Shown: piece by piece, positions 1 through 64,000 of the stretch
How the letters are laid out: every line of letters begins with the position of its first letter
Numbering within the stretch: position 1 is the first letter of the stretch
Sequence record: PQ100635.1
Length of the DNA: 64,000 nucleotides
Origin: Escherichia phage PNJ-9
Reading direction: 5' to 3' (one strand)
The notes under the pieces: generated by a model
What the model saw: the letters and a program-made list of their open reading frames with translations, nothing else
Told to the model about the DNA's origin: nothing
Database searches by the model: none
Translations under genes and position numbers: made by a program

Positions 1-1
1 T

Positions 2-331
2 ATTGAAGACGTAGAAGACCCGTACACGTATGCATGGGACGTGTTAGCCCATCCCAAGTATTGTGGAATTCGTGTAGAAGTCAAGACACACCAGATAGAT
101 TCTAAATGGATTTCGGTTACCACAGGATACAGTGGTGATTATCCGGGTGGTAATGGAATCAATATAGGGCCCTTCTTGAATCATCGAGTCGCAGATTGCA
201 TTATTATATTAGATGTCAAAGAAACCTCACCTGACGTCTTCTCTTATTCTATAAAGTTTGCAGGAGACCATGAAGACCTAAAGAAAATCGTCCGCAAGAG
301 CAACTACAACGGGTGGTATCTTCATCTTTAA
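2..331 (+). CDS. hypothetical protein, C-terminal portion (ORF open to window start)
   Basis: Reading frame open from nt 2 to stop at 329-331; upstream of ndd in early-gene direction; no motif recognised. Confidence 0.45.
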   Translation: MEDVEDPYTYAWDVLAHPKYCGIRVEVKTHQIDSKWISVTTGYSGDYPGGNGINIGPFLNHRVADCIIILDVKETSPDVFSYSIKFAGDHEDLKKIVRKSNYNGWYLHL

Positions 332-343
332 TTTCATAAAAGT

Positions 344-380
344 GTTTACAACTAAGTAGGACTATGATATAGTAGTCCTA
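344..380 (+). promoter_or_regulatory. sigma70-type early promoter with flanking dyad (PeSL-like)
   Basis: GTTTACA at 344-350, 17-bp spacer, TATAGT 368-373; 8-bp inverted repeat taggacta/tagtccta (357-364 / 373-380). Confidence 0.6.
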
Positions 381-399
381 TCTAAAAGAGGATAACATC

Positions 400-663
400 A
401 TGAAATTTAAATTTTTCTACGCAAAACATAAAGTAACAGGCGAATTTGTTTCAATGTACAACACCGCAGATGACGAAGGGATGATTTATACCCATTTGGG
501 TCTATCTCATTGGGACTCAGACGTGCCTTATATGTCATCTGAAGCCGAAATAACTCGTCTGGTTAATGGACATATGAACGACCATTTTGGTGTTATTCTT
601 TCTAAAGACCTTAAAGAGGTTATCAACAAAGGATATATGGAACTCGCGGAAGTTGAGTTATGA
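400..663 (+). CDS. hypothetical protein (87 aa)
   Basis: ORF with GAGGA RBS upstream, preceded by own early promoter; no recognisable domain. Confidence 0.5.
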   Translation: MKFKFFYAKHKVTGEFVSMYNTADDEGMIYTHLGLSHWDSDVPYMSSEAEITRLVNGHMNDHFGVILSKDLKEVINKGYMELAEVEL

Positions 664-852
664 GCTCTAAAATGTGGATCGGAATATGGTTTCTTAGTAT
701 CCCTATGATTTGCATAATATTTTCAATTGCATTGAGGTACTTATGAAAAATGCACTTATTGTACTAAGAACAATTTGTGATACGGGTTTTTACATCGCAT
801 GTTCGTTCACTGGGACATGGTTGGCTTTAACATATTTTAATGTAATTTAATT

Positions 853-890
853 GTTTACATCAAGGTAGGATTATGGTATAGTAGTCCTAT
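853..890 (+). promoter_or_regulatory. sigma70-type early promoter with flanking dyad (PeSL-like)
   Basis: GTTTAC 853-858, TATAGT 877-882; imperfect dyad taggatta/tagtccta. Confidence 0.6.
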
Positions 891-910
891 CAAAACAAGA
901 GGAACACAAA

Positions 911-1111
911 ATGGCTAAGCTTTTTAAAGATGTTGAAATTGGTGAAAAATTTGTCCTGAATAATGGTCAGCAGCTTATTCGTGTAGCTTCTATAGCAGGT
1001 CAAACTCATAACTGCATCGCCCCGACGTGTTGGACTCGATTCTTTATTGAAGATGACACTGAATGTTTAACTGTTGAAGAGCTTTTTGAACGTTCTGATA
1101 TAGCCGAATAA
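911..1111 (+). CDS. hypothetical protein (66 aa)
   Basis: ORF after promoter; AAGAGGA RBS; no recognisable domain. Confidence 0.5.
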   Translation: MAKLFKDVEIGEKFVLNNGQQLIRVASIAGQTHNCIAPTCWTRFFIEDDTECLTVEELFERSDIAE

Positions 1112-1113
1112 AA

Positions 1114-1149
1114 TTGTACAAACTCTTGAGAGCAGAGTATAATGCTCTC
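1114..1149 (+). promoter_or_regulatory. sigma70-type early promoter with flanking dyad
   Basis: TTGTACA 1114-1120, 17-bp spacer, TATAAT 1138-1143; dyad gagagca/tgctctc (1128-1134 / 1143-1149). Confidence 0.6.
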
Positions 1150-1187
1150 ATGGATTACAAAAACATTAATCAATTGAGGAAATTAAC

Positions 1188-1634
1188 ATGTCCAAATATT
1201 TAACTCGTAAAGACCTTCTGGCAGTTGGCGGTGAAGTTGTTGCAGTAGTTCGTAATGGCGAATACGGTTCTGAAGTTTCTAAAGAGTTTCGTTCTCGTGA
1301 AGGTTTTTACTTCTTTGTTAAAGGTTCATCCGATTGGCGTCAAGTAGCAGCACGATTCTTTGTAGGACGTCAACGTTCTAAACAAGGGTTGGATGCAATT
1401 CTTTCTCACATTCGTCAAGGCCGTTCGCAATTAGCCCGTACTATGGGCACTAACAATATTGAATATGATGTAATCTTTGTTGCAGCTAAGAACATGAAAC
1501 CACTGACCACTGGTTATGGTAAAGGTCAATTGGCTCTGGCATTCACTCGCAACCATACATCAGAATATCAAACACTCACTGAAATGAACCGTCTTCTGGC
1601 TGATAATTTCAAATTCATTCTGCAGAGTTACTAA
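1188..1634 (+). CDS. ndd: nucleoid disruption protein Ndd
   Basis: 148 aa; strong similarity to T4 Ndd as recalled (SKQG..SHIRQ.RSQLAR, [22 protein letters not shown].SEYQTL.EMNR.LADNFKF). Confidence 0.85.
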
Positions 1635-1641
1635 TTTATAC

Positions 1642-1674
1642 GGGCCTATTAAGTTAGGCCTTTAATTTATTTTT
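1642..1674 (+). terminator. rho-independent terminator-like hairpin after ndd
   Basis: Stem ggccta/taggcc with 6-nt loop followed by T-rich tract tttaatttattttt. Confidence 0.5.
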
Positions 1675-1686
1675 GAGGTAATTAAA

Positions 1687-1833
1687 ATGGTAGCATGGAT
1701 TATTGCATTGCTGTGTTGGTCGTTTTTATTCGTTAACACTTTAGTTACAGGCGAAACATCAGTATTTCAACAGGCGGTGGCACAAGGTACCTTAGCGGTC
1801 TTAGCTCTTTTTAACGTATTAAAAGGCGAGTAA
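1687..1833 (+). CDS. small hydrophobic protein (48 aa)
   Basis: Short ORF with GAGG RBS; predicted single TM segment; position between ndd and gene 52 where T4 carries small membrane-protein genes (stp/ac/52.1), identity not established. Confidence 0.4.
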   Translation: MVAWIIALLCWSFLFVNTLVTGETSVFQQAVAQGTLAVLALFNVLKGE

Positions 1834-1973
1834 TGATTAAGAAAATCTTAGCAGGAGCCTTCGGGCTCTTGTTGTTGCTTACTGTTCTGTACTACGGTGT
1901 GATGTTTGGGCTAATCCAAGTAGTGCTTTTCATTTCAGATGTTATAATGGTTATTCGTTCATTAGTATGGTGA
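1833..1973 (+). CDS. small hydrophobic protein (46 aa)
   Basis: ATG overlaps preceding stop (TAATG); hydrophobic core LLLLTVLYYGVMFGLIQVVLF; ends 4 nt before gene 52 start. Confidence 0.4.
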   Translation: MIKKILAGAFGLLLLLTVLYYGVMFGLIQVVLFISDVIMVIRSLVW

Positions 1974-1977
1974 AAAT

Positions 1978-3303
1978 ATGCAATTGAATTCTCGTAATCT
2001 AAAAAGTATTATTGATAACGAAGCCTTAGCATATGCGATGTACACCGTTGAAAACCGTGCAATCCCAAACATGATTGATGGATTTAAGCCGGTTCAACGT
2101 TTTGTGGTTCATCGTGCGTTAGATTTGGCTCGTGGTAATAAAGAAAAATTTCATAAACTCGCGTCAATTGCAGGCGGTGTTGCAGATTTAGGTTATCACC
2201 ATGGCGAATCTTCTGCACAAGATGCAGGTGCATTGATGGCTAACACATGGAACAACAACTATCCACTGTTAGATGGCCAGGGCAACTTTGGTTCTCGAAC
2301 AGTTCAAAAAGCTGCAGCATCTCGTTATATTTTTGCTCGTGTAAGTAAAAATTTCTATAACGTATATAAAGATACTGAATATGCTCCAGCTCATGAAGAT
2401 AAAGAACACATTCCACCAAAATTCTATCTTCCTATTATTCCGACAGTTCTTTTGAATGGTGTCTCTGGTATTGCAACCGGTTACGCAACAAATATTCTGC
2501 CTCATAGTTTTAAATCAGTCAAAAAGGCTGTATTACAAGCTCTTCAAGGTAAAAATGTCACTAAGCCAAAAGTTGAATTCCCGGAATTCCGTGGTGAAGT
2601 ACATGAAGTTGATGGACGTTATGAGATTCACGGAACATATAAGTTCACATCTCGCACTCAAATGCAGATAACTGAAATCCCATATAAATTCGACCGTGAA
2701 ACGTATGTGAGTAAGGTTCTTGACCCGTTGGAAGACAAAGGTCTAATCTCATGGGAAGATGATTGCGGTGAACACGGCTTTGGGTTTAAGGTGAAGTTCC
2801 GTAAAGAGTACTCGCTTCCTGATGATGAAGAGCTACGTCATGAAAAAATCATGAAAGATTTTAGTCTCATCGAACGTCGTTCACAAAACATCACAGTGAT
2901 TAATGAAAAGGGTAAATTAGCGGTCTACGATAACGTAGTGGACTTAATCAAAGATTTTGTTGAAGTCCGTAAGACTTACGTTCAGAAACGTATTGACAAC
3001 AAAATCATTGAATCTGAAAAAGCATTTAAACTGGCTTTTGCTAAGGCACACTTCATCAAAAAAGTTATTACAGGTGAAATTGTGATTCAGGGCAAGACTC
3101 GTAAAGCTTTGACTGAAGAGCTAGCACAAATCGAAATGTATAAAGAACATGTCGATAAACTGGTAGGCCTTAACATCTTCCATATCACTTCTGACGAAGC
3201 ACGTAAACTAGCGGAAGAAGCTAAAGCTAAGAAAGAAGAAAATGAGTATTGGAAGTCTACTGATGTTGTGACAGAGTACACTAAAGACTTGGAGGCACTT
3301 TGA
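1978..3303 (+). CDS. 52: DNA topoisomerase II medium subunit (gp52, GyrA-like)
   Basis: 441 aa; GyrA-like N-terminus (KPVQRF, active-site region) and length match T4 gp52. Confidence 0.9.
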   Translation: MQLNSRNLKSIIDNEALAYAMYTVENRAIPNMIDGFKPVQRFVVHRALDLARGNKEKFHKLASIAGGVADLGYHHGESSAQDAGALMANTWNNNYPLLDGQGNFGSRTVQKAAASRYIFARVSKNFYNVYKDTEYAPAHEDKEHIPPKFYLPIIPTVLLNGVSGIATGYATNILPHSFKSVKKAVLQALQGKNVTKPKVEFPEFRGEVHEVDGRYEIHGTYKFTSRTQMQITEIPYKFDRETYVSKVLDPLEDKGLISWEDDCGEHGFGFKVKFRKEYSLPDDEELRHEKIMKDFSLIERRSQNITVINEKGKLAVYDNVVDLIKDFVEVRKTYVQKRIDNKIIESEKAFKLAFAKAHFIKKVITGEIVIQGKTRKALTEELAQIEMYKEHVDKLVGLNIFHITSDEARKLAEEAKAKKEENEYWKSTDVVTEYTKDLEAL

Positions 3304-3379
3304 GTGCCATAGCCTTAGGATTTCTCGGTGCAATAGCTGTACTAGTGATTTGGCTGTATTGGTTGGACAAACATGATTA

Positions 3380-3400
3380 GGGAGCTTCGGCTCCTTTTTG
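3380..3400 (+). terminator. rho-independent terminator-like hairpin
   Basis: ggagc-ttcg-gctcc hairpin followed by TTTTT. Confidence 0.55.
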
Positions 3401-3421
3401 TGCATTTTTTCTCACAAAATA

Positions 3422-3453
3422 GTTTACACGTGCTTCAAACATGATATTATAGA
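3422..3453 (+). promoter_or_regulatory. sigma70-type early promoter upstream of motA
   Basis: GTTTACA 3422-3428 and TATTATAGA -10 region; same architecture as other early promoters in window. Confidence 0.55.
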
Positions 3454-3489
3454 CCTATCAAAACAAAACAACCAAATTGGAGAAATAAA

Positions 3490-4122
3490 ATGTCTAAAGT
3501 TGCTTACATCATCAAAGCTTCCGAAAACGCTCTGAATGAAAAAACCGCTGCAATAATGGTTTATATCATTAAGAACAACTTCACCACTGCTGCCAATGTC
3601 CGTGAAGCTCTGGAAGCGGAATACAATGCATCGGTTGTTAACTCTAACATTGGTGTATTGATTAAGAAAGGTTTAGTCGAAAAATCTGGTGATGGACTTA
3701 TAGCAACAGGCGAAGCAATGGATATTATCCAAAAAGCTGCAGACCTCTTTGCCCAAGAAAATGCTCCAGAACTTCTTCAGAAACGTAACACTAGAAAAGC
3801 ACGTGGAGTTACTCCCGAAATGCATGAATTAGCAAACTTTGTTTTTGAAAATATTAAAGATAAAGTTGAAGTTAAAGAAATCGGTGAAAACCGTAGTAAC
3901 TTGGAAGTTCGATTTGCAAAACGAGTTCTAGGTATTCGTCAGATCGAAATTCGTCGAGATGGTTGTCTTAGAATATTTGCATACAACATGTCAGAAACTG
4001 AATCAAAGCTGTTTACTTCTCTTGAAAATGATGTTAAGATTAAGATCGGTGGTAAATATACTTACATTGACTTCCCTAATGTGTCCAAAGAAATCATTAC
4101 CCTTGTAACTAACGTACTGTGA
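3490..4122 (+). CDS. motA: middle transcription activator MotA
   Basis: 210 aa; N-terminal MSKV.YIIKAS and NSNIGVLIKKGLVEKSGDGLI match T4 MotA. Confidence 0.9.
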   Translation: MSKVAYIIKASENALNEKTAAIMVYIIKNNFTTAANVREALEAEYNASVVNSNIGVLIKKGLVEKSGDGLIATGEAMDIIQKAADLFAQENAPELLQKRNTRKARGVTPEMHELANFVFENIKDKVEVKEIGENRSNLEVRFAKRVLGIRQIEIRRDGCLRIFAYNMSETESKLFTSLENDVKIKIGGKYTYIDFPNVSKEIITLVTNVL

Positions 4123-4132
4123 GGAATACATA

Positions 4133-4477
4133 ATGAATAAGCTGAATATTATTAACGAACTTCGTAAATGTGCAGAACCTACTCAGGAAGGATGGGATAT
4201 TTGGTACCACGGGGCTTATTTAGGGACAATTGTAAAGATTAAAGCAGGCCAATATATGGTTATTCGCGAAAATTCTGAATTCCATAATGGAGTAGCTCCT
4301 GGCGGTATACGTAAAAACTTTATGGCAGCGATCAGTTCATTTGTTGATGCAGCTTACGAAATCTATAAAGAAGATTATAAAGAATATCAGCAGTCACAAC
4401 CGGTTATTCGTTCGATTGGTGTAAATAAACAAGCACAAAAATCTATTTGGCAACGTATTAAGGAATGGTTTAAATGA
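4133..4477 (+). CDS. hypothetical protein (114 aa)
   Basis: ORF in variable motA-asiA interval; RBS present; no motif recognised. Confidence 0.5.
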
Positions 4478-4935
4478 AATCATTTAAAGAACGTTTAGAG
4501 CTATTAGATTTGGCCTTGTCTCGTGAGACTCCTGAAAGTCTAGCAGAAAAATTCCAGTCCTACGGTTATAATTATTCTGCTGATGATATAATGAATGAAG
4601 TTCCTGAAATCTGTTGGCAAACGTGCTATTGGAATAATGACCAAAAAGTTCAACGTGTTATAGTATGTGCAGCTAATAGGTTTAAATTGAAGAGTGGTGG
4701 AACTCTGGTTATTCCTGGAGTTCGTCATTACTCTAAAGATATGGCTGAAGTACTTGATATAGTTGGTCCTCAATTAGTCTCGCATCAAGTTTGTGGTGAC
4801 GACCAAGGCTTTATCGACCAATACTCTAATTACTGGACTCGTGAAGAAGCAATGATTATTGCAACGTATGCCGGACAGGTACGTATTGAACGTGGCGGAA
4901 GTGAGAAAGAACTTTATTCAGAGGACCTTTATTAA
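4474..4935 (+). CDS. hypothetical protein (153 aa)
   Basis: ORF start overlaps previous stop (ATGA); no motif recognised. Confidence 0.5.
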
Positions 4936-5216
4936 TGAATATTAAACAACTCCAGAAAGATGCTATTGAATCACGTATACAAGATATCAAACGTCTTAAT
5001 CATATGATGGAAGAAAACTATGGTATGTATGCTAATCAGCCTGGCTGGGACGCTTTAGACCATCCTTATTTGGTTAATTTATGTAAAGGTGATACGTTAG
5101 CAATTATTCGTGATGGGTTAAAACCTTTCTTGCGTGACATGTATATTAAAATGAACGAAGAAATTATTAGCTCGTTGCAATATAAATTAAGGAAATTAGA
5201 CGATGAGAATAATTGA
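4935..5216 (+). CDS. hypothetical protein (93 aa)
   Basis: ORF start overlaps previous stop; no motif recognised. Confidence 0.45.
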   Translation: MNIKQLQKDAIESRIQDIKRLNHMMEENYGMYANQPGWDALDHPYLVNLCKGDTLAIIRDGLKPFLRDMYIKMNEEIISSLQYKLRKLDDENN

Positions 5217-5418
5217 TTCTAAAGCAGATTATTTTAATTCTGTTAATGATAAGAATAAAGCGTTAATTCGCCACTTTATTACTGAGATGGGGTATACCGA
5301 CTCTAAAGATTTGAAAGAGCACATTATCGAATGTTCTGTGGCTAAAAAGTTTTCTTTCACTAGTAAATGTTTAAACGAGGTTATAAAGCATTATGAACAA
5401 TCTTGTAGCAAAACATGA
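5203..5418 (+). CDS. hypothetical protein (71 aa)
   Basis: ORF overlapping previous gene end; no motif recognised. Confidence 0.4.
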   Translation: MRIIDSKADYFNSVNDKNKALIRHFITEMGYTDSKDLKEHIIECSVAKKFSFTSKCLNEVIKHYEQSCSKT

Positions 5419-5501
5419 TTTCAATAAGGCTTCTGTTCATAAGGACAAGAAGAAATCAGAACTTCAATCTAAACGTAAACAAAAACATAAGGGTAAAGAC
5501 T

Positions 5502-5801
5502 ATGCTTACTAAAATCAAAGAAAATCCTGCAACTGAACTTGTTATTCGATGCGAAGAACTTGCAGAGCTTTATCAGGTTAACCGAGAAGTATATCGTAGC
5601 GTTGTTGCAGATATGGCAGACGAAGTATGTTCTCGTATTCCTTTTAGTGTTGATTTCAATCACATGAAGCCTGGTGAAATCACTATCGTCTTTGGTTCTG
5701 ACTATACTGAAGAACGGGCTCTTAATGCCCTAGAATATGAAATGTCGTTCTTCGACATACAGGACTATATTGATAGTTATAAGGAACGATATGAGTCATA
5801 A
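5502..5801 (+). CDS. hypothetical acidic protein (99 aa)
   Basis: Start chosen at internal ATG 5502 with AAGGG RBS (track ORF 5415 begins with an unlikely leader); net acidic; sits where T4 carries arn but homology not verified. Confidence 0.4.
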   Translation: MLTKIKENPATELVIRCEELAELYQVNREVYRSVVADMADEVCSRIPFSVDFNHMKPGEITIVFGSDYTEERALNALEYEMSFFDIQDYIDSYKERYES

Positions 5802-5998
5802 TCTTCAGAACGTAGTAGAGGCCGAACGTGAGCGTGAGGCTTTAGTCTATAATGAACTATTAGTTCCGTTCTTGGCCTTACACTCGTACGAACAGGAAGA
5901 CTACACCAATTACGTTAAAAGCGTAGAAAAAGCCATTTACAATCAACACTGATAATGGTACTATATCCATATCAACTAAGTGGAATGAATAAAACGTT

Positions 5999-6271
5999 AT
6001 GAATAAAGACATTGAAATCGTACGTGAAATTATTACTATTGCTTCTATTTTGATTAAATTCTCTAGGGAAGATATTGTTGAAGACCGAGCAAGTTTCATC
6101 GGATTCTTGAATGAGATTGGAATTAAAAAAGATGGTCGGCAGCTAAATCAGAATTCGTTCAGAAAACTAATTACAAATTTAACTGCCGAAGAAAAGAAAA
6201 CACTGATTAGTGAATTCAATGAAGGTTTTGAAAATATTTATCGTCATTTAGCGATGTATTCTAACAACTAA
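5999..6271 (+). CDS. asiA: anti-sigma70 factor AsiA
   Basis: 90 aa; near-identical to T4 AsiA as recalled (VREIIT.ASILIKFSREDIVE.RA.F..FLNEIG). Confidence 0.9.
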   Translation: MNKDIEIVREIITIASILIKFSREDIVEDRASFIGFLNEIGIKKDGRQLNQNSFRKLITNLTAEEKKTLISEFNEGFENIYRHLAMYSNN

Positions 6272-6931
6272 TTATTTAGCCCTTCCTAGTATTCGGACCG
6301 CTTGGTTGCATATAGCCGCTAAGCGATCCTCCTCAAGTATATTATTCCCCTTATACCAATACATCGTCACAGTTCCAGCATAGATGTTATCCAAATTAAA
6401 GTATGGACAACTATACATATAAGAAAGTTCGGCAGTCTTAGATTTTGTAGGCAAAAATGCAAATTCTGATTTAGATGAGAAATGACGGCCACTTAAATGA
6501 ATTATATATTCATTGGCCGTTTTATCCACCGGGAATCCACCAAGGGACTTTTCAGAAATTGTGCTAGGTAGTTTGCCTTCATAAGCTATAAGGTCGACGA
6601 AATAATTTAAGTTTTTAGGTCTGAAAGAATACACAGCACTAAAATCTGCACCAGATGAGATATGAACTATTTGCAGTTGTTCTAGAGCCGCAGATTCAAA
6701 ACGTAAAGCTCGTTCTTTTTGGATTATTTCAGTATAAGTATCATATTTAGCTCTTACATAATAATCCAGCAAAATACTTCCTTTGTACCATATTAGTGCC
6801 ATTAGGAACAAAAGAATAATTACCGCTACTCGAGACATTAAAACCTTTCCAGTAGCGTTATCTTTGAAAATACGATCTAGCAACCCAAATAGAATATCAC
6901 TAAATGAAAATGATACTTTTGGTGTTGCCAT
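6272..6931 (-). CDS. t: holin T
   Basis: 219 aa; matches T4 holin T (N-terminal TM, FSAVYSFRPKNLNYFVD.IAYEGKLPSTISEKSLGG). Confidence 0.9.
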   Translation of the reverse strand: MATPKVSFSFSDILFGLLDRIFKDNATGKVLMSRVAVIILLFLMALIWYKGSILLDYYVRAKYDTYTEIIQKERALRFESAALEQLQIVHISSGADFSAVYSFRPKNLNYFVDLIAYEGKLPSTISEKSLGGFPVDKTANEYIIHLSGRHFSSKSEFAFLPTKSKTAELSYMYSCPYFNLDNIYAGTVTMYWYKGNNILEEDRLAAICNQAVRILGRAK

Positions 6932-6940
6932 AATACCTCC

Positions 6941-7492
6941 TTACTTAAAGATATTTATAATCGCTTTGAAAATAGATTTGTTTTCAAGGTCAGGGAATTT
7001 AGGGAATTCACCGCCAAGATGTTCATGCTTTTCTAAAAGGGCAAAGAATTTTTTGAGCTCTTTAAATTTTCGTTTTTCTTCTCTATTAGCAACCTCTGCG
7101 TCAATAAGAGAACTTAAAACACTGAATAATTTATAGAGTTCATGAATTTTCTTGTCACGTTGAACTACGCGTTTATATGCTTCATCTTCCTTCCACCCGT
7201 CGTCGGTCCAAATGTCAAATTCACCAGGTTCTTCTGTAGTAACATTTTGAAGAGCACCTGGGGTGTCAATAACAATTTTTTGCTTATCATAAGTCCATAC
7301 TGTTTTTCCACGATGGTCTTCAATATATACCCATTCTTGTTCGCGTTCATCAAATACAACAGCATAGCCTTCTTTAGGGTCTAAAGGTTTTTTTGGTGTC
7401 GAATGAGCCGGAAATCCTACGCCTTTTAATGGTTTATAATTTTCTTCTTTGTAAAATTCTTTAGTGTCAAAATAATAGTGATAGAGTTTCAT
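6941..7492 (-). CDS. 38: tail fibre assembly/receptor-recognition protein gp38 (T4-type)
   Basis: 183 aa; MK.YHYYFDTKEFYKEENYKP and C-terminal ALLEKHEHLGGEFP match T4 gp38. Confidence 0.85.
   Translation of the reverse strand: MKLYHYYFDTKEFYKEENYKPLKGVGFPAHSTPKKPLDPKEGYAVVFDEREQEWVYIEDHRGKTVWTYDKQKIVIDTPGALQNVTTEEPGEFDIWTDDGWKEDEAYKRVVQRDKKIHELYKLFSVLSSLIDAEVANREEKRKFKELKKFFALLEKHEHLGGEFPKFPDLENKSIFKAIINIFK
6952..6959 (-). promoter_or_regulatory. late promoter TATAAATA for t
   Basis: Exact TATAAATA on - strand 21 bp upstream of t start, inside 3' end of gene 38. Confidence 0.55.
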
Positions 7493-7525
7493 ATTATAAA
7501 AAGGGACAGAAGTCCCTTCTCCTTA
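7490..7525 (-). promoter_or_regulatory. hairpin-split ribosome binding site of gene 38
   Basis: On - strand: gene 37 stop, GGAGA, hairpin AGGGAC-UUCU-GUCCCU, UUUUUAUAAU, then ATG; hairpin would bring the distant SD close to the start codon. Confidence 0.5.
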
Positions 7526-10500
7526 TGCTAAACGAACGATATAGTTAAAAGCAACGTTTTTAACTGTGTTTTCTGTATTTCCTGTGGCATTTACAGTTAT
7601 TGTATGTCCATGGGAACCGATTGCAACAGTATGAGAATGAGCACCAATACCAACAGTATGGGAGTGGGCACCAATACCCACAGTATGTGCGTGAGCGCCT
7701 GCGCTTGCAGCAGTACCAGATATAGAGTGCGAATGTGCCCCAGAAGAAGAAGTTCCAAGCGTATTACCACCACCGGCGGATCCTCTTATAGAACCAGTAC
7801 CAGGAGCGTTGTTACTTCCCGCATAAAGAGCGCTTGTGTGGCTGTGCGCACCGGCGGTGTTTGTGGAACCGCTCAAACTATGCGTATGAGCACCAGTATT
7901 ATTACTGGTCTTAGTACCATAGTCGAAACTACTTGTCGTCTTAGTACCATAGTCAAAGCTTGATGTGGTCTTAGTACCCAAATCCGTGCTTGATGCACTT
8001 GCACTATGACTATGTGACTTAACACCGTCTGCTTCTGTACTTAATACAGCACGCCCAGATGGTTTACCCTTGATAGTTTGCCCGCGCATATCAGGCAGAG
8101 AGCCGGAAGGATACACCGCAGCTAACTTAGGATACAAGCCAACATCAAATGTTTGACCTTCCATTATGGCATAACCTTCAGGAGGTGTATCAGTAGGCCA
8201 AGGAATCGGAGCACCAATTGGATAACTTGAGACAATATCCGTCTTAAGGTTATTTATTGTGGTATTCAAGTTAGCAAAATTGCCAGAACCACCGGTGATA
8301 TTACCATCAGTACCAATACGAACATTACCAGCGCCTAATTTACCAGGAGAGTAAAAATCACCGTTTTTATTAAATTCCCAACCTAAATCCTTTATAATTG
8401 CGCCAGTAGAAACGCCATCGCCACCTTCGTGATAATGAACTCTAAAGTTACCACCATTAATTAAAGTACCAATAGAATAGCAACTATTATTTTGAACGTA
8501 TCTTTGTTTCACAATAGGAACATAAGTGCTTGTATCTGTTCTATCAATATTCATATAGAAAGGAGCACGAACGTTTTCATTATTCTGGGAAGCAAATGAA
8601 CCCGCTCCGGCTGGGCGAACAGCATCAGTACATTCTGCATCGATGTACGCCGACTGACCTATCTGCATTCTGAAATTAGGAGAAATGCGACTATTACTAG
8701 TAACAACAACAAGTTTGTTATCGTTGTCCACAGTAATCATATTACCACCAGCACCATCATCGCCTAACGTAACAGAATGACGCATTTGCACCATACCATT
8801 ATTAAGGCTAATACTAAGCGGGCGGAGATTACTTATTCCACCACTTTCACCTGCATCTTTAAGTGTAGGTATAATATGCAAAGACGCTTCAGAACGACGG
8901 AAAATAGCTCCATATTCAGCATTGTAAATACGGAAAGCATCTGCGGTATTACCGATTTTAACTTGACCGGTAATAGAACCACCACCGGATAAAACAAGCC
9001 CGTTATCCATAGTAACTTGTCCGGATAATGTACTTAATCCATTAACTCTAAGACTTCCATCGGTGATAATGCTCCCTCTTGCATTCAGTTGTCCATTAAT
9101 TTGTGTTACAACAGGTCCCACAGTTTCTGAACCGGTTGGAGCTACGCGCTGAGAATAAAAATAATATCCTTGTCCGTCAGCTACTTCAAAAACTGTTTCA
9201 CGATTACGATCGCCGGATACGTTAAATGAATTACCCCATGCTTTAACAGTTACATAACTCTTATTCTGACCTGCTCGAGTACCGCCTTCCCACATGATTT
9301 GCTTAGTGCCGTCAATACCTGAAGCTGCTTTAAAAACTAGAGAAGCATTAGTTCCATCACCATTAAAATATAATCCATTATTAAGCTTTAATGTTTGAAC
9401 AGAAGCGACGGTACCATCAGCACGCAAACTTAATGTATTTGAACCAGTGCTAATATCTAAAATTCCTGGTTCAACAAGGAGACCTTGGGACATACCAACA
9501 GCCATACGACCTGTACCACGGAAATAGTGATACATTTTAGAATTACTGTTATAACCGATATGAGTCTGACCGTCACCGTTATTATTACCATCAACATCGG
9601 TACGCGCAGTAAACATTGCTTGGTTGTTATTTGGGTAATCCCAAGTAGAACCAGAATCTCGACTATAACCAACCATCAATTTTTTAGTACTGTTAATACC
9701 ATTATTAAGAATAGTGCCGGCAGAAATACCATTCGCAACCAAATCAATAACACCGTCACGAACCCATTTAACACCAGTGTCATTATCACCAATTGCAATA
9801 CCTTTACCAAATGTGGCCAAAGGATAACGCCCTTGGGAGCCGACATCGGCAAGACCTACACCTATCGAATTAGCAACAGACATACGCCCGTCGGTGGTAT
9901 AAGACCATTGATAAACTTCAGCATTGCGCCCAGTCCAATATGAAATATTCTGTGGTTTACCTGAACGAGCATCAGCAATTTCATGGAAAATAGCAGAAGA
10001 AACATGTCCGCGGAATTTACGAAGGTAGTTTATACCATTAGTATCCAAATCTGTTTCGGTTGGAGTATATTGCCAAGTCGGTAATGAAACTAAATCATAT
10101 GCAGTATCAATATTAGTGTCCCAAGATTTAGTGCTCACATTGATATTTTTGGTAATAACTTTAGGACCAATTAAAGAACCAGCTTTAGTTTCAATATTAC
10201 TTTGAGTAACTAAATATCCATTAGATACTAATAAATTTCCGGAATCAACTTGAAAATTACCATTACGGTTAAAGGTCCAATATTTCGAAGTGCCTGTTTC
10301 ATCGATATAATGCATCTTCATTGAGCCTTCATTTACCAAGGTCCCTAATGAGAAAGTACCGTCTTTATAACGCTGCTTAAACAGCGGATGGTATTCAGAA
10401 GTAGCAGTAGTAGAACTTAAGTCGGTAAAAATAGGAGCTTTATTTAGGTGTTGATTTGCCCACGCACCATTACCGGCTGTTTTAGGTAAAAATTCAATAT

Positions 10501-10759
10501 ATTTTCCTGCATAAACAAACTGATTTCCATTAAGATTATATGTGCCGTTTTGTAAATAATCACCATTTTGGGTTACATTACCGTTAATATCCCCACCCTT
10601 AGCAAAGCCTAGGCTAATAATATTACCGAGGTCATCTTTAGTAAAAAGAGTTCGATCTTTTAAGTTTATCGCTAATTCGCCTTCGGCTAATTGTGCTGCA
10701 GTAGGATTAACTCCTGCCACTTTGCTTCTTTTAAATTGTATCTGTTTTAATGTAGCCAT
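7523..10759 (-). CDS. 37: long tail fibre distal subunit gp37 (receptor-binding tip with HxH repeats)
   Basis: 1078 aa; N-terminus [13 protein letters not shown] and C-terminal His-rich tip ([30 protein letters not shown]) match T4 gp37. Confidence 0.9.
7617..7697. repeat. 3 x 27-bp tandem coding repeat in gp37 tip (HxH units)
   Basis: Units 7617-7643, 7644-7670, 7671-7697 share ccaata...cagtatg...gtg.gc.; encode repeated VGIGAHSHT-type motifs. Confidence 0.7.
7908..7997. repeat. 3 x 30-bp tandem coding repeat in gp37 tip
   Basis: Units 7908-7937, 7938-7967, 7968-7997 each start gtcttagtacc; encode [10 protein letters not shown] repeated. Confidence 0.7.
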
Positions 10760-10767
10760 AAGTCCTC

Positions 10768-11430
10768 TTAATAATAGCCGAAATCTTGAACAGAATCTTT
10801 AATTACAATCTGGTCGAAACGAGGAACATGATTAGCCTCGGATGCCGGATTCTGTGAGAAAAAGTTTGGTGCTGTTAAAGTACCGGTCATGGTATCGCCA
10901 GAACGCAATACACGGGAATTTGCGTTATCCGTAACAATATTTATTCGTCCATCAACATAATCTTTTCTTGTGAGATCATTTGCTGCAACTGGAGCAACTG
11001 CATTAGTTCTTATTTGACCTACTGCTGTCACAACGCCTTTTGTACTAATATCACCATTACGTGCATTAATTACAACAGTTCGGTCGGCTGAACCTTGTGA
11101 TGACTTAAAACCAATACCATTCCACGAAACGATGTCAATATTTGCCATAGCAAAAGTAGCTGCATCACCGTTACCTGGATAAACACCACACTGTTGACTA
11201 CTACCTATAGTAGGAACATGTACGCCTCCGTTAAATCGAACAGTTGCGGCGTAAGTACCACCATTAGCTTTAGAAACGAAATCGTTATCAGCAGCTTGTG
11301 GTTTATTATATTCTGAATAGAGTTTAAACGTTTTATACAGGACGTCATCACCTGCTGGCATTAAAGGGAAATTACCTTGATGCCATATAACGGCACCACC
11401 AGTTGTACTACCAGCTTTTAAATCGGCCAT
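10768..11430 (-). CDS. 36: long tail fibre hinge protein gp36
   Basis: 220 aa; [21 protein letters not shown] and C-terminal [18 protein letters not shown] match T4 gp36. Confidence 0.85.
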
Positions 11431-11454
11431 AGTTGTCTCCTTATATGTATACCA

Positions 11455-11462
11455 TATTTATA
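11455..11462 (-). promoter_or_regulatory. late promoter TATAAATA for gene 36
   Basis: Exact TATAAATA on - strand ~25 bp upstream of gene 36 start. Confidence 0.6.
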
Positions 11463-11487
11463 CAAAAATGGGAGCCTTCGGGCTCCC
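11463..11487 (-). terminator. terminator-like hairpin after gene 35
   Basis: GGGAGCC-UUCG/CGAA-GGCUCCC hairpin followed by U-run on - strand. Confidence 0.55.
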
Positions 11488-11492
11488 TAAAT

Positions 11493-12620
11493 TTATTCTG
11501 ACGCTTCTTTAAATTCTTGTCCAAATACCTTACCAGTATCAGTTGAAGATTGAGTAGGTAATGTCATTATGTCTGGGGCACTTAAAGATTCTGAAACATA
11601 ATTTACACGAATACCGTTTATACCAAACTCGGCAGGTTTTGAAACGCTTCCATTACATGATACTTCAGTGAATATAACGTTTCTTAATCCACCTTGCCCG
11701 ACTGGAGCTGTACGATAACAATAAATCGTGAACCCGTCAGCACCAGCAGGAATTTCTACGTAGTCTTCATATATCTTCCATTCACCTGCGGCCCCATCAA
11801 AGTTTGTATCCTTAAATGAAATAGGTGAAGTAGAAGGAGATTTAAAGAAACGAATAGAAAGTCGTGTCGTCCCTTGTGCTAACAAATCAGCATCGGCCAT
11901 TAGTTGGAATTTCATATAAAGGAAATCTCCAGGCTTCAATTTATACCCAGCGAGAGGTGTAATAAGGGACGTTGTAGGCATCCTTTTAATTTCATTATTA
12001 GTACCTCCAACAGCGGATAAAAATGTGTCTGACGATTCGTACGTACGACTAGGGAAGCCGGTAGCACCAATATCATTAATCGTGTCGTACACAACATCAA
12101 GTGGTGTACTATAGTCGGTTGAAGTTTTCTTATTACTATACTTAATATGTTCTAGTGCTATAGCATTCTTACCAGAAATATAAAATGCCGAATAAGAAAT
12201 GTCCACTATATTTAAAACTTGTTGAGCTAATGGAATAACAGAACTTCCAGCTTTAGTAAACCATGCGAGAACTTCAGGAGGAAAGTTTGTTTTAGCGTTA
12301 GTAACAAGAGCAAATATAAAATTAGAAGCGTATGTGTCCATGTAAGTAACGAATGCGCTTGACGTGGCGTCGTTTTCAGTAGAGAAATTATATGACTTAG
12401 ATTCAACTACTGCACCTGTTGTAGGATTTATTACACGAACGTTTAATCCAACGGAAAAAACCTGGGACCCAAGTGGATTATCTTGGAACTTAATATAAGC
12501 AGGAGATGTTGATAGCGGGCAAGAGCCCGCTATGCTTAATTTAAATCGTACTGAATTGCTTTCCGATAAAAATGGCGTTTGGACGTATCCTTGTCCAAAC
12601 TTAGCCATAAATTTTTCCAT
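11493..12620 (-). CDS. 35: long tail fibre proximal connector gp35
   Basis: 375 aa; position and length as T4 gp35 between 34 and 36. Confidence 0.85.
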   Translation of the reverse strand: MEKFMAKFGQGYVQTPFLSESNSVRFKLSIAGSCPLSTSPAYIKFQDNPLGSQVFSVGLNVRVINPTTGAVVESKSYNFSTENDATSSAFVTYMDTYASNFIFALVTNAKTNFPPEVLAWFTKAGSSVIPLAQQVLNIVDISYSAFYISGKNAIALEHIKYSNKKTSTDYSTPLDVVYDTINDIGATGFPSRTYESSDTFLSAVGGTNNEIKRMPTTSLITPLAGYKLKPGDFLYMKFQLMADADLLAQGTTRLSIRFFKSPSTSPISFKDTNFDGAAGEWKIYEDYVEIPAGADGFTIYCYRTAPVGQGGLRNVIFTEVSCNGSVSKPAEFGINGIRVNYVSESLSAPDIMTLPTQSSTDTGKVFGQEFKEASE

Positions 12621-12628
12621 AATACCTC

Positions 12629-15600
12629 TTATTCAATCCACTCAAATTTAACAGATTTATTCACAGGGTCTGGAATAATGCGGACATTACCAATCCTTAA
12701 GAAATCCCTTATTGTCAAGTTTCCGATTGTTGCATTATCAGAAGGTAAAGCTCCAATATCAGAAGGTTGAGGAGGGTTTCCACCATCAAATACCTGAACA
12801 AAACTTGACCAAGAATTTTTAGTTTTCTGCCATGTACGTGTCCAACGGGTTGTACGTGCTTCTGGAGTTGTTGGATAAGTAATCCAATCTTGGTAAAGCG
12901 AATCAAGTGTGTTACCAAACTGAGTCAATGTACCAGGAGATTTAACTTCTTCACCACGTTCTAAGTATGGAAGTCCAGTCACTTCATTAGTTTTTTCAAC
13001 CATTTTAAAATAACCTGGGAACTGGTTATAAGTAGCTGAATCATTAATATCGATTGACCAGAATCCTACAGTATCAGATGTTGGCGCACGGGTATATAAG
13101 TCAGATGTTTTAGTGCCCTGAGAACGAATTCTAGAGTTAACAGTTAAACCACCTGAATTTATAGTAGCACCTTTAGCAATAATTAATCCTTCGGCAATAG
13201 ATACTAAACCGGAGGCATTATTTATCGCGATAGGACGTAATCCATTAAAACCACCTGTCTGTTCACCTGAATTAGTTAGCAGAAAATAGGTATTAGAACC
13301 ATCATTACGAATTAAGAATCCGTAATTACCACTAATAGCTCTAAATGCGTTTGCAGACTTGCTGATGAATTCACCATTAGCAGTAACTGAACGACCGAAT
13401 GTTGCAACGCCATTCACATTCATCAAACCGGAAGCATTAATGTTTATTGGCATTACAGTACCATTAATGCTAAACGCTATATTCCCATCTTTATTACGTT
13501 GAGAATAAAAATGATTAGACGTTTCATCACCAACTTCAAATACAGTAGAACGTGTTGTATCTGATCCGCCACCAAACTGATTTCCCCAAACTCTGATAGA
13601 CATCGTCTGTGCTGGGTTGGTTCCAGTTTGAGGTCCTTTCTCAAAAATAAGTCGAGTTGCCGTTCCAGTATTAGAAATAGTTAATGTACTATTTGCCGAA
13701 ACTGAACCACCAAACGTAGCCGTACTAGATGATACAAGAGGGGCACTCAGATTCGTTTGTTGGGTTAAGGTTAGTGAACCATTAACCGTCTGTGCAATGT
13801 CCCTACGAATGAACTGAGATGAATCTAGGCCATCTAATAAATTTGCGTCAGCAGCTTTTGCTTTTAATGGCAAGTAATTTGCCAATACACGGTTTAATTC
13901 ATACGGTGATACTGCATAGCTATTTTTCTCGTATAGCTCTAAGTTTTGTGTAGAACCGACTGTATCATTACCAACGAATGTAATAGAACCGGATGAAGTT
14001 TTAACGAATCCGCGAATTGCTGTAGTAGCAGCCCATGTTGGTTCGTTCTGGACAATCCATTTTAAATTCTTAGGAGATACAGCAGTGTTCGCTGACGTTC
14101 CTGTTACAGTTTCAGCCTGAGTAGCAACCTTAATTACGCCTTCAGACGTTTCAGTGGACTTAGTCCCTAAAAGCTTTTTAGGAGTAATAAGAACATCATC
14201 TAAAGTTCCTGCATTAGATTCTGCCTGGGTCGCTACGCGAAGTGTACCACGTTGTGTTTCATTTGCTTTAGAAATATCAAGAGTATAATGGTTCCACAAG
14301 GTTCCTTCTTCAATAAGTCCGGAATCAGAATTAACACTGGTACGGTCAGAAGAATCAAAATGAGTTTTAATTTTCAGTGGAGTCGAGATACGAGTATCAT
14401 CAGTTCCAGTATCAAATTCAACTTGCGTAGCAATTTCGGCTATGCCGGATAATCCTTCCGTAGCTTTCCTATCATTTAACGTCTTAGGCGTTACTGCACG
14501 TGTATAATCAGTCCCAGCATTAGTTTCTGCTTGCGTAGCAATTTCAATTAAACCAATACGTCCATCAGTAGAAGTTTTCTTATGTAGTGTTTCAGGAGTT
14601 ACTACAGCGTGAGAGTATCCAGACTGAGATTGACCAGCAATTACTTCACTATCAACAGCTAAAATTACTGCACCTTGTTGAGCATAAGTTGCTTTATATT
14701 GGTCAAGGGCTTTAGGAGAAATAGTTAAATTATTTACGGTTTTATTATAAACGTTAGTGCCTGCAGCCCCACGAGTTTCAGCAGGAGTAGCAGAAGTAGT
14801 TGATACATATTTAACTATACCCGATAGTGTTTCGGAACCCTGACGTGCCTGTAATTTCTTAGGCGTAATAATCGTTGTGTCATCAAGACCAGCATCGGTT
14901 TCAGCCTGAGTAGCAATTTCAGCAAGACCGCGACGAGTTTCAGTTGCTGTACGCTCATTTAGTTTTTTAGGCGTAACAATAGTATCGTCCACAAATGACG
15001 CTGTGGAATTCTGGTTAACTTGTGCTGTTGTAGCAATTTTAGCGATACCACGTCGAGCTTCAGTTGCTGTACGATTTGCCAACGTTTCAGGAGTAATAGC
15101 AACTTCTTTAGCTGGAGTATTCTCTAAATCAGCATTTGCTTGCGCTTGAGTAGCAAGAGCAATAACACCTAAACGAGCTCGTGTAGCATCAGTTCCAGCA
15201 TCAACACGTTCTATCGTAGGGACATTCTGTTGCACAACCCAATAACGTGTACCAGCAACGGTGTCTTCGATATACGATAATTCTAATACAGGAACATATG
15301 AAGTAGTGCCATTGAATTCTAGTTCAGTAACAGAGACCCATTGAGCATCAGGTGGATATTCAGAACGTTTAGGGAACTGAAGCAACGCAACAGAAGAAGC
15401 AATTGTATCACCTTCGGCAGCTTTAATTTTTACTGTTTGGCCTTTACGCATGTAGTTCATTGAAATTTTAACAGTGTCACCACTCAAAATTCCGGTAGGC
15501 AGCGTAAGATTAATAGTTCCGGTTGCAGCGTTATTTGTGCCAAAAATAAGAACTTCTTCATTTGGACGAATATTTGAATCCGCACGGATAATACGAAGAC

Positions 15601-16504
15601 GCGATTTCTGGTCGCCTTCCCATATACGCCATAAACTATTCGCAGCATCAAAAACAAAAAACGCGTCAGAGTCATTTCTGCCTTCGGCAATATGAGTCCC
15701 GACTTCACCAATAGACGTTGTATCATCAAATGTTTTAACAATTGTATGATACAGCGGGTTTAATTTATCTAAATCGACTAGGCTGATTATATCACCATTG
15801 TTAGCATTACGTGGAAGTGTAATGTTGATTGGTGCTGCACTAGTAAAACGACGAACGATAAAATCATTTGCTTGTGCTTGATATGGTGCCGCAGGTGTAA
15901 CAGTGATTGATTCTTTACCGTAATCAATGATATACATCTGCCACAAACGATTACTAAACACAAACACTAGTTGTGAACGTGGTCGCGTCATTAAAACTGA
16001 ACGAACTTGTTCACCTCTAAAGTTTAAAATACTCTGCACAGACGCGTTAATCTGTACTTTAACTGTCCCGGTTCTTCCACCAATATCAGCCAAAACAACA
16101 GTATCACCATCAACCGGCGCATTTGGCAACGTGAAAACCATATCATTGCCGGCGCCAGTGTTAACCGAAATCGATTCGCCTGAAGAAAGTTGATAAGTCC
16201 CAGAAGAGACAGTTATCCATTGTGCATCGGTACGAACTGCACGCCATTGTAAAAGGTTAAATGCCCCGGAAGGAGACACGATATCGTTTATTGCTTGATA
16301 TAAACGGTTGTCATAAAGAACAACAAATCCTTTGTTATATCCACGCGTAGAATCATATACTTGAACGGTGTTTTCTTGTACCAGGAAGTCAACGTTTACG
16401 CCATCAGTACCTACTGTACGGTCGGCTAATGCTACGTTAACAATCTTGTCGCCACCGGCGTCCAGACCGTCTTCGGCTCTGAACTTACGTTTGATGTCGG
16501 CCAT
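12629..16504 (-). CDS. 34: long tail fibre proximal subunit gp34
   Basis: 1291 aa; N-terminus MA.IKR.FRAEDGLDAGGDKI.NVALADRTVGTDGVNVD matches T4 gp34. Confidence 0.9.
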   Translation of the reverse strand: MADIKRKFRAEDGLDAGGDKIVNVALADRTVGTDGVNVDFLVQENTVQVYDSTRGYNKGFVVLYDNRLYQAINDIVSPSGAFNLLQWRAVRTDAQWITVSSGTYQLSSGESISVNTGAGNDMVFTLPNAPVDGDTVVLADIGGRTGTVKVQINASVQSILNFRGEQVRSVLMTRPRSQLVFVFSNRLWQMYIIDYGKESITVTPAAPYQAQANDFIVRRFTSAAPINITLPRNANNGDIISLVDLDKLNPLYHTIVKTFDDTTSIGEVGTHIAEGRNDSDAFFVFDAANSLWRIWEGDQKSRLRIIRADSNIRPNEEVLIFGTNNAATGTINLTLPTGILSGDTVKISMNYMRKGQTVKIKAAEGDTIASSVALLQFPKRSEYPPDAQWVSVTELEFNGTTSYVPVLELSYIEDTVAGTRYWVVQQNVPTIERVDAGTDATRARLGVIALATQAQANADLENTPAKEVAITPETLANRTATEARRGIAKIATTAQVNQNSTASFVDDTIVTPKKLNERTATETRRGLAEIATQAETDAGLDDTTIITPKKLQARQGSETLSGIVKYVSTTSATPAETRGAAGTNVYNKTVNNLTISPKALDQYKATYAQQGAVILAVDSEVIAGQSQSGYSHAVVTPETLHKKTSTDGRIGLIEIATQAETNAGTDYTRAVTPKTLNDRKATEGLSGIAEIATQVEFDTGTDDTRISTPLKIKTHFDSSDRTSVNSDSGLIEEGTLWNHYTLDISKANETQRGTLRVATQAESNAGTLDDVLITPKKLLGTKSTETSEGVIKVATQAETVTGTSANTAVSPKNLKWIVQNEPTWAATTAIRGFVKTSSGSITFVGNDTVGSTQNLELYEKNSYAVSPYELNRVLANYLPLKAKAADANLLDGLDSSQFIRRDIAQTVNGSLTLTQQTNLSAPLVSSSTATFGGSVSANSTLTISNTGTATRLIFEKGPQTGTNPAQTMSIRVWGNQFGGGSDTTRSTVFEVGDETSNHFYSQRNKDGNIAFSINGTVMPININASGLMNVNGVATFGRSVTANGEFISKSANAFRAISGNYGFLIRNDGSNTYFLLTNSGEQTGGFNGLRPIAINNASGLVSIAEGLIIAKGATINSGGLTVNSRIRSQGTKTSDLYTRAPTSDTVGFWSIDINDSATYNQFPGYFKMVEKTNEVTGLPYLERGEEVKSPGTLTQFGNTLDSLYQDWITYPTTPEARTTRWTRTWQKTKNSWSSFVQVFDGGNPPQPSDIGALPSDNATIGNLTIRDFLRIGNVRIIPDPVNKSVKFEWIE

Positions 16505-16534
16505 TCGTTTTTCCTTTATTGTTTCAATAATACT

Positions 16535-16542
16535 TATTTATA
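16535..16542 (-). promoter_or_regulatory. late promoter TATAAATA for gene 34
   Basis: Exact TATAAATA on - strand ~30 bp upstream of gene 34 start; divergent from rnh promoter. Confidence 0.6.
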
Positions 16543-16545
16543 CCA

Positions 16546-16580
16546 GTTTACGCTTTCAAATGAGTATGTTACTATAGACA
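16546..16580 (+). promoter_or_regulatory. early/middle promoter upstream of rnh
   Basis: GTTTAC 16546-16551 (overlapping MotA-box-like GCTTTCA) and TACTATAGA -10 region. Confidence 0.5.
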
Positions 16581-16607
16581 AGTTGACTAACTGAACAAGA
16601 GGTTCAT

Positions 16608-17525
16608 ATGGATTTAGAAATGATGTTGGATGAAGATTACAAAGAAGGTATTGCACTTGCCGACTTTAGTAACATTGCATTGGCCGCCGCATTAAACAAC
16701 TTTGAAGACGGCGATAAAATTACTGTTCCGATGGTTCGCCATGTAATCTTGAATTCAATTCGTAAAAACGTAGTGATGTTCCGTAAGCAAGGCTATACAA
16801 AATTTGTATTGTGTATGGATAATGCTACTTCAGGTTATTGGCGTCGTGATTTTGCTTACTACTACAAGAAAAATCGTAAAACCGATCGTGAAGCTTCAAA
16901 GTGGGATTGGGAAGGATATTTTACTGCACTCCATCAAGTTGTTGATGAGATTAAGAAATACATGCCATACGTTGTAATGGATATTGACAAGTATGAAGCA
17001 GATGACCATATCGGTGTATTAACTAAATATTTGTCATTAGCTGGACATAAGGTGTGTATTGTTGCATCAGATGGTGACTTTACACAATTACACAAATATC
17101 CTAACGTTAAACAGTGGTCACCACCACAGAAAAAATGGGTTAAAATTAAGAACGGTTCTGCTGAAATTGATTGCATGACTAAAATTCTTAAAGGTGACCG
17201 TAAAGACGGCGTTGCATCTGTTCGAGTTCGTGGCGACTTCTGGTTTACCAGAGTTGATGGTGAACGAACTCCGAGCATGAAAACAACGATTATTGAAGCA
17301 ATTGCCAATGACCGTTCTCAAGCTGAAGTATTATTAAGTGCAGAAGAATATAAACGGTATCAAGAAAATTTGGTTCTCATTGATTTTGATTATATCCCTG
17401 ATAATATTGCTTCAACCATTATAGAGTATTATAACTCATATAAACCACAACCTAAAGGCAAGATTTATTCATACTTTGTAAAATCTGGTCTTTCTAAATT
17501 AACAAGTGTAATTAATGAATTCTGA
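16608..17525 (+). CDS. rnh: RNase H (5'-3' exonuclease, FEN-1 family)
   Basis: 305 aa; matches T4 RNase H length and position. Confidence 0.9.
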   Translation: MDLEMMLDEDYKEGIALADFSNIALAAALNNFEDGDKITVPMVRHVILNSIRKNVVMFRKQGYTKFVLCMDNATSGYWRRDFAYYYKKNRKTDREASKWDWEGYFTALHQVVDEIKKYMPYVVMDIDKYEADDHIGVLTKYLSLAGHKVCIVASDGDFTQLHKYPNVKQWSPPQKKWVKIKNGSAEIDCMTKILKGDRKDGVASVRVRGDFWFTRVDGERTPSMKTTIIEAIANDRSQAEVLLSAEEYKRYQENLVLIDFDYIPDNIASTIIEYYNSYKPQPKGKIYSYFVKSGLSKLTSVINEF

Positions 17526-17532
17526 GGTAAAC

Positions 17533-17802
17533 ATGGCTAAGAAAGAAGCAGTTGAATTTAATCAAGATGTGCATGGTGAAGAACTGGCTAAACTAGTCAA
17601 GGAAGCTTCCGATAACAAACTTAAAATTTCTGGTTATAATGAACTGATTAAAGACATTCGTACTCGTGCTAAAGAAGAGCTTGGCGTCGATGGAAAAATG
17701 TTTAATCGTTTGTTAGCTCTTTATCATAAAGACGCTCGTGATCAATTTGAAGCTGAAAACGAAGAGGTAGTCGAGCTTTATGACACAGTTTTCACTAAGT
17801 GA
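17533..17802 (+). CDS. dsbA: dsDNA-binding protein DsbA
   Basis: 89 aa from ATG 17533 (GAGG RBS); MAKKE.VEF....HGE.LAK.IKEASD.KLKISGYNELIKDIR matches T4 DsbA. Confidence 0.85.
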   Translation: MAKKEAVEFNQDVHGEELAKLVKEASDNKLKISGYNELIKDIRTRAKEELGVDGKMFNRLLALYHKDARDQFEAENEEVVELYDTVFTK

Positions 17803-18118
17803 TATTAAACCGGTTGATGAGGCCGGTTTATCTGAACAAGAATTAGCAGTAAAACACGATAAAGATGATATCGCTAAATTGCTTGACCGACAAGAAAACG
17901 GATTCATTATCGAATCCATGGTTGAACAATTTGGTATGTCTTATTTAGAAGCAACAACTGCTTTCTTGGAAGAAAATTCTATTCCAGAAACACAATTTGC
18001 TAAATTTATTCCTACAGGAATTGTTGAAAAAATTACAAGCGAAGCAATTGACGAAAACATGCTTCGCCCATCAGTTGCTCGTGGCGAAAAAACTAATACG
18101 TTAGATTTCTTATTATGA
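17780..18118 (+). CDS. 33: late transcription co-activator gp33
   Basis: 112 aa; MTQFSL.DI.PVDE.GLSE and C-terminal EKTNTLDFLL match T4 gp33. Confidence 0.85.
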   Translation: MTQFSLSDIKPVDEAGLSEQELAVKHDKDDIAKLLDRQENGFIIESMVEQFGMSYLEATTAFLEENSIPETQFAKFIPTGIVEKITSEAIDENMLRPSVARGEKTNTLDFLL

Positions 18119-18768
18119 TTAAAATACGCATGCCTCCTGATGGAGAACGTTATATTAATGGAAAATCGGTATATAAACTATACTTGATGTGCAAAAACCA
18201 TTTTGGTGGTCGGTATGACGTAATCAAATATAACTGGTGCATGCGTGTTTCTGATAATGCGTATCAAAAACGCCGAGATAAATATTTCTTTGAAAAACTA
18301 TCAGAGAAATATAAATTGAAGGAACTCGCCTTGATATTCATAAGCAACTTAGTTGCTAACCAAGACGCATGGATTGGTGAGATATCAGACGCTGATGCAT
18401 TAGTTTTCTATAGGGAATATATTGGACGTCTCAAACAAGCTAAAGAGACGTTTGCTGAAGATGTACGTAACATCTACTATTTCGGTAAGAAAGTTGAAGT
18501 TAGCGCGCTTCAAGAGATATTTGATTATAATAATAAAGTTCAGTCGAGCTACATATTTAAATTGCTACAAAGCAATATAATTTCATTTGAAACCTTCTTG
18601 TTGTTAGATTCATTTTTGAATATTATAGATAAGCACGACGAACTCACCGATAACTTAGTCTGGCAAAATTATTCTACCAAATTAAAGGCATATCGAAAAA
18701 TACTTCAAATCGATGGAAATGCTGCTAAGAAATTGTTCATAGAAACAATCAAATCATGTAAGTATTAA
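18115..18768 (+). CDS. 59: helicase loader gp59
   Basis: 217 aa; MIK.RMP..GERYI.GKSVYKLYLM...YNWCMRVSD.AYQKRRDKYFF matches T4 gp59. Confidence 0.9.
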   Translation: MIKIRMPPDGERYINGKSVYKLYLMCKNHFGGRYDVIKYNWCMRVSDNAYQKRRDKYFFEKLSEKYKLKELALIFISNLVANQDAWIGEISDADALVFYREYIGRLKQAKETFAEDVRNIYYFGKKVEVSALQEIFDYNNKVQSSYIFKLLQSNIISFETFLLLDSFLNIIDKHDELTDNLVWQNYSTKLKAYRKILQIDGNAAKKLFIETIKSCKY

Positions 18769-18797
18769 GCTTTATTTCTTGTGTGTTAAAATTACTT

Positions 18798-18805
18798 TAT
18801 AAATA
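18798..18805 (+). promoter_or_regulatory. late promoter TATAAATA upstream of gene 32
   Basis: Exact TATAAATA ~85 bp upstream of gene 32 start. Confidence 0.5.
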
Positions 18806-18890
18806 AATCATACCAGCTACGAGGTATAAGTGTCGTAGCAACCAACTGTAAGTAAATAAATTAAATAATCTAAATAAAAGGTAATAATCC
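18806..18890 (+). promoter_or_regulatory. gene 32 5' leader / putative autoregulatory translational operator
   Basis: Dyad gctacga...tcgtagc followed by long A/U-rich unstructured tract before the RBS, resembling the T4 gene 32 operator organisation. Confidence 0.45.
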
Positions 18891-19793
18891 ATGTTTAAAC
18901 GTAAATCTACTGCTGACCTCGCTGCTCAAATGGCTAAACTGAATGGTAACAAAGGTTTCTCTTCAGAAGATAAAGGCGAATGGAAGCTGAAGCTAGATGC
19001 ATCCGGTAATGGTCAAGCGGTAATTCGTTTCTTGCCAGCAAAAACTGATGATGCACTACCATTTGCAATTCTTGTTAACCACGGTTTCAAGAAAAATGGT
19101 AAATGGTATATTGAAAATTGCTCTTCTACACATGGTGATTACGACTCTTGTCCTGTATGTCAGTACATTAGTAAAAATGACCTGTACAATACCAACAAAG
19201 CTGAATATTCTCAACTGAAACGTAAAACTTCTTATTGGGCTAATATTCTGGTTGTTAAAGACCCTCAAGCTCCAGATAACGAAGGTAAAGTATTTAAATA
19301 TCGTTTCGGTAAAAAGATTTGGGACAAAATCAATGCAATGATTGCAGTTGATACCGAAATGGGTGAAACTCCAGTTGATGTTACTTGTCCGTTTGAAGGT
19401 GCTAACTTCGTTCTGAAAGCTAAGCAGGTTTCTGGTTTTAGCAACTATGACGAATCTAAATTCTTGGGTCAATCTGAAATTCCTCGTATTAATGATGAAG
19501 CATTCCAGAAAGAACTATATGACCAGATGGTAGACCTTACCACTTTGACGGCTAAAGACCAGTTCAAATCCTTTGAAAAATTAAATGAATCTTTCGCTAA
19601 GGTTCTTGGTACTGCCGCTCTTGGTGGTGCAGCAGCCGCAGCAGCTTCTGTTGCAGATAAAGTTGCTTCTGACCTTGACGATTTTGATAAAGACATGGAA
19701 GCCTTTAGTTCTGCAAAAACTGAAGATGACTTCATGAGCTCTACCTCATCCTCTGATGATGGTGACCTCGATGACCTGTTAGCCGGTCTATAA
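18891..19793 (+). CDS. 32: single-stranded DNA-binding protein gp32
   Basis: 300 aa; [47 protein letters not shown] and acidic C-terminus match T4 gp32. Confidence 0.92.
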
Positions 19794-19799
19794 TAAATC

Positions 19800-19821
19800 G
19801 GGAGACTTCGGTCTCCCTTTT
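19800..19821 (+). terminator. rho-independent terminator (UUCG tetraloop hairpin)
   Basis: GGGAGAC-UUCG-GUCUCCC followed by UUUU immediately after gene 32. Confidence 0.75.
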
Positions 19822-19849
19822 GAGTATCTGTAAATTGCCAAAAAAAGAT

Positions 19850-19882
19850 GTTTACTTCTTCCCTAGATGTGATATTATAGTT
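19850..19882 (+). promoter_or_regulatory. sigma70-type early promoter
   Basis: GTTTAC 19850-19855, -10 region GATATTATAG. Confidence 0.55.
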
Positions 19883-19907
19883 CTATCAACAACATGAGGA
19901 AATCAAA

Positions 19908-20312
19908 ATGGAAATCGGAAAATCTTATATCATTAACCCTTTGTTTAAAGACGACTTTGTTCAAGAAGCACCACACAATAACGCTAAGATGTTAAAATTG
20001 ATTGAACTCCACGGGCCTAGTTTTGTTGTAAACGGAATGGAACCTGATTATGATGGCGATACGCCAAACGTAGTAAGTGTAACTATGGAAGATGGTACTG
20101 TATGTTCTGCCGGTGGTGAAATTGAAACTTATTTTGAGATTTATCCTGACGAGTTCAAATACTTTATTGAGTACTTTACTGAGGTAACTTTAGAAAAGCC
20201 TCAACCTACTAACGAAGGTATAACTTTAGGTGTAACAAAAATCCATTGTATCGTAGATGAAACCAACGTCGACGAAATCATCAAACTTTTGCAAAAAACT
20301 TTTAAAAAGTAG
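19908..20312 (+). CDS. hypothetical protein (134 aa)
   Basis: ORF with GAGGA RBS; no motif recognised. Confidence 0.5.
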   Translation: MEIGKSYIINPLFKDDFVQEAPHNNAKMLKLIELHGPSFVVNGMEPDYDGDTPNVVSVTMEDGTVCSAGGEIETYFEIYPDEFKYFIEYFTEVTLEKPQPTNEGITLGVTKIHCIVDETNVDEIIKLLQKTFKK

Positions 20313-20350
20313 TGTACAATCAGATAGGGTTATGTTATAGTAGCCCTATC
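20312..20350 (+). promoter_or_regulatory. sigma70-type early promoter with flanking dyad (PeSL-like)
   Basis: GTGTACA -35-like, TATAGT -10; dyad gataggg/ccctatc (20323-20329 / 20344-20350). Confidence 0.55.
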
Positions 20351-20376
20351 AAATCAAAAGTGAAGCGGAGAATAAA

Positions 20377-20625
20377 ATGAGATTGCAACGCCAGAGCATC
20401 AAAGATTCGGAAGTTAGAGGTAAATGGTACTTCAACATCGTCGGTAAAGACGCTGAACTCCTTGAACAAGCTGAAGAAGCTTTACGAGAAATGGGTTGGA
20501 ACGAAGAATGTGATGGATGTCCACTCTACGAAGATGGTGAAAGTGCAGGATTCTGGATTTATCATTCTGACGTCGATCAGTTTAAAGCTGATTGGAAAGT
20601 TGTTAAGAAAAATCTGAGGAAATAA
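20377..20625 (+). CDS. hypothetical protein (82 aa)
   Basis: ORF with GGAGA RBS; no motif recognised. Confidence 0.5.
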   Translation: MRLQRQSIKDSEVRGKWYFNIVGKDAELLEQAEEALREMGWNEECDGCPLYEDGESAGFWIYHSDVDQFKADWKVVKKNLRK

Positions 20626-20627
20626 TT

Positions 20628-20876
20628 ATGAATGTTGTTGTTGAATACTCTCAAGGCGCTGATGTCGGATATGAAGTTTATACTTCAGTTAATTTAGACC
20701 ATCCGGATTTGGCCGAATTCATTGGCGACGCATTTGATTTGTCTGGGCGATACACAACAAAACCTCGCGTTTGTGTTATAACATTTGACCCGACCGACGG
20801 CTGTCAAATCCAGACTGATTTGGTTTCTTCTAAATCACAAATCCAAAAAGTTATTAAAGGACTTAAAAATGCTTAA
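20628..20876 (+). CDS. hypothetical protein (82 aa)
   Basis: ORF with AGGA RBS; overlaps frd start by 8 nt. Confidence 0.5.
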   Translation: MNVVVEYSQGADVGYEVYTSVNLDHPDLAEFIGDAFDLSGRYTTKPRVCVITFDPTDGCQIQTDLVSSKSQIQKVIKGLKNA

Positions 20877-21456
20877 ATTAGTATTCGCATGTGCTCCGAC
20901 TAAAACAGTTGATGATAAGCTGGAATATGCTTTTGGATTAGGTGATGGACTTCCATGGAAGCATATCAAACAAGATATGAGTAACTTTGTTGCTCGCACT
21001 AAAAACACTGTAATGGTTATGGGTGCTAAGACTTTTGCATCATTACCTCGTCTACTCCAAGACCGTACTCATGTGGTTGTCACTGATATGGCCAGAAAAC
21101 TGCCTAGGACTAAAACTGATGAACTTGCACGGTTCTATATCACCCAATCTGAATTTATTACCTTGGTAACAGGTGGTGAAATTAACCTGTTTAGCCCTGC
21201 AACTGATGTACCGTTTAAACTTTCTACTGAACATGTTGATGTATCTGTTATTGGCGGTCCTGCATTATTAAAACAAGCACTGCCTTATGCCGATGAAATC
21301 GTGATGACTAAAATCATTAAGAAATGTCGTGTTAATTCCGATGTTCAACTTGATAAAGATTTCGTCCAAGATATTATGCTTCAACGTTCTATGGTAGAAT
21401 CTCATTACTACAGAATCGATGAACTCACCGAAATTACTGAGAGCGTTTATAAATGA
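20869..21456 (+). CDS. frd: dihydrofolate reductase
   Basis: 195 aa from ATG 20869 (track ORF 20785 is an upstream extension); M.KLVF...PTKTVD...AFGLGDGLPW, MGAKTF.SLP, VIGGPALL match T4 Frd. Confidence 0.85.
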   Translation: MLKLVFACAPTKTVDDKLEYAFGLGDGLPWKHIKQDMSNFVARTKNTVMVMGAKTFASLPRLLQDRTHVVVTDMARKLPRTKTDELARFYITQSEFITLVTGGEINLFSPATDVPFKLSTEHVDVSVIGGPALLKQALPYADEIVMTKIIKKCRVNSDVQLDKDFVQDIMLQRSMVESHYYRIDELTEITESVYK

Positions 21457-22313
21457 AACAATACCAATACCTGATTAAAGATATCTTAGAAAATGGCTAC
21501 GAAACAGACGACCGTACAGGTACCGGCACTATTGCCCTGTTCGGAACTAAATTGCGATGGGACCTTACTAAAGGATTTCCTGCAGTAACAACCAAGAAGC
21601 TTGCATGGAAAGCTTGTATTGCCGAGCTATTATGGTTCATGTCTGGTTCTACCAATGTTAATGATTTGCGTATTCGTACTCATGGTAGTCTTATTCAAGG
21701 TAAAACTATTTGGGACGACAACTATGAAAATCAGGCAAAAGACCTTGGGTATCATAGCGGCGAACTTGGTCCTATTTATGGTAAGCAATGGCGTGATTTT
21801 GGTGGTGTAGACCAATTAGTTGAAACAATCGACCGTATTAAAAAATTACCAACTGATCGTCGTCAAATTGTTTCTGCCTGGAATCCAGCTGAAATAAATC
21901 AAATGGCTCTTCCTCCTTGCCATATGTTCTATCAGTTCAATGTGCGTAATGGACATCTTGATTTACAATGGTATCAACGCAGTGTAGATGTTTTCTTAGG
22001 CCTGCCATTCAACATTGCCTCGTACGCTGCCTTGACACATATTGTAGCGAAGATGTGTAACCTTATCCCAGGTGATTTAGTGTTCTCAGGCGGCAACACG
22101 CATATCTACAGCAATCATGTAGAACAATGCAAAGAAGTTCTTCGTCGTGAACCTAAAGAGTTGTGTTCTCTTGAAATTAATTGGCCTAGTAATTTTGAGA
22201 ATTGGCCTACAAAAATCCAAATGGACTGGGTTACTGGAACGATGACACATTCTGATTTCGTTCTTAAAAATTACGAATCACATCCAGCTATCAAAGCTAA
22301 AATGGCGGTATAA
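21453..22313 (+). CDS. td: thymidylate synthase (uninterrupted, no intron)
   Basis: 286 aa contiguous ORF; matches T4 Td (MKQYQ.LIKDI.ENGYETDDRTGTGT, PPCHMFYQF, C-terminal KMAV). Confidence 0.92.
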   Translation: MKQYQYLIKDILENGYETDDRTGTGTIALFGTKLRWDLTKGFPAVTTKKLAWKACIAELLWFMSGSTNVNDLRIRTHGSLIQGKTIWDDNYENQAKDLGYHSGELGPIYGKQWRDFGGVDQLVETIDRIKKLPTDRRQIVSAWNPAEINQMALPPCHMFYQFNVRNGHLDLQWYQRSVDVFLGLPFNIASYAALTHIVAKMCNLIPGDLVFSGGNTHIYSNHVEQCKEVLRREPKELCSLEINWPSNFENWPTKIQMDWVTGTMTHSDFVLKNYESHPAIKAKMAV

Positions 22314-22314
22314 A

Positions 22315-22569
22315 ATGATTTTACGTTTTATTAATTCATATGGCACCACAATTTTTGAAATGAAAAATCCTACCGAACTGGATATCCCTTCACCGAATAG
22401 TGAAATCACAGTTAAAGGTGAACGATTCATTTGCTATTCACACGAACGAATTTATGAATATCGTGAATTTTGTGGTGGTTACGGTATAGAAAAAGAACCG
22501 GTGGTTTATTTCGATATCACAGTCTTGACACCTAAAGAATACGAAGAAATTATTGCTGAGGATAATTAA
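22315..22569 (+). CDS. hypothetical protein (84 aa)
   Basis: ORF immediately after td; no motif recognised. Confidence 0.5.
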   Translation: MILRFINSYGTTIFEMKNPTELDIPSPNSEITVKGERFICYSHERIYEYREFCGGYGIEKEPVVYFDITVLTPKEYEEIIAEDN

Positions 22570-22593
22570 CGCTTCAGTTTAAAAGTGTATAAT
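22569..22593 (+). promoter_or_regulatory. putative MotA-dependent middle promoter upstream of nrdA
   Basis: MotA-box-like aacGCTTCA (22569-22576), 11-bp spacer, TATAAT 22588-22593. Confidence 0.45.
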
Positions 22594-22656
22594 AAATTAA
22601 CGGGATAAATACTATCCCGTTTGGAGTAATGTCTATCAACCTATACTGAGGACTAT

Positions 22657-24912
22657 ATGCAAGTAACTAAGAGCAGTGGTGTATCCCAAAATTTTGATGC
22701 ACAGAAAATTATTCAAGTCTTAACTTGGCAATGTGAAGGAACACAAATTGACCCATATGAATTGTACGAAGAAATTAAGACCCATCTTGTTGACGGGATG
22801 AGCACCAAAGATATCCAGAAGATTTGTATTAAAGTTGCAGCTAACTCGATTTCTGTCGAAGAACCTGATTATCAGTATGTCGCCGCCAAAGGGCTAATGT
22901 TTGCACTCCGTAAAGATGTATACGGACAGTTTGAACCGCCTGCTTTTATCGACCATATTTCTTATTGTGTTAATGAAGGCAAATACGACCCTGAGTTGTT
23001 GTCTAGATATTCTGCAGAAGAAATCATTTATCTTGATTCTCAGATTAAACATGAGCGAGATTTTGACCTGACTTATGCTGGTGCTATGCAGCTTAAAGAA
23101 AAATATCTAGTTAAAGATAAAACAACTGGGAAGATTTATGAAACTCCCCAGTTTGCTATCATGGCTATTGGCATGGCCTTACATCAAGACGAAACTCATG
23201 ACCGTTTGAAACATATTATTCGTTTTTATGATGCCGTTTCTACTCATCAAGTTTCATTGCCTACCCCAATTATGGCAGGTGCTCGTACTCCGACTCGCCA
23301 GTTCTCTAGTTGTGTAGTTATTGAAGCAGGTGATTCGTTAAAATCTATTAACAAAACTTCAGCATCAATTATTGAATATATTTCTAAACGAGCTGGTATC
23401 GGTATCAACGTTGGTATGCTTCGTGCAGAAGGTTCTAAGATCGGTATGGGTGAAGTTCGACATACAGGTGTTATTCCATTCTGGAAACATTTCCAAACTG
23501 CAGTAAAATCTTGTTCTCAAGGTGGTATTCGTGGTGGTGCTGCTACAGCGTATTATCCGATGTGGCACTTAGAAGTAGAGAACCTATTAGTTCTGAAAAA
23601 TAACAAAGGCGTGGATGAAAACCGTATTCGACATATGGACTACGGAATTCAGATTAATGACCTTATGATGGAACGCCTTGGTAAAAATGATTATATTACT
23701 TTATTTAGCCCTCACGAAATGTCAGGCGAACTATACTACTCGTTCTTTGAAGATCAAGATAAATTCCGTGAGCTTTATGAGAAAGCTGAAAAAGACCCGA
23801 CAATCAGAAAGAAAAGAATCAAAGCACTAGAACTCTTTGAATTGTTCATGACTGAACGTTCTGGCACTGCTCGAATTTATCCACAATTCGTTGATAACAC
23901 GAATAACTACACTCCGTTTATTCGCGAAAAAGCTCCAATTCGTCAGAGTAACTTATGTTGTGAAATCGCTATTCCAACTAATGATGTGAATGGTCCTGAT
24001 GCTGAAATTGGTTTATGCACATTATCTGCTTTTGTATTAGATAAATTTGATTGGCAAGACCAAGATAAAATTAATGAACTTGCTGAAGTACAAGTACGTG
24101 CACTTGATAACCTGTTAGACTATCAAGATTATCCGGTTCCAGAAGCTTTAAAAGCTAAAAAGCGTCGTAATCTCGGTGTTGGTGTTACGAACTATGCCGC
24201 ATGGTTAGCTTCTAACTTTGCTTCATACGAAGACGCTAACGATTTGACTCATGAATTGTTTGAGAGATTGCAATATGGTCTTATCAAAGCTTCAATCAAG
24301 CTCGCCAAAGAAAAAGGATGTTGTGAGTATTATTCAGACACTAAATGGTCTAGAGGCGAATTACCTATCGACTGGTACAATAAAAAGATTGACCAAATCG
24401 CGGCCCCGAACTACGTCTGTGACTGGGAAGAACTTCGAGCTGAACTCAAAGAACACGGAATTCGTAACTCAACGTTGTCTGCACTCATGCCTTGTGAGTC
24501 AAGCAGTCAAGTATCAAACTCTACAAACGGGATTGAGCCCCCACGCGGTCCAGTAAGTATTAAAGAATCTAAAGAAGGCAACTTCCGTCAGGTTGTTCCT
24601 AATATCGAACATAACATGAGTCTTTACGACTATGCGTGGAAACTTGCTAAGAAAGGTAATAAACCTTATTTGACACAAGTTGCTATCATGTTGAAATGGG
24701 TGTGCCAATCTGCTTCTGCTAATACTTACTATGACCCTGCAGTATTTGAGAAAGGTAAAGTACCAATGTCAGTAATGCTTGACGATCTACTTTACTTCTG
24801 GTACTTTGGCGGAAAAAACCTCTACTATCATAACACTCGTGATGGGTCGGGTACAGATGACTACGAATTAGAAACACCTAAAGCTGAAGATTGTTCTGCT
24901 TGTAAGCTTTAA
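22657..24912 (+). CDS. nrdA: aerobic ribonucleotide reductase large subunit
   Basis: 751 aa; ATP-cone N-terminus, class Ia RNR motifs and C-terminal tail as in T4 NrdA. Confidence 0.92.
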   Translation: MQVTKSSGVSQNFDAQKIIQVLTWQCEGTQIDPYELYEEIKTHLVDGMSTKDIQKICIKVAANSISVEEPDYQYVAAKGLMFALRKDVYGQFEPPAFIDHISYCVNEGKYDPELLSRYSAEEIIYLDSQIKHERDFDLTYAGAMQLKEKYLVKDKTTGKIYETPQFAIMAIGMALHQDETHDRLKHIIRFYDAVSTHQVSLPTPIMAGARTPTRQFSSCVVIEAGDSLKSINKTSASIIEYISKRAGIGINVGMLRAEGSKIGMGEVRHTGVIPFWKHFQTAVKSCSQGGIRGGAATAYYPMWHLEVENLLVLKNNKGVDENRIRHMDYGIQINDLMMERLGKNDYITLFSPHEMSGELYYSFFEDQDKFRELYEKAEKDPTIRKKRIKALELFELFMTERSGTARIYPQFVDNTNNYTPFIREKAPIRQSNLCCEIAIPTNDVNGPDAEIGLCTLSAFVLDKFDWQDQDKINELAEVQVRALDNLLDYQDYPVPEALKAKKRRNLGVGVTNYAAWLASNFASYEDANDLTHELFERLQYGLIKASIKLAKEKGCCEYYSDTKWSRGELPIDWYNKKIDQIAAPNYVCDWEELRAELKEHGIRNSTLSALMPCESSSQVSNSTNGIEPPRGPVSIKESKEGNFRQVVPNIEHNMSLYDYAWKLAKKGNKPYLTQVAIMLKWVCQSASANTYYDPAVFEKGKVPMSVMLDDLLYFWYFGGKNLYYHNTRDGSGTDDYELETPKAEDCSACKL

Positions 24913-24964
24913 GACTTTTGATTATAATTTACTCATGGATGAGTTAAACTAAGTGAGAAATATA

Positions 24965-26140
24965 ATGAGTACAGTTTTTAACACACAACAAGTCGATGTT
25001 TTGAATGAACCGATGTTCTTTGGTTCTGGTCTTGGTATTGCGCGTTATGATATTCAACGCCATAAAGTTTTTGAAGATTTGACAGAAAAGCAATTATCGT
25101 TTTTTTGGCGCCCAGAAGAGGTAAACTTGATGTTGGACTCTGCGCAGTTCAATAAGCTTCCTCAGTTCCAACAGGACATCTTTACAAACAATCTTAAGTA
25201 TCAATCATTATTAGATTCTATCCAAGGCAGGGCCCCATCTGCGGTACTTATGGCACTGATTTCCGACCCTTCACTAGATACGTGGGTTGCAACATGGACA
25301 TTCAGTGAAACTATTCACTCTCGTTCGTATACTCATATTATGCGAAATCTTTATACGGATCCATCTAAGGTATTTGATGAAATTGTATTAGACGAAGCAA
25401 TCATGAAACGAGCTGAATCAATAGGTAAATATTACGATGATGTTCTGGTTAAAACTCGTTATTGGGAAAATGCTAAGGAAGATTATGAGCGTTCAATAGG
25501 CTCATGCCAGCAGAATGATATTGAGATGTATGAAGAAATAATGTTTAACGCTAAGCGTGAGCTAATGAAATCTCTTTATCTTTGCCTTCATGTAATTAAC
25601 GCCTTGGAAGCTATTCGTTTTTACGTATCATTTGCATGTACTTTCAACTTCCATAAAAATATGGAAATCATGGAAGGTAATGCAAAGATTATGAAGTTCA
25701 TTGCTCGTGACGAACAACTCCACCTCAAGGGTACTCAGTACATTATCCGTCAACTTCAATCTGGTACTGATGGTGATGAGTGGGTTCAAATTGCTAAAGA
25801 ATGTGAACAAGAAGCAGTTGACATTTTTATGGAAGTAAATAGACAAGAGAAGGAATGGGCTGCACACCTCTTTAAAGATGGTACATGTCCAGGTATCAAT
25901 ACGCAGAGTATGTGTGCTTTTGTTGATTACTTGACTGTGTCTCGTATGAAACAGTGCGGTTTGCCATGCCCAATCACTGATGCTCCGACCAAGCATCCGT
26001 ATCCTTGGATTCGTGAATATCTGAACTCTGATTTAGTTCAAGCAGCTCCTCAAGAAGTTGAAATCAGTTCTTATCTTGTCGCACAAATTGATAATGATGT
26101 AGACCAAAATGTAATCAATTCATACAAAAAATATTTCTAA
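24965..26140 (+). CDS. nrdB: aerobic ribonucleotide reductase small subunit (uninterrupted, no intron)
   Basis: 391 aa from ATG 24965 (track start 24953 is GTG); MSTVFNT..VDVLNEPMFFGSGLG.ARYDIQRH matches T4 NrdB; contiguous ORF. Confidence 0.9.
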   Translation: MSTVFNTQQVDVLNEPMFFGSGLGIARYDIQRHKVFEDLTEKQLSFFWRPEEVNLMLDSAQFNKLPQFQQDIFTNNLKYQSLLDSIQGRAPSAVLMALISDPSLDTWVATWTFSETIHSRSYTHIMRNLYTDPSKVFDEIVLDEAIMKRAESIGKYYDDVLVKTRYWENAKEDYERSIGSCQQNDIEMYEEIMFNAKRELMKSLYLCLHVINALEAIRFYVSFACTFNFHKNMEIMEGNAKIMKFIARDEQLHLKGTQYIIRQLQSGTDGDEWVQIAKECEQEAVDIFMEVNRQEKEWAAHLFKDGTCPGINTQSMCAFVDYLTVSRMKQCGLPCPITDAPTKHPYPWIREYLNSDLVQAAPQEVEISSYLVAQIDNDVDQNVINSYKKYF

Positions 26141-26144
26141 GGAC

Positions 26145-26166
26145 GGGACTTCGGTCCCACTTTATT
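26145..26166 (+). terminator. terminator-like hairpin after nrdB
   Basis: GGGAC-UUCG-GUCCC followed by weak U-rich tract. Confidence 0.4.
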
Positions 26167-26577
26167 ATGAAAGATATTGCCGCCGAATATTCCTTTATTA
26201 AATATACAGAATTGGAGCTATTAGAAGATGCAACAATTAAAACAGTTGATGTCCCTAATAAGAAAAATGTCATATACGCTATTGCTATAGATGACGAACT
26301 TGTGTATATTGGTAAAACCAAGAATTTAAAGAAACGCATTAACTATTATCGAACAGCCATAAATCGAAAAGACCAGACTTCAGATTCAAGAAAATCACTT
26401 ATGATTTTGGATGCCTTAATGCAAGGCAAAAAGGTTGAATTCTGGGCCCGCCAATGTTTTGACCTTTCAGTCACCAACGAACTTGGTTCAATGACCATCG
26501 CAACAATGGACCTTGAAGAACCGCTTTTTATCAAAAAGTTCAACCCGCCTTGGAATATCCAACATAAGAAAAAGTAG
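26167..26577 (+). CDS. denA: endonuclease II (GIY-YIG family)
   Basis: 136 aa; near-identical to T4 DenA as recalled (EYSFIKYTELEL, VIYAIAI.DELVYIGKTKNL.KRINYYRTAINRKD, FNPPWNIQHKKK). Confidence 0.9.
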   Translation: MKDIAAEYSFIKYTELELLEDATIKTVDVPNKKNVIYAIAIDDELVYIGKTKNLKKRINYYRTAINRKDQTSDSRKSLMILDALMQGKKVEFWARQCFDLSVTNELGSMTIATMDLEEPLFIKKFNPPWNIQHKKK

Positions 26578-26606
26578 TTTACATGCCACAAGGATTGTGG
26601 TACAAT
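26577..26606 (+). promoter_or_regulatory. sigma70-type early promoter upstream of rnlA
   Basis: GTTTACA 26577-26583, 17-bp spacer, TACAAT 26601-26606. Confidence 0.55.
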
Positions 26607-26623
26607 TTAAAAAAACTAACTGA

Positions 26624-27757
<1,134 letters not shown>

Positions 27758-27819
27758 TGGTTTACAAACACCAAGGAAGGTGTTACTATGGTTTTTATCA
27801 ACAACACGAGGAGAAAATT

Positions 27820-28320
27820 ATGAATATGCAATTGATTACTAACGATATGGTTGTGGCAGCATTTGGTGATTCTACAGATGGAATCCGAGTCTTTAAGAAA
27901 GGACGTCCAGTTGGTTATCTTACTGACCTACGTGTTACTCTAGCGAAAAATGCTAAAAAGAAGTTAAAGCAAAAGGAATATTCAACACGTTACACCGAAG
28001 AGAAACGTGAAGCGATGCCGGAAGCAGTTAATGCCATGGTAGAATTTCTTCAAAACAATTTGACTAAATATGACGCTAATGTGTTCATTAATATTAGTCA
28101 ACCAAACGTACATATCTCAGGTATAAAATTCTACATTATTTGCGACCCTCTTACCGACAAATTCAACCGTCTCGGAATCTCAAGTCCATATCATACAGCA
28201 GAAGAGTTGTGTGTATTGTTTGAATCGTACAAAATCCAGTGTGATGGTTTGAAAACCGTTCTTATTAATGGTTTATCCCGAGATGAAATCATTGAGATTA
28301 TTAAAACATGCTTAAAGTAA
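27820..28320 (+). CDS. alc: Alc (host transcription unfolding/termination on dC-DNA)
   Basis: 166 aa from ATG 27820 (AGGAG RBS 8 nt upstream); similarity to T4 Alc (GYLTD.R..LAKN, STRYT, GLS.DEIIEII); position after rnlA. Confidence 0.75.
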   Translation: MNMQLITNDMVVAAFGDSTDGIRVFKKGRPVGYLTDLRVTLAKNAKKKLKQKEYSTRYTEEKREAMPEAVNAMVEFLQNNLTKYDANVFINISQPNVHISGIKFYIICDPLTDKFNRLGISSPYHTAEELCVLFESYKIQCDGLKTVLINGLSRDEIIEIIKTCLK

Positions 28321-28664
28321 ATCCGATTTATGCTATAGTAGCAGCTTTTGCTCTAGTTTCTACGATAACAATAGTGGTCTTAAACAACAAAGTTGATTCG
28401 TTGAATACTGAATTAGCTTCTGTCAAAGAGACCGCTAAAAACAATGCTAAAGTATTAGACGACTTCAAGGTTCAATATCAGTCAATCGAAGAAATGACTT
28501 ATAAGAACCGTGTTTTAGTTGACCAACTTAAGGCCGAAAATGAAAAGCTCCGTAAGGATTCGAAGAAGAAGAACGTGGTGGCAAGTAAACCAGGATTGGT
28601 CGAAAAACAAATCAACAGGTCCTTCGATTCCTTTGCAGAAGACCTCAGGAAGCTCTCAGAATGA
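28308..28664 (+). CDS. i-spanin (inner membrane spanin subunit, PseT.3-like)
   Basis: 118 aa; N-terminal TM helix then coiled-coil-like charged region; directly precedes lipoprotein gene. Confidence 0.6.
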   Translation: MLKVNPIYAIVAAFALVSTITIVVLNNKVDSLNTELASVKETAKNNAKVLDDFKVQYQSIEEMTYKNRVLVDQLKAENEKLRKDSKKKNVVASKPGLVEKQINRSFDSFAEDLRKLSE

Positions 28665-28951
28665 TTAAATTAACCGCAGTTGTATTATCTATTGGCATTT
28701 TGGCCGGATGTGCCCAGGATGTGCCCTTAAGCCCTAAAGAAACTTTACATCCACCATGGCCTGAATCTATTGTTGAATATAACCAGAAATGGCAAGTAAA
28801 GGTTATTGATGGTAATCCGTGGGTTGGAATGCCATTTGAAGACTCTCAAGAATTTCGTATCTGGTTAAACGACGTAAAAAGATATGTACACGACCAGAAG
28901 ACTATGATATGTTATTATCGTAGTGGTTTAAAAGAGGAAAAATGCCAATGA
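28661..28951 (+). CDS. o-spanin (outer membrane lipoprotein, PseT.2-like)
   Basis: 96 aa; lipoprotein signal peptide with lipobox LAGC (Cys17); overlaps i-spanin stop. Confidence 0.65.
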   Translation: MIKLTAVVLSIGILAGCAQDVPLSPKETLHPPWPESIVEYNQKWQVKVIDGNPWVGMPFEDSQEFRIWLNDVKRYVHDQKTMICYYRSGLKEEKCQ

Positions 28952-29166
28952 CTAAAGAACAACATGAATACATTAAAGGGCTTATCTATGAATCTGAAAT
29001 GGCGGCTATGATTTATGGGCGCCAGATTCAACGATTAGAATCTTTGCCTCCGACTAATGACCGCTTGTTAGTTCAGTCTCGTGCTAATCTGAAAAACGAA
29101 TATCAGAATAAGTGGGCAGTAGCGACTAAAGCTCTTCATGAGTATATTGAATCTTTAGTAAAATAG
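28942..29166 (+). CDS. hypothetical protein (74 aa)
   Basis: ORF overlapping o-spanin end; no motif recognised. Confidence 0.45.
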   Translation: MPMTKEQHEYIKGLIYESEMAAMIYGRQIQRLESLPPTNDRLLVQSRANLKNEYQNKWAVATKALHEYIESLVK

Positions 29167-29200
29167 TTTACAAACTCTCGGGAGCAGAGTATAATGCTCC
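29166..29200 (+). promoter_or_regulatory. sigma70-type early promoter with flanking dyad
   Basis: GTTTACA 29166-29172, TATAAT 29190-29195; dyad ggagca/tgctcc; near-identical to promoter at 1114-1149. Confidence 0.6.
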
Positions 29201-29223
29201 TATGGATAATTGAGGAAATCTAA

Positions 29224-29522
29224 ATGAAAACATTACTAGAGAATTACATCAAACGGTCTGATGAGTATATTGATATCTGTCGTGGAATGTCACTCGGCAA
29301 TTATGACAAAGATGCAGCAAAGGCACTAGATGAAGCAGGTAAAGCTCTTCGTAAAGCTGCTAAAGAAAAAGGGTTGGATTTGCAACAACTCAAAAGTCAT
29401 ATGATTAAATTTATTTCTTCAAACGTTAGAAGTACGTCAATTAATAAAAACGTTGCTGAAATTAATAAAGACCGGCGCGAGCATAACATTCGTATTCTTG
29501 AAATTTTCTTAGGAATAAAATA

Positions 29523-29523
<1 letters not shown>
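29224..29523 (+). CDS. hypothetical protein (99 aa)
   Basis: ORF with GAGGA RBS after promoter; no motif recognised. Confidence 0.45.
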
Positions 29524-30610
<1,087 letters not shown>

Positions 30611-30631
30611 TTAGAAATCTCCATAGTTAAG

Positions 30632-30639
30632 TATAAATA
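30632..30639 (+). promoter_or_regulatory. late promoter TATAAATA upstream of homing endonuclease gene
   Basis: Exact TATAAATA 19 bp upstream of ATG 30658. Confidence 0.5.
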
Positions 30640-30657
30640 TCTATAGAGGTGATTCTA

Positions 30658-31380
30658 ATGGAAAAATACACTGTGTATAAAACCACGTGTTTGGTTAACA
30701 ACAAAATTTATATAGGGGTTCATAAGACCTTAAAAGAAAATGATTCTTATTTAGGTTCCGGTACAGCTTTTAAAAATGCCGAATCAAAATATGGTAAAGA
30801 TTCTTTTAATAAAGAAATCATAAAAATATTTGAAACTAAACAAGAAGCATATGATTTAGAAGCTGAATTAGTAACTAAAGAATTTATAAAATTGGATACT
30901 AATTATAATTTGAAACCCGGCGGAGAAGGAGGCTGGGATTATATCAATGAAAACCGTATTAATGTTAATTCCAGTCCTGAAACTTCATTAAAAATTTCAG
31001 AAACACAAAAACAGAGATATAAAAACGGTGCCGTGCCATGGATTAAAGGCAAGAAATTACCAGGGCATGGGATTAAATCTAAAGAAAGTCGTCTTAAAAA
31101 TGGTAATTCATTTGAAGGCGAAAATAATCCTATGTACGGTAAAAATGTAAAAGATTTTATGAGCGAAGAAGCTATTATAGAATGGGGTAATAAAATATCC
31201 AAAGCGAATAAAGGTAAGATTCGTTCAGATGAGGCAAAAGAAAACTATTCTAAAGCAGCTAAATCCAGAAAATGGCTTATCCATATTTCAGGTAAGAAAT
31301 CTTCTACAACAGATGAAAACGACCCTAGATTGAGCCATCCTGATTGGCAATTAGGCCGCAAATGGAAAACTAATGAATAA
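30658..31380 (+). CDS. GIY-YIG homing endonuclease (Seg-like, freestanding)
   Basis: 240 aa from ATG 30658 (GGTGA RBS); N-terminal GIY-YIG module (YTVYKTT..NNKIYIGVHKT....DSYLGSG) and basic C-terminal DNA-binding region. Confidence 0.75.
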   Translation: MEKYTVYKTTCLVNNKIYIGVHKTLKENDSYLGSGTAFKNAESKYGKDSFNKEIIKIFETKQEAYDLEAELVTKEFIKLDTNYNLKPGGEGGWDYINENRINVNSSPETSLKISETQKQRYKNGAVPWIKGKKLPGHGIKSKESRLKNGNSFEGENNPMYGKNVKDFMSEEAIIEWGNKISKANKGKIRSDEAKENYSKAAKSRKWLIHISGKKSSTTDENDPRLSHPDWQLGRKWKTNE

Positions 31381-31573
31381 TATCGAAAAGATTTTTCGTA
31401 CAATCGAAGAAATTGAAAAACGTAAATGCTTTTTCTTCGGCGTATGGCCTTTAGTAAATGGACGGTTCGATATTGATGTGCTGGACTATGAACATGAAGA
31501 ATGGTTGGACGGCGGTATATTTGATAACGTCGACCAGGCAATTGAATGGTTAAATGAAAACTATGTACGATAA
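31373..31573 (+). CDS. hypothetical protein (66 aa)
   Basis: ORF overlapping HEG stop; no motif recognised. Confidence 0.4.
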   Translation: MNNIEKIFRTIEEIEKRKCFFFGVWPLVNGRFDIDVLDYEHEEWLDGGIFDNVDQAIEWLNENYVR

Positions 31574-31778
31574 ACATCATGAAATCGAAGATGAAGCATA
31601 CAAAATGCTTCGTAAACTAGTGGGACTTAATATGAGTCCTACATTAATCAACAAACTCGCAGGAATTCGTAATGATCTGAATACTCGTTACAAAGGTGAA
31701 TATCATGTAGAGTTTGTTCCTGTAGGTGAACCGACCGAGCGATTTGTTGTTCGAGTTAAAGTAAATACTGTACACTGA
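31554..31778 (+). CDS. hypothetical protein (74 aa)
   Basis: ORF; no motif recognised. Confidence 0.4.
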   Translation: MKTMYDKHHEIEDEAYKMLRKLVGLNMSPTLINKLAGIRNDLNTRYKGEYHVEFVPVGEPTERFVVRVKVNTVH

Positions 31779-31785
31779 GGTAATT

Positions 31786-32061
31786 ATGTTCCCAACTTAT
31801 TCTGAAATTGTAAAGGTAGTCTTCAGTCAGATTATTGCTAATAATATGTTTGAAGTGCTTGATAATGCAGCCGAACTCAGAGTTCATGCTCAACTAACTC
31901 ATGTACTCAATGCTTTGCTCCCAGACCAAGTAGATTCTATTGTTATTACTCTTCTCCCTGGGTCTGCACACGTCATAGTGGTATTTGATCTTGACGGCGA
32001 TTTAGTTATCCAATGTGATATCAATTTCGGTACACAAAAAATTGAATGCAAAGCAATTTAA
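31786..32061 (+). CDS. hypothetical protein (91 aa)
   Basis: ORF with GAGG RBS; no motif recognised. Confidence 0.4.
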   Translation: MFPTYSEIVKVVFSQIIANNMFEVLDNAAELRVHAQLTHVLNALLPDQVDSIVITLLPGSAHVIVVFDLDGDLVIQCDINFGTQKIECKAI

Positions 32062-32063
32062 TG

Positions 32064-32102
32064 GTTTACAACATGGTGGAGTTGTGATACTATAACTCTA
32101 CC
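32064..32102 (+). promoter_or_regulatory. sigma70-type early promoter with flanking dyad (PeSL-like)
   Basis: GTTTACA 32064-32070, TACTAT -10; dyad ggtggagtt/aactctacc (8 of 9 complementary). Confidence 0.55.
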
Positions 32103-32121
32103 AACAAATGAGGAAATAGAA

Positions 32122-32358
32122 ATGCTAAGTGAAAACCCAATTACAGTACACGAATTTCAGATTAAAGTAAAAGAATTTGCTCAAGCACTCATCAATAAAG
32201 TGTCTGAACGTTTCAAAGATGCAACATTACGAGTTATTCAAGAATCTCCACGTTCTTTTCTCATAATCGTTAATCCTAAAGATGGTGACCAAATTACTAA
32301 TCTTAAATTAGGCAGTGATGGTCTTGTTGAAGCAACTCGAGTATATGGAACACTATAA
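32122..32358 (+). CDS. hypothetical protein (78 aa)
   Basis: ORF with GAGGA RBS after promoter. Confidence 0.45.
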   Translation: MLSENPITVHEFQIKVKEFAQALINKVSERFKDATLRVIQESPRSFLIIVNPKDGDQITNLKLGSDGLVEATRVYGTL

Positions 32359-32478
32359 TGAGAGCTATCTCATTACTATCGTGAATGGTCATAAATCTGA
32401 GCACTACCAACTTAGCCTGTCTAATCCGGTTAAAGGTATTGTTGAATCAGAATCTGTTTATATCTCCTAAGGATTGTT

Positions 32479-33471
32479 ATGTTACCTGTCGTCAGAAAAC
32501 TTATTTCTCCAAAAGAACTGGCTGAGATTATTCCTTTGTCGGAAGCTTACGCATCACAAGTGGCTTCTCATCGCGAACAAGTTAATTCGATTATGAACGG
32601 TGAAGACCCACGCAAACTTATTGTTGTAGGTCCTTGTTCAATTCATGACCCTATTGCTGCTGTTGAATACGGCAAACGTCTGGCTGAACTTCAAACTCGT
32701 CTTCCTAATGTTCTGTTAGTGATGCGCGTTTATTTTGAAAAGCCTCGAACTACCGTAGGTTGGAAAGGTCTTGTAAATGATCCATATCTTGACGGAAGTT
32801 TTGATATGAACCACGGTCTTATAGTTGCACGAACATTGTGTCGTAAACTTCTACGTATGGGACTTCCATTAGCAACTGAAGTATTAGACCCATTCACGAT
32901 TAAGTATCTTTCTGGTATTTTCTCATGGGTTGCTATTGGCGCCCGTACGACTGAAAGTCAGACACATCGTGAAATTGCTTCAGGTCTACCGATGTGCGTA
33001 GGCTTCAAGAACGCAACCAATGGTTCTATTAAAGTAGCTACAGACGCGATGTATAGTGCCGCCTGGCCTCATCGGTATATGGGTATGGACGTCGATGGTA
33101 CTGTAGGCATTGTTGAAGCTGAAGGTAATCAGAATACGCATATCGTATTGCGTGGCGGGACTAACGGCCCGAACTATCATTCTTCTGATATTCAAGAAGC
33201 TTCTAACAAAGCAAGTGCATTAGGTCTGAATCATTATGTAATGGTTGACTGTAGCCATGCAAACGCTGATGGGTATTATAGCAATCAAATTGGTATTGGT
33301 AAAAATTTAGCAGCTAATGATTTGGTCAAAGGAATTATGATAGAATCATTCCTACATGAAGGAAATCAAAAAATTTCTGATAATATGTCCTATGGCGTTT
33401 CCGTTACCGATGCGTGCATCGGTTGGGAACAAACTAAAGAGCTGTTAACTTATATTAATAAGGTTCAATAA
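32479..33471 (+). CDS. 3-deoxy-D-arabino-heptulosonate 7-phosphate (DAHP) synthase, AroG/F/H class I-alpha type
   Basis: 330 aa; motifs recalled from E. coli AroG: GPCSIHD, RVYFEKPRTTVGWKGL.NDP, WVAIGARTTESQ.HRE.ASGL, RGG..PNY, D.SHAN, ESFLHEGNQ, TDACIGW. Confidence 0.85.
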   Translation: MLPVVRKLISPKELAEIIPLSEAYASQVASHREQVNSIMNGEDPRKLIVVGPCSIHDPIAAVEYGKRLAELQTRLPNVLLVMRVYFEKPRTTVGWKGLVNDPYLDGSFDMNHGLIVARTLCRKLLRMGLPLATEVLDPFTIKYLSGIFSWVAIGARTTESQTHREIASGLPMCVGFKNATNGSIKVATDAMYSAAWPHRYMGMDVDGTVGIVEAEGNQNTHIVLRGGTNGPNYHSSDIQEASNKASALGLNHYVMVDCSHANADGYYSNQIGIGKNLAANDLVKGIMIESFLHEGNQKISDNMSYGVSVTDACIGWEQTKELLTYINKVQ

Positions 33472-34052
33472 TGAAAGCTAGCACATACCTTCAGATTGCA
33501 TATCTGATTTCTCAAGAATCAAAATGTTGTTCATGGAAAGTTGGCGCAGTCATTGAAAAAGATGGACGCATTATCTCTACTGGATATAATGGCTCACCAG
33601 CAGGTGGCGTTAACTGTTGTGAACATGCATCCGAAAACGGTTGGTTGAAGAATAAACCAAGCCCGGTCATCGTTGCTGGACATAAAGAAGGCACTACAGC
33701 ATTTGGACGGGTGGATAATTTTGTTTTGGCTAAAGAACATCGGGCCGCTCATAGTGCATGGTCTGCTAATAACGAAATCCATGCTGAATTGAATGCCATT
33801 TTGTTTGCAGCTCGTAAAGGTAATTCTATTGAAGGTGCTACGTTGTATACGACACTTTCTCCATGTCCTGATTGCACTAAAGCTATTACGCAGTCAGGTA
33901 TTAAAAAGGTTGTATACGCAGAATTATATGACAGATCTCCTGAAAATTGGGCAGACATTCTAAAACAAGCCGGTATTGAAGTAATTCAGTACTCTCGTAA
34001 TAATCTTCGTTCTCTGAATTGGGAACAAATCCGAAACTTTTGTGGTGAATAA
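33471..34052 (+). CDS. cd: dCMP deaminase
   Basis: 193 aa; zinc-binding HAE...PCPDC cytidine/dCMP deaminase motifs; length equals T4 Cd. Confidence 0.9.
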   Translation: MKASTYLQIAYLISQESKCCSWKVGAVIEKDGRIISTGYNGSPAGGVNCCEHASENGWLKNKPSPVIVAGHKEGTTAFGRVDNFVLAKEHRAAHSAWSANNEIHAELNAILFAARKGNSIEGATLYTTLSPCPDCTKAITQSGIKKVVYAELYDRSPENWADILKQAGIEVIQYSRNNLRSLNWEQIRNFCGE

Positions 34053-34054
34053 TT

Positions 34055-34351
34055 ATGATTTTAACTGAACAAGAAACTATGGTTCTTCGTGAACGTATTA
34101 AAACTATTCTGTCTGTAGGCGTTCATTGTGTTGTATTTGAAAAGGCTAACGGCGAGGTACGCACTATGTTTGCTTCGCGCGATGAACTTGAAGTAAAATA
34201 CGAAAATAACAATCCAGCAACAGAAGTTCGTTATGAACCTCGTGAATCAGTTCGAGCATTCGACACCAAGTTAGGTCAGTGGCGTTCTTTCCGCCTTGAT
34301 AAAGTAATTTCAGTTGATGGTACTCCTGTAGAACGTTTGCTTCTTATGTAA
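34055..34351 (+). CDS. hypothetical protein (98 aa)
   Basis: ORF immediately after cd; no motif recognised. Confidence 0.5.
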   Translation: MILTEQETMVLRERIKTILSVGVHCVVFEKANGEVRTMFASRDELEVKYENNNPATEVRYEPRESVRAFDTKLGQWRSFRLDKVISVDGTPVERLLLM

Positions 34352-34378
34352 TATGCTTTACGAATAGTATGGTATTAT
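34352..34378 (+). promoter_or_regulatory. putative MotA-dependent middle promoter upstream of gene 31
   Basis: MotA box aTGCTTTA (34353-34360), 12-bp spacer, TATTAT 34373-34378. Confidence 0.5.
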
Positions 34379-34408
34379 TAATCTATCGTCAAACAACAAG
34401 GAAATAAG

Positions 34409-34741
34409 ATGTCTGAAGTACAACTCCCAATTCGTGCTGTTGGTGAATATGTCATTCTGGTTTCTGAACCCGCTCAAGCAGGTGATGAAGAAGTTACAGA
34501 ATCAGGACTTGTGATTGGTAAACGTGTTCAAGGTGAAGTTCCTGAACTATGTGTAGTTCATTCTGTAGGTCCTGATGTTCCTGAAGGTTTTGTTGAAGTC
34601 GGTGATTTGACTCCACTACCAGTTGGACAAATTCGAAATGTTCCACATCCATTTGTGGCTTTGGGACTTAAACAACCTAAAGAAATTAAACAGAAATTCG
34701 TAACATGCCACTATAAAGCTATTCCGTGTCTTTATAAGTGA
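34409..34741 (+). CDS. 31: co-chaperonin gp31 (GroES analogue)
   Basis: 110 aa; near-identical to T4 gp31 as recalled ([55 protein letters not shown]). Confidence 0.9.
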
Positions 34742-34749
34742 TATAAATA
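34742..34749 (+). promoter_or_regulatory. late promoter TATAAATA upstream of rIII
   Basis: Exact TATAAATA immediately after gene 31 stop. Confidence 0.45.
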
Positions 34750-34865
34750 ACTATATGAAGAGAACACTCTTCTAAGCGGTAGCCTACAACTGAGAGACCT
34801 GTCGAAAGAAGGTGAAATTCAGACGAACGTGGCTACTAAATATTATCTCGAATTGAGAATTTAAA

Positions 34866-35114
34866 ATGATTAAACAATTACAACACGCTCTTGAACTGCA
34901 ACGCCATGCATGGAATAATGGCCACGAAAATTACGGTGCATCTATTGATGTCGAAGCCGAAGCCCTCGAAATCTTACAGTATTTCAAACATCTGAATCCG
35001 GCACAAGCCGATCTTCGCGATATCCTGGTCCAGAAAGATGAATTGAAATATGCTAAGCCTCTGGCTTCTGCCGCACGTAAAGCAGTACGTCATTTTATTA
35101 TTACCCTGAAGTAA
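34866..35114 (+). CDS. rIII: lysis inhibition accessory protein RIII
   Basis: 82 aa; length and sequence consistent with T4 RIII. Confidence 0.8.
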   Translation: MIKQLQHALELQRHAWNNGHENYGASIDVEAEALEILQYFKHLNPAQADLRDILVQKDELKYAKPLASAARKAVRHFIITLK

Positions 35115-35382
35115 GCTAAATCGAGGAGCCGTCGAATTGTCTGATTATCGATTTGCGAATCGGTATGTTTTAGAAGTACCGCCCCGACAATTTTACGGTG
35201 TACCTCTTGAATGTATTTTGTACTATCACGCGTCAGAAAAGGGTTATCTGTTTAAGTCGTGGTTGGTATGATGACGGGTTTATGGTTATCCTGTCGTTAA
35301 ATATCCAAAACCTATGTTCCCCTTGAGGGCTTGCGCAGGCAATGTCAATAAGTCCTGCATTTTCATTTAAAGAGAATTTATA

Positions 35383-35562
35383 ATGGCAAAACAAGCTAAA
35401 GCAAAGAAAGCAGTTGAAAAGAAAGTTGATGGTACCTCTAAACGCGCTGGATACAAGCGTGGGTCGAACTCTCGTATTAATCAAACAGTTGAGAAGATCA
35501 TGCGCAGAGCACGTGCAGTTCTTCGAGATGATGCTTCTCGTTTTGGAAAGGTTGTTGCATAA
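35383..35562 (+). CDS. small basic protein (59 aa), below the ORF-track length cutoff
   Basis: ATG 35383 to TAA 35560-35562; Lys/Arg-rich (MAKQAKAKKAVEKKVDG..KRAGYKRG); followed directly by a strong UUCG hairpin terminator. Confidence 0.5.
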   Translation: MAKQAKAKKAVEKKVDGTSKRAGYKRGSNSRINQTVEKIMRRARAVLRDDASRFGKVVA

Positions 35563-35567
35563 ATTTA

Positions 35568-35589
35568 GGGAGACTTCGGTCTCCCTTTT
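35568..35589 (+). terminator. rho-independent terminator (UUCG tetraloop hairpin)
   Basis: GGGAGAC-UUCG-GUCUCCC + UUUU; identical hairpin to the gene 32 terminator. Confidence 0.75.
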
Positions 35590-35622
35590 GTGCGTTTAGG
35601 GCAGAAAAAGTTTAAAAAAGAT

Positions 35623-35654
35623 GTTTACTCTCCTGTAGGATGTGTTACTATAGA
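35623..35654 (+). promoter_or_regulatory. sigma70-type early promoter
   Basis: GTTTAC 35623-35628, TACTATAG -10 region. Confidence 0.55.
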
Positions 35655-35693
35655 CTTGTACCACCTAATCAATAAAACAAACCGGAGAACAAA

Positions 35694-36062
35694 ATGAAAA
35701 TCAATCTGAACTCATACATCAAATGTAAAGACCACGACGGTTATAAAGCTATCGAAATTAAAGAATTCCAATGGATGTTATACAAAGAGCAATTTGAGTT
35801 CGTAGGTTGTATGACCCCTGAAGGTCCTTCTGATGATTTCTCTTGGAAAATTGTGTTAGCAAACTTTTTCACGGGTGACACATACGAATTAAAAACTATT
35901 ATTACTGGTAAAATTCGCTCAGAAACATATGTTGACGAAGAAACTGGTTACTCTGAAGATGTCACATGGTATCAAAATGGACGCATTACAGCAGATAACC
36001 TGATCGAAAAAATGAAAGCCAAAGGTGTTTTAAATTTAGACAATTGGATTAAAGTTGCATAA
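35694..36062 (+). CDS. hypothetical protein (122 aa)
   Basis: ORF with GGAGA RBS after promoter; no motif recognised. Confidence 0.5.
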   Translation: MKINLNSYIKCKDHDGYKAIEIKEFQWMLYKEQFEFVGCMTPEGPSDDFSWKIVLANFFTGDTYELKTIITGKIRSETYVDEETGYSEDVTWYQNGRITADNLIEKMKAKGVLNLDNWIKVA

Positions 36063-36066
36063 AACA

Positions 36067-36106
36067 GTTTACTTTGGTACAGGTTATGTTATTATAGACC
36101 TGTACC
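36067..36106 (+). promoter_or_regulatory. sigma70-type early promoter with flanking dyad (PeSL-like)
   Basis: GTTTAC 36067-36072, TATTATAGA -10; perfect 8-bp dyad ggtacagg/cctgtacc (36076-36083 / 36099-36106). Confidence 0.6.
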
Positions 36107-36136
36107 AACAAACAACTTAAACATCTGGAGAATAAA

Positions 36137-36502
36137 ATGAACTACACCAACTTCGAACGCAAATATGTTTCTAACGGTATCGCTGGTTCTATCGATATGG
36201 TTTGTTTGTGGAAGCATAAAAATGGTTCAGTATGCGAAATTGAGCAGTATATGACTCCTAATTACGTTTATATGCGATTTGAAAATGGCATCACGGTTTC
36301 AATCACGATGGAAGGTTCCAACTTCAAAATTGCATTAGATGACGATTTCCGTCAACGTGATTTAGGTACTCATCCTTGCTGGAACGGTGTTAATCGTAAA
36401 CTTCTGGTTAAAACTTGGATTCGTCATATCCTGAGTAACCGAGCTAAACCTGAACATCTCGAAGCAATCTTTGATGTAATTCTTAACGAATTTGATATCT
36501 AA
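36137..36502 (+). CDS. hypothetical protein (121 aa)
   Basis: ORF with GGAGA RBS; no motif recognised. Confidence 0.5.
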   Translation: MNYTNFERKYVSNGIAGSIDMVCLWKHKNGSVCEIEQYMTPNYVYMRFENGITVSITMEGSNFKIALDDDFRQRDLGTHPCWNGVNRKLLVKTWIRHILSNRAKPEHLEAIFDVILNEFDI

Positions 36503-36537
36503 TTTAACTGGGAGCCGAAGCTCCCATTGAGGAAATT

Positions 36538-37152
36538 ATGTTTAAAGTTAATACTTTTTATAAAATGAATTTTAAAAATGGGGATATTACTCCACGCCTT
36601 AAAAACATGTTCTCATATGACCTTATCGAGCCTTTTGAAGTTTTAGAAGTTACTGATGCCGGCTCGGTTTGTGAAATTAGAACTTCTGAAGGTAAAATTT
36701 ATCAGGCAGGTGTTGGTAAATTCAGTAATTGTTTTACTTTAATATTCTCGACTGATTTAGATGAGCATTTTATTGAATGTCATAACCATAAGGTCCATGA
36801 AGTTCCACAACAAGAAACTAAGAAAAATGGTCCGCACGAATATACCAAGGTTGAAACTCCTCACGGTGTGATGTGGCGTCATAACTCTCCTTTTGGAAGT
36901 AAAGGAACATTTGCTCAACTGCCTAAACCGTATGACGATGAAAAATACATCGTCGCCTTTTTATCTGAACAGGGTACTCAAGACCGTGGATGCCAAAGAA
37001 GTGGTTTACTAAGTGAACTTGAAGCTCATAACCAAGCACGTGAATTCGTTGAGAAAAATCCTGGTTCTGAAGCTCTAGTCATGAAAGCAATTACTCAATA
37101 TATCACTGCTCAACCTGTTGTTCATCCGGTAGAAATTAATTTCATTAAGTAG
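36538..37152 (+). CDS. hypothetical protein (204 aa)
   Basis: ORF with GAGGA RBS; no motif recognised. Confidence 0.5.
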   Translation: MFKVNTFYKMNFKNGDITPRLKNMFSYDLIEPFEVLEVTDAGSVCEIRTSEGKIYQAGVGKFSNCFTLIFSTDLDEHFIECHNHKVHEVPQQETKKNGPHEYTKVETPHGVMWRHNSPFGSKGTFAQLPKPYDDEKYIVAFLSEQGTQDRGCQRSGLLSELEAHNQAREFVEKNPGSEALVMKAITQYITAQPVVHPVEINFIK

Positions 37153-37182
37153 TTTACATCCAAGGACGGATTAGAGTATAAT
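37152..37182 (+). promoter_or_regulatory. sigma70-type early promoter
   Basis: GTTTACA 37152-37158, TATAAT 37177-37182. Confidence 0.55.
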
Positions 37183-37206
37183 GATTTCTTTAGTAAGTGG
37201 AAAAAT

Positions 37207-37404
37207 ATGAAATTTTTAATAGCACAAACAGTCCAATTAAAAGGTGTTGGAATTCCTGGGGTGATTTTTAAAGTTCTCCCTGAATTTAAAACCGCCGCTG
37301 GAATTATCAATGAAGCGTATGCTGTTCAATGGGTTGATTGGACTTCTGACATACGTATGGGTAAAGAGTTATCTCCTATTAAAGGGTTGAAACATGTTGA
37401 ATAA
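37207..37404 (+). CDS. hypothetical protein (65 aa)
   Basis: First ORF of a translationally coupled series ending in DNA ligase. Confidence 0.45.
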   Translation: MKFLIAQTVQLKGVGIPGVIFKVLPEFKTAAGIINEAYAVQWVDWTSDIRMGKELSPIKGLKHVE

Positions 37405-37612
37405 ATTAATCCAGAAATTGTTTGGTACGGAAATGATCGAAGTTACTTATCGTGTAACAGACGTTTTTCCATATTATGCAGAAAACCGTTTAGAACCATA
37501 TGTTACGTCAATTAAAATTCCTAAAAATGACGGAAATTTATCTATCGAAGACCGTATACCTGGATATGGCCATTGGGCCGATGTTGAAATTATAAGTGTT
37601 AAAGATGTCTGA
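37394..37612 (+). CDS. hypothetical protein (72 aa)
   Basis: ORF overlapping neighbours at both ends. Confidence 0.45.
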   Translation: MLNKLIQKLFGTEMIEVTYRVTDVFPYYAENRLEPYVTSIKIPKNDGNLSIEDRIPGYGHWADVEIISVKDV

Positions 37613-38063
37613 ATTAGAAATAAGAAGCAATTTCAAATGGCCGTCATGCGCATTAAGTAACTTTGCTCAATGGCCTTTTGTTATGGATGGTATTCAATTC
37701 GGAGGACTTGAAGGATTTCTCCAAGGATGTAAGGTGAAAAATGTTGAACAGCAAAGACGCATATTTGGGATGTCTGGATTGGCTGCACAGCAAGCTGGAA
37801 GGTCTTATGCAAGAGCTCAGGACCGTGGGACTCTCTTCTGGTTAGGAGTTCCATTTTCAAGATACTCCGAAGCGTGGAAAGAATTATACACAAATGCATA
37901 TTTTGAAGCCGCGATCCAAAATAAGGGGTTTCGTGATGCCTTACAAGCCTCTAAAGGAAAAATTTTGAAGCACAGCATGGCTAGCGGTCTAACAAAAGAT
38001 GATACAATACTAACCGAAGCTGAATTTGTTGATGTGTTAAACCTATTAAGAGACTCTTTATGA
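37605..38063 (+). CDS. NADAR-domain protein (YbiA-like; putative ADP-ribose/N-glycosidic hydrolase)
   Basis: 152 aa from ATG 37605; SNFAQWPFVMDGIQFGGLEGFLQGCK resembles the YbiA/NADAR signature SNFaaWPi.vDG..wpt.EhyfQA.K as recalled. Confidence 0.55.
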   Translation: MSELEIRSNFKWPSCALSNFAQWPFVMDGIQFGGLEGFLQGCKVKNVEQQRRIFGMSGLAAQQAGRSYARAQDRGTLFWLGVPFSRYSEAWKELYTNAYFEAAIQNKGFRDALQASKGKILKHSMASGLTKDDTILTEAEFVDVLNLLRDSL

Positions 38064-38875
38064 AGCCTACTATTTTGACTGATATTGATGGTGTATGTTT
38101 AAGCTGGCAATCTGGACTTCCTTATTTTGCCCAAAAATATAATCTTCCATTAGAACATATTTTAAAAATGATTCAGGACGAAAAATTTATTTCTCCTGGT
38201 AAACTGTTCAATACCGACGATAACCTTGGTAAACAATTAATAGAAAAATATAATAGCTCTGATTTTATTCGTTACTTAGCGCCTTATTCGGATGCTCTTC
38301 GAGTTATCAATAAACTAAAAGAAGACTATAATTTTGTAGCCGTGACGGCGCTAGGTGATTCAATTGATGCTCGATTGAATAGACAATTTAATTTGAATGC
38401 TTTGTTCCCAGGCGCTTTCTCTGAAGTAATGATGTGTGGTCATGATTCGTCAAAGGAACAATTATTTGAACTAGCTAAAACAAAATATAACGTGATTTGT
38501 TACGTTGACGATTTAGCTCATCACTGTGACCATGCGGCAGAAATTCTTAATGTACCGATTTATTGGTTGGCTCGTGGTGAACGTGATGCCATTCCTCGTA
38601 CTGCACAACGTGTACACACGTGGGATGATATTGAATCTCGTTTGGTTCCACCTGAGCATAAGTCAGATTCAGATCGTGAAGACCTTTTAAAACGATTGGC
38701 GGATTTGCTTAAAGAATCTGGTACAACAAGTCCAGGTGCATGGCCTAATCAAATTGGCACTCCGTCGAATCCGTATACCTGGCGCACCCCAGGACCAACC
38801 AATATGCAGCCATGGTGGACGATTCAAAACTTTCCTTTAGATTCGTCTAAATGGACTTGGTCTATAAATTGTTAA
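38060..38875 (+). CDS. HAD-superfamily hydrolase-like protein with Trp/Pro-rich C-terminal tail
   Basis: 271 aa; N-terminal HAD motif I (ILTDIDGV), candidate motif IV (YVDDLAHH); start overlaps NADAR stop (ATGA). Confidence 0.5.
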   Translation: MKPTILTDIDGVCLSWQSGLPYFAQKYNLPLEHILKMIQDEKFISPGKLFNTDDNLGKQLIEKYNSSDFIRYLAPYSDALRVINKLKEDYNFVAVTALGDSIDARLNRQFNLNALFPGAFSEVMMCGHDSSKEQLFELAKTKYNVICYVDDLAHHCDHAAEILNVPIYWLARGERDAIPRTAQRVHTWDDIESRLVPPEHKSDSDREDLLKRLADLLKESGTTSPGAWPNQIGTPSNPYTWRTPGPTNMQPWWTIQNFPLDSSKWTWSINC

Positions 38876-38884
38876 GGGTTAATT

Positions 38885-39154
38885 ATGTTTGTAGTTCATG
38901 ATATTACAGATGGTAAAAACACAACGCGTGACTACGGTCACGTTAACATGTTCTTTCGAGACTGGCCATTGTTTCGTTCAGTAAAAGACGCAGAAATATT
39001 TAAAGAGTGTGTTGAACAAGGGTTCATCTACATTTCAGAATATTATGTTGAAGGTCTTGGTAAATGGATTACCACTTATCAGAAAACGTTGAAATCGCTT
39101 CTAGATGAAGTGGCTTATAATAGAACCGTAACCAAAATCGAGGACATTAAATGA
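38885..39154 (+). CDS. hypothetical protein (89 aa)
   Basis: ORF overlapping ligase start; no motif recognised. Confidence 0.5.
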   Translation: MFVVHDITDGKNTTRDYGHVNMFFRDWPLFRSVKDAEIFKECVEQGFIYISEYYVEGLGKWITTYQKTLKSLLDEVAYNRTVTKIEDIK

Positions 39155-40644
39155 TTTTAGATATTTTAAACCAAATAGCTGCGATCGGTTCTACTAAAAC
39201 AAAACAGGAAATCCTTAAGAAAAATAAGGACAACAAATTACTTGAACGTGTGTATCGTTTAACATATGCACGTGGTATCCAGTATTATATTAAGAAATGG
39301 CCAGGACCAGGTGAAAGGTCTCAAGCGTATGGTCTTCTTGAATTAGATGACATGTTGGATTTTATTGAGTTCACACTAGCCACTCGTAAACTCACTGGTA
39401 ATGCTGCAATTAAAGAGCTCATGGGTTATATCGCTGACGGTAAACCTGATGATGTAGAAGTCCTTCGTCGTGTAATGATGCGCGACCTTGAAGTAGGTGC
39501 TTCAGTGTCTATCGCGAATAAGGTGTGGCCTGGACTTATTCAATTGCAACCACAGATGTTAGCATCTGCATATGATGAGAAATTGATTACTAAAAATATT
39601 AAATGGCCTGCATTTGCCCAATTAAAAGCAGATGGTGCTCGTTGTTTCGCTGAAGTTCGCGATGATGGTGTTCAATTCTTTTCTCGTGCCGGTAACGAAT
39701 ATCACGGTCTTACTCTATTAGCTGATGAACTAATGGAAATGACTAAAGAAGCTCGTGAAAGACACCCTAATGGGGTTTTAATCGACGGTGAATTAGTTTA
39801 TCATTCATTTGATATTAAAAAGGCTGTGAGCTCAGGAAATGACCTGTCATTCTTATTTGGTGATAATGAAGAATCTGAAGAAGTACAAGTTGCGGACCGT
39901 AGCACTTCAAACGGTTTAGCAAATAAATCTCTTCAAGGGACTATTTCTCCTAAAGAAGCGGAAGGTATGGTTCTTCAAGCCTGGGACTATGTTCCTTTAG
40001 ATGAAGTCTATTCTGACGGCAAAATTAAAGGTCAGAAATACGATGTTCGTTTTGCTGCTCTTGAAAATATGGCTGAAGGCTTTAAACGAATTGAACCTAT
40101 CGAAAACCAGTTAGTTCGTAATCTTGATGAAGCTAAAGTGGTTTATAAAAAATATGTTGACCAAGGTCTTGAAGGTATTATCCTTAAAAACCGTGATTCA
40201 TATTGGGAAAACAAACGCTCTAAGAACCTAATTAAATTTAAAGAAGTTATTGATATCGCTTTAGAAGTTGTAGGATACTATGAACACTCTAAAGACCCTA
40301 ACAAATTAGGTGGTGTCGAACTCGTATCACGTTGTCGTCGTATTACAACCGATTGTGGTTCAGGGTTTAAAGATACAACTCATAAAACAGTTGACGGTGT
40401 AAAGGTTCTTATTCCTTTAGACGAGCGTCATGATTTAGACCGTGAACGATTAATGACCGAAGCTCGTGAAGGTAAATTAATCGGACGTATCGCTGATTGT
40501 GAATGTAATGGTTGGGTTCATTCTAAAGGCCGTGAAGGCACTGTAGGTATTTTCCTTCCAATTATTAAAGGGTTCCGTTTTGATAAAACAGAAGCGGATT
40601 CGTTTGAAGACGTATTTGGACCGTGGTCCCAGACAGGTTTATAA
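39151..40644 (+). CDS. 30: ATP-dependent DNA ligase gp30
   Basis: 497 aa; near-identical N-terminus to T4 ligase, adenylation motif KADGAR, C-terminal CECNGW. Confidence 0.92.
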   Translation: MILDILNQIAAIGSTKTKQEILKKNKDNKLLERVYRLTYARGIQYYIKKWPGPGERSQAYGLLELDDMLDFIEFTLATRKLTGNAAIKELMGYIADGKPDDVEVLRRVMMRDLEVGASVSIANKVWPGLIQLQPQMLASAYDEKLITKNIKWPAFAQLKADGARCFAEVRDDGVQFFSRAGNEYHGLTLLADELMEMTKEARERHPNGVLIDGELVYHSFDIKKAVSSGNDLSFLFGDNEESEEVQVADRSTSNGLANKSLQGTISPKEAEGMVLQAWDYVPLDEVYSDGKIKGQKYDVRFAALENMAEGFKRIEPIENQLVRNLDEAKVVYKKYVDQGLEGIILKNRDSYWENKRSKNLIKFKEVIDIALEVVGYYEHSKDPNKLGGVELVSRCRRITTDCGSGFKDTTHKTVDGVKVLIPLDERHDLDRERLMTEAREGKLIGRIADCECNGWVHSKGREGTVGIFLPIIKGFRFDKTEADSFEDVFGPWSQTGL

Positions 40645-40832
40645 TGAAAGCTTATTTAGAAACAGTTATTGTAGCTAAGAAGGATGGTGGAGATGTTTCC
40701 ACCTCTTGCTCTCAGATTATATTAGATTTTCCTAATAACGATTCCTATAATATTTTTATGGACAATTTTGATAAGTACGAAAAAGGCCCTAATTTTGAAG
40801 TTTATCGTACTTTGCTCCCGATTGTGGATTAA
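40644..40832 (+). CDS. hypothetical protein (62 aa)
   Basis: ATG overlaps ligase stop (TAATG); track ORF 40623 is an upstream extension. Confidence 0.4.
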   Translation: MKAYLETVIVAKKDGGDVSTSCSQIILDFPNNDSYNIFMDNFDKYEKGPNFEVYRTLLPIVD

Positions 40833-40852
40833 GAGCCTTCGGGCTCTTTTTG
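40831..40852 (+). terminator. rho-independent terminator
   Basis: AAGAGCC-UUC-GGGCUCUU hairpin followed by UUUUU. Confidence 0.65.
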
Positions 40853-40887
40853 GCATAAATATAAATTATTACTAAAAGGAAAACACT

Positions 40888-42975
40888 ATGTCTGAACAAT
40901 TAAATGAAGTGTTTGAATCTGAAGGCAGTCTTCCTGTCGTCAATTTGAACCCTAAAGCTAAAGTTCCACAAGTCTGGAAAATTGGTGATATCGATACAAA
41001 CATCGTAGTTCGCTTATTCTCTTACCTTTCCGAAGGTGATGCTGTAAAACAAGTTAAACTTGGCGACAAATACGCTCATGTTGTTATTATGAGTCTATCT
41101 GAAAAGGGCAATCTCGCTGAATTGAAAAATGGCCTTGGTCCTGCTCCTATTGATGCAATCAACACCATTTTCAATACAGTATATGAACAGGTTAAAGCTC
41201 TTCGTATGGATGCAGTTCTGTTCCGATTCCCTACCAAGAAATTGAAAGGACGCGGACAACAACTTCAAACTCTTCTTGCTCGTTTAGTTTCTACTAAAAC
41301 CGGTGGTCGTTTTAAAGTATTGTCGGCAATGTATCAATTCACAGGTAAACACACCTATGTGATGATGGTTCGTAAAAATGCCAACATTGAAGATATTAAA
41401 GGCATCCCTAACATTAACACAGAGTTGTACACGAAAGTAGATTCTGATGTTGGCGAAGTTTATGTGAGTAAAAAGACCGGTGAAAAGGTCACCAAAGAAA
41501 CGGCTATCGCTGGTTCTATTGCTGCTGTAGAAGAAAAACGTAAAGATAAGCCTGTTATTGCTCGTACTAAAATTTCTCGTCGTGCTATTGCAGCAAGTCA
41601 ATCTTTAGAAGCTGACCGACAAGAAGGTGAGTTATTCCAGAAATACGAAAATTCTGCTAAAGAAGTTAGTGGCCCAGCTACAGCCGAATTACTTCCTGAA
41701 GCATATGAAATTGTACTAGCCCAAGCATCGTCCACAGCAAAAGGCACTTTAGTTGCTGATATCGAAAATAAGATTTATAATCGTATTGATGAATCCTTTA
41801 AATTTGCTGATGAAGTTTCTTATGGTAGTGTTATTAAGCCGACTTTAGAAAAGTTTGCTAAGAAAATTAAAACTGAAAAAACAACATCTGTTAAAGCATT
41901 AGCCGCTTTTGTTGAAGCTGCAAACGAAATTGCAGACTCTATTAGAGACGAATGGTTTGAAGATTTTAGACGTGATAATTTCCAACTGCCTGACGATGTT
42001 TTAGCTGAAGTATCTGAAAGAACTTGGAAACAACGTAAATCAGCGTTCTTGTCTAATGTGATGTATACTTATGCACGAGAATCGGCTAGAGGCACCTTTA
42101 ATATAACAATGAATCGGGACCCTAAACAATACTCTGTTGCTGAAAAACGAGCTATTCGTGAATATGCCTCTTCTGCGTATATCGATATCAATAATATGTT
42201 GTTAGGTCGTTATAAACCAGATTTTTACGATGTTGCAGATGAAGATGAAGTTAAACGCGCTATTGATGGTCTTGATTCGGCGTTTTTAAATGGAGACCGT
42301 TTACCTGAAGGACTAACGTTATATAGAGCTCAGTCTATCAGAATGCCTATTTACGAAGCAATGGTTAAAAATAAGGTATTCTACTTCAGAAACTATGTTT
42401 CCACTTCACTAGCTCCTATTATTTTCGGTGGGTTTAAAGAGAACGTTGCCCTTGGACTTGCTCCTGAAGAAGTTCGCAAAGAGCTTAACATTGACAATAA
42501 TGACGAAGGTGTTACTATTTCTCCTAGTCAAGTAAGAACAGCTATGCATGCACCAGAACAAATCCGTGTTAACGTTGGATGGGCTATTGATGGCGCCCAT
42601 AAAGTTAACGTGATTTATCCAGGACAGTTGAGTAATCACCCTAATGAGCAAGAAATTATTTTGCCTAGAGGCATTCTCTTGCAGATAAATAAAATTACAG
42701 ATGCGTCATCTGACACTGGTGCAGGTTTAGAATCCAACCTTAAATTTATTCAAGCTGAAGTCATGTCCTCGGACCAGTTGGACGAAGCTGTCATTTACGA
42801 TGGTGATGTTCTCATGGAAACAGGCGAGGTAGTTGCTATGACGGGTGAAATCGAATCAGATGAGCCGGTATCTTTTTCCTCATTTGTAGAAAAAACTAGT
42901 GCACCTAAAGGTTTGAAATTGTTAGCATCTTTAATGGATTTAGAATCAGTTCCGTTTAAATTTATCCAAGGATAG
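40888..42975 (+). CDS. alt: ADP-ribosyltransferase Alt (virion-packaged, modifies host RNA polymerase)
   Basis: 695 aa; position between gene 30 and gene 54 and partial sequence similarity to T4 Alt as recalled (ISRRAIA.SQSLE, GLTLYR). Confidence 0.75.
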   Translation: MSEQLNEVFESEGSLPVVNLNPKAKVPQVWKIGDIDTNIVVRLFSYLSEGDAVKQVKLGDKYAHVVIMSLSEKGNLAELKNGLGPAPIDAINTIFNTVYEQVKALRMDAVLFRFPTKKLKGRGQQLQTLLARLVSTKTGGRFKVLSAMYQFTGKHTYVMMVRKNANIEDIKGIPNINTELYTKVDSDVGEVYVSKKTGEKVTKETAIAGSIAAVEEKRKDKPVIARTKISRRAIAASQSLEADRQEGELFQKYENSAKEVSGPATAELLPEAYEIVLAQASSTAKGTLVADIENKIYNRIDESFKFADEVSYGSVIKPTLEKFAKKIKTEKTTSVKALAAFVEAANEIADSIRDEWFEDFRRDNFQLPDDVLAEVSERTWKQRKSAFLSNVMYTYARESARGTFNITMNRDPKQYSVAEKRAIREYASSAYIDINNMLLGRYKPDFYDVADEDEVKRAIDGLDSAFLNGDRLPEGLTLYRAQSIRMPIYEAMVKNKVFYFRNYVSTSLAPIIFGGFKENVALGLAPEEVRKELNIDNNDEGVTISPSQVRTAMHAPEQIRVNVGWAIDGAHKVNVIYPGQLSNHPNEQEIILPRGILLQINKITDASSDTGAGLESNLKFIQAEVMSSDQLDEAVIYDGDVLMETGEVVAMTGEIESDEPVSFSSFVEKTSAPKGLKLLASLMDLESVPFKFIQG

Positions 42976-43004
42976 TTTACAAACACATGGATGTGTGATA
43001 CTAT
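42975..43004 (+). promoter_or_regulatory. sigma70-type early promoter
   Basis: GTTTACA 42975-42981, 17-bp spacer, TACTAT 42999-43004; imperfect dyad atggatg/catcccat. Confidence 0.5.
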
Positions 43005-43033
43005 CATCCCATCAACAACATGAGGAAAACGTT

Positions 43034-43327
43034 ATGAAATCTATGCTTCGCTTTAATGGTCAAGAACTAGTAGTTGAAGATGCTATCCCAGCGGATGATG
43101 TTTTTAACGAAGCTGTAATTGATGAATTGAATCGAGTATTCCCAGGTGCATTCCATATTGCTATGGAACCTCTTAAAAACTTTCGTGACCCTGAGCACAC
43201 TGATCAAATTTTTGTCGGTGTAGTGACAGGTCATTTAGAAACAGAGGTACCAATGGTCGTATTAGTTAAATACTCTAAAGATGATACTCCATTCAGAGCA
43301 CCAGCATTCCTTTCATTCCGTAAATAA
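43034..43327 (+). CDS. hypothetical protein (97 aa)
   Basis: Start at ATG 43034 with GAGGA RBS (track ORF 42995 is an upstream extension). Confidence 0.5.
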   Translation: MKSMLRFNGQELVVEDAIPADDVFNEAVIDELNRVFPGAFHIAMEPLKNFRDPEHTDQIFVGVVTGHLETEVPMVVLVKYSKDDTPFRAPAFLSFRK

Positions 43328-43336
43328 ACCCCTAAA

Positions 43337-43358
43337 GGGAGACGTTGTCTCCCTTTTT
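43337..43358. terminator. terminator hairpin between convergent genes
   Basis: GGGAGAC-GUUG-UCUCCC followed by UUUUU on + strand; lies between + ORF end (43327) and gene 54 end (43360). Confidence 0.6.
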
Positions 43359-43359
43359 C

Positions 43360-44322
43360 TTATAGTCCTAAAACTCTTGACGCAGAATTCACCACACCTG
43401 TCAATGTGTTTATATTAGACACACCTCCAGCAGTCCCACCTAATCTAGAAAGTCTTGATACTGCACTTCCTAGTCCAGAATCATTCTGATTATTTCCAAA
43501 CATTCCTGAAACACTACTAATAAGTCCTGATTCCAGCCATTCTAAAGCAGCCTGTCTATTTACAGCACCTGATTGCATAACGCGATAAGCAAATGTTACG
43601 TCAAAAACTGTTATCTGATTATCACCATCATACGTTAACTCAGGAGAAGAGACACTAACAGGAATACATCCAGTGAACATGACAGCGGTATGTGGTAAAC
43701 CATTTCGTGCATGTAAATTAACCTGAATATCTGCTTCGACGTCTTGTGGTAAAGCACGAAGACCTGTTACAGGGTCTTGGACTGAGTTTACCCAGTCTTG
43801 CATTGCTCTAAAGTTAGATGCTTCAGAATCCATTCTAAAGCTTATTACTAACGGGTCCATTTCACGGCCGGTAATTCGGATGTTCGGGGAGTTATAGTTG
43901 AAATCCGTTTCATAAGATAATCGGTTCTCAGGCATTTTTACAGAATAAATCATTAAACCTGTATTATTATATGCCATATTGAAGAAGTCTATCAGATAAG
44001 CTCCTACTGTGAACTCGCCTAACAAGCTTTGTACCGTACGTTGACTCATTGCTCCAATCAGATATTTACTTATACCTGATTTTCGAATTAATTTCTGTGT
44101 TCCTGCTGTAATCAGGGTTGTTACGCCCTGATTGATATCACCTTGAGTTAATCCTAACCAATCAGAATCCAACCCTAAGTTATTATAAGCAAAACTACCA
44201 ATTGACGAAATTAGTGAAGATGATTTAGTCGATGGTGTAGTAGCAAATACACAACTAAACATATTGTTTCGTTGGAAATCTGCATTTATAGCTTGGTTAT
44301 TAAATTCTTCTAAAGAGTACAT
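43360..44322 (-). CDS. 54: baseplate tail-tube initiator gp54
   Basis: 320 aa, same length as T4 gp54; position after gene 48. Confidence 0.85.
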   Translation of the reverse strand: MYSLEEFNNQAINADFQRNNMFSCVFATTPSTKSSSLISSIGSFAYNNLGLDSDWLGLTQGDINQGVTTLITAGTQKLIRKSGISKYLIGAMSQRTVQSLLGEFTVGAYLIDFFNMAYNNTGLMIYSVKMPENRLSYETDFNYNSPNIRITGREMDPLVISFRMDSEASNFRAMQDWVNSVQDPVTGLRALPQDVEADIQVNLHARNGLPHTAVMFTGCIPVSVSSPELTYDGDNQITVFDVTFAYRVMQSGAVNRQAALEWLESGLISSVSGMFGNNQNDSGLGSAVSRLSRLGGTAGGVSNINTLTGVVNSASRVLGL

Positions 44323-45431
44323 TAGAAAGTCCCCGCATAAAGTGAAGAACGGTTTAATGTAATAATTTCTCGCATTGTTATCTCTAACGTAAATGTTGAC
44401 GGTAAGTTAGGAGCAACAGCGAGACCATTAAATTGTCCATTTGGAGTTTTATCAAAACGTACGCTTTGAATTTGGCATGGGCCAAATACGTCAGTTAATC
44501 CATCAAATTTAGACGTATAACCAAAGTTTTTAACCATCCAAATTGTAGGGTTGCTTACAACTAATACGTTTGTTAATGACGCAGTAATCTTTTCAAACAA
44601 TGTCTTATTTTTTACTGCATCATCCGGAGTCATAGGCTCAATAAACGTTGAACGGTACCATTCGTCTAAATAACTTTTAATCTCTTGGGCGTATTGTGAT
44701 TTACCGGTCTCACCATATGAGAAATAGTTAAAATACTGGTAAATGTTTATAATAGCCATAAGGTCTTCAGTTGAACGTGGAGTTAAATCCCATGTAAAGA
44801 CTTTAGTACGGTTCTCAGCACCGCCATACATACTACGAGAAGTCGTATAAATCTGTTCGTTATTATCGGCCATAAGCCCTTGAGTAATAGAGTCTAATGC
44901 ACCAAAAACTGCAGTAGAAGCAATGTTACTTAAAACACCCGTAGCAGTACCTCCACCTTTAGTAATAAGGCTATCACCAATATCATTAAAACGGTGTGAA
45001 GTTGTATCAACGTCAGATTTGGAACGTGGCAAAAGTATATTAGCAACAGGAGTTTTATTTATAGTAGGTTTATTAGCTCCGGCAGGAAGCAACCCATTAG
45101 AGAATTTAGTCACTGCATCTTTCACATTATCAGTTAAATCTGATATGATACCGTTAGATGAAGTGCCGGCGTATGCCGGACGTAAATTCCTGAGGGATCC
45201 TGAATCGCGTGCAGACATATTGTACGCGGTAAATAATAATCCATTCTTATAAAGATCTGTTACCTGGAAGTCTCCTGTGGAGTCATTTCCGGCTGCTCTT
45301 CCTGTAGGAAATTGAGCAACATAAGTTTTAGTAGTTGTTTCGGTTTTAGTGCTTTGCCCAGCACTTTCTGAGACTGGGATTGCTTTATTTAAATCCTTTG
45401 CATCTACTACTATTTCTTTTACACTAATCAT
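44322..45431 (-). CDS. 48: baseplate tail-tube junction protein gp48
   Basis: 369 aa; position between 29 and 54 as in T4. Confidence 0.85.
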   Translation of the reverse strand: MISVKEIVVDAKDLNKAIPVSESAGQSTKTETTTKTYVAQFPTGRAAGNDSTGDFQVTDLYKNGLLFTAYNMSARDSGSLRNLRPAYAGTSSNGIISDLTDNVKDAVTKFSNGLLPAGANKPTINKTPVANILLPRSKSDVDTTSHRFNDIGDSLITKGGGTATGVLSNIASTAVFGALDSITQGLMADNNEQIYTTSRSMYGGAENRTKVFTWDLTPRSTEDLMAIINIYQYFNYFSYGETGKSQYAQEIKSYLDEWYRSTFIEPMTPDDAVKNKTLFEKITASLTNVLVVSNPTIWMVKNFGYTSKFDGLTDVFGPCQIQSVRFDKTPNGQFNGLAVAPNLPSTFTLEITMREIITLNRSSLYAGTF

Positions 45432-45439
45432 AATAATCC

Positions 45440-47212
45440 TTAATTAACACCGGTGGCATGGAAAATTCCAGGAGCCGTTGTACTTGTTACAGGGGTCATA
45501 TTCTGGACTACGGTATTCTTTTTGACGACATTATTTGTGTTACTAATCGCCGCTACCGGTTGCTGTTGTTTAGATTCAGAAGCACGTCCTTTCTCTATTG
45601 ACTGAACTTGTTTTGCTTCAGGAGATTTAGTCGAAGATTCAGGCTTAACTGTTGTCTGAGCCTTTTTGGCTTCAGCCATTTTATTATTTAGCTTTTCAAA
45701 TCTAGCATCTAATTCCTTTTTAACAACAGGAGTTTTATTAAGTTCAGGGTCTTTAATAAGTTTACTTAAATCAGCATAAGACTTCTCGACGTTTTTAGCA
45801 TTTTCTGGATTAGTCATATCGATTTTATCGATATAATCCTCAAATCTAACTAGTGCCGCACGAGTTTCATTAGCTTTTATATACGCCTCTTTACGCTCCT
45901 CTTCAGGTAACTCTTTTAATTTTGCTGATTCCGCAGCACGCTCATCGCTTGTACTAAACTCTTCTTTATTGTCATTACCACGAACCCAGTTAGTAACGAA
46001 TGTTTTGCCGCGTTGTAACATATCAAGACCTTTAGAAACGGTTCCTAATTCCCCATCGTCACGCTTCATTTGATATTTAGCGACTTTCTCTTGGTCTTCT
46101 TTCTTTAATGTGTTCCCAGTAGTTTCTTGGAATCCTTCCAAAGCACGTCCTTCTATTTCGTCCGCGGTATCACCAAAACCTATAGCACGCAATATAGACG
46201 CAGAGAGTTTAGCCATTCCTAATTGAATTAGTTCACCTAAGTTCATTAATGCTGTTCCTACACCTTTGACGATAGCAACGGTTAAACCACCCCAGTCTCC
46301 AGCTTCCCACAATTGTTTTATCGAGTCAATAGAAGTGAAAATATCACTTAAGAATTTGCCCCACTCTTTAGCTTCATTGGAGAATTTAGTAAAGTTTTCA
46401 TCAAATAAATCCCAGGCAGAAGTGAACTTGTCTGTCCAATATTTGAAATGGACTATCAATAAATCAATACCGATAACAATACCAAGAATAAGTGCGGCCA
46501 TTTTTGCTGCTTCAATAGCAGCCGTTATAGTGTATTTGAAAAGCATTCCAGCAATTCTGTCTGAAATTGATATTGATTTATTAAACCCAGCTTGAACTGT
46601 TTTGGTGAGCATTGCAATTTTATCGCTCAATTTAAAGCTAATTCCACCTTTAGAATCGGAAGTAGAATTAGCACTTTCTTGAACTGGGGCCGGGAAGAAA
46701 TCTTCGTCTGGCTTATTATCAATCTTTTCAGGTGTAGGTAATGCTTTAAACAACTCATCAGAAGTTTCATTCTCAACCACTTTAACAGGTATTGCGTTCT
46801 CAATTACTTCAAGAGAGGTGCCTCCTGTATTTTGAATAGCGGTAGATGTTTGTAATTTTTGCTCTAATAATGTAGCTAATCGGTCTAACTTAGAGCTTAT
46901 TGCACTAGAAACTTCGTTTATACTTTTAGTGACTTCAGTTTGTTTTTCAATAACTTCTGCGATAAGCTCTGTGCCTTCAGCAGTATTATCTGTCGAATTC
47001 TTTAAGTCTCCAATTGATTCAATAATTCCGTTGCCTTTATCTTCTACACTTTGTGATGTGAGTTCAGACGCGGCTTGGACATCGTCTAGTTTTGATGAAA
47101 TGTCATTCAATGCTTCTAATGAATCGGTAGCTGCTGTTGCAGCTACTTTTTGTGGTTTATTATCGGCAATGACCTTATTTCTACGCATGGATTTCATTTC
47201 TTCAGGTTTCAT
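45440..47212 (-). CDS. 29: tail tape-measure / baseplate hub protein gp29
   Basis: 590 aa, same length as T4 gp29; extended helical/low-complexity character. Confidence 0.85.
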   Translation of the reverse strand: MKPEEMKSMRRNKVIADNKPQKVAATAATDSLEALNDISSKLDDVQAASELTSQSVEDKGNGIIESIGDLKNSTDNTAEGTELIAEVIEKQTEVTKSINEVSSAISSKLDRLATLLEQKLQTSTAIQNTGGTSLEVIENAIPVKVVENETSDELFKALPTPEKIDNKPDEDFFPAPVQESANSTSDSKGGISFKLSDKIAMLTKTVQAGFNKSISISDRIAGMLFKYTITAAIEAAKMAALILGIVIGIDLLIVHFKYWTDKFTSAWDLFDENFTKFSNEAKEWGKFLSDIFTSIDSIKQLWEAGDWGGLTVAIVKGVGTALMNLGELIQLGMAKLSASILRAIGFGDTADEIEGRALEGFQETTGNTLKKEDQEKVAKYQMKRDDGELGTVSKGLDMLQRGKTFVTNWVRGNDNKEEFSTSDERAAESAKLKELPEEERKEAYIKANETRAALVRFEDYIDKIDMTNPENAKNVEKSYADLSKLIKDPELNKTPVVKKELDARFEKLNNKMAEAKKAQTTVKPESSTKSPEAKQVQSIEKGRASESKQQQPVAAISNTNNVVKKNTVVQNMTPVTSTTAPGIFHATGVN

Positions 47213-47742
47213 TCAAGCAATCCAATAATTTCTGCTATACCCTTAATAGGGCCATTAGGGCCTGGAATAGCAATAGTTGTCGAAAGGTCTTCTGCCCATT
47301 TGATTACAAAAGCAGGCATCTCAAGGAAAGAAATTTCTTTCTCTTCGTCATTAACTTTTATTAAGCAATTTGATAGCATTTCACTGATTGTAGCGAATTG
47401 TTCAAATTTGCCTGGGGGTCTAAAATAAAAAGTATTACCTTGAAATTGGAATTCTGTTCGTTGACATACATAGACGTCATCTAGTTTATAAGTGAATCCA
47501 TCTTTTTCAACTTCAGACTTAAGTTTGTTATTAAATTCCAATATGTGTAGACATGCAAAATCAAAATCTGCGGGACTCATATTTTTACAAATAGAATCAG
47601 CTAAGATTTTCATGTTTTCGTCAGGACCTTTAACGTCCTTTAAAAGATTATAATGTTTGAGCCCTAATTTAGGAATCATTACCTTTTTATTAGACTGTGG
47701 TAGAATTATTTTCTTTAGAGGTAGAATCAGATTTAAGTTCAT
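47209..47742 (-). CDS. 28: baseplate hub distal subunit gp28
   Basis: 177 aa, same length as T4 gp28; overlaps gene 27 3' end. Confidence 0.8.
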
Positions 47743-48862
47743 TTTTAACCTTAACTGGGTTAACAGGTTCTAACACCATTGAGTTGGTAAACATGTACAG
47801 ATGAGTTTGTGAGTTGTTATTTGATAACTCATGAATAACTTCATCCACGTAAAATTCGGATTTGAATTGGTTCTTTTGGTCAACAAATATAATTTTAGTA
47901 GCAGGCGTTATGTTAAAATTACCTGTAGTAGTGCATTTAGCATATCCGTCATATTGAGCCATTGTCTGAAGACGACTTGCTTCTTCAAATCCATTACGAT
48001 AGGTCATTTCGGAATATCCGCCAGATCTTGACACAAGAATAGCATTATCACCATCACCTGTAACAATAACTGGAATAGATGTATCTAAAAATGAATGGGC
48101 GAATATCGTGGCGTTTTTAATAGGGTCTCTTGTAAATTGGTTGGCTTTAGTCATCCAGGTAAAATCCCATACTAATGGATACTCAAGCTCTTGAATATAC
48201 TGACCTACAGTATTTGGCTCACCTACAATCATCTTAATGCCTTCCTGACCAATAAGAGTATCGTAGTCAATCATGTTTACGCCTAAAATATCTTGCCATA
48301 CGAATACGAACTTATCACTCGCTGTAGCAAGTCCTAATTCTCTGACATATGCCAAATAATCATCAAATGTGCTTGTCCAAGGAATATCAGGAACATAAGC
48401 ATTAATAGTGTTTATTGGCGGAGTAATTAACGTACGGTCTTTATATATAACACCTAACATTTCACGTATAGATTCGCCTGCGTCCGAGAAGAATGGACGC
48501 CCAAATTTAAGGTTCTCTATAGAATGTATTGTTCCAAGCTCAATTGCAATAATATTGTCACCTTTTGAGTCTACAGACACAGAATAATGTCTACATCCAT
48601 AAATTCGAGTTCTAACTTGGAGAGGTGTGTTTGAATTTGAAACAGAGATTTGAACTATTTGTCTACCGTCCATTTTAGTGTGGATGTTTTTAGTGTCATA
48701 AAATTGAAGAATCCCTTCATTTCTTCCATATAGCGAATCTCGCATAGTTAAAGTTGTTATTGTTGCTGCGAGTTCAACATATCTATTTTCTTGCCAAGCC
48801 GAATAATCTTGATATAATTTAACGCTTAAGTTAGGATATCCTGGACGTTGGAATACTGTCAT
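47690..48862 (-). CDS. 27: baseplate hub subunit gp27
   Basis: 390 aa; position and length as T4 gp27. Confidence 0.85.
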
Positions 48863-49611
48863 TTTTTATGGTCCTTTTCTACTAATGTTAAAGCAATACC
48901 ACGTTCAACAGGAATCATTTGCATAATAGAATCCAATGTGTATTGACTCTTTACTAGTGAATGGTTTATCTGATAGAATGTAAAAATCTCATCAGGGTTA
49001 ACTAACAATTTAAAAACCTCTAAGATATCAGTATATGTTTTAACATGTCGTTCACAACAACCTAATCTAAGGGTCAAATTAATAGGATTCATAGAAGCAA
49101 TAACCTTCTCAAGAGAGTCAATATCTATTGCTTCTATTACTTGGATTTGGTTCTCTTCAGTCAAATCATTCCATGGGTACCATTCATCGTTATAATATAT
49201 TTCTTTTATGTTTTCACTTATCATTAATGCTTTATTGTCATAAAACTTTTCAGGGAAAGAAAAACGTATTTTTATACCAGCAACATCAAGTTCAGGTTCG
49301 ACTAGTTCTTTTTGATATATCTCGAATGGTGCAGTTTTTTCTTTAGAGCATTTAGGGCAAGTGAAAATAACGGGAACTTTTGTTTTGCCTATAGAGCCTG
49401 CAAAAACTTGCAGGAATATAAATGGTTGCCATGTTTTAGGGTACTCGCCAAAATAATCATCAATCAGATCGGCAATTATTTCTTTTTGTTCTTGCGGCGA
49501 ACGATGTTCGATATCATTTCTAACTAGTAAAAAGTCTCTATAATCCGCCACAGTGAACGGCTTAAAACGATGAACACCATCCGGTAATTTACAACGAATT
49601 ATATTAGCCAT
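48859..49611 (-). CDS. 51: baseplate hub assembly catalyst gp51
   Basis: 250 aa; position and length as T4 gp51. Confidence 0.85.
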
Positions 49612-49628
49612 AATTACTCCTTTTCTAT

Positions 49629-49636
49629 TATTTATA
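49629..49636 (-). promoter_or_regulatory. late promoter TATAAATA for gene 51
   Basis: Exact TATAAATA on - strand 18 bp upstream of gene 51 start; overlaps divergent + strand late promoter. Confidence 0.6.
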
Positions 49637-49640
49637 AATA
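49633..49640 (+). promoter_or_regulatory. late promoter TATAAATA for gene 26
   Basis: Exact TATAAATA 19 bp upstream of gene 26 start; part of palindromic TATTTATAAATA. Confidence 0.6.
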
Positions 49641-49658
49641 CACAATAAAGGAGTTAAC

Positions 49659-50285
49659 ATGTACAAATATACGTTTACCGTACGTTTAGGCGATAAAGAA
49701 GTGAATTGTAGAGCCTTTACTTTAAAAGAATATTTAGGACTCATAGGTGCACGGGCTACCGGTACTATTGAATCAGCAGTGAACAATATTATCACTAATT
49801 GCTCTAATGCTAAAAACTTGACTAAACAAGAAGCCGAGCTATTGTTGGTAAATCTTTGGGCACATTCATTAGGTGAAGTGAATCAAGAACACACCTGGAA
49901 TTGTTCCTGTGGGCATTCATTTCAAGTCTATATGAATTTATTGCACACTCAATTAGATGAACAGGCCGATCCCTGGTATTCGTTCAGCGGTATTAAAATT
50001 AAGTTCCGTCAACCTAAATTATTTGATGATAAAAATATAGCATTAATGATTGCTTCGTGTATTGAGGCCGTTTTTGTCAATGGAGAGTCTATCCCTGTTG
50101 AAGATTTAACTGAAGCAGAAATAAACGACCTTTACGGTCTTATAACAGAAGATGACATGATCAATATTAAAAATCTTTTGGTATCGCCATCAATTTATCT
50201 GGCAACCCCTATTAAATGTCCCAAATGTGGGGCGTCACACGTTCACACAATACGAGGCCTCAAAGAATTCTTTGAGTTACTATAA
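49659..50285 (+). CDS. 26: baseplate hub subunit gp26
   Basis: 208 aa, same length as T4 gp26; divergent from gene 51. Confidence 0.85.
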   Translation: MYKYTFTVRLGDKEVNCRAFTLKEYLGLIGARATGTIESAVNNIITNCSNAKNLTKQEAELLLVNLWAHSLGEVNQEHTWNCSCGHSFQVYMNLLHTQLDEQADPWYSFSGIKIKFRQPKLFDDKNIALMIASCIEAVFVNGESIPVEDLTEAEINDLYGLITEDDMINIKNLLVSPSIYLATPIKCPKCGASHVHTIRGLKEFFELL

Positions 50286-50683
50286 TGTCTAATATCAATA
50301 AACTTTATTCAGATATCGACCCAGAAATGCGTATGGATTGGAACAAGGACGTTGCTCGTTCTGTAGGACTTCGTTCTATTAAAAATAGTCTTCTTGGCAT
50401 AGTGACAACTAGAAAAGGCTCACGCCCCTTCGACCCTGAATTTGGATGCGATTTGGTCGACGAACTTTTCGAGAACATGACACCACTTACAGCCGATACG
50501 ATTGAGCGTAATATCCAGGCAGCTGTTCGTAACTATGAACCACGCATCGACAAACTTTCTGTAAGCGTAACGCCAGTATATGATGACTATACGGTTATAG
50601 TAGAGATTAGATTTTCGGTCGTAGACAACCCTGACGATATTGAACAAATTAAACTTCAGTTAGCGTCAAGCAATAGAGTGTAA
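50285..50683 (+). CDS. 25: baseplate wedge subunit gp25
   Basis: 132 aa, same length as T4 gp25. Confidence 0.85.
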   Translation: MSNINKLYSDIDPEMRMDWNKDVARSVGLRSIKNSLLGIVTTRKGSRPFDPEFGCDLVDELFENMTPLTADTIERNIQAAVRNYEPRIDKLSVSVTPVYDDYTVIVEIRFSVVDNPDDIEQIKLQLASSNRV

Positions 50684-50708
50684 TGCTTCAAGGCAACCTA
50701 TGTATAAT
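50682..50708 (+). promoter_or_regulatory. MotA-dependent middle promoter of uvsY
   Basis: MotA box aaTGCTTCA (50682-50690), 12-bp spacer, TATAAT 50703-50708, at the gene 25/uvsY junction as in T4. Confidence 0.65.
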
Positions 50709-50763
50709 GGTTTTAGGTCCTTCCGATACAGCCGGGAGATTATTAGTTAAAAGAGAGAACATT

Positions 50764-51177
50764 ATGAAGCTGGAAGATTTACAGGAAGAGTTAGACGCAG
50801 ACTTAGCTATTGATATGACAAAGTTGCAATATGAGACGGCGAATAATGTTAAGTTATACAGCAAATGGCTACGTAAGCACTCATTTATTCGTAAAGAAAT
50901 GTTGCGTATAGAGACTCAGAAGAAAACTGCTCTAAAAGCAAGATTAGACTACTACTCGGGACGAGGTGACGGTGATGAATTCAGTATGGACCGATACGAG
51001 AAATCTGAAATGAAAACTGTCCTGGCTGCAGATAAAGATGTGCTTAAAATAGAGACTACTTTACAATACTGGGGAATTTTACTTGAGTTCTGTAGTGGTG
51101 CACTTGACGCAGTTAAGTCTCGTAGTTTTGCACTTAAACATATCCAAGATATGCGAGAATTTGAAGCGGGGCAATAA
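50764..51177 (+). CDS. uvsY: recombination mediator UvsY
   Basis: 137 aa from ATG 50764 (track ORF 50683 is a spurious upstream extension); M.LEDLQEEL...D.TKLQYE.ANNV.LYSKWL.KHS matches T4 UvsY. Confidence 0.9.
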   Translation: MKLEDLQEELDADLAIDMTKLQYETANNVKLYSKWLRKHSFIRKEMLRIETQKKTALKARLDYYSGRGDGDEFSMDRYEKSEMKTVLAADKDVLKIETTLQYWGILLEFCSGALDAVKSRSFALKHIQDMREFEAGQ

Positions 51178-51401
51178 TGCGTTATTCGATTGAAGATGCC
51201 TTTAATAATGATGAAGAATTTGAAACTGAAATTAAATTCTTAATGGAAAAGTATCGTCTACGTCGCCAGGATATTCGTATTCTGGCAGACCACCCTTGTG
51301 GCGAAGACGTCCTTTATATTAAAGGGAAGTTTGCCGGGTACATCGACGAGTATTTTTATACAAAAGATATGGGTATCGATATGTGCATGCGAGTAGTATA
51401 A
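51177..51401 (+). CDS. hypothetical protein (74 aa)
   Basis: ORF overlapping uvsY stop (ATGA). Confidence 0.5.
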   Translation: MRYSIEDAFNNDEEFETEIKFLMEKYRLRRQDIRILADHPCGEDVLYIKGKFAGYIDEYFYTKDMGIDMCMRVV

Positions 51402-51404
51402 ATA
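51397..51404 (+). promoter_or_regulatory. late promoter TATAAATA
   Basis: Exact TATAAATA 30 bp upstream of small ORF at 51434. Confidence 0.45.
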
Positions 51405-51433
51405 GATATGTAATTTCAACTTAGGAGGCAATC

Positions 51434-51601
51434 ATGTCAGATAAGATTTGTGTTGTCTGTAAAACTCCAATCGATTCTACATTGGTTGTTGAAACAGACA
51501 AAGGACCAGCACATCCTGGGCCTTGTTATAATTATGTCCAACAAATGCCGGTTTCAGAAAGTTCAGAAGAGCAATTGAACGAAACCCAACTTTTACTATA
51601 G
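51434..51601 (+). CDS. small Cys-containing protein (55 aa), below the ORF-track length cutoff
   Basis: Strong AGGAGG RBS 6 nt upstream of ATG 51434; CVVC...PGPC could form a zinc ribbon; stop TAG 51599-51601. Confidence 0.45.
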   Translation: MSDKICVVCKTPIDSTLVVETDKGPAHPGPCYNYVQQMPVSESSEEQLNETQLLL

Positions 51602-51626
51602 TGTTACCTTTTTTGCCTATGGTTTT

Positions 51627-51656
51627 GGCCCTTCCAAAAAGGTCGGGCCTTTTTTT
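51627..51656 (+). terminator. terminator-like hairpin with U-run
   Basis: GGCCC...GGGCC stem (13-nt loop) followed by UUUUUUU. Confidence 0.4.
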
Positions 51657-51658
51657 AA

Positions 51659-51892
51659 TTAGAAGTCTTCTTCCTCATCCTCATCATCGTCGCCTTCAAG
51701 TTCGGCACGCTTACCTGCTAAGGCATCCCTGACAGAAATATCATCTGTATCTTTTAATTCCGTTTCTTTTATACGTTTCTTATAATAAGCTTCCAATTCT
51801 TCAAGCCCTTCTAAGGTATGACAACTAGCAATTTTACCCATGAATTCGTCAATAGATGCTTCGTATAAAAATTGTTTAAATTCAAGTACCAT
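51659..51892 (-). CDS. uvsW.1: UvsW.1 (small acidic protein downstream of uvsW)
   Basis: 77 aa; MVLEFKQFLYEASIDEFMGKIASC.TLEGLEELEAYYKKR.KETELKDTDDISVRDALAGKRAELE and acidic tail match T4 UvsW.1. Confidence 0.75.
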   Translation of the reverse strand: MVLEFKQFLYEASIDEFMGKIASCHTLEGLEELEAYYKKRIKETELKDTDDISVRDALAGKRAELEGDDDEDEEEDF

Positions 51893-51917
51893 TTTTATCT
51901 CCTAAGGGCCGAAGCCC

Positions 51918-53432
51918 TTATAAATTAATTGTTTTCATTACATAGTTAAATTTCTCATCAGCGTAACGTTGGATACGATCAATACCGTGTTTTAACAAGT
52001 AATTAAGATGAGTATACTTCTTTTTAGTATTTAATGATTTAGGTTTTACACCTGCGTCATCGATGAGATCCCAAACTGTAGCAACAGCTTTAGAACCATG
52101 CTTACGAAGCACGCGACCTACGGTTTGAAGTACGATAATTTTTGATTTAACACCATGGGCGAAAATAACATGATGAAGATTCTTGACTGAAATACCAGTA
52201 GAGAATACTCCATATGATGCGACAATAATAATGCCTTTACCATTTTCTGCCATGACTTTAAGCGCGTTACGTGTTTCAGTATCAACTTCACCTGATACGT
52301 AATAAACTTTTTCGTATCCAAGCTCTTTAATAGCTTCAAATATTTCTTTACCGTGTGTAACGTGTTTAAACATTACAAAGGCGTTCTCGTCTTTCTTAGC
52401 CAATTTGACTGAAAGTTGAGCAATCCACTTTGTACGTCGTTTTAGTCCAGTAATAATTTTAACTTCTTCTTGGTATGTTTTACCTTTTAATTTAACGGCG
52501 AATTCGTCCGGATAACGAAGGAAAATACTATTAATCTTAAGCTCAGTTACCTGTCCGTCTTCCATTAATTTAGACGTGCTAACAGGACGGAAGATTTCGC
52601 CGAACATACCTACGTACTGCATTACATTAGCTTTTCCGTCTCTTAATGAGCCAGATAAACCGAATTTAAACATGCAATTATTTAATCCTGAGATGATTGA
52701 AGAAATACTTTTGCCTGTGGCTAAGTGGCATTCATCGTTCATCATCATACCGAACTGAGAGAACCATTCTTTAGGCTGCTTAACTACTGTTTGCCATGTA
52801 CCAACAATAATTGGAGCGTCGTTTTTAGATTTGTCTGCTTTATCAGCACCACCGCCAATTTTCTTAATCATCGAATGACTAAACAAGCGATAATCAACAA
52901 AATCATTAGCCATTTGGGTTGTCAATGCTGTTGTAGGGACGATAATGAGAATTTTACCTTCATAGTTCTCTAGATAATATCGAGCTAAAAGTGCTTGGAT
53001 TAGTGATTTACCTGCTGATGTCGGAAGGTTTAAAATTCGACGACGGTTAACTAGTCCTTCATATACTGCATCTTTTTGATACCAATGTGGTTCGATTTTG
53101 GCGTTGCCTGAATAAATTTCTTGTTTAGAAAGCCATGCGTCAAAATCTTCCCTGGTAAGGTCTTCTGTCTCAAAGATTTTAGGGTCAATCCATACAGAAT
53201 AACTCATATTGTTACAGAACTTTTTTATTTGTCCTACAAGTCCATATGGTAACAAACGGTTATAATCTAAAAGTCGAATTCTACCATCCCATTGCCCATA
53301 GCGATATTTTGGGTTAAATTTATACCCGTCAGCTTCAAAACTAAAAAAGTCACGAAGTTCGTAAAACGTACTTTCGTCGCATTCAATGCGCACGTGACTA
53401 AAATCATAAAAATGTACTTTAATGTCAGTCAT
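51918..53432 (-). CDS. uvsW: DNA/RNA helicase UvsW (SF2)
   Basis: 504 aa; Walker A (PTSAGKS), DECH box (NDECH), SF2 helicase motifs; length as T4 UvsW. Confidence 0.9.
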   Translation of the reverse strand: MTDIKVHFYDFSHVRIECDESTFYELRDFFSFEADGYKFNPKYRYGQWDGRIRLLDYNRLLPYGLVGQIKKFCNNMSYSVWIDPKIFETEDLTREDFDAWLSKQEIYSGNAKIEPHWYQKDAVYEGLVNRRRILNLPTSAGKSLIQALLARYYLENYEGKILIIVPTTALTTQMANDFVDYRLFSHSMIKKIGGGADKADKSKNDAPIIVGTWQTVVKQPKEWFSQFGMMMNDECHLATGKSISSIISGLNNCMFKFGLSGSLRDGKANVMQYVGMFGEIFRPVSTSKLMEDGQVTELKINSIFLRYPDEFAVKLKGKTYQEEVKIITGLKRRTKWIAQLSVKLAKKDENAFVMFKHVTHGKEIFEAIKELGYEKVYYVSGEVDTETRNALKVMAENGKGIIIVASYGVFSTGISVKNLHHVIFAHGVKSKIIVLQTVGRVLRKHGSKAVATVWDLIDDAGVKPKSLNTKKKYTHLNYLLKHGIDRIQRYADEKFNYVMKTINL

Positions 53433-53461
53433 GTCAAATTACCATGTAATAAATATAGTTA

Positions 53462-53469
53462 TATTTATA
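53462..53469 (-). promoter_or_regulatory. late promoter TATAAATA for uvsW
   Basis: Exact TATAAATA on - strand 30 bp upstream of uvsW start. Confidence 0.55.
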
Positions 53470-53482
53470 ATGAGGAAATACC

Positions 53483-54151
53483 ATGATCGATAAAGACTAT
53501 ATTGAAGAGTTACGTGCTCTTTCTGATAAAAAGGAAGCCAAAGCTAAACTGTTTGAATATGCGGAACAATTTGGCATTAGTGTTAAGAAAACAAAATCAT
53601 TCGACAATATTGTTATTGATATCGAAGAAGCTCTTAACGCACTGGCTGATGAACCATTACCTGAAACTGATGGATTATCTATCACCGATTTAATTACTGC
53701 CGCAGATGATGTGGACGGTGTTAATTTCACCAACGAAGAAGTTAAAGAAGAAGCTATTCTGTTGTTTGATTCTCCAACAGAACAAGTTGAAGTATTAGAA
53801 GTTGTCGAACAAGAAAAAGAATTCGACCATGATAAATTCGAAGAAGCAATTACTCAGGTTGTTGAATCTGAAAAAGAGCCTGAGGCAGAGGTAAATAAAG
53901 AAGTAAAATTTGTTCTGCCTGAAAATTTTAGTCCTACACTCATTAAATTAGGCAAAAGCCCAGGATATGTTACTGTTCCTTGGTGGATTTATCAATGGAT
54001 AGCCGAAACCCCAGATTGGAAATCTCGCCCAACTAGTTTTGTGCATGCTTCTGCTCACCAAACATTATTTAGCTTAATTTATTATATTAATCGCGATGGA
54101 TCAGTTCTAATTCGTGAATCTCGTAATTCTTCTTTCGTAACATTAAAATAA
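53483..54151 (+). CDS. Inh-like protein (putative prohead protease inhibitor), assignment by position
   Basis: 222 aa acidic protein in the T4 inh position next to hoc; GAGGA RBS; sequence homology not verified. Confidence 0.45.
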   Translation: MIDKDYIEELRALSDKKEAKAKLFEYAEQFGISVKKTKSFDNIVIDIEEALNALADEPLPETDGLSITDLITAADDVDGVNFTNEEVKEEAILLFDSPTEQVEVLEVVEQEKEFDHDKFEEAITQVVESEKEPEAEVNKEVKFVLPENFSPTLIKLGKSPGYVTVPWWIYQWIAETPDWKSRPTSFVHASAHQTLFSLIYYINRDGSVLIRESRNSSFVTLK

Positions 54152-54160
54152 GGATAACTT

Positions 54161-55012
54161 ATGGCTTTTACAGTTGATATAACTCCTAAAACCCCTACTG
54201 GAGTTATAGATGAGACTAAGCAGTTTACTGCTACTCCCAGTGGTGAAACTGGAGGTGGAACTATTACCTATGCATGGAGTGTAGACGGTGCTCCTCAAGT
54301 AGGATCGGCAGAAACTTTTGATTATGTGTTAAAAGGACCTGCTGGAACAAAAACAATTAAAGTTGTTGCAACAAATACTATTCCTGATACTGACGCTGAA
54401 ACAGCAGAAATTACTACGACTATCACGGTTAAAAATAAAACTCAGTCAACTACGTTGGCAGTAACTCCTAATAGTCCTGCTGCTGGAGTGATTGGAACTC
54501 CTGTTGAATTTACTGCTGCTTTAGCTTCTCAACCATCAGGCGCATCTGCTACGTATCAGTGGCATGTAGATGATTCTCCTGTTAGTGAAGCAACTTCTGC
54601 TACATTTAATTACACTCCTTCCACAAGCGGAGTTAAAACAATTAAGTGTGTAGCTCAAGTAACCGCGACAGATTATGATGCAAAGGAAGTTACTTCGAAT
54701 GAAGTATCACTGACTGTGAATGATAAAGTTGCTCAAGAACCAGAAGGTGAATTACCTTATGTTCATCCTCTTCCACATCGTACTTCAGCTTACATCTGGT
54801 GCGGTTGGTGGGTTATGGATGAAATCCAAAAAATGACCGAAGAAGGTAAAGATTGGAAAACTGAAGATCCAGATAGTAAATACTACCTGCATCGTTACAC
54901 TCTTCAGAAGATGTTGCAAGATTATCCAGAAGTTGATGTTCAAGAATCACGTAATGGATACATCATTCATAAAACTGCTTTAGAATCTGGTATCATCTAT
55001 ACCTATCAATAA
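54161..55012 (+). CDS. hoc: outer capsid decoration protein Hoc, short form (two Ig-like domains plus capsid-binding domain)
   Basis: 283 aa; first ~180 aa and last ~95 aa near-identical to T4 Hoc (376 aa) as recalled, with one internal Ig-like domain absent. Confidence 0.85.
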   Translation: MAFTVDITPKTPTGVIDETKQFTATPSGETGGGTITYAWSVDGAPQVGSAETFDYVLKGPAGTKTIKVVATNTIPDTDAETAEITTTITVKNKTQSTTLAVTPNSPAAGVIGTPVEFTAALASQPSGASATYQWHVDDSPVSEATSATFNYTPSTSGVKTIKCVAQVTATDYDAKEVTSNEVSLTVNDKVAQEPEGELPYVHPLPHRTSAYIWCGWWVMDEIQKMTEEGKDWKTEDPDSKYYLHRYTLQKMLQDYPEVDVQESRNGYIIHKTALESGIIYTYQ

Positions 55013-55014
55013 TC

Positions 55015-55042
55015 GTAAGGGGCTTCGGCCCCTTTCTTCGTT
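55015..55042 (+). terminator. rho-independent terminator after hoc
   Basis: AGGGGC-UUCG-GCCCCU hairpin followed by U-rich tract. Confidence 0.65.
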
Positions 55043-55113
55043 TTTAAAGCATACAAAACACATCTTGAGATTGATGTGTATAATGGCACAAACCAAATAA
55101 TACGGGATTGATT

Positions 55114-55308
55114 ATGAGAGCTGAAGTTGAAGTTTATACATTACATGAGGCGGGATTTTCATTCGTAGAAATTGCTCAAAAAATCGGTTTACAACCTAAA
55201 GAAGTTGGATTACTATGGACTAAAGCCGAGACAGCTCGGTCAAAGTTTAAAGCAAAAGAAAAAGTTGTATACCGTAAACGTTTGATTAACAAAAAGGTGA
55301 AGAAATGA
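55114..55308 (+). CDS. hypothetical protein (64 aa)
   Basis: Start at ATG 55114 (track start 55108 is TTG); candidate extended -10 TGTATAAT at 55074-55081 upstream. Confidence 0.4.
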   Translation: MRAEVEVYTLHEAGFSFVEIAQKIGLQPKEVGLLWTKAETARSKFKAKEKVVYRKRLINKKVKK

Positions 55309-55556
55309 GTTTTGCACAGGAATTAAGAGAAAGGGCCCTGGCCACTAAAGCCAATTTGTTGAAAGATTTTATTGCTAACTTCTCTGTGATGGCAGAGAAA
55401 GCCGCTGACAAAGGCCAGACACAATTTACATACTATCCGTCAAAGAATGATTTAACTATCACCGAGCAAATCGGGGAGTGGTTCCGTGATAACGGCTTTC
55501 AGTACAAAATTAATCACGACCAGCGTGATGGGCACTGGATAGAAATCAAGTTCTAG
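55305..55556 (+). CDS. hypothetical protein (83 aa)
   Basis: ORF overlapping previous stop (ATGA). Confidence 0.5.
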   Translation: MSFAQELRERALATKANLLKDFIANFSVMAEKAADKGQTQFTYYPSKNDLTITEQIGEWFRDNGFQYKINHDQRDGHWIEIKF

Positions 55557-55557
55557 T

Positions 55558-55584
55558 ATGCTTTACATTTTTTGATGGTATAAT
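55558..55584 (+). promoter_or_regulatory. putative MotA-dependent middle promoter upstream of rnlB
   Basis: MotA box aTGCTTTA (55558-55565), 13-bp spacer, TATAAT 55579-55584. Confidence 0.5.
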
Positions 55585-55675
55585 GAATCTAGGTTCTATC
55601 CATTCAAATTAAACATTGGGTCAGAGATAGAGTCTCTGCTAATTATTTTGATATTATTATTTATAATGGTGATTT

Positions 55676-56683
55676 ATGTTTAAGAAATACAGCAGTCTTG
55701 AAAACCACTACAACTCTAAGTTTATTGAAAAACTCTACACTAATGGTTTGACTACTGGTGTTTGGGTAGCACGTGAGAAAATCCATGGGACCAACTTCTC
55801 GTTAATAATTGAACGTGACAACGTCACATGCGCCAAGCGCACAGGCCCTATTCTTCCAGCAGAAGATTTTTACGGCTATGAAATCGTACTCAAGAAGTAT
55901 GATAAAGCTATTAAAGGTGTTCAAGAAGTCATGGAAAGTATTTCAACTTCAGTGCCGGTGTCATATCAAGTCTTTGGTGAATTCGCCGGTGGTGGAATCC
56001 AGAAAGGTGTTGACTACGGTGAAAAAGATTTTTATGTGTTCGATATCATCATAAACACGGAAAGTGATGATACTTATTATATGAGTGATTACGAAATGCA
56101 AGATTTCTGTAATACGTTTGGTTTTAAAATGGCACCAATGCTTGGTCGTGGAACATTTGATTCTCTTATCATGATTCCAAATGACCTTGATTCAGTCTTA
56201 GCCGCTTATAATGCTACTGCGTCAGAAGACCTTGTCGAAGCAAATAATTGTGTATTTGATGCTAATGTTATTGGCGATAATACAGCAGAAGGTTATGTTC
56301 TGAAGCCTTGTTTCCCTAAATGGCTGCCAAACGGTACTCGTGTAGCTATTAAGTGCAAGAACTCTAAATTCAGTGAAAAGAAAAAGTCTGATAAGCCTAT
56401 TAAAACTCAGGTTCCATTAACCGAAATTGACAAAAACTTGCTTAATGTTCTAGCTTGTTATGTTACATTAAATCGTGTTAATAATGTGATTTCTAAGATT
56501 GGGACTGTAACGCCAAAAGATTTTGGCAAAGTGATGGGATTGACTGTTCAAGATATTCTGGAAGAAACTTCTCGTGAAGGTATTGTATTAACATCATCTG
56601 ATAATCCGAATCTTGTTAAGAAAGAATTGGTCCGAATGGTGCAAGATGTTCTGCGTCCTGCATGGATTGAATTAGTATCATAA
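55676..56683 (+). CDS. rnlB: RNA ligase 2
   Basis: 335 aa; [21 protein letters not shown]...[26 protein letters not shown] (ligase motif I KxHGxN) near-identical to T4 Rnl2. Confidence 0.9.
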
Positions 56684-56717
56684 TAAAAAAAGGGACCTTA
56701 CGGTCCCTTTTTTTTTT
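56684..56717. terminator. bidirectional terminator between rnlB and gene 24
   Basis: A7-AGGGACC-UUAC-GGUCCCU-U10: hairpin flanked by A-run and U-run between convergent genes. Confidence 0.75.
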
Positions 56718-57999
56718 ATTCATCAATGATAATTTTTGGTAGTTTAACACCGAGTAAAACAGACAAGTCTGAACGTCCTGCCATTTTATCCATGTCCCCG
56801 CCATCAATTATTCTCGCTTCTTTTTCATCTTTTGCTACTGTGTAAGGATTTGCTGATAAAGCATATCTAACCAATAATCCGATAGACGGTTGCAAGCTTT
56901 CCGGATCAACTACAACTTTAAATGCACCAACATGTTCTGGGTCATCTAAATCTACTCCTTCAGTGTATGGAGCATAAAAGATGGACCCTACAATTTCTTT
57001 TTCGCCGAGATTTTCTACAACACCCACAATAACATAATCTAATGGGCTGTTGGTATCGCAGTAAAGAGGTAATCCATTTGCCAAGAATCCATAAGCATTT
57101 TGTGAAAGATACTTGTCATCTTCTGGCTTATGTTTTAACCAACCAGAAGCAGCAAGAATAGCAGCTGCACGAGCTGAGGCTACACAAAACGTTGCAGTAT
57201 AAGTTGTCTCTTTTTGAATGTGTGATACCATTTCACACACCATTCGATATAATGAACGACCTGCTTCTGGAGCGGATGCATAGCTCAAGTCAATAAATCC
57301 GGTGTCAGTAATTCCAGTAACTTTATAGCGTTTAGATACAGTAATTAAAGACTGAAGAATATCTTTATTAATTTCATCAGCCATTTCAGTAGCAAGCAAA
57401 TCTTCTAAGAAGTTAGGGGCATCAAATCCATTCGCTTCCAAATCTTGCGCTAATTCAACCGTGAGGCCAGTTTTAAGTTTACGAGATTTGACTGAAGTTT
57501 GCCATTTATTAATCTGGAATCTTGCATCAGAAATTTCGCTACCCGAGCTTTCAAATTTGCTTGTTACCGCTGCATCTGAAAATAACCGTACCTTTAAATG
57601 AACGATTGCAATCTGAAGAGCTAATTCTAGATCACTTTCTTGAATATCTGCAAACGGTGTATCTTCTAACACTTTATAGACGATATTATTATATTTGAAA
57701 AAATCGCCTTTATTTAGTGTGACTTTTGATTCTTCTGTGAGCTCAGTAATTTTTTCTCGGTCTACATATCCAACTTCGCCTGCATAAGTAGCGCCAGTTT
57801 TAAATGTGAATTCGTTATCTGGGTTAAGATATTTGATACCATAAAAAGCAGCAACAGGTTGATTAGTTCTTTGTGTTGCTACAATGTCAGAATATATTAA
57901 TTTAGTCGTAGCGCGAGTCAAAGCAACGAGATTTGGGCGACCAATTGAGTTGCTAGTAGACGTTGTAGATTCACGCAATAATTTTTGGATTTTACTCAT
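56716..57999 (-). CDS. 24: head vertex protein gp24
   Basis: 427 aa, same length as T4 gp24; gp23-like fold family; position between 23 and rnlB. Confidence 0.9.
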   Translation of the reverse strand: MSKIQKLLRESTTSTSNSIGRPNLVALTRATTKLIYSDIVATQRTNQPVAAFYGIKYLNPDNEFTFKTGATYAGEVGYVDREKITELTEESKVTLNKGDFFKYNNIVYKVLEDTPFADIQESDLELALQIAIVHLKVRLFSDAAVTSKFESSGSEISDARFQINKWQTSVKSRKLKTGLTVELAQDLEANGFDAPNFLEDLLATEMADEINKDILQSLITVSKRYKVTGITDTGFIDLSYASAPEAGRSLYRMVCEMVSHIQKETTYTATFCVASARAAAILAASGWLKHKPEDDKYLSQNAYGFLANGLPLYCDTNSPLDYVIVGVVENLGEKEIVGSIFYAPYTEGVDLDDPEHVGAFKVVVDPESLQPSIGLLVRYALSANPYTVAKDEKEARIIDGGDMDKMAGRSDLSVLLGVKLPKIIIDE

Positions 58000-58029
58000 T
58001 GCATTTTTTCCTTATTGAGAATATAATTT

Positions 58030-58037
58030 TATTTATA
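58030..58037 (-). promoter_or_regulatory. late promoter TATAAATA for gene 24
   Basis: Exact TATAAATA on - strand 31 bp upstream of gene 24 start. Confidence 0.55.
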
Positions 58038-58043
58038 AAAGTG

Positions 58044-58076
58044 GTTTACACACAAAAAGCGTTGTGTTACTATAGA
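58044..58076 (+). promoter_or_regulatory. sigma70-type early promoter
   Basis: GTTTACA 58044-58050, TACTATAGA -10 region. Confidence 0.55.
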
Positions 58077-58087
58077 CCTATCAAAAC

Positions 58088-58369
58088 ATGAGGAGATTAA
58101 AAATGAACAAATTAAACTTTATCCGTACCACACTTTCTAACCTTGACAAAGACATCAAAGCTCTGGTAGAAAAATTTGGTACCAATCCTAATGGTAATGC
58201 AGTTAATGCATTGGTTAAGAAATACGAAGCCCTGGCTTATGAAACTGACTTCTGGTGGAACGGTGAATATTCTACCCATACCAAAGACAAATCTGGTAAC
58301 TGGCTGAAAATCCAAGAAAATCGTATTGACTTCCGTGATATCATCAACCGTCGTGTCAAAGCAGCGTAA
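58088..58369 (+). CDS. hypothetical protein (93 aa; may start at ATG 58103)
   Basis: ORF with GAGGAGA RBS after promoter; directly precedes homing endonuclease gene. Confidence 0.45.
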   Translation: MRRLKMNKLNFIRTTLSNLDKDIKALVEKFGTNPNGNAVNALVKKYEALAYETDFWWNGEYSTHTKDKSGNWLKIQENRIDFRDIINRRVKAA

Positions 58370-58372
58370 ATT

Positions 58373-59032
58373 ATGAATTATTTAATTTACAAAATAACCA
58401 ATCTCATTAATAACAAGATTTATATTGGAGCCCATGCCACTACAGATGTTAACGATTCTTATATGGGTTCCGGGGTTAACATAGTAAAATCCATAAAGAA
58501 ATACGGCTTAGAGAATTTTAAAAAGGAAATCCTTTTCAATTTCGAAACATCTGAAGAGATGTATGCTAAGGAAGCCGAACTAGTTGACGAGGCTTTTGTC
58601 ATGAGAACAGATACTTATAATGCCGCCTTAGGCGGCAAGGGTAATCCTGTTATAGTAGCTTTACAGGAACCTGGGTATCGTGAGATGTTATCCGAAAAGA
58701 CAAAAGCTGGTATGACTGAAGAAGTTCGGGCCAAAATATCTAAAAAGAAATTAGGTTCTAAAGAATCTAAAGAACATCGAGAAAACAAATCTATATCAAA
58801 TAAAAAGTTTTATAAAAATAGAGATTCTCATCTTAAAGGTAGAAAACTATCAGAAGAGCATAAAGCAAAAATTAGAAAGAATTCTAATAAAGGTAAGAAA
58901 TTTGTATTTGTGGATATTTCTATTAAAGGTCATGAATTTAACCACTACGATTACGCTGCCGAATTCTTTAACGTATCCGCAAAAACTATAAGAAATTGGA
59001 TTAATGAACGCGATGATTGTTTTAAGCTATAG
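58373..59032 (+). CDS. GIY-YIG homing endonuclease (SegD-like, freestanding between genes 24 and 23)
   Basis: 219 aa; N-terminal GIY-YIG module (YLIYKITN.INNKIYIGAHAT....DSYMGSG) and Lys-rich C-terminal DNA-binding region. Confidence 0.75.
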   Translation: MNYLIYKITNLINNKIYIGAHATTDVNDSYMGSGVNIVKSIKKYGLENFKKEILFNFETSEEMYAKEAELVDEAFVMRTDTYNAALGGKGNPVIVALQEPGYREMLSEKTKAGMTEEVRAKISKKKLGSKESKEHRENKSISNKKFYKNRDSHLKGRKLSEEHKAKIRKNSNKGKKFVFVDISIKGHEFNHYDYAAEFFNVSAKTIRNWINERDDCFKL

Positions 59033-59042
59033 AAACAAGAAT

Positions 59043-59060
59043 GGGAGACCGAAGTCTCCC
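59043..59060 (-). terminator. UUCG-tetraloop hairpin after gene 23 (also 3' of the + strand HEG)
   Basis: On - strand reads GGGAGAC-UUCG-GUCUCCC, identical to hairpins at 19800 and 35568; downstream U-run is weak. Confidence 0.5.
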
Positions 59061-59089
59061 ATAAGGTTATGTATTTTAACGTTAAAGCA

Positions 59090-60658
59090 TTAAATTCCTT
59101 TAACGTAGACGCGTCTAAAGTAAGCGTTCTTACCAAGGCTGTTCAGGATAGACGGCATACCGGACTGGATGCGAGCACCTGGAGCCTGCAGGGAACTTTC
59201 AGCAAACGGGTTGACACCGATACCGTAACGAGTTTTAAAGCCCATTACCGGCTGGAAGTTCTTAGGATCGGAACCACGCAGTGGGGTAAGTGCAACGTAA
59301 GGAGCATAGTAAATACCTGCATCCATTTCGTTAGCGCCTTTGTAACCAACGGTGAAGTAATCCTGTTTAGCATACTGGTCGATATATACGCGGTATTTAC
59401 CACCAAGTACACCGGCAAATACAGATTTAGTAGTGTCGGTATTAAAACCAGAAGCCAGACCCTGTGCAGCATAAGAAATACCAGTATCAACTGAAGCCAG
59501 TACGTTAACTACGTTACGGGAAGCGATAATGAAGTTACCTTCACCACGACCGGTTTGACGAGCAATTTCAACTGCTTCTTTATCAATCTGGAACAACAGA
59601 GATTTAAAGCTTTCACCGGCCCAACGAGCACCACGGATATCAATCGGGTCCTGGAAGTCAAATACGCCAGCTTTAGAACCCGGAGTCAGGGTCATACCAG
59701 ATTTACCAACCTGAGCGGAGTAGTTAATCCAGTCAACAACTTCACGGTTGATTTCCAGCATAATTTCAGTAGCAAGAATACCGCTCAGTTCAGCATCAGC
59801 ATCCATACCGTGTACTGCACGGAGGTCTTGTGCCAATTCGATGGAGTAAGCTGCTTTCAGCTGACGAGATTTAGCTTCAATAACTTGTTTGTCGATACGG
59901 AAGCCCATTTCGTTCCACGGGTTGTCGGTAGAACCATTGAAGCCTTCCTGAAGTTCAGCGATAGAAGTGGCCATACCTTCAGCGATTTCTACCAGTGCAC
60001 CAGCTTCCATTTGTTTCTTAATTTCAGCATCTAATTTAGTTGCATCGGTAGCACCAGCATCAATTGTTACTACAGCGGAAGCTTGTAGATACACAGTACC
60101 AGTGTCCTGGAAGAAGTGAGTATAGATATCACCTACAACGGTTTGTGTGCTAGCAGCCAGAGCTGGGAATTTCTTAGCAGCACCCTGACCAGAGAACATC
60201 GCGTCTGGAGCATACATCGGATGGAAAGCTTCTTTAGCGTCAGCAGCGATAGGGTCTTTACCATATACTGCACGGAGAGCAAATACCTGACCGGTAGGGC
60301 TGTTCATAGGCTGAACACCACAAATATCAAAAGCGATCAGATTAGGAATAGCACGACGAACCATACCCATAACTGCCGGCCCAATTTGGGTTACTGCACC
60401 AGAGGTTTGACCTGCTGCGATGTTCTGAGCATTATAACCATGGTCCCCACCAATTTCAGCTTCGGTCAAGAAAGAACCAAATGCCTGAGCGATTTTCTCG
60501 TCTTTATATTCAGGGGATACTTCGAAATCTTTTTCCTGGTTTTCGAAGATTTTAGCGATAATAGCCTGCTTGCTATTAGCGATTTCCGGCAGGCCTTCAC
60601 CTTCCAGCAGTTCTTTCCATTTGTCTACGAGCTGAGCTTTAGTTTTGATAGTAGTCAT
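59090..60658 (-). CDS. 23: major capsid protein gp23
   Basis: 522 aa; near-identical to T4 gp23 as recalled, including N-terminal propeptide region cleaved by gp21. Confidence 0.95.
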   Translation of the reverse strand: MTTIKTKAQLVDKWKELLEGEGLPEIANSKQAIIAKIFENQEKDFEVSPEYKDEKIAQAFGSFLTEAEIGGDHGYNAQNIAAGQTSGAVTQIGPAVMGMVRRAIPNLIAFDICGVQPMNSPTGQVFALRAVYGKDPIAADAKEAFHPMYAPDAMFSGQGAAKKFPALAASTQTVVGDIYTHFFQDTGTVYLQASAVVTIDAGATDATKLDAEIKKQMEAGALVEIAEGMATSIAELQEGFNGSTDNPWNEMGFRIDKQVIEAKSRQLKAAYSIELAQDLRAVHGMDADAELSGILATEIMLEINREVVDWINYSAQVGKSGMTLTPGSKAGVFDFQDPIDIRGARWAGESFKSLLFQIDKEAVEIARQTGRGEGNFIIASRNVVNVLASVDTGISYAAQGLASGFNTDTTKSVFAGVLGGKYRVYIDQYAKQDYFTVGYKGANEMDAGIYYAPYVALTPLRGSDPKNFQPVMGFKTRYGIGVNPFAESSLQAPGARIQSGMPSILNSLGKNAYFRRVYVKGI

Positions 60659-60675
60659 TTGTGTTAACCTTTAAA

Positions 60676-61488
60676 TTAGAAACGAGATGCGACTTTCGCA
60701 TATAAACTTACATTAGAATTCTGTTCTACCTGAGTTGTGGTAGTGTCAACTGCTTCGGCAACAAAATTAAGACCGGCAGCGTCATTGTCAACTGTATTTA
60801 TACTTTCGGTAATAGCGGCTTCTTCTTTAGTAGAACCTTTAACCATTTCTACAATAGCAGTTAACTTAGTACCAAATGCGTCAGAATAATCCATACCTTC
60901 AACCAGGCCAATAACTTTTTCTTTCTGAGATTCAGTCAGGTCTTTTACGCTTTCATTAATAGCGGTTTCACGCTGAACGTAATTGATATATGCATCACGT
61001 TTGGTAACTTCTTCGAACAAACGAGCGGTTTCTTCTTTATGTTCGGCCAGCTCTTCTTCCATTTCTGCTACAACATCTACAGATTCTTCTGGAACAACAA
61101 CGTTATGTTCAACAAACAGTTCTTTCAGACCACCAAGCATGGATTCGAACAAATCAGCTTTAATGCCTTTATCAACTGCGATTTGGTTTTCTGCGAGCCA
61201 TTCTTTTGCAAGATGGTCTAGGAATTTAGAAGCTTGTTCAGCCAATTTTTTATCAGCTTTCTCTTCAGCATCTTCTTTAGCCTTTTCAACTTCTTCTTCG
61301 GCCTTTTCGGCGATGGCTTTGATATGAGATTCAGCCAGTTTGACTGCTTCCTGCTTAACGGTGGCTTCGAATACAGTGCTGAAATTAGCTTTAACGTCCG
61401 GAGACAGTTCTACTGATTCGAAAACACTATTAAGAGCAACTGAAGTCTCGATGTTTTGAGCTTCTTTCAAAAGTTGTTCTTTGATCAT
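60676..61488 (-). CDS. 22: prohead core scaffold protein gp22
   Basis: 270 aa; Glu/Lys-rich helical scaffold, C-terminal YAKVASRF matches T4 gp22. Confidence 0.85.
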   Translation of the reverse strand: MIKEQLLKEAQNIETSVALNSVFESVELSPDVKANFSTVFEATVKQEAVKLAESHIKAIAEKAEEEVEKAKEDAEEKADKKLAEQASKFLDHLAKEWLAENQIAVDKGIKADLFESMLGGLKELFVEHNVVVPEESVDVVAEMEEELAEHKEETARLFEEVTKRDAYINYVQRETAINESVKDLTESQKEKVIGLVEGMDYSDAFGTKLTAIVEMVKGSTKEEAAITESINTVDNDAAGLNFVAEAVDTTTTQVEQNSNVSLYAKVASRF

Positions 61489-61518
61489 TTTAGTGTCCTG
61501 TGGTTTAGATTACATTAT

Positions 61519-61526
61519 TATTTATA
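61519..61526 (-). promoter_or_regulatory. late promoter TATAAATA for gene 22
   Basis: Exact TATAAATA on - strand 31 bp upstream of gene 22 start, overlapping gene 21 stop. Confidence 0.55.
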
Positions 61527-62163
61527 ATGCTTTTAAACTCTCTGCGAGAGCTTTAAATGCTTCATCAGCACTGTTTTTGGTGGTTTCCACCGAATTTTCT
61601 GATTCTGATATTTGTTTAGGAGTAACCCAAGCATCTGGAGCAGAAGGTCCCCATACGGCATCTACGCCGACGGTTAATTTAAATCCTTCGTTCACGATAC
61701 GGTACCCTTTATTGGTGTCGGTTAAAGAACCAAGACCACGAGAGGAAACACCTGGAATCCAACCAGCTCGTATATTAGCAGCTAATTTATCGCCGGGACC
61801 ATGGTCGCCTTCAATAATTCTAGCACGTCCATATACATCGTTTCCTTTCCACCACATATCTTCAATAATGATAGCGGCTTGCATAGGGTCAACATTTGCA
61901 CGAGGTGGATGGTTTAATTCTCCAAGGGCTTGTTTGGTTGCGACTTGTTCTTTAATATAGTCACTTACTGCTTTTTCCAAAACGCGTTTAGGATATAAAC
62001 GTTTATTTCGGTTAACAACCTCTGCCTGAAGAAAAATACCTTCTATATAAAGCCCTGGTTTTAAGCCAGAATCTTTTCCATCATGAGATTCCAACATTGG
62101 AACGCCATCAATAATCTCACCGGGTTGACCCCAAGTTTCAATAAGTAACTCGGGTTTATTCAT
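61522..62163 (-). CDS. 21: prohead core protease gp21
   Basis: 213 aa; near-identical to T4 gp21 as recalled (LNHPPRANVDPMQAAIIIEDMWWKGNDVYGRAR.IEGDHGPGDKLAANIRAGWIPGVSSRGLGS). Confidence 0.9.
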   Translation of the reverse strand: MNKPELLIETWGQPGEIIDGVPMLESHDGKDSGLKPGLYIEGIFLQAEVVNRNKRLYPKRVLEKAVSDYIKEQVATKQALGELNHPPRANVDPMQAAIIIEDMWWKGNDVYGRARIIEGDHGPGDKLAANIRAGWIPGVSSRGLGSLTDTNKGYRIVNEGFKLTVGVDAVWGPSAPDAWVTPKQISESENSVETTKNSADEAFKALAESLKAL

Positions 62164-62588
62164 TAGCTTAATCCTAATGCTTTACGACGTTTAAGAGCCT
62201 TTTTACGCTTACGCAAGCCTTTAACTTGGCCTGAAGGGTTAGCTTTTTTAGCTTTAACGACCTTACGAGCGATTTGTCTACGTTTTGCTTTAGAAAGACC
62301 AGTTGTTTGGAACGCGTTACGTTCACGAGTTTTACGGTCTTTAGTGCGGGTGACTTCACCACGAGAAGAAACATGTTTAACGATAAACTCATTTAACTGT
62401 TCTTCATTAATAATGGAAGCCATTGCAACAGCTAAATCTGTTTCAGTTTCAAGCATGTTCTCGATAATAGTATTTATATCGTCAATATCGAGAGCAGAAG
62501 ACAATGCATCGATTCGGCCCTGTGCTTCAGGAATAAGTGCTTCGACATTTTCGAGTACCAATTCATAAGATTCAGGGATAAGATACAT
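62163..62588 (-). CDS. 68: prohead core protein gp68
   Basis: 141 aa, same length as T4 gp68; basic C-terminus; overlaps gene 21 start. Confidence 0.75.
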
Positions 62589-62817
62589 TATTCATCGTCC
62601 TCATCATCTTCGTCTTCGTCGTCATCGCCTTCATCAGCGTCGTCTTCCGAAGCTTTCTTTTCTTCTTCAGGTTCTTCGCCTTCAATCAAAAATTGAGAAG
62701 CGATTTCTGCTTTGCGTGCTTCAATCAAACGAACCGTTTTTTCTGCCATTGCACTTTCAAAAAACTTTCGAGTAGCAACGAGGTCGTTTGATTTAATAGC
62801 TTGAATTAAATCGTCCA

Positions 62818-62818
<1 letters not shown>
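62588..62818 (-). CDS. 67: prohead core protein gp67 (acidic C-terminal tail)
   Basis: 76 aa; poly-acidic C-terminus ([18 protein letters not shown]); position between 20 and 68. Confidence 0.7.

Positions 62819-64000
<1,182 letters not shown>

Follow-up and report, generated by a model that had tools for sequence, protein, structure and literature searches.

The window analyzed here, the whole 64,000-nt stretch of DNA, is a T4-type segment of a Mosigvirus (RB69/HX01-like), and its first 6 kb are 97–98% identical to Mosigvirus coliphages. According to annotated relatives, the + strand carries, in order, denB, small ORFs of the ndd region, ndd, ac, 52, motA, ORFs of the arn region, and asiA. 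Holin and tail-fibre genes follow asiA on the − strand, after which rnh through to alt are back on the + strand. From these early genes and their order, the + strand is therefore the early-gene strand.

Early promoters and their embedded dyads

Promoters were located with a two-block score computed solely from the two hexamers (−35 and −10), which kept the arms of any flanking dyad from biasing the list. About 18 strong T4-type early promoters were obtained, all on the + strand and of the form GTTTAC-N17/18-TAnnAT, with a degenerate −10 element (TAnnAT or TACTAT). One member of the list, P1114 (−35 TTGTAC), was taken in from the preliminary description and not from the scan, and another, P55187, is probably no real promoter (it lies within an ORF and has no SD) and was retained in the statistics against cherry-picking. 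The 20 nt upstream of these predicted promoters are 70–95% A+T, and their sequence fits the published RB69 early-promoter consensus (PMC1524935). The −35 element is located 2–14 nt past the upstream stop codon, with an SD and an ATG within ∼60 nt downstream, and tandem promoter–ORF–promoter series are seen at denB–ndd, frd.2–frd.1, and 30.8–30.7–30.5. A generic promoter and terminator scan returned counts close to those of shuffled sequence and was uninformative in this AT-rich genome.

Dyads of 7–15 bp bracket the −10 hexamer in 7 of the ∼18 promoters. These seven, with their folds as RNA, are as follows.

P344, 344..381, + strand: upstream of an RB69ORF270c-like ORF (400–663); −35 GTTTAC at 344–349, −10 TATAGT at 368–373; arms TAGGACTA/TAGTCCTA at 357–364/373–380, or 356–381 with a terminal G·U; predicted start A380; −13.2 kcal/mol, z −3.3
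P853, 853..891, + strand: upstream of ndd.1 (911–1111); −35 at 853–858, −10 TATAGT at 877–882; hairpin 864–874/881–891, 11 bp counting G·U; −13.7 kcal/mol, z −5.7
P1114, 1114..1150, + strand: upstream of ndd (1188–1634); −35 TTGTAC at 1114–1119, −10 TATAAT at 1138–1143; hairpin TGAGAGCA/TGCTCTCA at 1127–1134/1143–1150; −13.9 kcal/mol, z −3.7
P20312, 20312..20350, + strand: upstream of frd.1 (20377–20625, DUF5417); −35 GTGTAC, −10 TATAGT at 20336–20341; arms GATAGGGTTA/TAGCCCTATC at 20323–20332/20341–20350; −16.3 kcal/mol, z −6.4
P29166, 29166..29201, + strand: upstream of an RB69ORF231c-like ORF (29224–29523); −10 TATAAT at 29190–29195; hairpin 29180–29186/29195–29201 (core GGAGCA/TGCTCC at 29181–29186/29195–29200); −12.2 kcal/mol, z −3.1
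P32064, 32064..32103, + strand: upstream of cd.2 (32122–32358, DUF7320); −10 TACTAT at 32088–32093; hairpin 32074–32086/32091–32103; −16.9 kcal/mol, z −5.9
P36067, 36067..36108, + strand: upstream of 30.7 (36137–36502, PF06919); −10 TATTAT at 36090–36095; arms TTGGTACAGGT/ACCTGTACCAA at 36074–36084/36098–36108; −17.9 kcal/mol, z −5.2

The RNA folds of the seven thus span about −12 to −18 kcal/mol with z from −3.1 to −6.4; the remaining promoters scatter around z = 0, apart from two intermediate ones. If the −10 hexamer is taken to begin at 0, the left arm spans roughly −13 to −4 and the right arm roughly +5 to +14. Relative to the predicted transcription start, the arms lie in the spacer (about −23 to −16) and in the discriminator and start region (about −7 to +1, reaching up to +7), with the −10 element in the loop. 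The register is common to six of the seven hairpin promoters, in which paired coordinates, numbered from the start of the hexamer, sum to 1; in P36067, with its 17-nt spacer, the sum is 2, a shift of one base.

The five perfect dyads of the preliminary description were all found in their places, four of them (at P344, P20312, P29166, and P36067) by an inverted-repeat search. That account had listed at least eight GTTTAC...TATAAT promoters with dyads, of which seven are supported; the exact motif occurs at only two sites in the window. Two dyads it had called imperfect (864–891 and 32074–32103) equal the perfect ones once G·U is allowed (z −5.7 and −5.9), whereas the third, at 42987–43011, is at chance level (z +0.2).

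The genes downstream of the dyad promoters are ndd.1, ndd, frd.1, cd.2, and 30.7, all conserved in T4 (30.7 across many genera), together with two Mosigvirus ORFs. Every ORF behind a dyad promoter has a PHROG family, and three also have a Pfam family; among the proteins tested, PHROG assignments were made for 10/10 and Pfam assignments for 5/10. The flanked ORFs are thus members of known families and not, as first described, small novel ORFs. Nor do the dyads precede exactly the small non-core ORFs, given the five T4-conserved genes among them and the dyad-less promoters elsewhere, where the same promoter class drives motA, asiA, rnh, rnlA, and alc.

Pairing beyond chance and covariation of the arms

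For assessment of chance pairing, the number of promoters with at least 7 Watson–Crick bp in register was compared with several backgrounds. Four of the 18 promoters reached this level, against 0.45 expected when arms were swapped between promoters (P = 3.5e-4) and 0.06 expected in shuffles; without P1114 the count is 3/17, still highly significant. Among the window's other TAnnnT sites, 3082 in all, 0.7% have an in-register dyad, compared with 22% of promoters (binomial P = 6e-6). Simple strong hairpins were at least 10-fold enriched in promoter cores, which make up 1% of the window. The possibility that dyads are equally frequent in shuffled or non-promoter AT-rich sequence, put forward at the outset as a test, was thereby not borne out, and the dyad observation is confirmed.

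Covariation was examined in an ungapped alignment of 12 dyad-bearing promoters, six from the window plus orthologues from HX01, ESh15, Shf125875, an IMG/VR contig, and T4. In this alignment 93% of cells are paired and 8/10 pairs show changes on both sides, a level reached in 0/500 shuffles; sliding the partner by 1–3 columns lowered pairing to 32–56%. The 12 promoters were picked for having dyads, and the unbiased evidence is the arm-swap test given above. A scan of IMG/VR with the ORF270c protein yielded only three near-identical loci, of no use for covariation, and GenBank phage records were used instead. Several of the promoters are paralogous or orthologous to one another, so that the independent evolutionary events are few.

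Individual pairs illustrate the pattern. Outer pairs of P853 covary among orthologues (G:C, A:T, and G:T), and a G:T pair of P29166 in the window is A:T in Shf125875 and EP32a. The T4 counterpart of P32064, named Pe133295 in the T4 record, retains the stem, with G·U pairs placed differently. P1114 and P29166, previously described as having changed both arms in concert, differ at 4/39 positions, all of them in the arms; one pair is indeed a compensatory A:T to G:C change, but a second turned from G:C into G:T, and a third, terminal one has been lost.

Comparison across genera gave stronger evidence. The stem of the 30.7 promoter (TTGGTACAGGT/ACCTGTACCAA) is kept in Mosigvirus, Gaprivervirus, and Dhakavirus, and T4 retains an 8-bp core, GGTACAGG/CCTGTACC. 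Unrelated stems stand at the same promoter in Kagamiyamavirus EcS1 (CTGATTGAGTGT/ACACTCAATCAG), Marfavirus R3_1, and Klebsiella phage Roth76, with z between −4.2 and −5.4. At the frd.1 promoter, four different stems (window, ESh15, T4, and EcS1) were found with the hairpin kept. Over the homologous 49 kb of T4, strong hairpins occur at exactly three orthologous promoters, those of frd.1, cd.2, and 30.7. These results support a description of the elements as strong σ70 early promoters with the −10 element in the loop of a dyad whose arms covary. The earlier suggestion of selection on a structure, and not on a sequence-specific protein site, remains the best reading of the covarying arms, and it is strengthened because the stems differ at orthologous promoters in other genera.

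Kinship with PeSL cassettes and gene-content breakpoints

PeSLs were published in 2010 for phages RB49 and phi1 (Arbiol et al., PMC2839356) and extended in 2014 to T4/PST and KVP40/nt-1 (Comeau et al., PMC4122927). The analogy to them drawn in the preliminary description was apt in promoter, stem-loop, and placement alike, and the seven hairpin promoters are members of this published class, a local version and no new type of element. As here, the RB49/phi1 PeSLs have an AT-rich upstream region, a σ70 early promoter, and G-T pairs in their stems; the stem-loop lies mostly between −35 and −10 or overlaps −10, with an SD and start codon at the 3′ end; and the elements lie directly behind an upstream stop codon, in tandem series within plastic early regions (PMC2839356). 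The T4/PST and KVP40/nt-1 elements (PMC4122927) are closer still in that they come from the same subfamily and share the consensus TTTACW-N17-TAYWAT, a variable stem of the type 'AGNA-loop-TCNT', and the denB–ndd region.

Several differences were also apparent. RB49 stems are polyG/polyC, whereas the stems here are of mixed sequence, 7–15 bp long, and in a near-fixed register centred on −10; the −35 element is TTGACA in RB49/phi1 PeSLs and GTTTAC here. Stem-loops of T4/PST are placed just upstream of the promoter (PMC4122927, figure legend), whereas in the window and at the three T4 promoters examined the stem brackets −10. Cassette copies are far less alike than those of RB49/phi1, and the conservation over ∼100 bp that would let PeSL copies recombine is absent from the window; the exception is a pair of P3422-type copies in HX01 and three other relatives. 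RB69-type phages, covariation, and strand asymmetry are absent from both PeSL papers (PMC2839356, PMC4122927), and the RB69 early-promoter paper makes no mention of dyads (PMC1524935).

The published cassette model (PMC2839356, PMC4122927) favors an explanation in which the promoter/stem-loop units are mainly portable homology for recombination (mini-circles included), by which the small ORFs beside them are reshuffled, and in which the hairpin contributes to that recombination function. The tandem series noted above agree with it, as does the course of nucleotide homology between the window and T4, which breaks off just past the −35 element of P344 and sets in again exactly at that of P36067, although breaks of homology in intergenic DNA are expected anyway. 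The early region of the window was compared with those of HX01, ESh15, Shf125875, and EP32a, giving eight indels or replacements among the five Mosigvirus genomes. In one of them, a 71-aa motA.1-like ORF lies between gene 52 and motA in all four relatives, flanked by two near-identical P3422 cassettes; the window has a single copy of the cassette and no 71-aa ORF, and the junction is an 84-bp repeat. This clean cassette-mediated event is the only one of the eight, and its promoter, P3422, has no −10 dyad. Two further differences adjoin or contain a promoter (the replacement at 36544–37394 contains P37152), and five are without one. The differences other than the motA.1-like ORF include homing-endonuclease insertions (a GIY-YIG gene present only in the window, at 30649–31380, and segH in Shf125875), a frd.2 duplication plus a tiny ORF in ESh15, and three promoter-less junctions.

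The cassettes themselves would also make poor recombination substrates, since the 17 in the window have a median pairwise identity of 56% (best, 72%) and exact matches of at most 18 nt. Variable arms lower homology still further, contrary to the needs of a recombination site, and the hairpin promoters at frd.1, cd.2, and 30.7 front genes whose synteny is stable between T4 and Mosigvirus. With one event in eight, and that one dyad-less, the proposal that mobile cassettes sit at gene-content breakpoints is weakly supported, and we consider it unlikely that mobility is the main business of these elements.

Strand, transcript, and insulation

Internal mispairs in the stems are all G·T on the + (sense) strand. 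When sense and antisense RNAs were folded, the sense form was the more stable in 19/19 hairpins, by a mean of 4.7 kcal/mol, and G·U pairs numbered 41 in sense folds versus 7 in antisense folds, a count that includes some inner G·U pairs stemming from a conserved TG-n-TATAGT motif and hence not all independent. Such an imbalance speaks for a single-stranded sense form and not for a cruciform. Taken together, the complementarity of the arms, the G·T asymmetry, and the recurrence across genera point to selection on a sense-strand RNA structure.

A dyad centred on −10 in near-fixed register does look promoter-mechanistic, and shut-off of T4 early promoters has been described as incompletely understood (PMC3014915); both facts would suit an element acting in DNA, either a cruciform or hairpin extruded from supercoiled or melted DNA that tunes promoter strength, open complex, or shut-off, or a site for a dimeric protein. 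A cruciform, however, needs both strands paired, and every G·T of the sense strand is an A·C in the antisense strand, whose folds are weaker by the margin given above. A sequence-specific dimeric binding site is excluded by arm sequences that are wholly different between promoters and genera. Moreover, the dyad is present in only 7 of ∼18 promoters of the same class, and in two genera the 30.7 locus has a long-range structure extending to the SD, which is sensible only as RNA. A DNA-level role is on these grounds improbable.

We hold it equally improbable that the complementarity is without function, arising as a by-product of the promoter consensus (a TAGG-type spacer and a CCTATC start region) or from quasi-palindrome template-switch mutation copying one arm. 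The downstream arm does overlap the start consensus AGnCCTATCAA, which is present too in P3422, P19850, and P58044 where the left arm is missing; arm-swapped combinations of some promoters also pair well, and T4 genetics has established that templated quasi-palindrome mutation occurs. Nevertheless, a promoter's own two arms pair better than swapped arms do, some stems bear no relation to the consensus (GAGAGCA at P1114 and CTGATTGAGTGT in EcS1), and hairpins persist at orthologous promoters across genera despite diverging intergenic sequence. A neutral process predicts neither the G·U bias of the sense strand nor the complementary distribution with terminators described below.

Transcription starts were predicted by a rule that places them 12 nt downstream of the leading base of the −10 hexamer. 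In the window the rule puts the start on an A at 380 (P344), 20348 (P20312), 32100 (P32064), and 36102 (P36067). The rule maps the cd.2 promoter to T4 base 133295, matching the T4 name Pe133295, and agrees with the logo published for RB69 early promoters, in which C stands at −3 to −1 (PMC1524935). Since the predicted start falls at the 3′ end of the downstream arm, the left arm and nearly all of the right arm are upstream of it, and only read-through RNA would be able to fold. The promoter's own mRNA would thus lack the hairpin, which would be present only in RNA made by polymerases arriving from upstream early promoters.

The reading we favor, and judge somewhat likelier to hold than to fail, is that these PeSL-type elements of Mosigvirus are sense-selected hairpins that fold in read-through RNA and act there as insulators. 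On read-through transcripts the hairpin could serve as an attenuator or pause site, or as a 3′ decay barrier or processing boundary. In intergenic gaps too tight to hold a terminator as well, this would leave control of each small early gene to its own promoter. Where similar cassettes occasionally undergo homologous exchange, as at the motA.1 indel, this would be a side effect and not the main role. The hairpin promoters begin 2–14 nt past the upstream stop codon and so leave no room for a separate terminator. Three promoters without the hairpin (P3422, P19850, and P35623) are preceded by a canonical terminator hairpin 20–45 nt upstream.

3380..3450, + strand: terminator GGAGC-TTCG-GCTCC plus T-run at 3380–3399, then P3422 (motA); no −10 dyad, z +0.2
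19800..19878, + strand: terminator GGGAGAC-TTCG-GTCTCCC plus TTTT at 19800–19821 after gene 32, then P19850 (frd.2); no dyad, z +0.4
35567..35651, + strand: terminator AGGGAGAC-TTCG-GTCTCCCT plus TTTG at 35567–35590, then P35623 (30.8); no significant −10 dyad, z +0.3

Two more, P16546 and P58044, stand at divergent junctions and are likewise without the hairpin. Overall, the hairpin was found in 0/5 promoters with an upstream canonical terminator or at a divergent junction, compared with 7/12 others, a marginal difference (Fisher P = 0.04), and T4 has the same complementary arrangement of hairpins and terminators. The absence of hairpins from terminator-preceded and divergent promoters suggests an insulator role. 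Counting against it are five co-directional promoters with neither a strong hairpin nor a terminator (P5935, P26577, P27760, P37152, and P42975).

The hairpins resemble intrinsic terminators in being stable, directly past a stop codon, and between transcription units; they differ in their moderately GC-rich stems and in lacking a U-tract, and the canonical terminators of the window stand at promoters without an embedded hairpin. No U-tract follows any of the seven (0/7); the tails are A/C-rich, CTAAAAGA, CAAAACAA, or ATGGAT, and a + strand terminator scan called none of them. Identity as intrinsic terminators was rejected on this basis, and efficient intrinsic termination is not expected from the sequence. 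Terminator-like activity has been reported for one RB49 stem-loop (PMC2839356).

Translational masking by the seven hairpins was also considered and rejected. The SD is accessible in read-through RNA at 7/7 promoters, with a probability of being unpaired of 0.52–0.96 in read-through RNA and 0.54–0.92 in the promoter's own transcript. In the masking hairpins of T4 e, soc, 49, and I-TevI, the promoter lies inside the 5′ arm and local transcripts escape folding (PMC3014915). As is predicted here, only read-through transcripts fold in those cases; there, however, the promoters are late and the SD or AUG is sequestered, whereas the seven hairpins described here belong to early promoters and run only as far as the start site, with the SD remaining free.

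SD-masking versions of early promoters were seen only outside the window, at ndd.4, alc, alt.-3, and 30.8 of T4 and at 30.7 of Karamvirus and Gelderlandvirus, with P35623 as a weak version inside it. The P35623 spacer TCTCC can pair with the SD GGAGA, giving a probability of an unpaired SD of 0.01 in read-through RNA versus 0.81 in its own transcript, although the minimum free energy is not significant. At the 30.7 locus of Karamvirus and Gelderlandvirus, the local hairpin is replaced by pairing between spacer and SD (−23 and −21 kcal/mol, z −6.4 and −5.2, respectively), while RNA initiated at the promoter itself is unstructured. Structures of different kinds at the 30.7 locus thus seem to serve the same end, the uncoupling of the gene from read-through.

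More tentatively, and with the odds rather against it, the pattern may extend across Tevenvirinae, such that nearly every co-directional early promoter exposed to read-through has one of three interchangeable insulators: an upstream terminator, a −10 hairpin, or a spacer–SD hairpin. Were this so, a 5′ arm embedded in the promoter would be a general design tying small early genes to their own promoter, and the −10-bracketing form would be an uncharacterised attenuator or decay boundary independent of a U-tract; the interchange at 30.7 and the four T4 SD-masking promoters would be the first hints of it.

Given the existing PeSL papers, the result is incremental. It extends the PeSL idea to RB69-type phages and adds compensatory stem changes, a sense-strand signature, unrelated stems across genera, and complementarity with terminators, a modest shift in likely function that moves the emphasis from a mobile cassette to an insulator of transcription units in very tight intergenic space. 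An insulator role, if true, would bear on the dosing of the dozens of small, often toxic early genes of T4-type phages and would be relevant to the design of synthetic phage operons.

A weaker second class of structure, confined to the spacer, was also observed in the window.

26577..26606, + strand: spacer hairpin CCACAA-GGA-TTGTGG of P26577 (rnlA); z −2.7

Similar ACAC../..GTGT spacer hairpins were found at P27760 (alc; z −1.5), P42975 (z +0.2), and P58044 (z −1.0).

Promoter hairpins within the spacer and over the Shine–Dalgarno sequence

In the HX01 orthologue (locus L001, 844–880) of P344, the early promoter upstream of the ORF at 400–663, the left arm (TAGGTCTA) carries an A-to-T substitution that breaks one stem pair. 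No compensating change accompanies this substitution, and the HX01 stem is the sole clear disruption among the orthologues examined.

Besides the class in which a dyad brackets the −10 element, a second, weaker class of promoter hairpin was observed, in which the whole hairpin lies within the spacer. The extended −10 region, rich in GT (TGTGG/GGTGT/TTGTGT), serves as the 3′ arm, opposite an ACAC/CCAC-rich 5′ arm; the arms are unlike from promoter to promoter, yet they pair. Only P26577, the rnlA promoter, came near significance (z −2.7).

Outside the window, the spacer of four T4 early promoters (ndd.4, alc, alt.-3 and 30.8) is complementary to the Shine–Dalgarno (SD) sequence of the gene that it drives, with pairing of −15 to −24 kcal/mol (z −3.7 to −4.9). 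RNA that reads through from upstream has its SD fully base-paired, and the SD is mostly free in the promoter's own transcript (P unpaired 0.5–0.99). Karamvirus RZH and Gelderlandvirus Melville each have a 30.7 promoter that behaves likewise. The logic at all of these promoters is that of gene e, soc, 49 and I-TevI, from which they differ in being early.

Promoter hairpins of these two kinds
Window 26583–26602, 27767–27784, 42983–42996 and 58050–58067: spacer-internal hairpins
T4 locus L008, reverse strand, upstream of ndd.4, alc, alt.-3 and 30.8: SD-masking early promoters
RZH and Melville loci (L013 and L015), 578–653: SD-masking early promoters

Gene insertions and replacements relative to other phages

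Between pseT and cd.4 lies a seg-like GIY-YIG/NUMOD3 homing-endonuclease gene (243 aa; window 30649–31380), an insertion of ~770 bp that is absent from ESh15, Shf125875 and EP32a. A 330-aa gene for an AroG-like phospho-2-dehydro-3-deoxyheptonate aldolase, located between cd.2 and cd (window 32479–33471), is common to other Mosigvirus genomes and EcS1 and absent from T4.

Where Shf125875 and T4 carry gene 30.6, window 36538–37404 holds promoter P37152 and a 204-aa ORF (phrog_17531, with no Pfam match); this is a module replacement. One boundary is the end of 30.7; the other is the start of 30.4 (37394) relative to Shf125875, whereas homology to T4 returns at the start of 30.5 (37207).

In ESh15 (L005, 21900–22810, versus window 19908–20376), frd.2 is tandemly duplicated, and an inserted hydrophobic mini-ORF of 22 codons separates frd.1 from its promoter.

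The motA cassette and repeated terminators

HX01, ESh15, Shf125875 and EP32a have, relative to the window, an extra 71-aa ORF between gene 52 and motA, in the motA.1 position. It is flanked by two near-identical, terminator-less copies of the motA cassette (promoter, SD and ATG); the window has one copy, and the junction is an 84-bp repeat.

A terminator hairpin, GGGAGAC-TTCG-GTCTCCC, recurs at several window sites, at one of them in inverted orientation, and has a relative at 3380–3394. Together these constitute repeated terminator modules, which could have an additional role as short homologies.

motA.1-position difference and terminator copies
Window 3380–3500; L001 (HX01) 3880–4320: motA.1-position difference
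Window 19800–19817, 35567–35586, 59041–59062 and also 43334–43356: GGGAGAC-TTCG-GTCTCCC terminator

Follow-up and report, generated by a model that had tools for sequence, protein, structure and literature searches.

Tandem repeats in the gp37 tip of Escherichia phage PNJ-9 as probable building blocks of the long tail fibre needle

The receptor-binding tip of gp37, the distal subunit of the long tail fibre, contains two tandem arrays in Escherichia phage PNJ-9, each of which is one unit longer than in T4. This raises the question of whether the arrays are expansions at a slippage-prone locus, as a sequence-only reading of this DNA had proposed, or regular components of the fibre structure. We addressed it within a stretch of 64,000 nucleotides of the phage genome (sequence record PQ100635.1; hereafter, the window) and by comparison with T4 and a wider family of fibre tips.

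Gene 37 and its tandem arrays

Gene 37 was located by its open reading frame and homology at 7523-10759 on the minus strand, on which all gp37 features described below lie, and encodes 1078 amino acids plus a stop. Its product, which carries the Pfam domains Collar and Phage_fiber, is 54% identical to T4 gp37 (BLASTP, full length) and 92% identical to HX01 gp37. The tip matched the T4 structure PDB 2XGF by phmmer with an E-value of 5.8e-96 (query 46-305 to chain 2-242, including the knob, stem, and C-terminus), and the gene is followed by gene 38, a T4-type tail fibre assembly chaperone gene (6941-7492, minus strand; 183 amino acids, 68% identical to T4 gp38, Caudo_TAP), and then by the holin gene t, confirming the identity of the locus as a T4-type receptor-binding tip. 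A distal fibre of the T2/T6 type, with a gp38 adhesin of about 260 amino acids and a gp37 C-terminus without an HxH needle, was rejected because the downstream gene is of the 183-amino acid chaperone type and gp37 has a complete HxH needle. An open reading frame on the plus strand, antisense to the tip (7604-7963, 119 amino acids), was also set aside as a coding reading, because the minus-strand frame has strong homology and synonymous-only divergence. There were no Rfam matches and no tRNAs in the 64-kb window, and the repeats are thus not explained by an RNA element. The exact gp37 protein was absent from a collection of 15 billion sequences in an exact-sequence look-up.

The tip begins with the knob, or collar, domain, the N-terminal part of which (8018-8230, amino acids 844-914) is equivalent by alignment to residues 811-881 of T4 D10, with the domain limits taken from PMC6957217; the Collar match (PF07484, E=8.8e-11) at amino acids 849-896 precedes the needle. 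Eight HxH motifs follow, at amino acids 916, 958, 972, 1009, 1023, 1032, 1041, and 1050, with spacings of 42, 14, 37, 14, 9, 9, and 9. Motif 1 (8006-8014, H916-S-H918), which aligns with T4 H883/H885, opens the ascending limb, and motifs 2 and 3 (7838-7888, amino acids 958-974) enclose a 14-amino acid phage fibre repeat module, for which PF03335 matches at amino acids 953-966 and the spacing equals that from H915 to H929 in T4. The presumed receptor-binding head, or tip subdomain (7736-7837, amino acids 975-1008), lies between motifs 3 and 4, a segment corresponding to the T4 tip region 932-959 (PMC9603124); it is of the GiZh type, unlike that of T4, and clusters with the heads of GiZh and ECCR664 in a cluster of 11 unique tips. 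The descending limb starts with motifs 4 and 5 and their 14-amino acid module (7685-7735, amino acids 1009-1025), and the protein ends with a 25-residue return into the knob (7526-7600), which is near-invariant across homologues and equivalent to T4 1010-1026 plus linker (alignment; PMC6957217).

Two tandem arrays in the codon register of gene 37 occupy the two limbs. The 30-bp array (7889-7978) encodes 30 residues of the ascending, histidine-free limb in three 10-amino acid units, namely one full copy at 7949-7978, a second full copy at 7919-7948, and a diverged copy at 7889-7918. A still more diverged stretch at 7979-8008 is probably the first ascending unit, as its SSTDLGTK resembles the SSFDYGTK of the next units. 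The 27-bp array (7601-7708) encodes 36 residues of the descending limb with HxH motifs 5-8, in the 9-amino acid units ASAGAHAHT (7682-7708), VGIGAHSHT (7655-7681 and 7628-7654), and VAIGSHGHT (7601-7627). Tandem Repeats Finder gave a score of 100 for both, with a period of 27 at 7624-7687 (2.4 copies, 89% matches) and a period of 30 at 7908-7978 (2.4 copies, 85%). These were the top-scoring arrays in the 64-kb window, where just two further arrays reached 60, and the highest score obtained in 100 dinucleotide-preserving shuffles of the window was 63. Thus, the earlier description of tandem, in-frame arrays at the 3' end of gene 37 was borne out; the coordinates given in it (7617-7697 and 7908-7997) designate the same arrays but are shifted in phase from the units delimited here.

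The two full ascending copies differ at 6 of 30 nucleotides, including a TCA/AGT serine switch, and the two VGIGAHSHT copies at 4 of 27; all of these differences are synonymous. The array copies are 80-85% identical, and the longest exact in-register runs between them are 17 nt in the 30-bp array and 11 nt in the 27-bp array. Because the divergence is synonymous only, the duplications appear to be old and maintained by purifying selection rather than produced by fresh slippage, and the conservation of the peptide through synonymous change indicates selection on the protein.

Length classes in T4 and in the wider tip family

The comparison with T4 was made in three ways, by phmmer against 2XGF, BLASTP against gp37 of NC_000866, and DNA alignment. 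In each of them, the tip differed from that of T4 by exactly two indels, of 10 amino acids (30 nt) and 9 amino acids (27 nt), and gp37 of PNJ-9 has eight HxH motifs versus seven in T4, so that the claim of one extra unit per array relative to T4 holds. The HxH numbering used here reproduces the published T4 residues H929/H931, G921, F970, and G964. By DNA similarity, the ascending unit absent from T4 was placed at 7919-7948, although the position of a gap within a repeat is inherently ambiguous; the single full ascending unit of T4 matches copy 1 of the window at 29 of 30 nucleotides, whereas copy 2 has other Ser and Phe codons.

We surveyed 196 unique complete tips from T-even gp37 and lambdoid prophage Stf proteins, a sample that is phylogenetically non-independent and biased towards relatives of the query, and described each by the spacing from H1 to H2 and the number of trailing 9-amino acid steps. 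The class of PNJ-9, (42,3), which is the eight-HxH form, comprised 132 of the 196 tips, including lambda Stf, GiZh, and ECCR664, and among 119 full-length T-even relatives, at least 113 had eight HxH motifs. The short form of T4, (32,2), was a minority (55/196), followed by (52,4) with four tips and (41,3) with three. Therefore, the term expansion could not be upheld, since it is T4 that has the less common, short form. T-even phages and lambdoid prophages alike include both the long and the short class; recombination blurs the tree.

The unit counts of the two limbs were matched, as 2/2, 3/3, or 4/4, in 194 of the 196 tips, which also speaks against the earlier view of two separate array events. 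When each head-sequence cluster was counted once, the coupling table was 14/0/1/24 (Fisher p=1e-9). One of the two off-diagonal tips, P0060, carries an H-to-N point change and has no length mismatch, and the other, L020 (42,2), is a natural uncoupled tip; the arrays are thus coupled, but not absolutely so. Recombination would also create some apparent coupling where it transfers the head along with the two arrays. The 14-amino acid modules flanking the head were likewise symmetric, being 1/1 in 181 tips, 0/0 in 13, and 2/2 in one, with one exception. Furthermore, heads at least 70% identical were found on stems of unequal length in which both arrays had changed together, with heads that were near-identical (P0179 versus P0239; L026 versus P0163) or similar (P0015 versus P0073; P0005 versus P0036), which argues that stem length and head type are separable.

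Proposed paired layers of the needle stem and the alternatives

Both arrays are likely structural components from which the stem of the needle (D11) is built, as opposed to a hypervariable locus with a local expansion. The T4 needle contains seven iron ions along its length that are coordinated by the HxH motifs (PMC6957217, PMC11705849), in agreement with the sequence-only reading, and it has a hairpin topology (PMC9603124, PMC6957217, PMC11705849). In T4 gp37, every chain passes from the knob out to the tip, turns, and comes back, so that the stem is a six-stranded bundle; along its axis, it is stapled by the iron ions, to each of which all three chains contribute HxH motifs. The reported contact between G921 and F970 of T4 puts HxH-4 between HxH-2 and HxH-3, with the limbs interdigitating. 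In PNJ-9, the ascending limb from HxH-1 to HxH-2 is built of histidine-free 10-amino acid units and the opposite, descending limb of 9-amino acid units of the VGIGAHxHT type with one HxH each, such that one ascending and one descending unit from each of three chains may make up one layer of the stem with one metal site. PNJ-9 would have four such layers versus three in T4, and its stem is accordingly predicted to exceed that of T4 by one layer and to hold an eighth metal site, a prediction that rests, as do the layer geometry and the unit register, on sequence spacing combined with published topology. The units would be retained only as pairs, because both limbs must stay equally long, and purifying selection acting on the peptide has probably preserved the duplications since an ancient origin. 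The iron-bound, interwoven homotrimer with octahedral HxH histidines is a trait of the T4 family and is predicted for PNJ-9. An AlphaFold2 monomer model of the 260-amino acid tip from a 40-sequence alignment (pLDDT, 51.5; pTM, 0.21) was too poor to use. We found no open-access paper that states a pairing rule, the primary structure paper being outside our reach, and a literature search for 'GXHXH' or 'GiZh' returned nothing.

Sliding identity and the positions of differences delimited a cassette at 7689-8212 that has one difference from GiZh in 524 nt and lies within an HX01-like gene. The segment 7694-8010 has one difference from GiZh and 163 from HX01, whereas the downstream segment 7523-7693 has 25 and 8, and the upstream segment 8251-9900 has 501 and 91, respectively. 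The 3' junction (7680-7689) falls at HxH-5 and the first VGIG unit, inside the 27-bp array, and the 5' junction falls within a conserved segment of the collar (8171-8213). The gp37 tip is thus a recombinant in which a Mosigvirus-like backbone (HX01) carries a Tequatrovirus tip (GiZh). Receptor choice would be made by the head, which separates HxH-3 from HxH-4 and is here a GiZh-type cassette gained by recombination, and the conserved repeats flanking the head could double as homology for cassette exchange.

These junctions bear on the possibility that the repeats matter mainly as DNA, that is, as short homology blocks promoting the exchange of head cassettes, with their number being a by-product of crossovers. 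In 1998, Tetart et al. reportedly put forward cassette exchange of this kind to explain T-even adhesins. In addition to the junction positions and the joining of two genera in one gene, the sharing of one tip family between T-even phages and lambdoid prophages is in its favour. Unequal crossovers, however, would often uncouple the counts, and a length mismatch was found in just 1 of 196 tips; the peptide is also conserved despite synonymous change, as would be expected from selection on the protein. As a sufficient account, this is unlikely, and as a contribution to head exchange it complements the paired-layer explanation and is not an alternative to it.

That the expansions are recent and driven by slippage independently in each array, so that the locus is hypervariable and receptor specificity is altered, appears quite improbable. 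The extra unit of each array relative to T4, the variation of the copy number among 2, 3, and 4 in the family, and a passage of Tetart et al. are in line with it. So is the comparison of L020 with L086, in which a 597-nt tip is 100% identical except for a 27-nt deletion of one clean unit, at a site where adjacent units share 23 nt; these two belong to a different head lineage from PNJ-9, and the deletion may be genuine or may have arisen during assembly of the sequence. On the other hand, the divergence between copies in PNJ-9, which is exclusively synonymous, the brevity of their exact runs, the majority status of an eight-HxH form common to lambda, the coupling of the arrays, and the occurrence of similar or near-identical heads on stems of different length are all against it. 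We found no copy-number differences among the closest relatives of PNJ-9, ECCR664, GiZh, and HX01, all of which match it in their counts. The 'recent' and 'independent' parts of this explanation are already largely refuted, and the proposed proneness of PNJ-9 to slippage was not sustained. The differences between the copies also speak against a contingency-type slippage locus, which needs identical or near-identical DNA units and would show copy-number polymorphism among otherwise near-identical genomes.

Adaptive tuning of the number of layers to how deep a host surface layer (LPS O-antigen or capsule) the tip has to traverse on the way to its receptor is highly improbable as an explanation. 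There are discrete classes of 3, 4, and 5 layers with 0, 1, or 2 14-amino acid modules, and truncated T4-like tips are reported from other phages (PMC11990801), but both classes are found in E. coli phages and prophages, and one layer adds little to a fibre in which each chain has about 1000 residues.

As an extension of the paired-layer explanation, it is conceivable, though rather doubtful, that the needle of gp37 and Stf acts as a modular ruler of quantised length, with modules that are changed only as matched pairs. The pairs would consist of a 10-amino acid ascending and a 9-amino acid HxH descending module and also of 14-amino acid HxH modules, one on each limb; single-limb changes, such as that in L020, would be short-lived intermediates, and selection would fit the layer number to the depth of the host surface. 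If this were the case, inserting or deleting such pairs would offer a predictable way of engineering the length of the needle.

Significance and relation to known systems

Taken together, PNJ-9 shows the normal build of a receptor-binding tip that has been studied well, in the more common of its length classes. This is of little importance for the window itself. The two arrays are best regarded as a single structural unit whose parts are coupled. For the engineering of gp37 and Stf tips, this suggests a rule that both limbs be altered together and crossovers be placed in the conserved repeats. Gene 37 of PNJ-9 also illustrates clearly how head cassettes are exchanged in nature, here with one junction in a His-box array, and the receptor specificity of the phage may be better predicted from GiZh-type phages than from its nearest relatives in the genome as a whole.

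Among the nearest systems are gp37 of GiZh (KT184311) and ECCR664 (OL631257), which share the head type and repeat counts with PNJ-9, the latter with 97% identity across the final 918 nt. PNJ-9 differs from GiZh in its shaft and last 170 nt, which are HX01-like, and has a private 4-nt patch in its first VGIG unit. T4 gp37 (2XGF; D10 knob, D11 needle) has in common with PNJ-9 the collar, the HxH order, the 14-amino acid modules, the C-terminus, and the T4-type gp38 chaperone encoded downstream, whereas PNJ-9 has one additional 10-amino acid ascending unit and one additional 9-amino acid HxH descending unit, a head between HxH-3 and HxH-4 that is unrelated in detail, and a shaft with about 50% identity. 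The C-terminus of lambda Stf (orf-314, NC_001416) has an identical stem architecture of class (42,3) with eight HxH motifs, running 30 residues outward and 32 back, but differs in having another, longer head (45 amino acids between motifs) and another N-terminal fibre, and lambda is a siphovirus, whereas the PNJ-9 fibre belongs to a myovirus. The Pfam family PF03335, 'Phage tail fibre repeat', models the 14-amino acid HxH-containing module alone, and the 10- and 9-amino acid units of PNJ-9 are not separate curated Pfam families. Finally, laboratory duplications in T4 gene 37, described by Tetart et al. in 1996, reportedly extend host range. They reportedly resemble the PNJ-9 arrays in involving the same protein region and a length change by duplication of a small segment; they were, however, reportedly mutations that arose anew under selection on a different host, whereas the repeats of PNJ-9 are old, fixed, and common to many phages, and their place is the stem, not a demonstrably receptor-binding head.

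The two arrays and their genomic setting

Gene 37, assigned by ORF and homology to 7523-10759 on the minus strand, encodes the distal subunit of a T4-type long tail fibre in 1078 codons, and the last 260 residues of its product matched PDB 2XGF, the structure of the T4 receptor-binding tip, at an E value of 5.8e-96, in support of the location that the sequence-only reading had given for the arrays. Tandem Repeats Finder placed a 27-bp array at 7624-7687 and a 30-bp array at 7908-7978, each with a score of 100, as the two top tandem repeats in the whole 64 kb, and the maximum score among 100 dinucleotide-preserving shuffles of the window was 63. The observation of two arrays is correct and far beyond chance. 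In codon register on the minus strand, the 30-bp array occupies 7889-7978 (30 aa), preceded by a more diverged 10-aa copy, and the 27-bp array occupies 7601-7708 (36 aa), confirming the arrays as tandem and in frame, with the unit phase shifted and the strand, previously unstated, supplied. The alignment of the T4 and window tips contained exactly two gaps, of 10 aa and 9 aa (30 nt and 27 nt at the DNA level), and the window tip carries eight HxH motifs compared with seven in T4, so that the sequence-only reading of one unit more than T4 in each array was correct. The HxH motifs are putative metal sites by homology to T4.

Full-length identity of window gp37 to T4 gp37 was 54%, and HX01 gp37 was closer at 92%; the nearest cluster representatives were P0121 (a protein cluster) and HX01 gp37, at 92-93% identity, and the exact 1078-aa sequence was absent from a collection of 15 billion proteins. 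Downstream of gene 37 lie a 183-aa T4-type gp38 chaperone (68% identity to T4 gp38, Pfam Caudo_TAP) and holin t, which is the T4 order. Over 20 kb, the closest records were Mosigvirus HX01 and PNJ-6 at 96.6% identity, and none was identical to the window. An ORF of 119 aa runs antisense to the tip (7604-7963, plus strand); it is probably not a gene but a side effect of the repeats and codon bias on the opposite strand. Only two other tandem repeats scored at least 60, at 61264-61308 and 62592-62647 (periods 21 and 15/21); the former is within an acidic, Glu/Lys-rich 270-aa ORF (60676-61488, minus strand) adjoining a 522-aa ORF that looks like a major capsid protein, and the latter lies between ORFs 62163-62588 and 62818-63993. 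The 64-kb window of this T-even-like genome contained no tRNA genes by ARAGORN and no Rfam families at the gathering threshold.

Frequency and coupling of the stem units

The stem, formed by the paired limbs of the needle, was described by the HxH-1-to-HxH-2 spacing (the histidine-free outward limb) and by how many 9-residue steps link the last HxH motifs (the returning limb). Tips were taken from 120 protein clusters matching the tip, 120 full-length gp37 clusters and 80 IMG/VR loci, with the addition of T4, lambda, GiZh, ECCR664 and HX01. Among the resulting 196 unique complete tips, a sample skewed towards relatives of the query and phylogenetically non-independent, the window's form (42,3) was found in 132/196 and T4's form (32,2) in 55/196, followed by (52,4) in 4/196, (41,3) in 3/196, and (42,2) and (32,0) in 1/196 each. 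The form (42,3) was also present in at least 113 of 119 full-length T-even relatives, with (32,2) in only 4, and was shared by GiZh, ECCR664, HX01 and lambda Stf (orf-314), the last with eight HxH motifs. Because (42,3) is the majority class, the "extra" units are the usual state and T4 is a short variant. The five-layer class (52,4) was seen in a few prophage tips (clusters P0013 and P0073, loci L056 and L081).

The two counts were off the diagonal in only two of 196 tips, the (42,2) locus L020 and the (32,0) cluster P0060, the latter deviating by a mere H-to-N point change. When head sequences were clustered at 70% identity (37 clusters) and each cluster was scored once per class, the counts were 14 for (32,2), 24 for (42/41,3), one for (42,2) and zero for (32,3) (Fisher p=1e-9). 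Furthermore, four head clusters hold both stem classes, and both arrays shift together in every one; near-identical heads occur on differing stems in P0179/P0239 and L026/P0163. The 14-aa HxH module (Pfam Phage_fiber) was symmetric about the head, as 1/1 in 181 tips, 0/0 in 13 and 2/2 in one, with one exception; P0026 and L024 are examples of this symmetry from the homologue set.

Such coupling is what the published hairpin topology predicts, in which the T4 chain runs out from the knob to the tip, turns and comes back, with both termini in the knob (PMC9603124). The needle domain D11 comprises T4 residues 882-1009 (PMC6957217) and binds seven iron ions through the HxH histidines of the three chains (PMC6957217, PMC11705849). 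Our numbering of the HxH motifs in T4 (residues 883, 915, 929, 966, 980, 989 and 998) agrees with the published H929/H931, G921, G964 and F970. On the needle axis, the reported G921-F970 contact sets HxH-4 between HxH-2 and HxH-3. The T4 outward limb would then lie with its 32 histidine-free residues next to three returning motifs 9 residues apart, with each HxH layer faced by one 10-aa unit, and an extra layer would need one added unit in both limbs, which matches the window's difference from T4. The window stem is thus predicted to be longer than that of T4, with a putative eighth metal site. A monomer model of the tip had a pLDDT of 51.5, too low for use. We did not find the paired-module rule, a minor structural point about the needle stem, in the literature searched.

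Age of the repeats and slippage

The two full 10-aa copies in the 30-bp array differ at 6/30 nt and the two VGIGAHSHT copies at 4/27 nt, all synonymously and including a TCA/AGT serine switch, and the longest in-register exact runs between copies are 17 nt and 11 nt, respectively. Synonymous-only divergence points to old duplications and to purifying selection on the peptide. The single full decapeptide unit of T4 shares 29/30 nt with window copy 1, and the unit counts are the same in all of the window's nearest relatives. The sequence-only interpretation was right in part (the gp37 tip, the metal-site motifs and the one unit more than T4), but its emphasis on expansion was not upheld, since the window form is common, ancient and structurally coupled, not the product of recent or independent gains. 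Slippage or unequal exchange may still occur somewhere in the family: L020 (IMG/VR 3300030021_000020), the sole length-mismatched stem among the 196 tips, is identical over its 597-nt tip to the contig encoding P0234 and to L086 501-3758 (100%) except for one 27-nt unit lost cleanly, and adjacent 27-nt units in L086 have 23 consecutive nt in common. This loss may be genuine slippage or may come from misassembly.

Mosaic origin of gene 37

With gap columns included, the window differed from HX01 and GiZh at 91 and 501 positions, respectively, in 8251-9900, at 163 and 1 in 7694-8010, and at 8 and 25 in 7523-7693. The GiZh-identical tract covers 7689-8212 on the minus strand and departs from GiZh at a single one of its 524 nt. 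The tract has its 5' junction at 8171-8213 in the conserved collar segment and its 3' junction at 7680-7689, in HxH-5/the first VGIG unit, inside the 27-bp array. As judged from these segments, gene 37 is a recombinant carrying a Tequatrovirus GiZh tract in a gene that otherwise resembles that of HX01 (Mosigvirus). The tract limits thus assign the outward array and the head to a GiZh-like origin and the returning array to the HX01-like backbone, with the stem match preserved because GiZh and HX01 are both (42,3). The 3' arrangement is common to ECCR664. Private to the window are four clustered substitutions at 7661-7667, within the first VGIGAHxHT unit, which reads GCCCACTCCCAT in the window versus GCTCATACGCAT in HX01 and ECCR664 (AHTHT to AHSHT); gene conversion over a short stretch by some other allele may account for them.

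As for the suggestion that unit number may alter receptor specificity, nothing observed points to the stem units as its determinant, and the GiZh-type head is a better candidate. The mosaic agrees with the adhesin-swapping idea of Tetart et al. 1998, in which conserved motifs reportedly mediate the exchange, and the window tip represents a known kind of architecture in a new allelic form.

Follow-up and report, generated by a model that had tools for sequence, protein, structure and literature searches.

An intact GIY-YIG gene directly after the polynucleotide kinase gene of an RB69-like T4-type phage

The DNA analyzed here (hereafter the window) is a stretch of 64,000 nucleotides from Escherichia phage PNJ-9, an RB69-like (Mosigvirus) phage of the T4 type. 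It carries an intact GIY-YIG gene directly after the polynucleotide kinase gene and a second GIY-YIG gene between the late genes 24 and 23. Both are free-standing Seg-type genes, as the original prediction had proposed. The first is flanked by pseT and a homologue of cd.4, and cd itself is found at 33471-34052. The locus comprises the following features.

29711-30610, + strand: pseT (polynucleotide kinase/3'-phosphatase), 74% amino acid identity to T4 PseT; putative target gene
30610-30659, + strand: leader of the endonuclease cassette, with a TTAGAAATCTCC element just after the pseT stop, a promoter motif, a Shine-Dalgarno (SD) sequence and the ATG at 30658
30658-31380, + strand: gene for a free-standing Seg-type GIY-YIG homing endonuclease of 240 amino acids, assigned from Pfam, PHROG and a structural model
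31373-31573, + strand: cd.4 homologue, 56% amino acid identity to T4 Cd.4, whose start ATG overlaps the endonuclease stop (ATGAATAA)

The second gene lies between gene 24 (56716-57999, − strand) and gene 23 (59090-60658, − strand), in the following surroundings.

58045-58073, + strand: promoter-like site of the sigma-70 type (TTTACA-17-TACTAT, TG present), ahead of both ORF88 and the segD orthologue
58103-58369, + strand: ORF88 (PHROG 6003), directly ahead of the segD orthologue and in the same orientation
58373-59032, + strand: segD orthologue, 219 amino acids, antisense between late genes 24 and 23
59041-59062, no strand assigned: GC-rich terminator-like hairpin in the gap between gene 23 and the segD orthologue, which converge

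Its product is 100% identical to the annotated SegD of phage F2 and is homologous to T4 SegD from end to end (58.8% identity in 221 columns, E=2.8e-87). T4 segD occupies 106561-107232 (− strand) of NC_000866, between 23 (+) and 24 (+) (see also Table 1 of Edgell et al. 2010, PMC2988022). By homology, position and antisense orientation, all of which match, 58373-59032 is the T4 segD orthologue. The window differs from T4 in having the 88-amino-acid ORF and the sigma-70-like site upstream; for T4 segD, no promoter was identifiable (Edgell 2010, PMC2988022). A search for an ORF88 counterpart in T4 gave no match; some relatives have ORF88 without segD (MX01 and JS98), and TH58 has neither gene. 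The promoter-like site is the sole one in 57900-59200 versus 4.3 expected, and so counts as a consensus match, not as evidence of function. The complement of endonucleases had been predicted to differ from that of T4 at both loci. This holds for the pseT-cd.4 gene, since T4 has cd.5 and not a seg gene after pseT, but not for the 24/23 gene, where T4 carries a homologous, although not identical, gene at the same position.

Other positions at which T4 carries mobile endonuclease genes are as follows in the window.

18769-18890, no strand assigned: segG position, the gap between gene 59 (18115-18768) and gene 32 (18891-19793); 122 bp, no ORF
21453-22313, + strand: td, one uninterrupted ORF of 286 amino acids; no group I intron, no I-TevI
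24953-26140, + strand: nrdB, without interruption (its start is given as that of the mechanical ORF); no I-TevIII intron
53433-53482, no strand assigned: segE position, the gap between uvsW (51918-53432, − strand) and inh (53483-54151, + strand); 50 bp, empty

The window td aligns to T4 in two blocks (145112-144564 and 143546-143238), as does nrdB (139719-139057 and 138455-137958). Rfam searches of the window at gathering thresholds returned no family and hence no group I intron, and the predicted lack of introns in td and nrdB was thus borne out. mobE is absent between nrdA (which ends at 24912) and nrdB. The segG and segE genes are missing as had been claimed, but of the "unrelated small ORFs or nothing" expected in their place only the latter was found; the gene 59/gene 32 gap does contain a copy of TATAAATA at 18798-18805. 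A tblastn search of the window with all nine T4 GIY-YIG proteins found only the first gene and the segD orthologue, and a scan of ten more ORFs to which no T4 name could readily be given revealed no hidden endonuclease genes. Nor did Nolan et al. (2006, PMC1524935) find group I introns in RB69 or in four further genomes of T4-like phages. Intron-free td and nrdB are therefore the norm outside T4 and no sign of recent change; the lack of segE and segG is also usual there. The two GIY-YIG loci each show presence/absence polymorphism among close relatives, which is the signature of gain or loss and supports the original prediction on this point.

The ORF of the first gene runs from 30649 or 30658 to 31380; the likely start is the ATG at 30658, with GAGG ahead of it at 30646-30649. 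The 240-amino-acid protein matches the GIY-YIG family PF01541 (E=6.4e-7, 30 bits versus a cutoff of 22.6), PF19835 (SegE_GIY-YIG, 26.8 bits versus a cutoff of 25) and, at residues 141-162, the NUMOD3 family PF07460 (22.6 bits versus a cutoff of 20.4). It also matches PHROG 314, "homing endonuclease" (3e-44). After the catalytic domain (approximately residues 1-95) come NUMOD3-type helices and, at the C terminus, a small beta module; residues 107-232, conserved and helical then beta, constitute a separate C-terminal DNA-binding module. An AlphaFold2 model has a mean pLDDT of 84, with values of 88-96 for residues 1-90, which are predicted to fold in the order beta-beta-alpha-beta-alpha. The top three PDB matches of this model found by Foldseek are all to the I-TevI catalytic domain (1mk0/1ln0; probability 0.97-1.00, TM-target 0.62, 91-92 columns), with E-values (0.03-0.17) that are weak because the query was full length. 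The family profile gave E=0.016 against the same structures.

Catalytic residues were compared using the Tyr of GIY, the Tyr of YIG, Arg (R27 of I-TevI), Glu (E75) and Asn (N90). Y7, Y18, G20, H22, E68 and N84 are invariant among 38 homologues, and the protein retains all 28 invariant columns of the family. Y7, Y18/G20, E68 and Y83-N84 align to I-TevI, with E68, part of an E-x-E, offset by one residue from E75. The GIY Tyr, the YIG Tyr-Gly, Glu68 and Asn84 are also common to T4 SegA-E. In the alignment, R27 of I-TevI falls in a six-residue segment that is missing from the first-gene family and likewise from T4 SegA-E; the invariant H22 or K16 may be a candidate substitute. Values of dN/dS for the gene range from 0.06 to 0.27 (0.085-0.097 versus the closest alleles). 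At dN/dS ∼0.1, the gene is judged to be under purifying selection, which spans the whole protein, including the DNA-binding half.

The Arg that cannot be aligned, together with a clearly decayed copy split into fragments at the same locus of Klebsiella phage EI, would suit a decaying or inactive relic in the late stage of a homing cycle. We consider this very unlikely for the window gene, whose ORF is full length with every invariant column kept and a dN/dS of ∼0.09, whose model is confident, and whose promoter motif, SD and hairpin are intact. The missing Arg is, moreover, a trait of the family that is shared with T4 Seg proteins reported active (SegA-E are listed as active enzymes in Table 1 of Edgell 2010, PMC2988022). 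The favored reading is that the gene encodes an intact, probably active Seg-type homing endonuclease, of a lineage that is probably specialized on the 3' end of pseT/pnkp and would spread by homing with a leader for late-only expression.

The TTAGAAATCTCC element, which is conserved, directly follows the pseT stop, and its anti-Shine-Dalgarno arm is at 30615-30626. The late-promoter motif TATAAATA that had been predicted for this gene is present at 30632-30639 (+ strand), ahead of the GAGG. Sixteen copies of TATAAATA occur in the window versus 7.0 +/- 2.5 expected, a number reached by 0 of 100 shuffles. In the predicted hairpin, 30610-30629 is paired with 30638-30659, which places a AAATCTCC element opposite the ribosome-binding site and the late promoter in the loop. 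The leader RNA of the window folds at −11.8 kcal/mol and, with a C-A mismatch in the hairpin, only marginally beats shuffled sequences (z=−2.06; 12 of 200 fold as well); the corresponding z values are −3.3 in WFbE185 and −6.5 in P896. Of 13 loci, 12 keep the leader element, and compensatory changes are seen. The computed pairing probability of the SD is 0.99 in read-through RNA versus 0.47 in the predicted late RNA. By this analysis the leader would be of the I-TevI/segB style, in which translation is confined to the late transcript. Hairpin stems across the loci fall in three registers with variable loop lengths; hence individual compensatory changes and pairing probabilities are reported. 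The register differs at three loci, and a TATAAATA-like box is missing at two.

The leader was also searched for an I-TevI-like operator, which would repeat the sequence of the empty pseT/cd.4 junction. The top local alignment had a score of 10, and 791 of 2000 shuffles reached this. A likeness between leader and empty junction (GGTGATT..TAATG) is visual only and can be put down to chance or to two ordinary translation-initiation regions. Another reading is that the protein has been co-opted for a different role of benefit to the phage, such as cutting the pnkp region of competitors or binding its own leader to regulate the cd.x genes. Marker exclusion by Seg enzymes also harms competitors, and I-TevI doubles as an autorepressor (Edgell 2010, PMC2988022); the first gene, in addition, has several small cd.x ORFs downstream of it. 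The data offer nothing that would tell such a role from ordinary homing, however, and the rarity of the gene among relatives speaks against a strong benefit. With the leader lacking an operator-like copy of the empty site, we regard co-option as highly improbable.

The 4.4-kb region is at least 80% covered in 139 records of close relatives. The cassette is present in one of them, WFbE185; the remainder match in two pieces at 81% coverage. In endonuclease-free relatives the pseT stop is joined directly to the cd.4 start, with the overlap TAATG in SQ17 and JQD51; RB69 is likewise an endonuclease-free Mosigvirus. Across 26000-33000 the window is 99.6-100% identical to endonuclease-free JQD51, except for 30190-31460. 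The last ∼19 nt of pseT (30592-30610) are unlike endonuclease-free alleles, such that PseT ends in ..CWQVASGDF* in the window versus ..CWQVNHGDF* in SQ17 and JQD51. At the other end, the first ∼72 nt of cd.4 (31373-31444) are identical to those of Gaprivervirus P896 and unlike those of endonuclease-free Mosigvirus; from this pattern, they are taken to have come along with the cassette. Presence/absence polymorphism at a fixed site, with flanking co-conversion, is thus observed among close relatives. Part of the divergent sequence upstream (30190-30610, ∼420 bp, versus JQD51) was considered as a co-conversion tract and rejected. It cannot be attributed to homing because it matches the allele of endonuclease-free SQ17 (95-100% identical).

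Between genera, the cassette of P896 is 90% identical at the nucleotide level where the flanks are 55-70% identical. Conversely, in phages with nearly identical flanks, cassette alleles differ at dS 0.5. In Karamvirus the cassette stands exactly in place of a 192-bp cd.4 homologue, with flanks ∼100% identical to within ∼20 nt of the pseT stop. Relatives of the first gene at 39-92% identity occupy the post-pseT site in five T4-like genera (Mosigvirus, Gaprivervirus, Karamvirus, Marfavirus as a decayed copy, and Bragavirus), and the left junction of the cassette is conserved at single-nucleotide resolution. In all 7 metagenomic contigs examined a relative likewise sits at this site, and some of these contexts are not T4-like and have a stand-alone phosphatase gene. 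Every family member checked lies 33-56 nt past a gene with a C-terminal PNKP phosphatase domain (HAD_PNKP). Shigella phage SP18 also has an endonuclease at the pseT/cd.4 junction, which was rejected as a family member, being on the opposite strand with NUMOD3 only and no BLASTP match; by sequence, this case points to a hot spot and not a single family.

These data also bear on a passive-passenger reading, in which the ORF derives from an endonuclease but has stopped homing and travels only by general homologous recombination, its patchiness being produced by mosaicism and deletion. Compared with JQD51, the whole window is a mosaic in which many of the divergent patches have nothing to do with an endonuclease; the cassette occurs in only that one close relative; and the upstream divergent tract matches an endonuclease-free allele. 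T4 SegD is also said, in work by Sokolov et al. from 2018, to cut DNA yet drive no homing of its own gene. Strict fidelity to one locus in five genera and in unrelated phage backgrounds, the exact left junction, purifying selection over the entire protein and the sharing of the cassette between genera with far more diverged flanks are, however, hard to obtain without site-specific spread. A passenger is therefore disfavored, and we consider it unlikely. For a homing endonuclease specialized on the 3' end of pseT/pnkp, the scarcity of the cassette in sequenced Mosigvirus could mean that homing is inefficient.

Among known systems, SegB is the T4 protein closest to the first gene in the catalytic domain (43% identity over 131 amino acids, E=5e-31). 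It too is free-standing and co-oriented with its neighbors, and it mediates preferential inheritance of its region. SegB is reported to have a late promoter together with an RNA structure hiding the ribosome-binding site (Edgell 2010, PMC2988022; Brok-Volchanskaya 2008, PMC2330249). The C-terminal DNA-binding half is unrelated, however, with the alignment ending at about residue 134, and the locus and target of SegB are tRNA genes, whereas the first gene lies at the pseT 3' end, its presumed target. Assignment of the first gene to one of T4 SegA-SegG was rejected, since alignment is confined to the N-terminal 89-173 residues (38-47% identity), SegG gives no hit and the locus differs. With T4 SegD only the catalytic domain is in common (47% over 89 amino acids), and SegF matches over the N-terminal domain at E=1.5e-8. 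The mechanism proposed below is like that of T4 SegF and SegG, namely cleavage in a conserved neighbor (56 and 32, respectively) followed by co-conversion of flanks (Edgell 2010, PMC2988022), but those genes are promoter-less cassettes in T4 and the first gene has its own late-promoter motif. I-TevI shares the catalytic fold, the combination of an N-terminal nuclease with NUMOD3-type DNA-binding helices, and a late promoter with a predicted hairpin sequestering the ribosome-binding site. It differs in being intron-encoded (in T4 td), in having only ∼21% identity and in its R27 segment and operator, neither of which was detected in the first gene.

Orthologues after pseT occur in WFbE185, P896, KMB20, vB_Ent31, EnC07, PM2, MP1 and PSTRCR_121/127, at 62-92% amino acid identity and with the same junction and leader elements. 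Their GenBank labels are either generic ("homing endonuclease", "Seg-like") or wrong: "putative intron endonuclease" for WFbE185 and "SegD" for P896. An intron-encoded endonuclease was rejected, as no intron model in Rfam matched in the window and both flanking genes, pseT and cd.4, are complete and separately translated ORFs. Searches of the literature found no earlier description, experimental or comparative, of a pseT-associated Seg gene.

We infer the following course of events. In a mixed infection the enzyme would cut the allele that has no endonuclease, at a site within or adjoining the conserved final ∼20-100 bp of pseT. The break would be resected and then repaired from the endonuclease-carrying genome, copying in the 770-bp cassette (30611-31380) with its flanks, the last pseT codons and the first 72 nt of cd.4. 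The outcome would be intron-less homing with localized marker exclusion, as shown for T4 SegB, SegE, SegF and SegG. Read-through RNA from pseT would fold the hairpin, in which the conserved AAATCTCC masks the ribosome-binding site, and RNA started at the late promoter in the loop would not contain the 5' arm and would be translatable, so that the nuclease would be made only late. A precedent is the late-only expression of I-TevI and segB, which depends on the choice of promoter and on RNA structure (Edgell et al. 2010, PMC2988022).

The first gene is an additional member of a well-known endonuclease class and opens no new question. To the known Seg lineages it adds one whose traces are exceptionally clear. 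Across five genera the cassette enters at one point that does not shift by a nucleotide, and its gene neighbor is constant in every context examined. Three annotation labels are corrected, in that the post-pseT gene is neither intron-encoded nor SegD and the 24/23 gene is SegD. The leader apparently reuses the "translate only from late transcript" logic of I-TevI and segB. Empty and filled alleles in otherwise near-identical genomes are ready-made substrates for cleavage mapping and homing crosses.

More tentatively, and at somewhat less than even chances, this may be an old and widely traveled lineage bound to the 3' end of the coding sequence for the PNKP phosphatase domain, which passed from T4-like phages into unrelated phages with a stand-alone phosphatase, together with a portable leader (anti-SD AAATCTCC, late promoter and SD). 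If so, the enzyme would recognize the DNA for a conserved C-terminal PNKP motif (..DDR.QVV.MWR..G..C.QV..G.F*), and the family's enzymes, each with its own target, would form a natural series in which to follow how a GIY-YIG enzyme keeps up with a target that drifts. It would also drive the exchange of alleles of pnkp, a gene that counters host anticodon-nuclease defense, between distant phages.

Two Seg-like GIY-YIG genes in intergenic positions had been proposed for the window, and this observation was confirmed, with both genes verified as ORFs and by Pfam. The features concerned are:

30632-30639, + strand: late-promoter motif TATAAATA, ahead of the first gene
30658-31380, + strand: first endonuclease gene, 240 aa; its GIY-YIG domain and NUMOD3 motif each score over the Pfam cutoff
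58045-58073, + strand: sigma-70-like site, ahead of ORF88
58103-58369, + strand: ORF88, 88 aa, PHROG 6003, preceding the segD orthologue
58373-59032, antisense: second GIY-YIG gene, between genes 24 and 23

The first gene begins 47 nt after the stop of pseT (the phage polynucleotide kinase/3'-phosphatase gene, pnkp), and its stop codon and the start of the cd.4 homologue overlap. The mechanical ORF start is a GTG at 30649; the ATG at 30658 has GAGG 8 nt upstream. The late-promoter motif TATAAATA ahead of the gene agrees with the original observation. At 16 copies versus 7 expected, it is over-represented in the window, and the other copies lie mostly ahead of known late genes.

Alignments with T4 SegB (43% identity, 131 aa aligned), SegC (47%, 116 aa), SegD (47%, 89 aa), SegE (42%, 118 aa) and SegA (38%, 173 aa) were limited to the catalytic domain of the first-gene protein, and its C-terminal half had no match in the T4 GIY-YIG proteins compared. 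Because the catalytic domain alone aligns and the T4 position after pseT holds cd.5, the first gene is none of SegA-G; judged by sequence, it is a free-standing Seg-type GIY-YIG gene orthologous to no named T4 Seg. Full-length relatives were found in phages WFbE185 (Mosigvirus) and P896 (Gaprivervirus; both 92% aa identity), three Karamvirus phages (76%), and Proteus, Morganella and Providencia phages (Bragavirus, 62%), as well as in about 35 metagenomic clusters, down to 39% identity. Exact copies of the protein occur in two run-assembly contigs only. In Klebsiella phage EI (Marfavirus; L007), the pseT-associated Seg gene is split into at least two annotated fragments (2592-3186), with two more fragments, of a MobE-like endonuclease type, between cd and the DAHP synthase gene (5121-5659); these look like homing endonuclease decay.

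Across 38 homologues of the first gene, 28 columns are invariant, among them the GIY tyrosine Y7, Y18-I-G20, H22, the GSG motif, E68 and Y83-N84. The family profile matches the I-TevI catalytic domain in PDB (E=0.016), placing family residues on I-TevI Y6, Y17/G19, the E73-R-E75 triplet and Y89-N90. An AlphaFold2 model of the protein has a mean pLDDT of 84 (88-96 in the nuclease domain), and the three best fold matches in PDB are all I-TevI. Of the two catalytic residues named for checking, the Glu was present (E68, invariant in the 38 homologues) and the Arg had no counterpart in the alignment: R27 of I-TevI falls in a six-residue segment missing from the family. Since T4 SegA-E likewise lack this segment and are given as active enzymes (PMC2988022, Table 1), the missing Arg is uninformative on activity. 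Overall, dN/dS spanned 0.06-0.27; for comparisons with the two closest alleles it was 0.085-0.097. By conservation and modeling, the first gene probably encodes a working enzyme.

The leader and endonuclease gene together form a 770-bp cassette. A 4.4-kb query spanning the first gene and its flanks was covered to 80% or more by 139 records; of these, only WFbE185 carries the cassette, and the remaining records align in two pieces. At the empty junction in SQ17 and JQD51, both endonuclease-free Mosigvirus, the stop of pseT and the start of cd.4 overlap (..GGTGATTTTTAATGAAA..). From 26000 to 33000 the window and JQD51 are 99.6-100% identical, with the exception of 30190-31460. Here 30592-31444 of the window stands in place of about 83 bp of the empty allele, so that the exchanged tract runs from the last pseT codons through the cassette and 72 nt into cd.4. 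PseT ends in ..VASGDF in the window versus ..VNHGDF in the empty allele, and the cd.4 5' end reads MNNIEKIFRTIEEIEKRK.. versus MKRLYEVIEAIEQHKE... The window cd.4 5' end is nucleotide-identical to that of P896, a phage of another genus with only 55-70% identity in the surrounding DNA, and the shared tract is shorter in WFbE185; this looks like the pattern of flanking co-conversion.

Although the nearby host genomes of the window and WFbE185 are 97-100% identical, dS between their cassettes is 0.50, which implies separate arrival or recombination among cassettes. The nuclease half has a dS of 0.12 and the DNA-binding half 0.92, and this unevenness points to endonuclease alleles having recombined, or to shuffling of domains. 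For the window allele against comparison loci L001 and L013, dS was 0.12-0.31 in the nuclease half and 0.68-0.92 in the DNA-binding half. The Karamvirus phages KMB20 and KMB17 are about 100% identical until roughly 20 nt before the pseT stop, with identity resuming at the final 9 nt of the cassette, which in Karamvirus exactly substitutes for a 192-bp cd.4 homologue. In Gaprivervirus, the pseT/cd.4 junction is empty in some phages and holds an unrelated endonuclease gene, oriented opposite to the window gene, in SP18 and others, and it looks like a hot spot for at least two endonuclease families. The SP18 gene (Shigella phage, NC_014595, 915-1640, - strand; 241 aa, endonuclease-like) overlaps the pseT 3' end; it matched NUMOD3 only, with no GIY-YIG match and no BLASTP similarity to the window gene. 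Judged from these alignments, the first gene is mobile.

In five genera and in all seven metagenomic contigs looked up (39-71% identity), the start of the first-gene family member lies 33-56 nt beyond a gene for a protein with a C-terminal PNKP phosphatase (HAD_PNKP) domain. Three of the seven contigs have non-T4-like surroundings and encode just a 148-157-aa stand-alone phosphatase. The upstream proteins share the C-terminus ..(V/A)V.MWR..G..(C/V)(W/F)(Q/A)V..G(D/N/S)F*, and the downstream genes are not conserved. Because the upstream pnkp end is constant and the downstream side variable, we infer a recognition or cleavage site in the last tens of bp of pnkp, a placement that we consider somewhat favored. 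Where filled and empty alleles are otherwise identical (Mosigvirus, Karamvirus), they differ solely in a cluster of positions within the last ~20 nt of pseT, which would fit a cut near the insertion point, as with I-TevI. Note that in one metagenomic contig (L027, JGI 3300042927, 2016-3613) a PNKP phosphatase gene (148 aa), a Seg homologue and a 131-aa AAA_33 kinase-like gene follow one another; the halves of a PNKP-like enzyme are thus separate genes flanking the endonuclease, in the order opposite to T4 PseT.

In 12 of 13 leaders, (TTAG)AAATCTCC or something close to it follows the pnkp stop directly. In eight of the 13, ViennaRNA pairs the AAATCTCC element with the endonuclease-gene Shine-Dalgarno sequence (SD; GGAG/GAGG), leaving TATAAATA in the loop; Karamvirus, Marfavirus and Bragavirus leaders use another register, with the promoter motif as 5' arm, and the SD is sequestered there too. 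Compensatory pairs occur in the leaders of L024 (AAGTCTCC/GGAGACTT), L018 (CTCCACAG/CTGTGGAG) and L026 (CTCCTAAAGC/GCTTTAGGAG). The computed SD pairing probability is 0.71-1.00 in read-through RNA at 11 of 12 loci and drops to 0.11-0.47 in RNA begun 6 nt past the promoter box. The window stem is weak, with one C-A mismatch (-11.8 kcal/mol, z=-2.06). This is the arrangement described for I-TevI, I-TevII, I-TevIII, segB and Aeh1 mobE, whose early/middle read-through transcripts are silent and whose late-promoter transcripts are translated (PMC2988022). In read-through RNA from pseT the hairpin would hide the SD, leaving the endonuclease untranslated; RNA from the late promoter would free the SD and allow translation. 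We give this model of late-restricted translation moderate credence.

The second-gene protein is 58.8% identical to T4 SegD over its full length and identical to a protein annotated SegD in phage F2; T4 segD also lies antisense between 23 and 24 (Edgell et al. 2010, PMC2988022, Table 1). On this sequence evidence the second gene is segD. An endonuclease set unlike that of T4 thus holds for the pseT-cd.4 gene (cd.5 in T4) and fails for the 24-23 gene. The window locus differs from that of T4, where no segD promoter could be found (PMC2988022), in its extra ORF88 and sigma-70-like site. Among relatives the spacer contains ORF88 and segD (37 records), ORF88 alone (e.g. MX01, JS98) or neither (e.g. 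TH58); ORF88 may either belong to the mobile unit or have inserted separately.

As first observed, td and nrdB are uninterrupted: each is a single ORF aligned to T4 as two blocks either side of the T4 introns, and an Rfam search found no intron. Intron-free td and nrdB are normal among T4 relatives (PMC1524935). The positions of segG (59/32, 122 bp) and segE (uvsW/inh, 50 bp) are likewise empty gaps, and nrdA adjoins nrdB without mobE. Neither tblastn with nine T4 GIY-YIG proteins nor a domain scan of ten unnamed ORFs revealed further endonuclease loci.

The region around the first gene matched 711 phage records, the nearest being Mosigvirus coliphages (RB69-like, Tevenvirinae; 94-98% identity). 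Gene order is the reverse of T4: rnh, 59, 32, frd, td, nrdA, nrdB, denA, rnlA, alc and pseT, then cd, uvsY, uvsW, inh, hoc, rnlB and 24, ending at 23. The frd region (20646-21450) and part of hoc (54441-54716) do not align to JQD51, where td and frd are separated by an additional ORF; identity to JQD51 is also only 76-90% in the strongly divergent tail-fibre region (7500-11500). Hoc, at 283 aa, is shorter than T4 Hoc. Product names in the JQD51 record (PV204681.1) seem displaced by one gene relative to the CDS: for instance, the cd-sized ORF is called 'deoxyheptonate aldolase', a 192-bp ORF 'polynucleotide kinase', and the major capsid gene 'homing endonuclease'. Downstream of uvsW, uvsW.1 is its own 77-aa ORF (51659-51892, - strand), as reported in other T4 relatives (PMC1524935); uvsW is still one longer gene in the T4 reference annotation used. 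Directly upstream of cd, in the T4 cd.1 position, lies a gene for a class I DAHP synthase (aroF/G/H-like; PF00793, E=1.8e-74; 32479-33471, + strand). Mosigvirus relatives have this gene too, as do Klebsiella phage EI, Proteus phage PM2 and metagenomic contig L020; it seems to serve T4-like phages as an auxiliary metabolic gene for the shikimate pathway.

The earlier interpretation is partly supported. The best explanation, which we regard as likely, is that the first gene encodes an active Seg-type homing endonuclease whose target is pnkp and whose translation is restricted to late transcripts; it fits the intron-less homing and marker-exclusion pattern of SegB, SegE, SegF and SegG. Orthologues in GenBank are named generically or wrongly ('putative intron endonuclease', 'SegD'), and no description of a pnkp-associated Seg lineage was found in the literature searched. 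The only points that would be mildly new are the strict tie to the 3' end of pnkp and the portable leader.

Follow-up and report, generated by a model that had tools for sequence, protein, structure and literature searches.

A DAHP synthase gene of T4-like phages with a substituted and probably feedback-insensitive inhibitor site

The window analysed here, a stretch of 64,000 nucleotides of Escherichia phage PNJ-9 (PQ100635.1), carries on its plus strand a 330-aa open reading frame with an ATG start at 32479..33471, read directly from the sequence and assigned by profile, structure and alignment matches as a class I-alpha DAHP synthase (DAHPS; EC 2.5.1.54). The same frame had been called in the initial annotation, and all five motifs quoted there were found in the translation, namely GPCSIHD (residues 51-57), KPRTT (88-92), DCSHAN (257-262), ESFLHEGNQ (289-297), and TDACIGW (310-316). 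The gene had also been located between pseT and cd, which agrees with the order pseT ... cd.3, cd.2, DAHPS, cd. A Shine-Dalgarno sequence AAGGA (32469..32473, plus strand) lies 5 nt 5′ of the ATG, and directly 3′ follows cd, the dCMP deaminase gene (33471..34052, plus strand), whose start overlaps the DAHPS stop.

Pfam DAHP_synth_1 (PF00793) matches the product at E=1.8e-74 with 250.5 bits against a cut-off of 25.5, NCBIfam TIGR00034 (aroFGH) with 426.4 bits against 173.2, and the PRK12755 subfamily with 454.2 bits against 343, and the E. coli AroF structure 6agm is matched at E=3.7e-104, scores that set the occurrence of the motif set in this frame far above chance. Alignment with E. coli AroF, AroG, and AroH has shown the active-site residues to be complete, with no catalytic loss, and the proposed class I-alpha identity is sustained by the conservation of every metal and substrate residue. 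The metal ligands C53, H260, E289, and D311 align with Cys61, His268, Glu302, and Asp326 of AroG, and the PEP/E4P residues R83, K88-P89-R90-T91, G154-A155-R156, K177, and R225 are present as the counterparts of AroG R92, K97-P-R-T100, G163-A-R165, K186, and R234. All four metal ligands and all ten substrate-binding residues are kept in this protein and throughout the 25 members of its clade. An AlphaFold model (pLDDT 93.6) superposes on the DAHPS structures 1GG1, 1KFL, and 4HSN with TM 0.95-0.96 and an rmsd of 1.3 Å, and predicts a (beta/alpha)8 barrel with beta-hairpin strands E198-203 and E209-214 and with the N-terminal helices present, the first ~8 residues being absent. The gene is under purifying selection (dN/dS = 0.15-0.24 in between-genus comparisons), and its GC3 of 29% is like that of the adjacent phage genes (50% in E. 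coli aroF), from which it is taken to be an old phage resident. Judging from its family, its fold, and its intact active site, the product would be a catalytically competent DAHP synthase, converting PEP and erythrose-4-phosphate to DAHP and Pi.

Upstream, between cd.3 and cd.2, lies a T4-type early promoter-like site, GGTTTAC-N17-TACTAT with an upstream TG (32063..32093, plus strand). At nearly every base it matches the cd.3/cd.2 intergenic region of T4, where the T4 record puts the early promoter Pe133295. The early promoter proposed at 32064 is thus upheld by homology to the Pe133295 region; since sigma-70-like hits across the region (17) do not exceed the shuffle expectation (18.8), the call rests on this homology and not on the scan. 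From 31300 to the start codon, neither a late TATAAATA sequence nor a MotA box was found, and the stretch from the promoter to the DAHPS gene showed no plus-strand terminator. The unit had been described as containing a small upstream ORF; such an ORF does exist, but there are two, the resident cd.2 homologue (DUF7320, phrog_1504; 32122..32358, plus strand), recognised by profile match and opening the transcription unit, and a 41-aa ORF left over from a foreign cd.2. The conserved cd.3/cd.2 promoter would drive early expression of DAHPS in one unit with cd.2 and with cd, a gene of nucleotide metabolism.

The 41-aa ORF (32345..32470, plus strand) is, by similarity, what remains of a truncated foreign cd.2, namely its C-terminal half, and is most like the cd.2 of DAHPS-carrying Kanagawavirus and Marfavirus phages. 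It overlaps a cassette at 32374..33467 (plus strand), the segment that is missing from RB69 and other cassette-less relatives, which is bounded by a 19-nt imperfect direct repeat. The left copy, ATAATGAGAGCTATCTCAT (32355..32373, plus strand), is a degenerate version of the cd.2-stop/cd-start junction, and in the right copy, ATAATGAAAGCTAGCACAT (33468..33486, plus strand), the stop of DAHPS overlaps the start of cd as TAATG; measured repeat to repeat against the cassette-less relatives, the indel amounts to 1113 bp. With half of a foreign-type cd.2 inside it, the cassette appears to have been gained by recombination, and Mosigvirus would have acquired the gene in this accessory form from another T4-like phage. 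A simple deletion of the gene from RB69 is not favoured as the whole story, since the foreign cd.2 half indicates gain. The cassette is polymorphic even inside one species, as illustrated by the conspecific phages moskry and vB_Eco_mar005P1, which differ in carrying it, and secondary loss may have occurred via the 19-nt repeats.

The gene itself is known, being a catalogued phage auxiliary metabolic gene found in Mosigvirus and several other T4-like genera. Megablast returned 145 matching phage records, and the gene is 99-100% identical to annotated DAHP synthase genes in ~140 Mosigvirus genomes, with 99.9% nucleotide identity to Shigella phage SSE1 and Escherichia phage ZQ3; the product matches PHROG 5045 (auxiliary metabolic gene) over residues 1-330 at E=1.5e-181. 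With this many annotated copies among T-even relatives, its novelty is below what the initial annotation assumed. The synteny pseT-cd.2-DAHPS-cd-gp31 extends over at least six genera. T4 had been supposed not to carry the gene, which is correct, cd.1 occupying the position there; it is also absent from RB69, which is one of 20 close relatives in which it is missing, and the gene is dispensable. T4-like phage copies are monophyletic (200/200 and 192/200 NJ bootstraps), and the nearest sequences in the NJ trees are P0087/P0095 (bacterial chromosomal context), L026, and HJ05, with bootstraps of at most 26%. In the literature on this clade only annotation-level mentions in two papers on phage genomes were found, and no biochemistry or genetics (PMC11845039; PMC8022965).

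Identity to the E. coli paralogues is 51% for AroF, 48% for AroG, and 44% for AroH. The NCBIfam AroG equivalog NF006723 scores 364 bits, under its cut-off of 568, with Gly and not Ser at position 211, and the AroH subfamily NF009396 scores 383.8 bits, under its cut-off of 463. The Tyr-type markers of AroF, P148 and G212, are present as P138 and G202, whereas the AroF inhibitor-contact residues Q152 and S181 are not kept and are replaced by K142 and P171. The label AroG-type is therefore appropriate only when taken broadly to mean class I-alpha; the protein is closer to AroF and falls under the AroG cut-off.

The N-terminus had been estimated as about 8 residues shorter than that of AroG, and alignment gives 7-9 residues across the three paralogues, with 52 residues preceding the catalytic Cys here and 60, 61, and 59 in AroG, AroF, and AroH, respectively. 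No in-frame start codon was found 5′ of the ATG in the window sequence. The shortened segment MLPVVRKLISP (32479..32511, plus strand) leaves residues 2-9 of AroG and 2-10 of AroF unmatched, and the truncation is a property of the clade, in which 48-53 residues precede the catalytic Cys compared to 54-95 in cellular and giant-virus copies. At the residue level, positions of the N-terminal segment involved in feedback include D6/D7 of AroG and, in AroF, N8K and delta-Ile11, and the role of the extreme N-terminus was reportedly the subject of work by Jossek in 2001 and Zhang in 2014. The inhibitor site is formed by the N-terminal extension together with the beta-hairpin (PMC4735112).

The other part of this site was reached through an unbiased scan of 329 aligned columns, comparing the T4-like phage clade (25 clusters) with ~98 cellular clusters. 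Only six of the 329 columns are fixed and different between the two groups, in AroG numbering P150I, Q151K, D155G, S180P, F209Y, and T223A, corresponding to I141, K142, G146, P171, Y200, and A214 of the phage protein. For four of the six (P150, Q151, S180, and F209), inhibitor contact or feedback resistance has been published (hypergeometric P=1.5e-5), and a fifth, D155, is a salt-bridge residue that stabilises the inhibitor site (PMC9529685). Q151/Q152 and S180/S181 touch the inhibitor main chain in AroG/AroF, and their mutation leads to resistance (PMC9529685). In the window, the codons for I141, K142, and G146 lie within 32899..32916, that for P171 at 32989..32991, where S180F is the feedback-resistant form of AroG (PMC9529685), and the allosteric beta-hairpin, with Y200, the AroF-type G202, V212, and A214, at 33076..33120, all on the plus strand. 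These new pocket residues are kept in 24-25 of the 25 clusters, with identity across the clade falling as low as 57%, and their mean entropy is 0.13 compared to 1.02 (p=4e-4, phage clade). Still present are the beta-hairpin, the AroF-type P148 and G212, D146, and L179. Among the viral copies, S180P-type changes occur only in three tailed-phage lineages: besides the T4-like clade, these are L026/L027 and Aeromonas phage HJ05.

The explanation that we regard as probable for the locus as a whole is that of a competent, early-transcribed DAHPS of a phage clade, with a rebuilt allosteric site and likely insensitivity to feedback, carried in an accessory cassette acquired by recombination. The allosteric machinery would have been rebuilt within the T4-like clade through loss of the extreme N-terminus and replacement of the residues that contact the amino acid, giving an enzyme that is not switched off; as read from the sequence, Tyr, Phe, and Trp most likely no longer inhibit it. 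The argument for insensitivity is considerably stronger because the substitutions within the pocket itself fall on positions with published feedback resistance. In the infected cell, carbon would continue to flow into the shikimate/chorismate pathway whatever the feedback state of the host, and the physiological benefit, we infer, may be a supply of aromatic amino acids for phage proteins, or of chorismate-derived cofactors (folate) for the adjoining dTMP/hm-dCMP enzymes. What counts against deregulation is that the pocket is conserved and not drifting, as a simple loss of the regulatory site predicts otherwise; this conservation would fit equally well if the residues served the structure of the dimer interface or bound a new ligand. 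Moreover, of the equivalents in Corynebacterium AroF, Q159A is unstable, D163A not expressible, and S188F low in activity (PMC9529685), and since these single substitutions are destabilising or activity-lowering, full activity of the phage enzyme cannot be assumed. Residual Tyr binding is possible, given that the hairpin, P148, G212, and D146 are retained.

An ordinary AroF-like, Tyr-inhibited enzyme that merely adds copies during infection, its N-terminal and pocket differences being neutral divergence, would account for E. coli AroF being both the nearest structure and the nearest paralogue, and for the retention of P148, G212, D146, L179, and the beta-hairpin. However, the only six columns in which the clade is set apart from the ~98 cellular clusters are gathered at the inhibitor site, Q151/Q152 and S180/S181 are inhibitor contacts whose change gives resistance (PMC9529685), and PQ...S...F is preserved in giant-virus and cellular copies, so that the pocket changes are not generic divergence; we consider this account unlikely. 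It also seems improbable, on the present evidence, that the pocket has been re-specified for another effector, such as a phage-specific or nucleotide-related metabolite, tying DAHP synthesis to the state of infection. I141, K142, G146, P171, Y200, and A214 are indeed far more strongly conserved than the remaining residues, the Q-to-K change brings a charge into the site, and cd, predicted to be co-transcribed, has a T4 homologue annotated in the T4 record as allosteric and hm-dCTP-activated, but the ligand would be purely hypothetical, the missing N-terminal lid favours a smaller or closed site, and the substituted positions sit at the tight-dimer interface (PMC4735112), where structural constraint might by itself account for how well they are conserved.

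A pseudo-enzyme or moonlighting protein that is not a DAHP synthase, acting for example by PEP/E4P sequestration or host-factor binding, could be imagined for a gene that is dispensable in nature and absent from 20 close relatives, yet it is highly improbable in view of catalytic and substrate residues that are invariant across the clade, a dN/dS of 0.15-0.24, and a modelled fold that superposes with active enzymes at 1.3 Å. More speculatively, and in our view rather unlikely, the clade may represent a natural, co-adapted regulatory variant, in which the former pocket is kept by selection either as a locked-on site or as a new effector site for the infection state, and the partly parallel S180P-type changes of the two other tailed-phage lineages (L026/L027 and HJ05), which giant viruses do not show, are convergent escape from feedback control by the host.

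Returning to a DAHPS that is probably freed from feedback, the signature at its regulatory site is apparently undescribed. If the enzyme is deregulated, these phages would be not just adding a copy of a host enzyme but bypassing the main point at which the host controls how much carbon enters aromatic and chorismate metabolism. Single point mutants of feedback-resistant DAHP synthases are often unstable (PMC9529685), and the clade would offer a stable, naturally co-adapted scaffold for the feedback-resistant DAHP synthases wanted in metabolic engineering.

Among known systems, no solved structure and no other E. coli paralogue comes closer than the Tyr-sensitive AroF (PDB 6AGM/6AGL), which shares the class I-alpha barrel with its inserted beta-hairpin and has the same metal and substrate residues. 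The phage protein differs from it in having I, K, G, P, Y, and A for P151, Q152, D156, S181, F210, and T224, in lacking residues 2-10, in internal deletions of 1, 5, and 3 residues, and in a shorter C-terminus (330 aa in all, compared to 356), and the base composition of its gene is phage-like. The Phe-sensitive AroG (PDB 1QR7/1KFL) has the same fold (TM 0.95-0.96), with Ser211 where the phage protein has Gly. The genes annotated as phospho-2-dehydro-3-deoxyheptonate aldolase (PHROG 5045) in Mosigvirus, Kanagawavirus, Marfavirus, Bragavirus, and related T4-like phages belong to the same family and share the order pseT-cd.2-DAHPS-cd; compared to most relatives, PNJ-9 has an extra GIY-YIG endonuclease ORF after pseT and otherwise differs in nothing substantive. 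Copies from giant-virus MAGs and other viral contigs (IMG/VR) are also class I-alpha with intact catalytic residues, but unlike the T4-like clade they keep the canonical pocket xPQD-LS-FG-T and full-length N-termini, and are for this reason probably still regulated. The idea that all viral DAHP synthases are deregulated is accordingly rejected, ~55 giant-virus and other IMG/VR copies having the canonical pocket and long N-termini. Finally, at the positions where laboratory changes to AroG abolish Phe or Tyr inhibition (P150L, S180F, F209A/S, Q151 variants, and N-terminal engineering), the phage clade carries substitutions of natural origin, and whereas the single laboratory mutations are often destabilising (PMC9529685), the clade combines six changes with the N-terminal truncation and conserves them together.

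The ORF at 32479..33471 (+) is present as initially described, with a 330-aa product in which all five motifs quoted for it (GPCSIHD, KPRTT, DCSHAN, ESFLHEGNQ and TDACIGW) were found, and its assignment to the class I-alpha DAHP synthases is borne out by Pfam (DAHP_synth_1, E=1.8e-74), NCBIfam (aroFGH equivalog TIGR00034, 426 bits with the cut-off at 173), structural match and catalytic residues alike. The closest solved structure is E. coli AroF (6agm, E=3.7e-104), followed by the Neisseria DAH7PS and E. coli AroG, and the protein is 51, 48, and 44% identical to E. coli AroF, AroG, and AroH, respectively. The label "AroG-type" is right only loosely, in the sense of class I-alpha, since the NCBIfam cut-offs for AroG (364 vs. 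568) and AroH (384 vs. 463) are missed; taken strictly it fails, AroF being the closer relative. Alignment with all three E. coli enzymes revealed no lost catalytic residue, the metal ligands C61, H268, E302, and D326 and the substrate residues R92, K97, P98, R99, T100, G163, A164, R165, K186, and R234 (AroG numbering) being retained. An AlphaFold2 model built from a 43-sequence alignment (mean pLDDT 93.6, pTM 0.92) matches solved DAHP synthases with TM 0.95–0.96 and rmsd 1.3 Å, and includes the beta-hairpin that class I-alpha enzymes carry internally (strands 198–203 and 209–214). Judged from its sequence, the protein is very probably an active DAHP synthase (DAHPS).

The gene as such is an already known and catalogued phage auxiliary metabolic gene (AMG). 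At the nucleotide level, 116 phage records match it with 99–100% identity and 139 with 95% or more, nearly all of these being Escherichia or Shigella Mosigvirus, and in most the gene is annotated as phospho-2-dehydro-3-deoxyheptonate aldolase, DAHP synthase, aroF or AroG. By tblastn, homologs extend to 212 phage records in several T4-like genera, with identities of 77% in Kanagawavirus and Edwardsiella phages, 67–69% in Klebsiella, Serratia, and Erwinia phages, and 58% in Proteus phages. The protein belongs to PHROG 5045 (E=1.5e-181; category "moron, auxiliary metabolic gene and host takeover") and has been named as an AMG, without analysis, in two genome papers (PMC11845039; PMC8022965); a literature search for biochemical or genetic studies of phage DAHPS found none. 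T4 lacks the gene, as had been supposed, cd.1 occupying its position in the T4 record, and in RB69, the type species of Mosigvirus, cd.2 abuts cd with no DAHPS between them.

In the window the gene order is pseT, a GIY-YIG ORF, small cd.4/cd.3-like ORFs, cd.2 (DUF7320), a 41-aa ORF, DAHPS, cd (dCMP deaminase), 31.1, and gp31. The early promoter proposed near 32064 corresponds to a promoter-like site at 32063–32093 (GGTTTAC-N17-TACTAT with an upstream TG), which aligns at almost every base with the intergenic region between cd.3 and cd.2 of T4, where the T4 record places early promoter Pe133295. Between this site and the DAHPS gene there is neither a late promoter nor a MotA box nor a terminator on the + strand, a ribosome-binding site (AAGGA) lies ahead of the DAHPS ATG, and the DAHPS stop overlaps the cd start as TAATG; early co-transcription of DAHPS with cd.2 and cd is therefore predicted, with good support from homology. 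The tight overlap is not universal, since one or two ORFs of about 90 aa intervene between DAHPS and cd in Bragavirus, Serratia, and EcS1-type phages (Proteus phage PM2, a Bragavirus, L006 4457..5016; Serratia and EcS1-type records L020 and L021, about 4000..4330).

Several further features of this region were observed. The only match to the MotA-box pattern [AT][AT]TGCTT[TC]A in 31300–33500 lies within the DAHPS coding sequence at 32974..32982 (+), about 500 nt upstream of cd; it may serve cd as a middle promoter or have arisen by chance. The RB69 cd (L010 7743..8252) is annotated as 169 aa ending in ILKPSWY, against 193 aa (ILKQAGIEV...FCGE) in the window (33471..34052) and T4, and looks like a C-terminal frameshift or truncation. 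Between pseT and the cd.4-like ORF lies a 243-aa GIY-YIG + NUMOD3 (Seg-like) homing-endonuclease ORF (30649..31380, +), which is absent at this position in moskry, ST0, and RB69 and has copies of at least 90% identity in only two phage records (WFbE185, "putative intron endonuclease"). Proteus phage PM2 likewise has a homing endonuclease immediately behind pseT, so insertions may recur at this junction.

The DAHPS gene is a long-standing resident of this region in T4-like genomes. Its dN/dS between genera is 0.15–0.24, with dS near saturation; its GC (40.9%) and GC3 (29%) resemble those of adjacent phage genes, vs. 51.8 and 50.4% in E. coli aroF; and the synteny pseT-cd.2-DAHPS-cd-31.1-gp31-rIII is kept in Mosigvirus, Kanagawavirus, Marfavirus, and Bragavirus as well as in Serratia, Erwinia, and EcS1-type phages. 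Compared with RB69, the window carries a clean extra segment of 1113 bp. It is bounded by two imperfect copies of a 19-nt direct repeat (16/19 identical), equivalent to the cd.2-stop/cd-start junction. At the left end of this cassette, the 41-aa ORF (32345..32470, +; phrog_15876; hypothetical in the ST0 annotation) is a truncated cd.2-family protein of the Kanagawavirus/Marfavirus type, reduced to its C-terminal half (DUF7320, E=1.4e-5; phrog_1504 as second match), and is probably a relic of recombination and not a working gene. Because it is nearer to cd.2 of Enterobacter phage Entb_45 (E=1.7e-6) and Klebsiella phage F48 (E=3.4e-5), in whose genera cd.2 directly abuts DAHPS, than to the resident cd.2 (E=0.22) or that of RB69 (E=0.15), the cassette consists of the 3′ half of a foreign cd.2 plus DAHPS, with the join in the first codons of cd, a footprint of its acquisition by recombination from another T4-like phage. 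The cassette-less junction occurs in 20 records, 11 Mosigvirus (including RB69, mar005P1, moha, JK36, and JK42) and nine WG01/QL01-type phages, vs. about 139 records with the cassette, and both states exist inside one species (moskry with, vB_Eco_mar005P1 without), so these phages can do without the gene, and it moves among them.

A database search separated 24 protein clusters (57–98% identical, 319–343 aa), whose named members are phages throughout, from cellular enzymes ranking below them (at most 55% identical, 341–388 aa). Together with the window protein they form a clade that was monophyletic in 200/200 NJ bootstraps, and in 192/200 once other viral sequences were added, and every member keeps the catalytic residues. 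The shortened N-terminus also holds, AroG residues 2–9 and AroF residues 2–10 having no counterpart in the window protein, and 48–53 residues precede the catalytic Cys in the phage clade vs. 54–95 in cellular and giant-virus enzymes. Within this segment, D6 and D7 of AroG and N8 and I11 of AroF take part in inhibition; the titles of reports from 2001 (Jossek) and 2014 (Zhang) agree with such a role.

A scan of 329 aligned columns for positions fixed in at least 92% of the phage clade, fixed for another residue in at least 90% of about 98 cellular clusters, and with the phage residue in at most 5% of the latter returned only six: P150I, Q151K, D155G, S180P, F209Y, and T223A (AroG numbering). 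Four of them are published inhibitor-contact or feedback-resistance positions (hypergeometric P 1.5e-5, with 12 alignable positions taken from the literature as the reference set; indicative only, as the positions were inspected before the test). In class I-alpha enzymes the inhibitor-binding site is supplied by the N-terminal extension and the beta-hairpin (PMC4735112). AroG P150L is fully feedback-resistant, and S180F, F209A/S, L175D, L179A, and V221A confer resistance; the side chains of Q151/Q152 and S180/S181 bind the inhibitor main chain in AroG and AroF, and a D155 salt bridge stabilizes the site (PMC9529685).

The initial annotation had suggested possible feedback insensitivity from the short N-terminus, and this gains a second, stronger support because the pocket is substituted at feedback-resistance positions; its observation is confirmed and its interpretation largely supported. 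We consider it likely that Tyr, Phe, and Trp do not inhibit the enzyme. Yet the altered pocket is not in decay: 13 pocket positions have a mean entropy of 0.13 in the phage clade vs. 1.02 elsewhere in the protein (Mann-Whitney p=4e-4). When the equivalent positions of Corynebacterium AroF were substituted singly, the enzymes were unstable, non-expressible or poorly active (PMC9529685). Most simply, the six changes can be read as co-adapted, which would yield a conformation at the tight-dimer interface that is stable and always free of inhibition. Alternatively, the pocket may have been re-specified as an effector site. The proposed co-adapted and apparently undescribed remodelling of the allosteric site in the T4-like clade should uncouple DAHP synthesis from feedback by aromatic amino acids, and it is this specific, testable claim that adds to a catalogued AMG. 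The physiological benefit may lie in a supply of aromatic amino acids for making phage proteins or, alternatively, in cofactors derived from chorismate, such as folate, for the frd, td, and cd enzymes encoded nearby.

In IMG/VR, about 55 more DAHP synthases of class I-alpha were found, mostly on giant-virus MAGs, all with canonical pockets and long N-termini; dozens of GVMAG contigs (L030–L092), putatively viral MAG bins, carry one. A small bacterial group, P0087 and P0095 (L012 6001..7083), in a chromosomal context near uvrC, pgsA, and ABC transporter genes, also carries P180 in an unusual pocket reading P-A-G...L-P...H-G, and represents a cellular lineage without Q151 and S180. A separate tailed-phage lineage on 262-kb and 27-kb IMG/VR contigs (L026/L027) encodes a DAHPS (2971..4020 of L026, between eukaryotic-type topoisomerase IB and thymidylate kinase) and, like Aeromonas phage HJ05, is placed relative to the T4-like clade with NJ bootstraps of at most 26%. 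The enzyme of this lineage, 48% identical and with a full-length N-terminus, has a partly parallel pocket (Q151N, D155H, S180P, F209Y, and T223S), and that of HJ05, likewise partly parallel, has H151, P155, P180, and V209.
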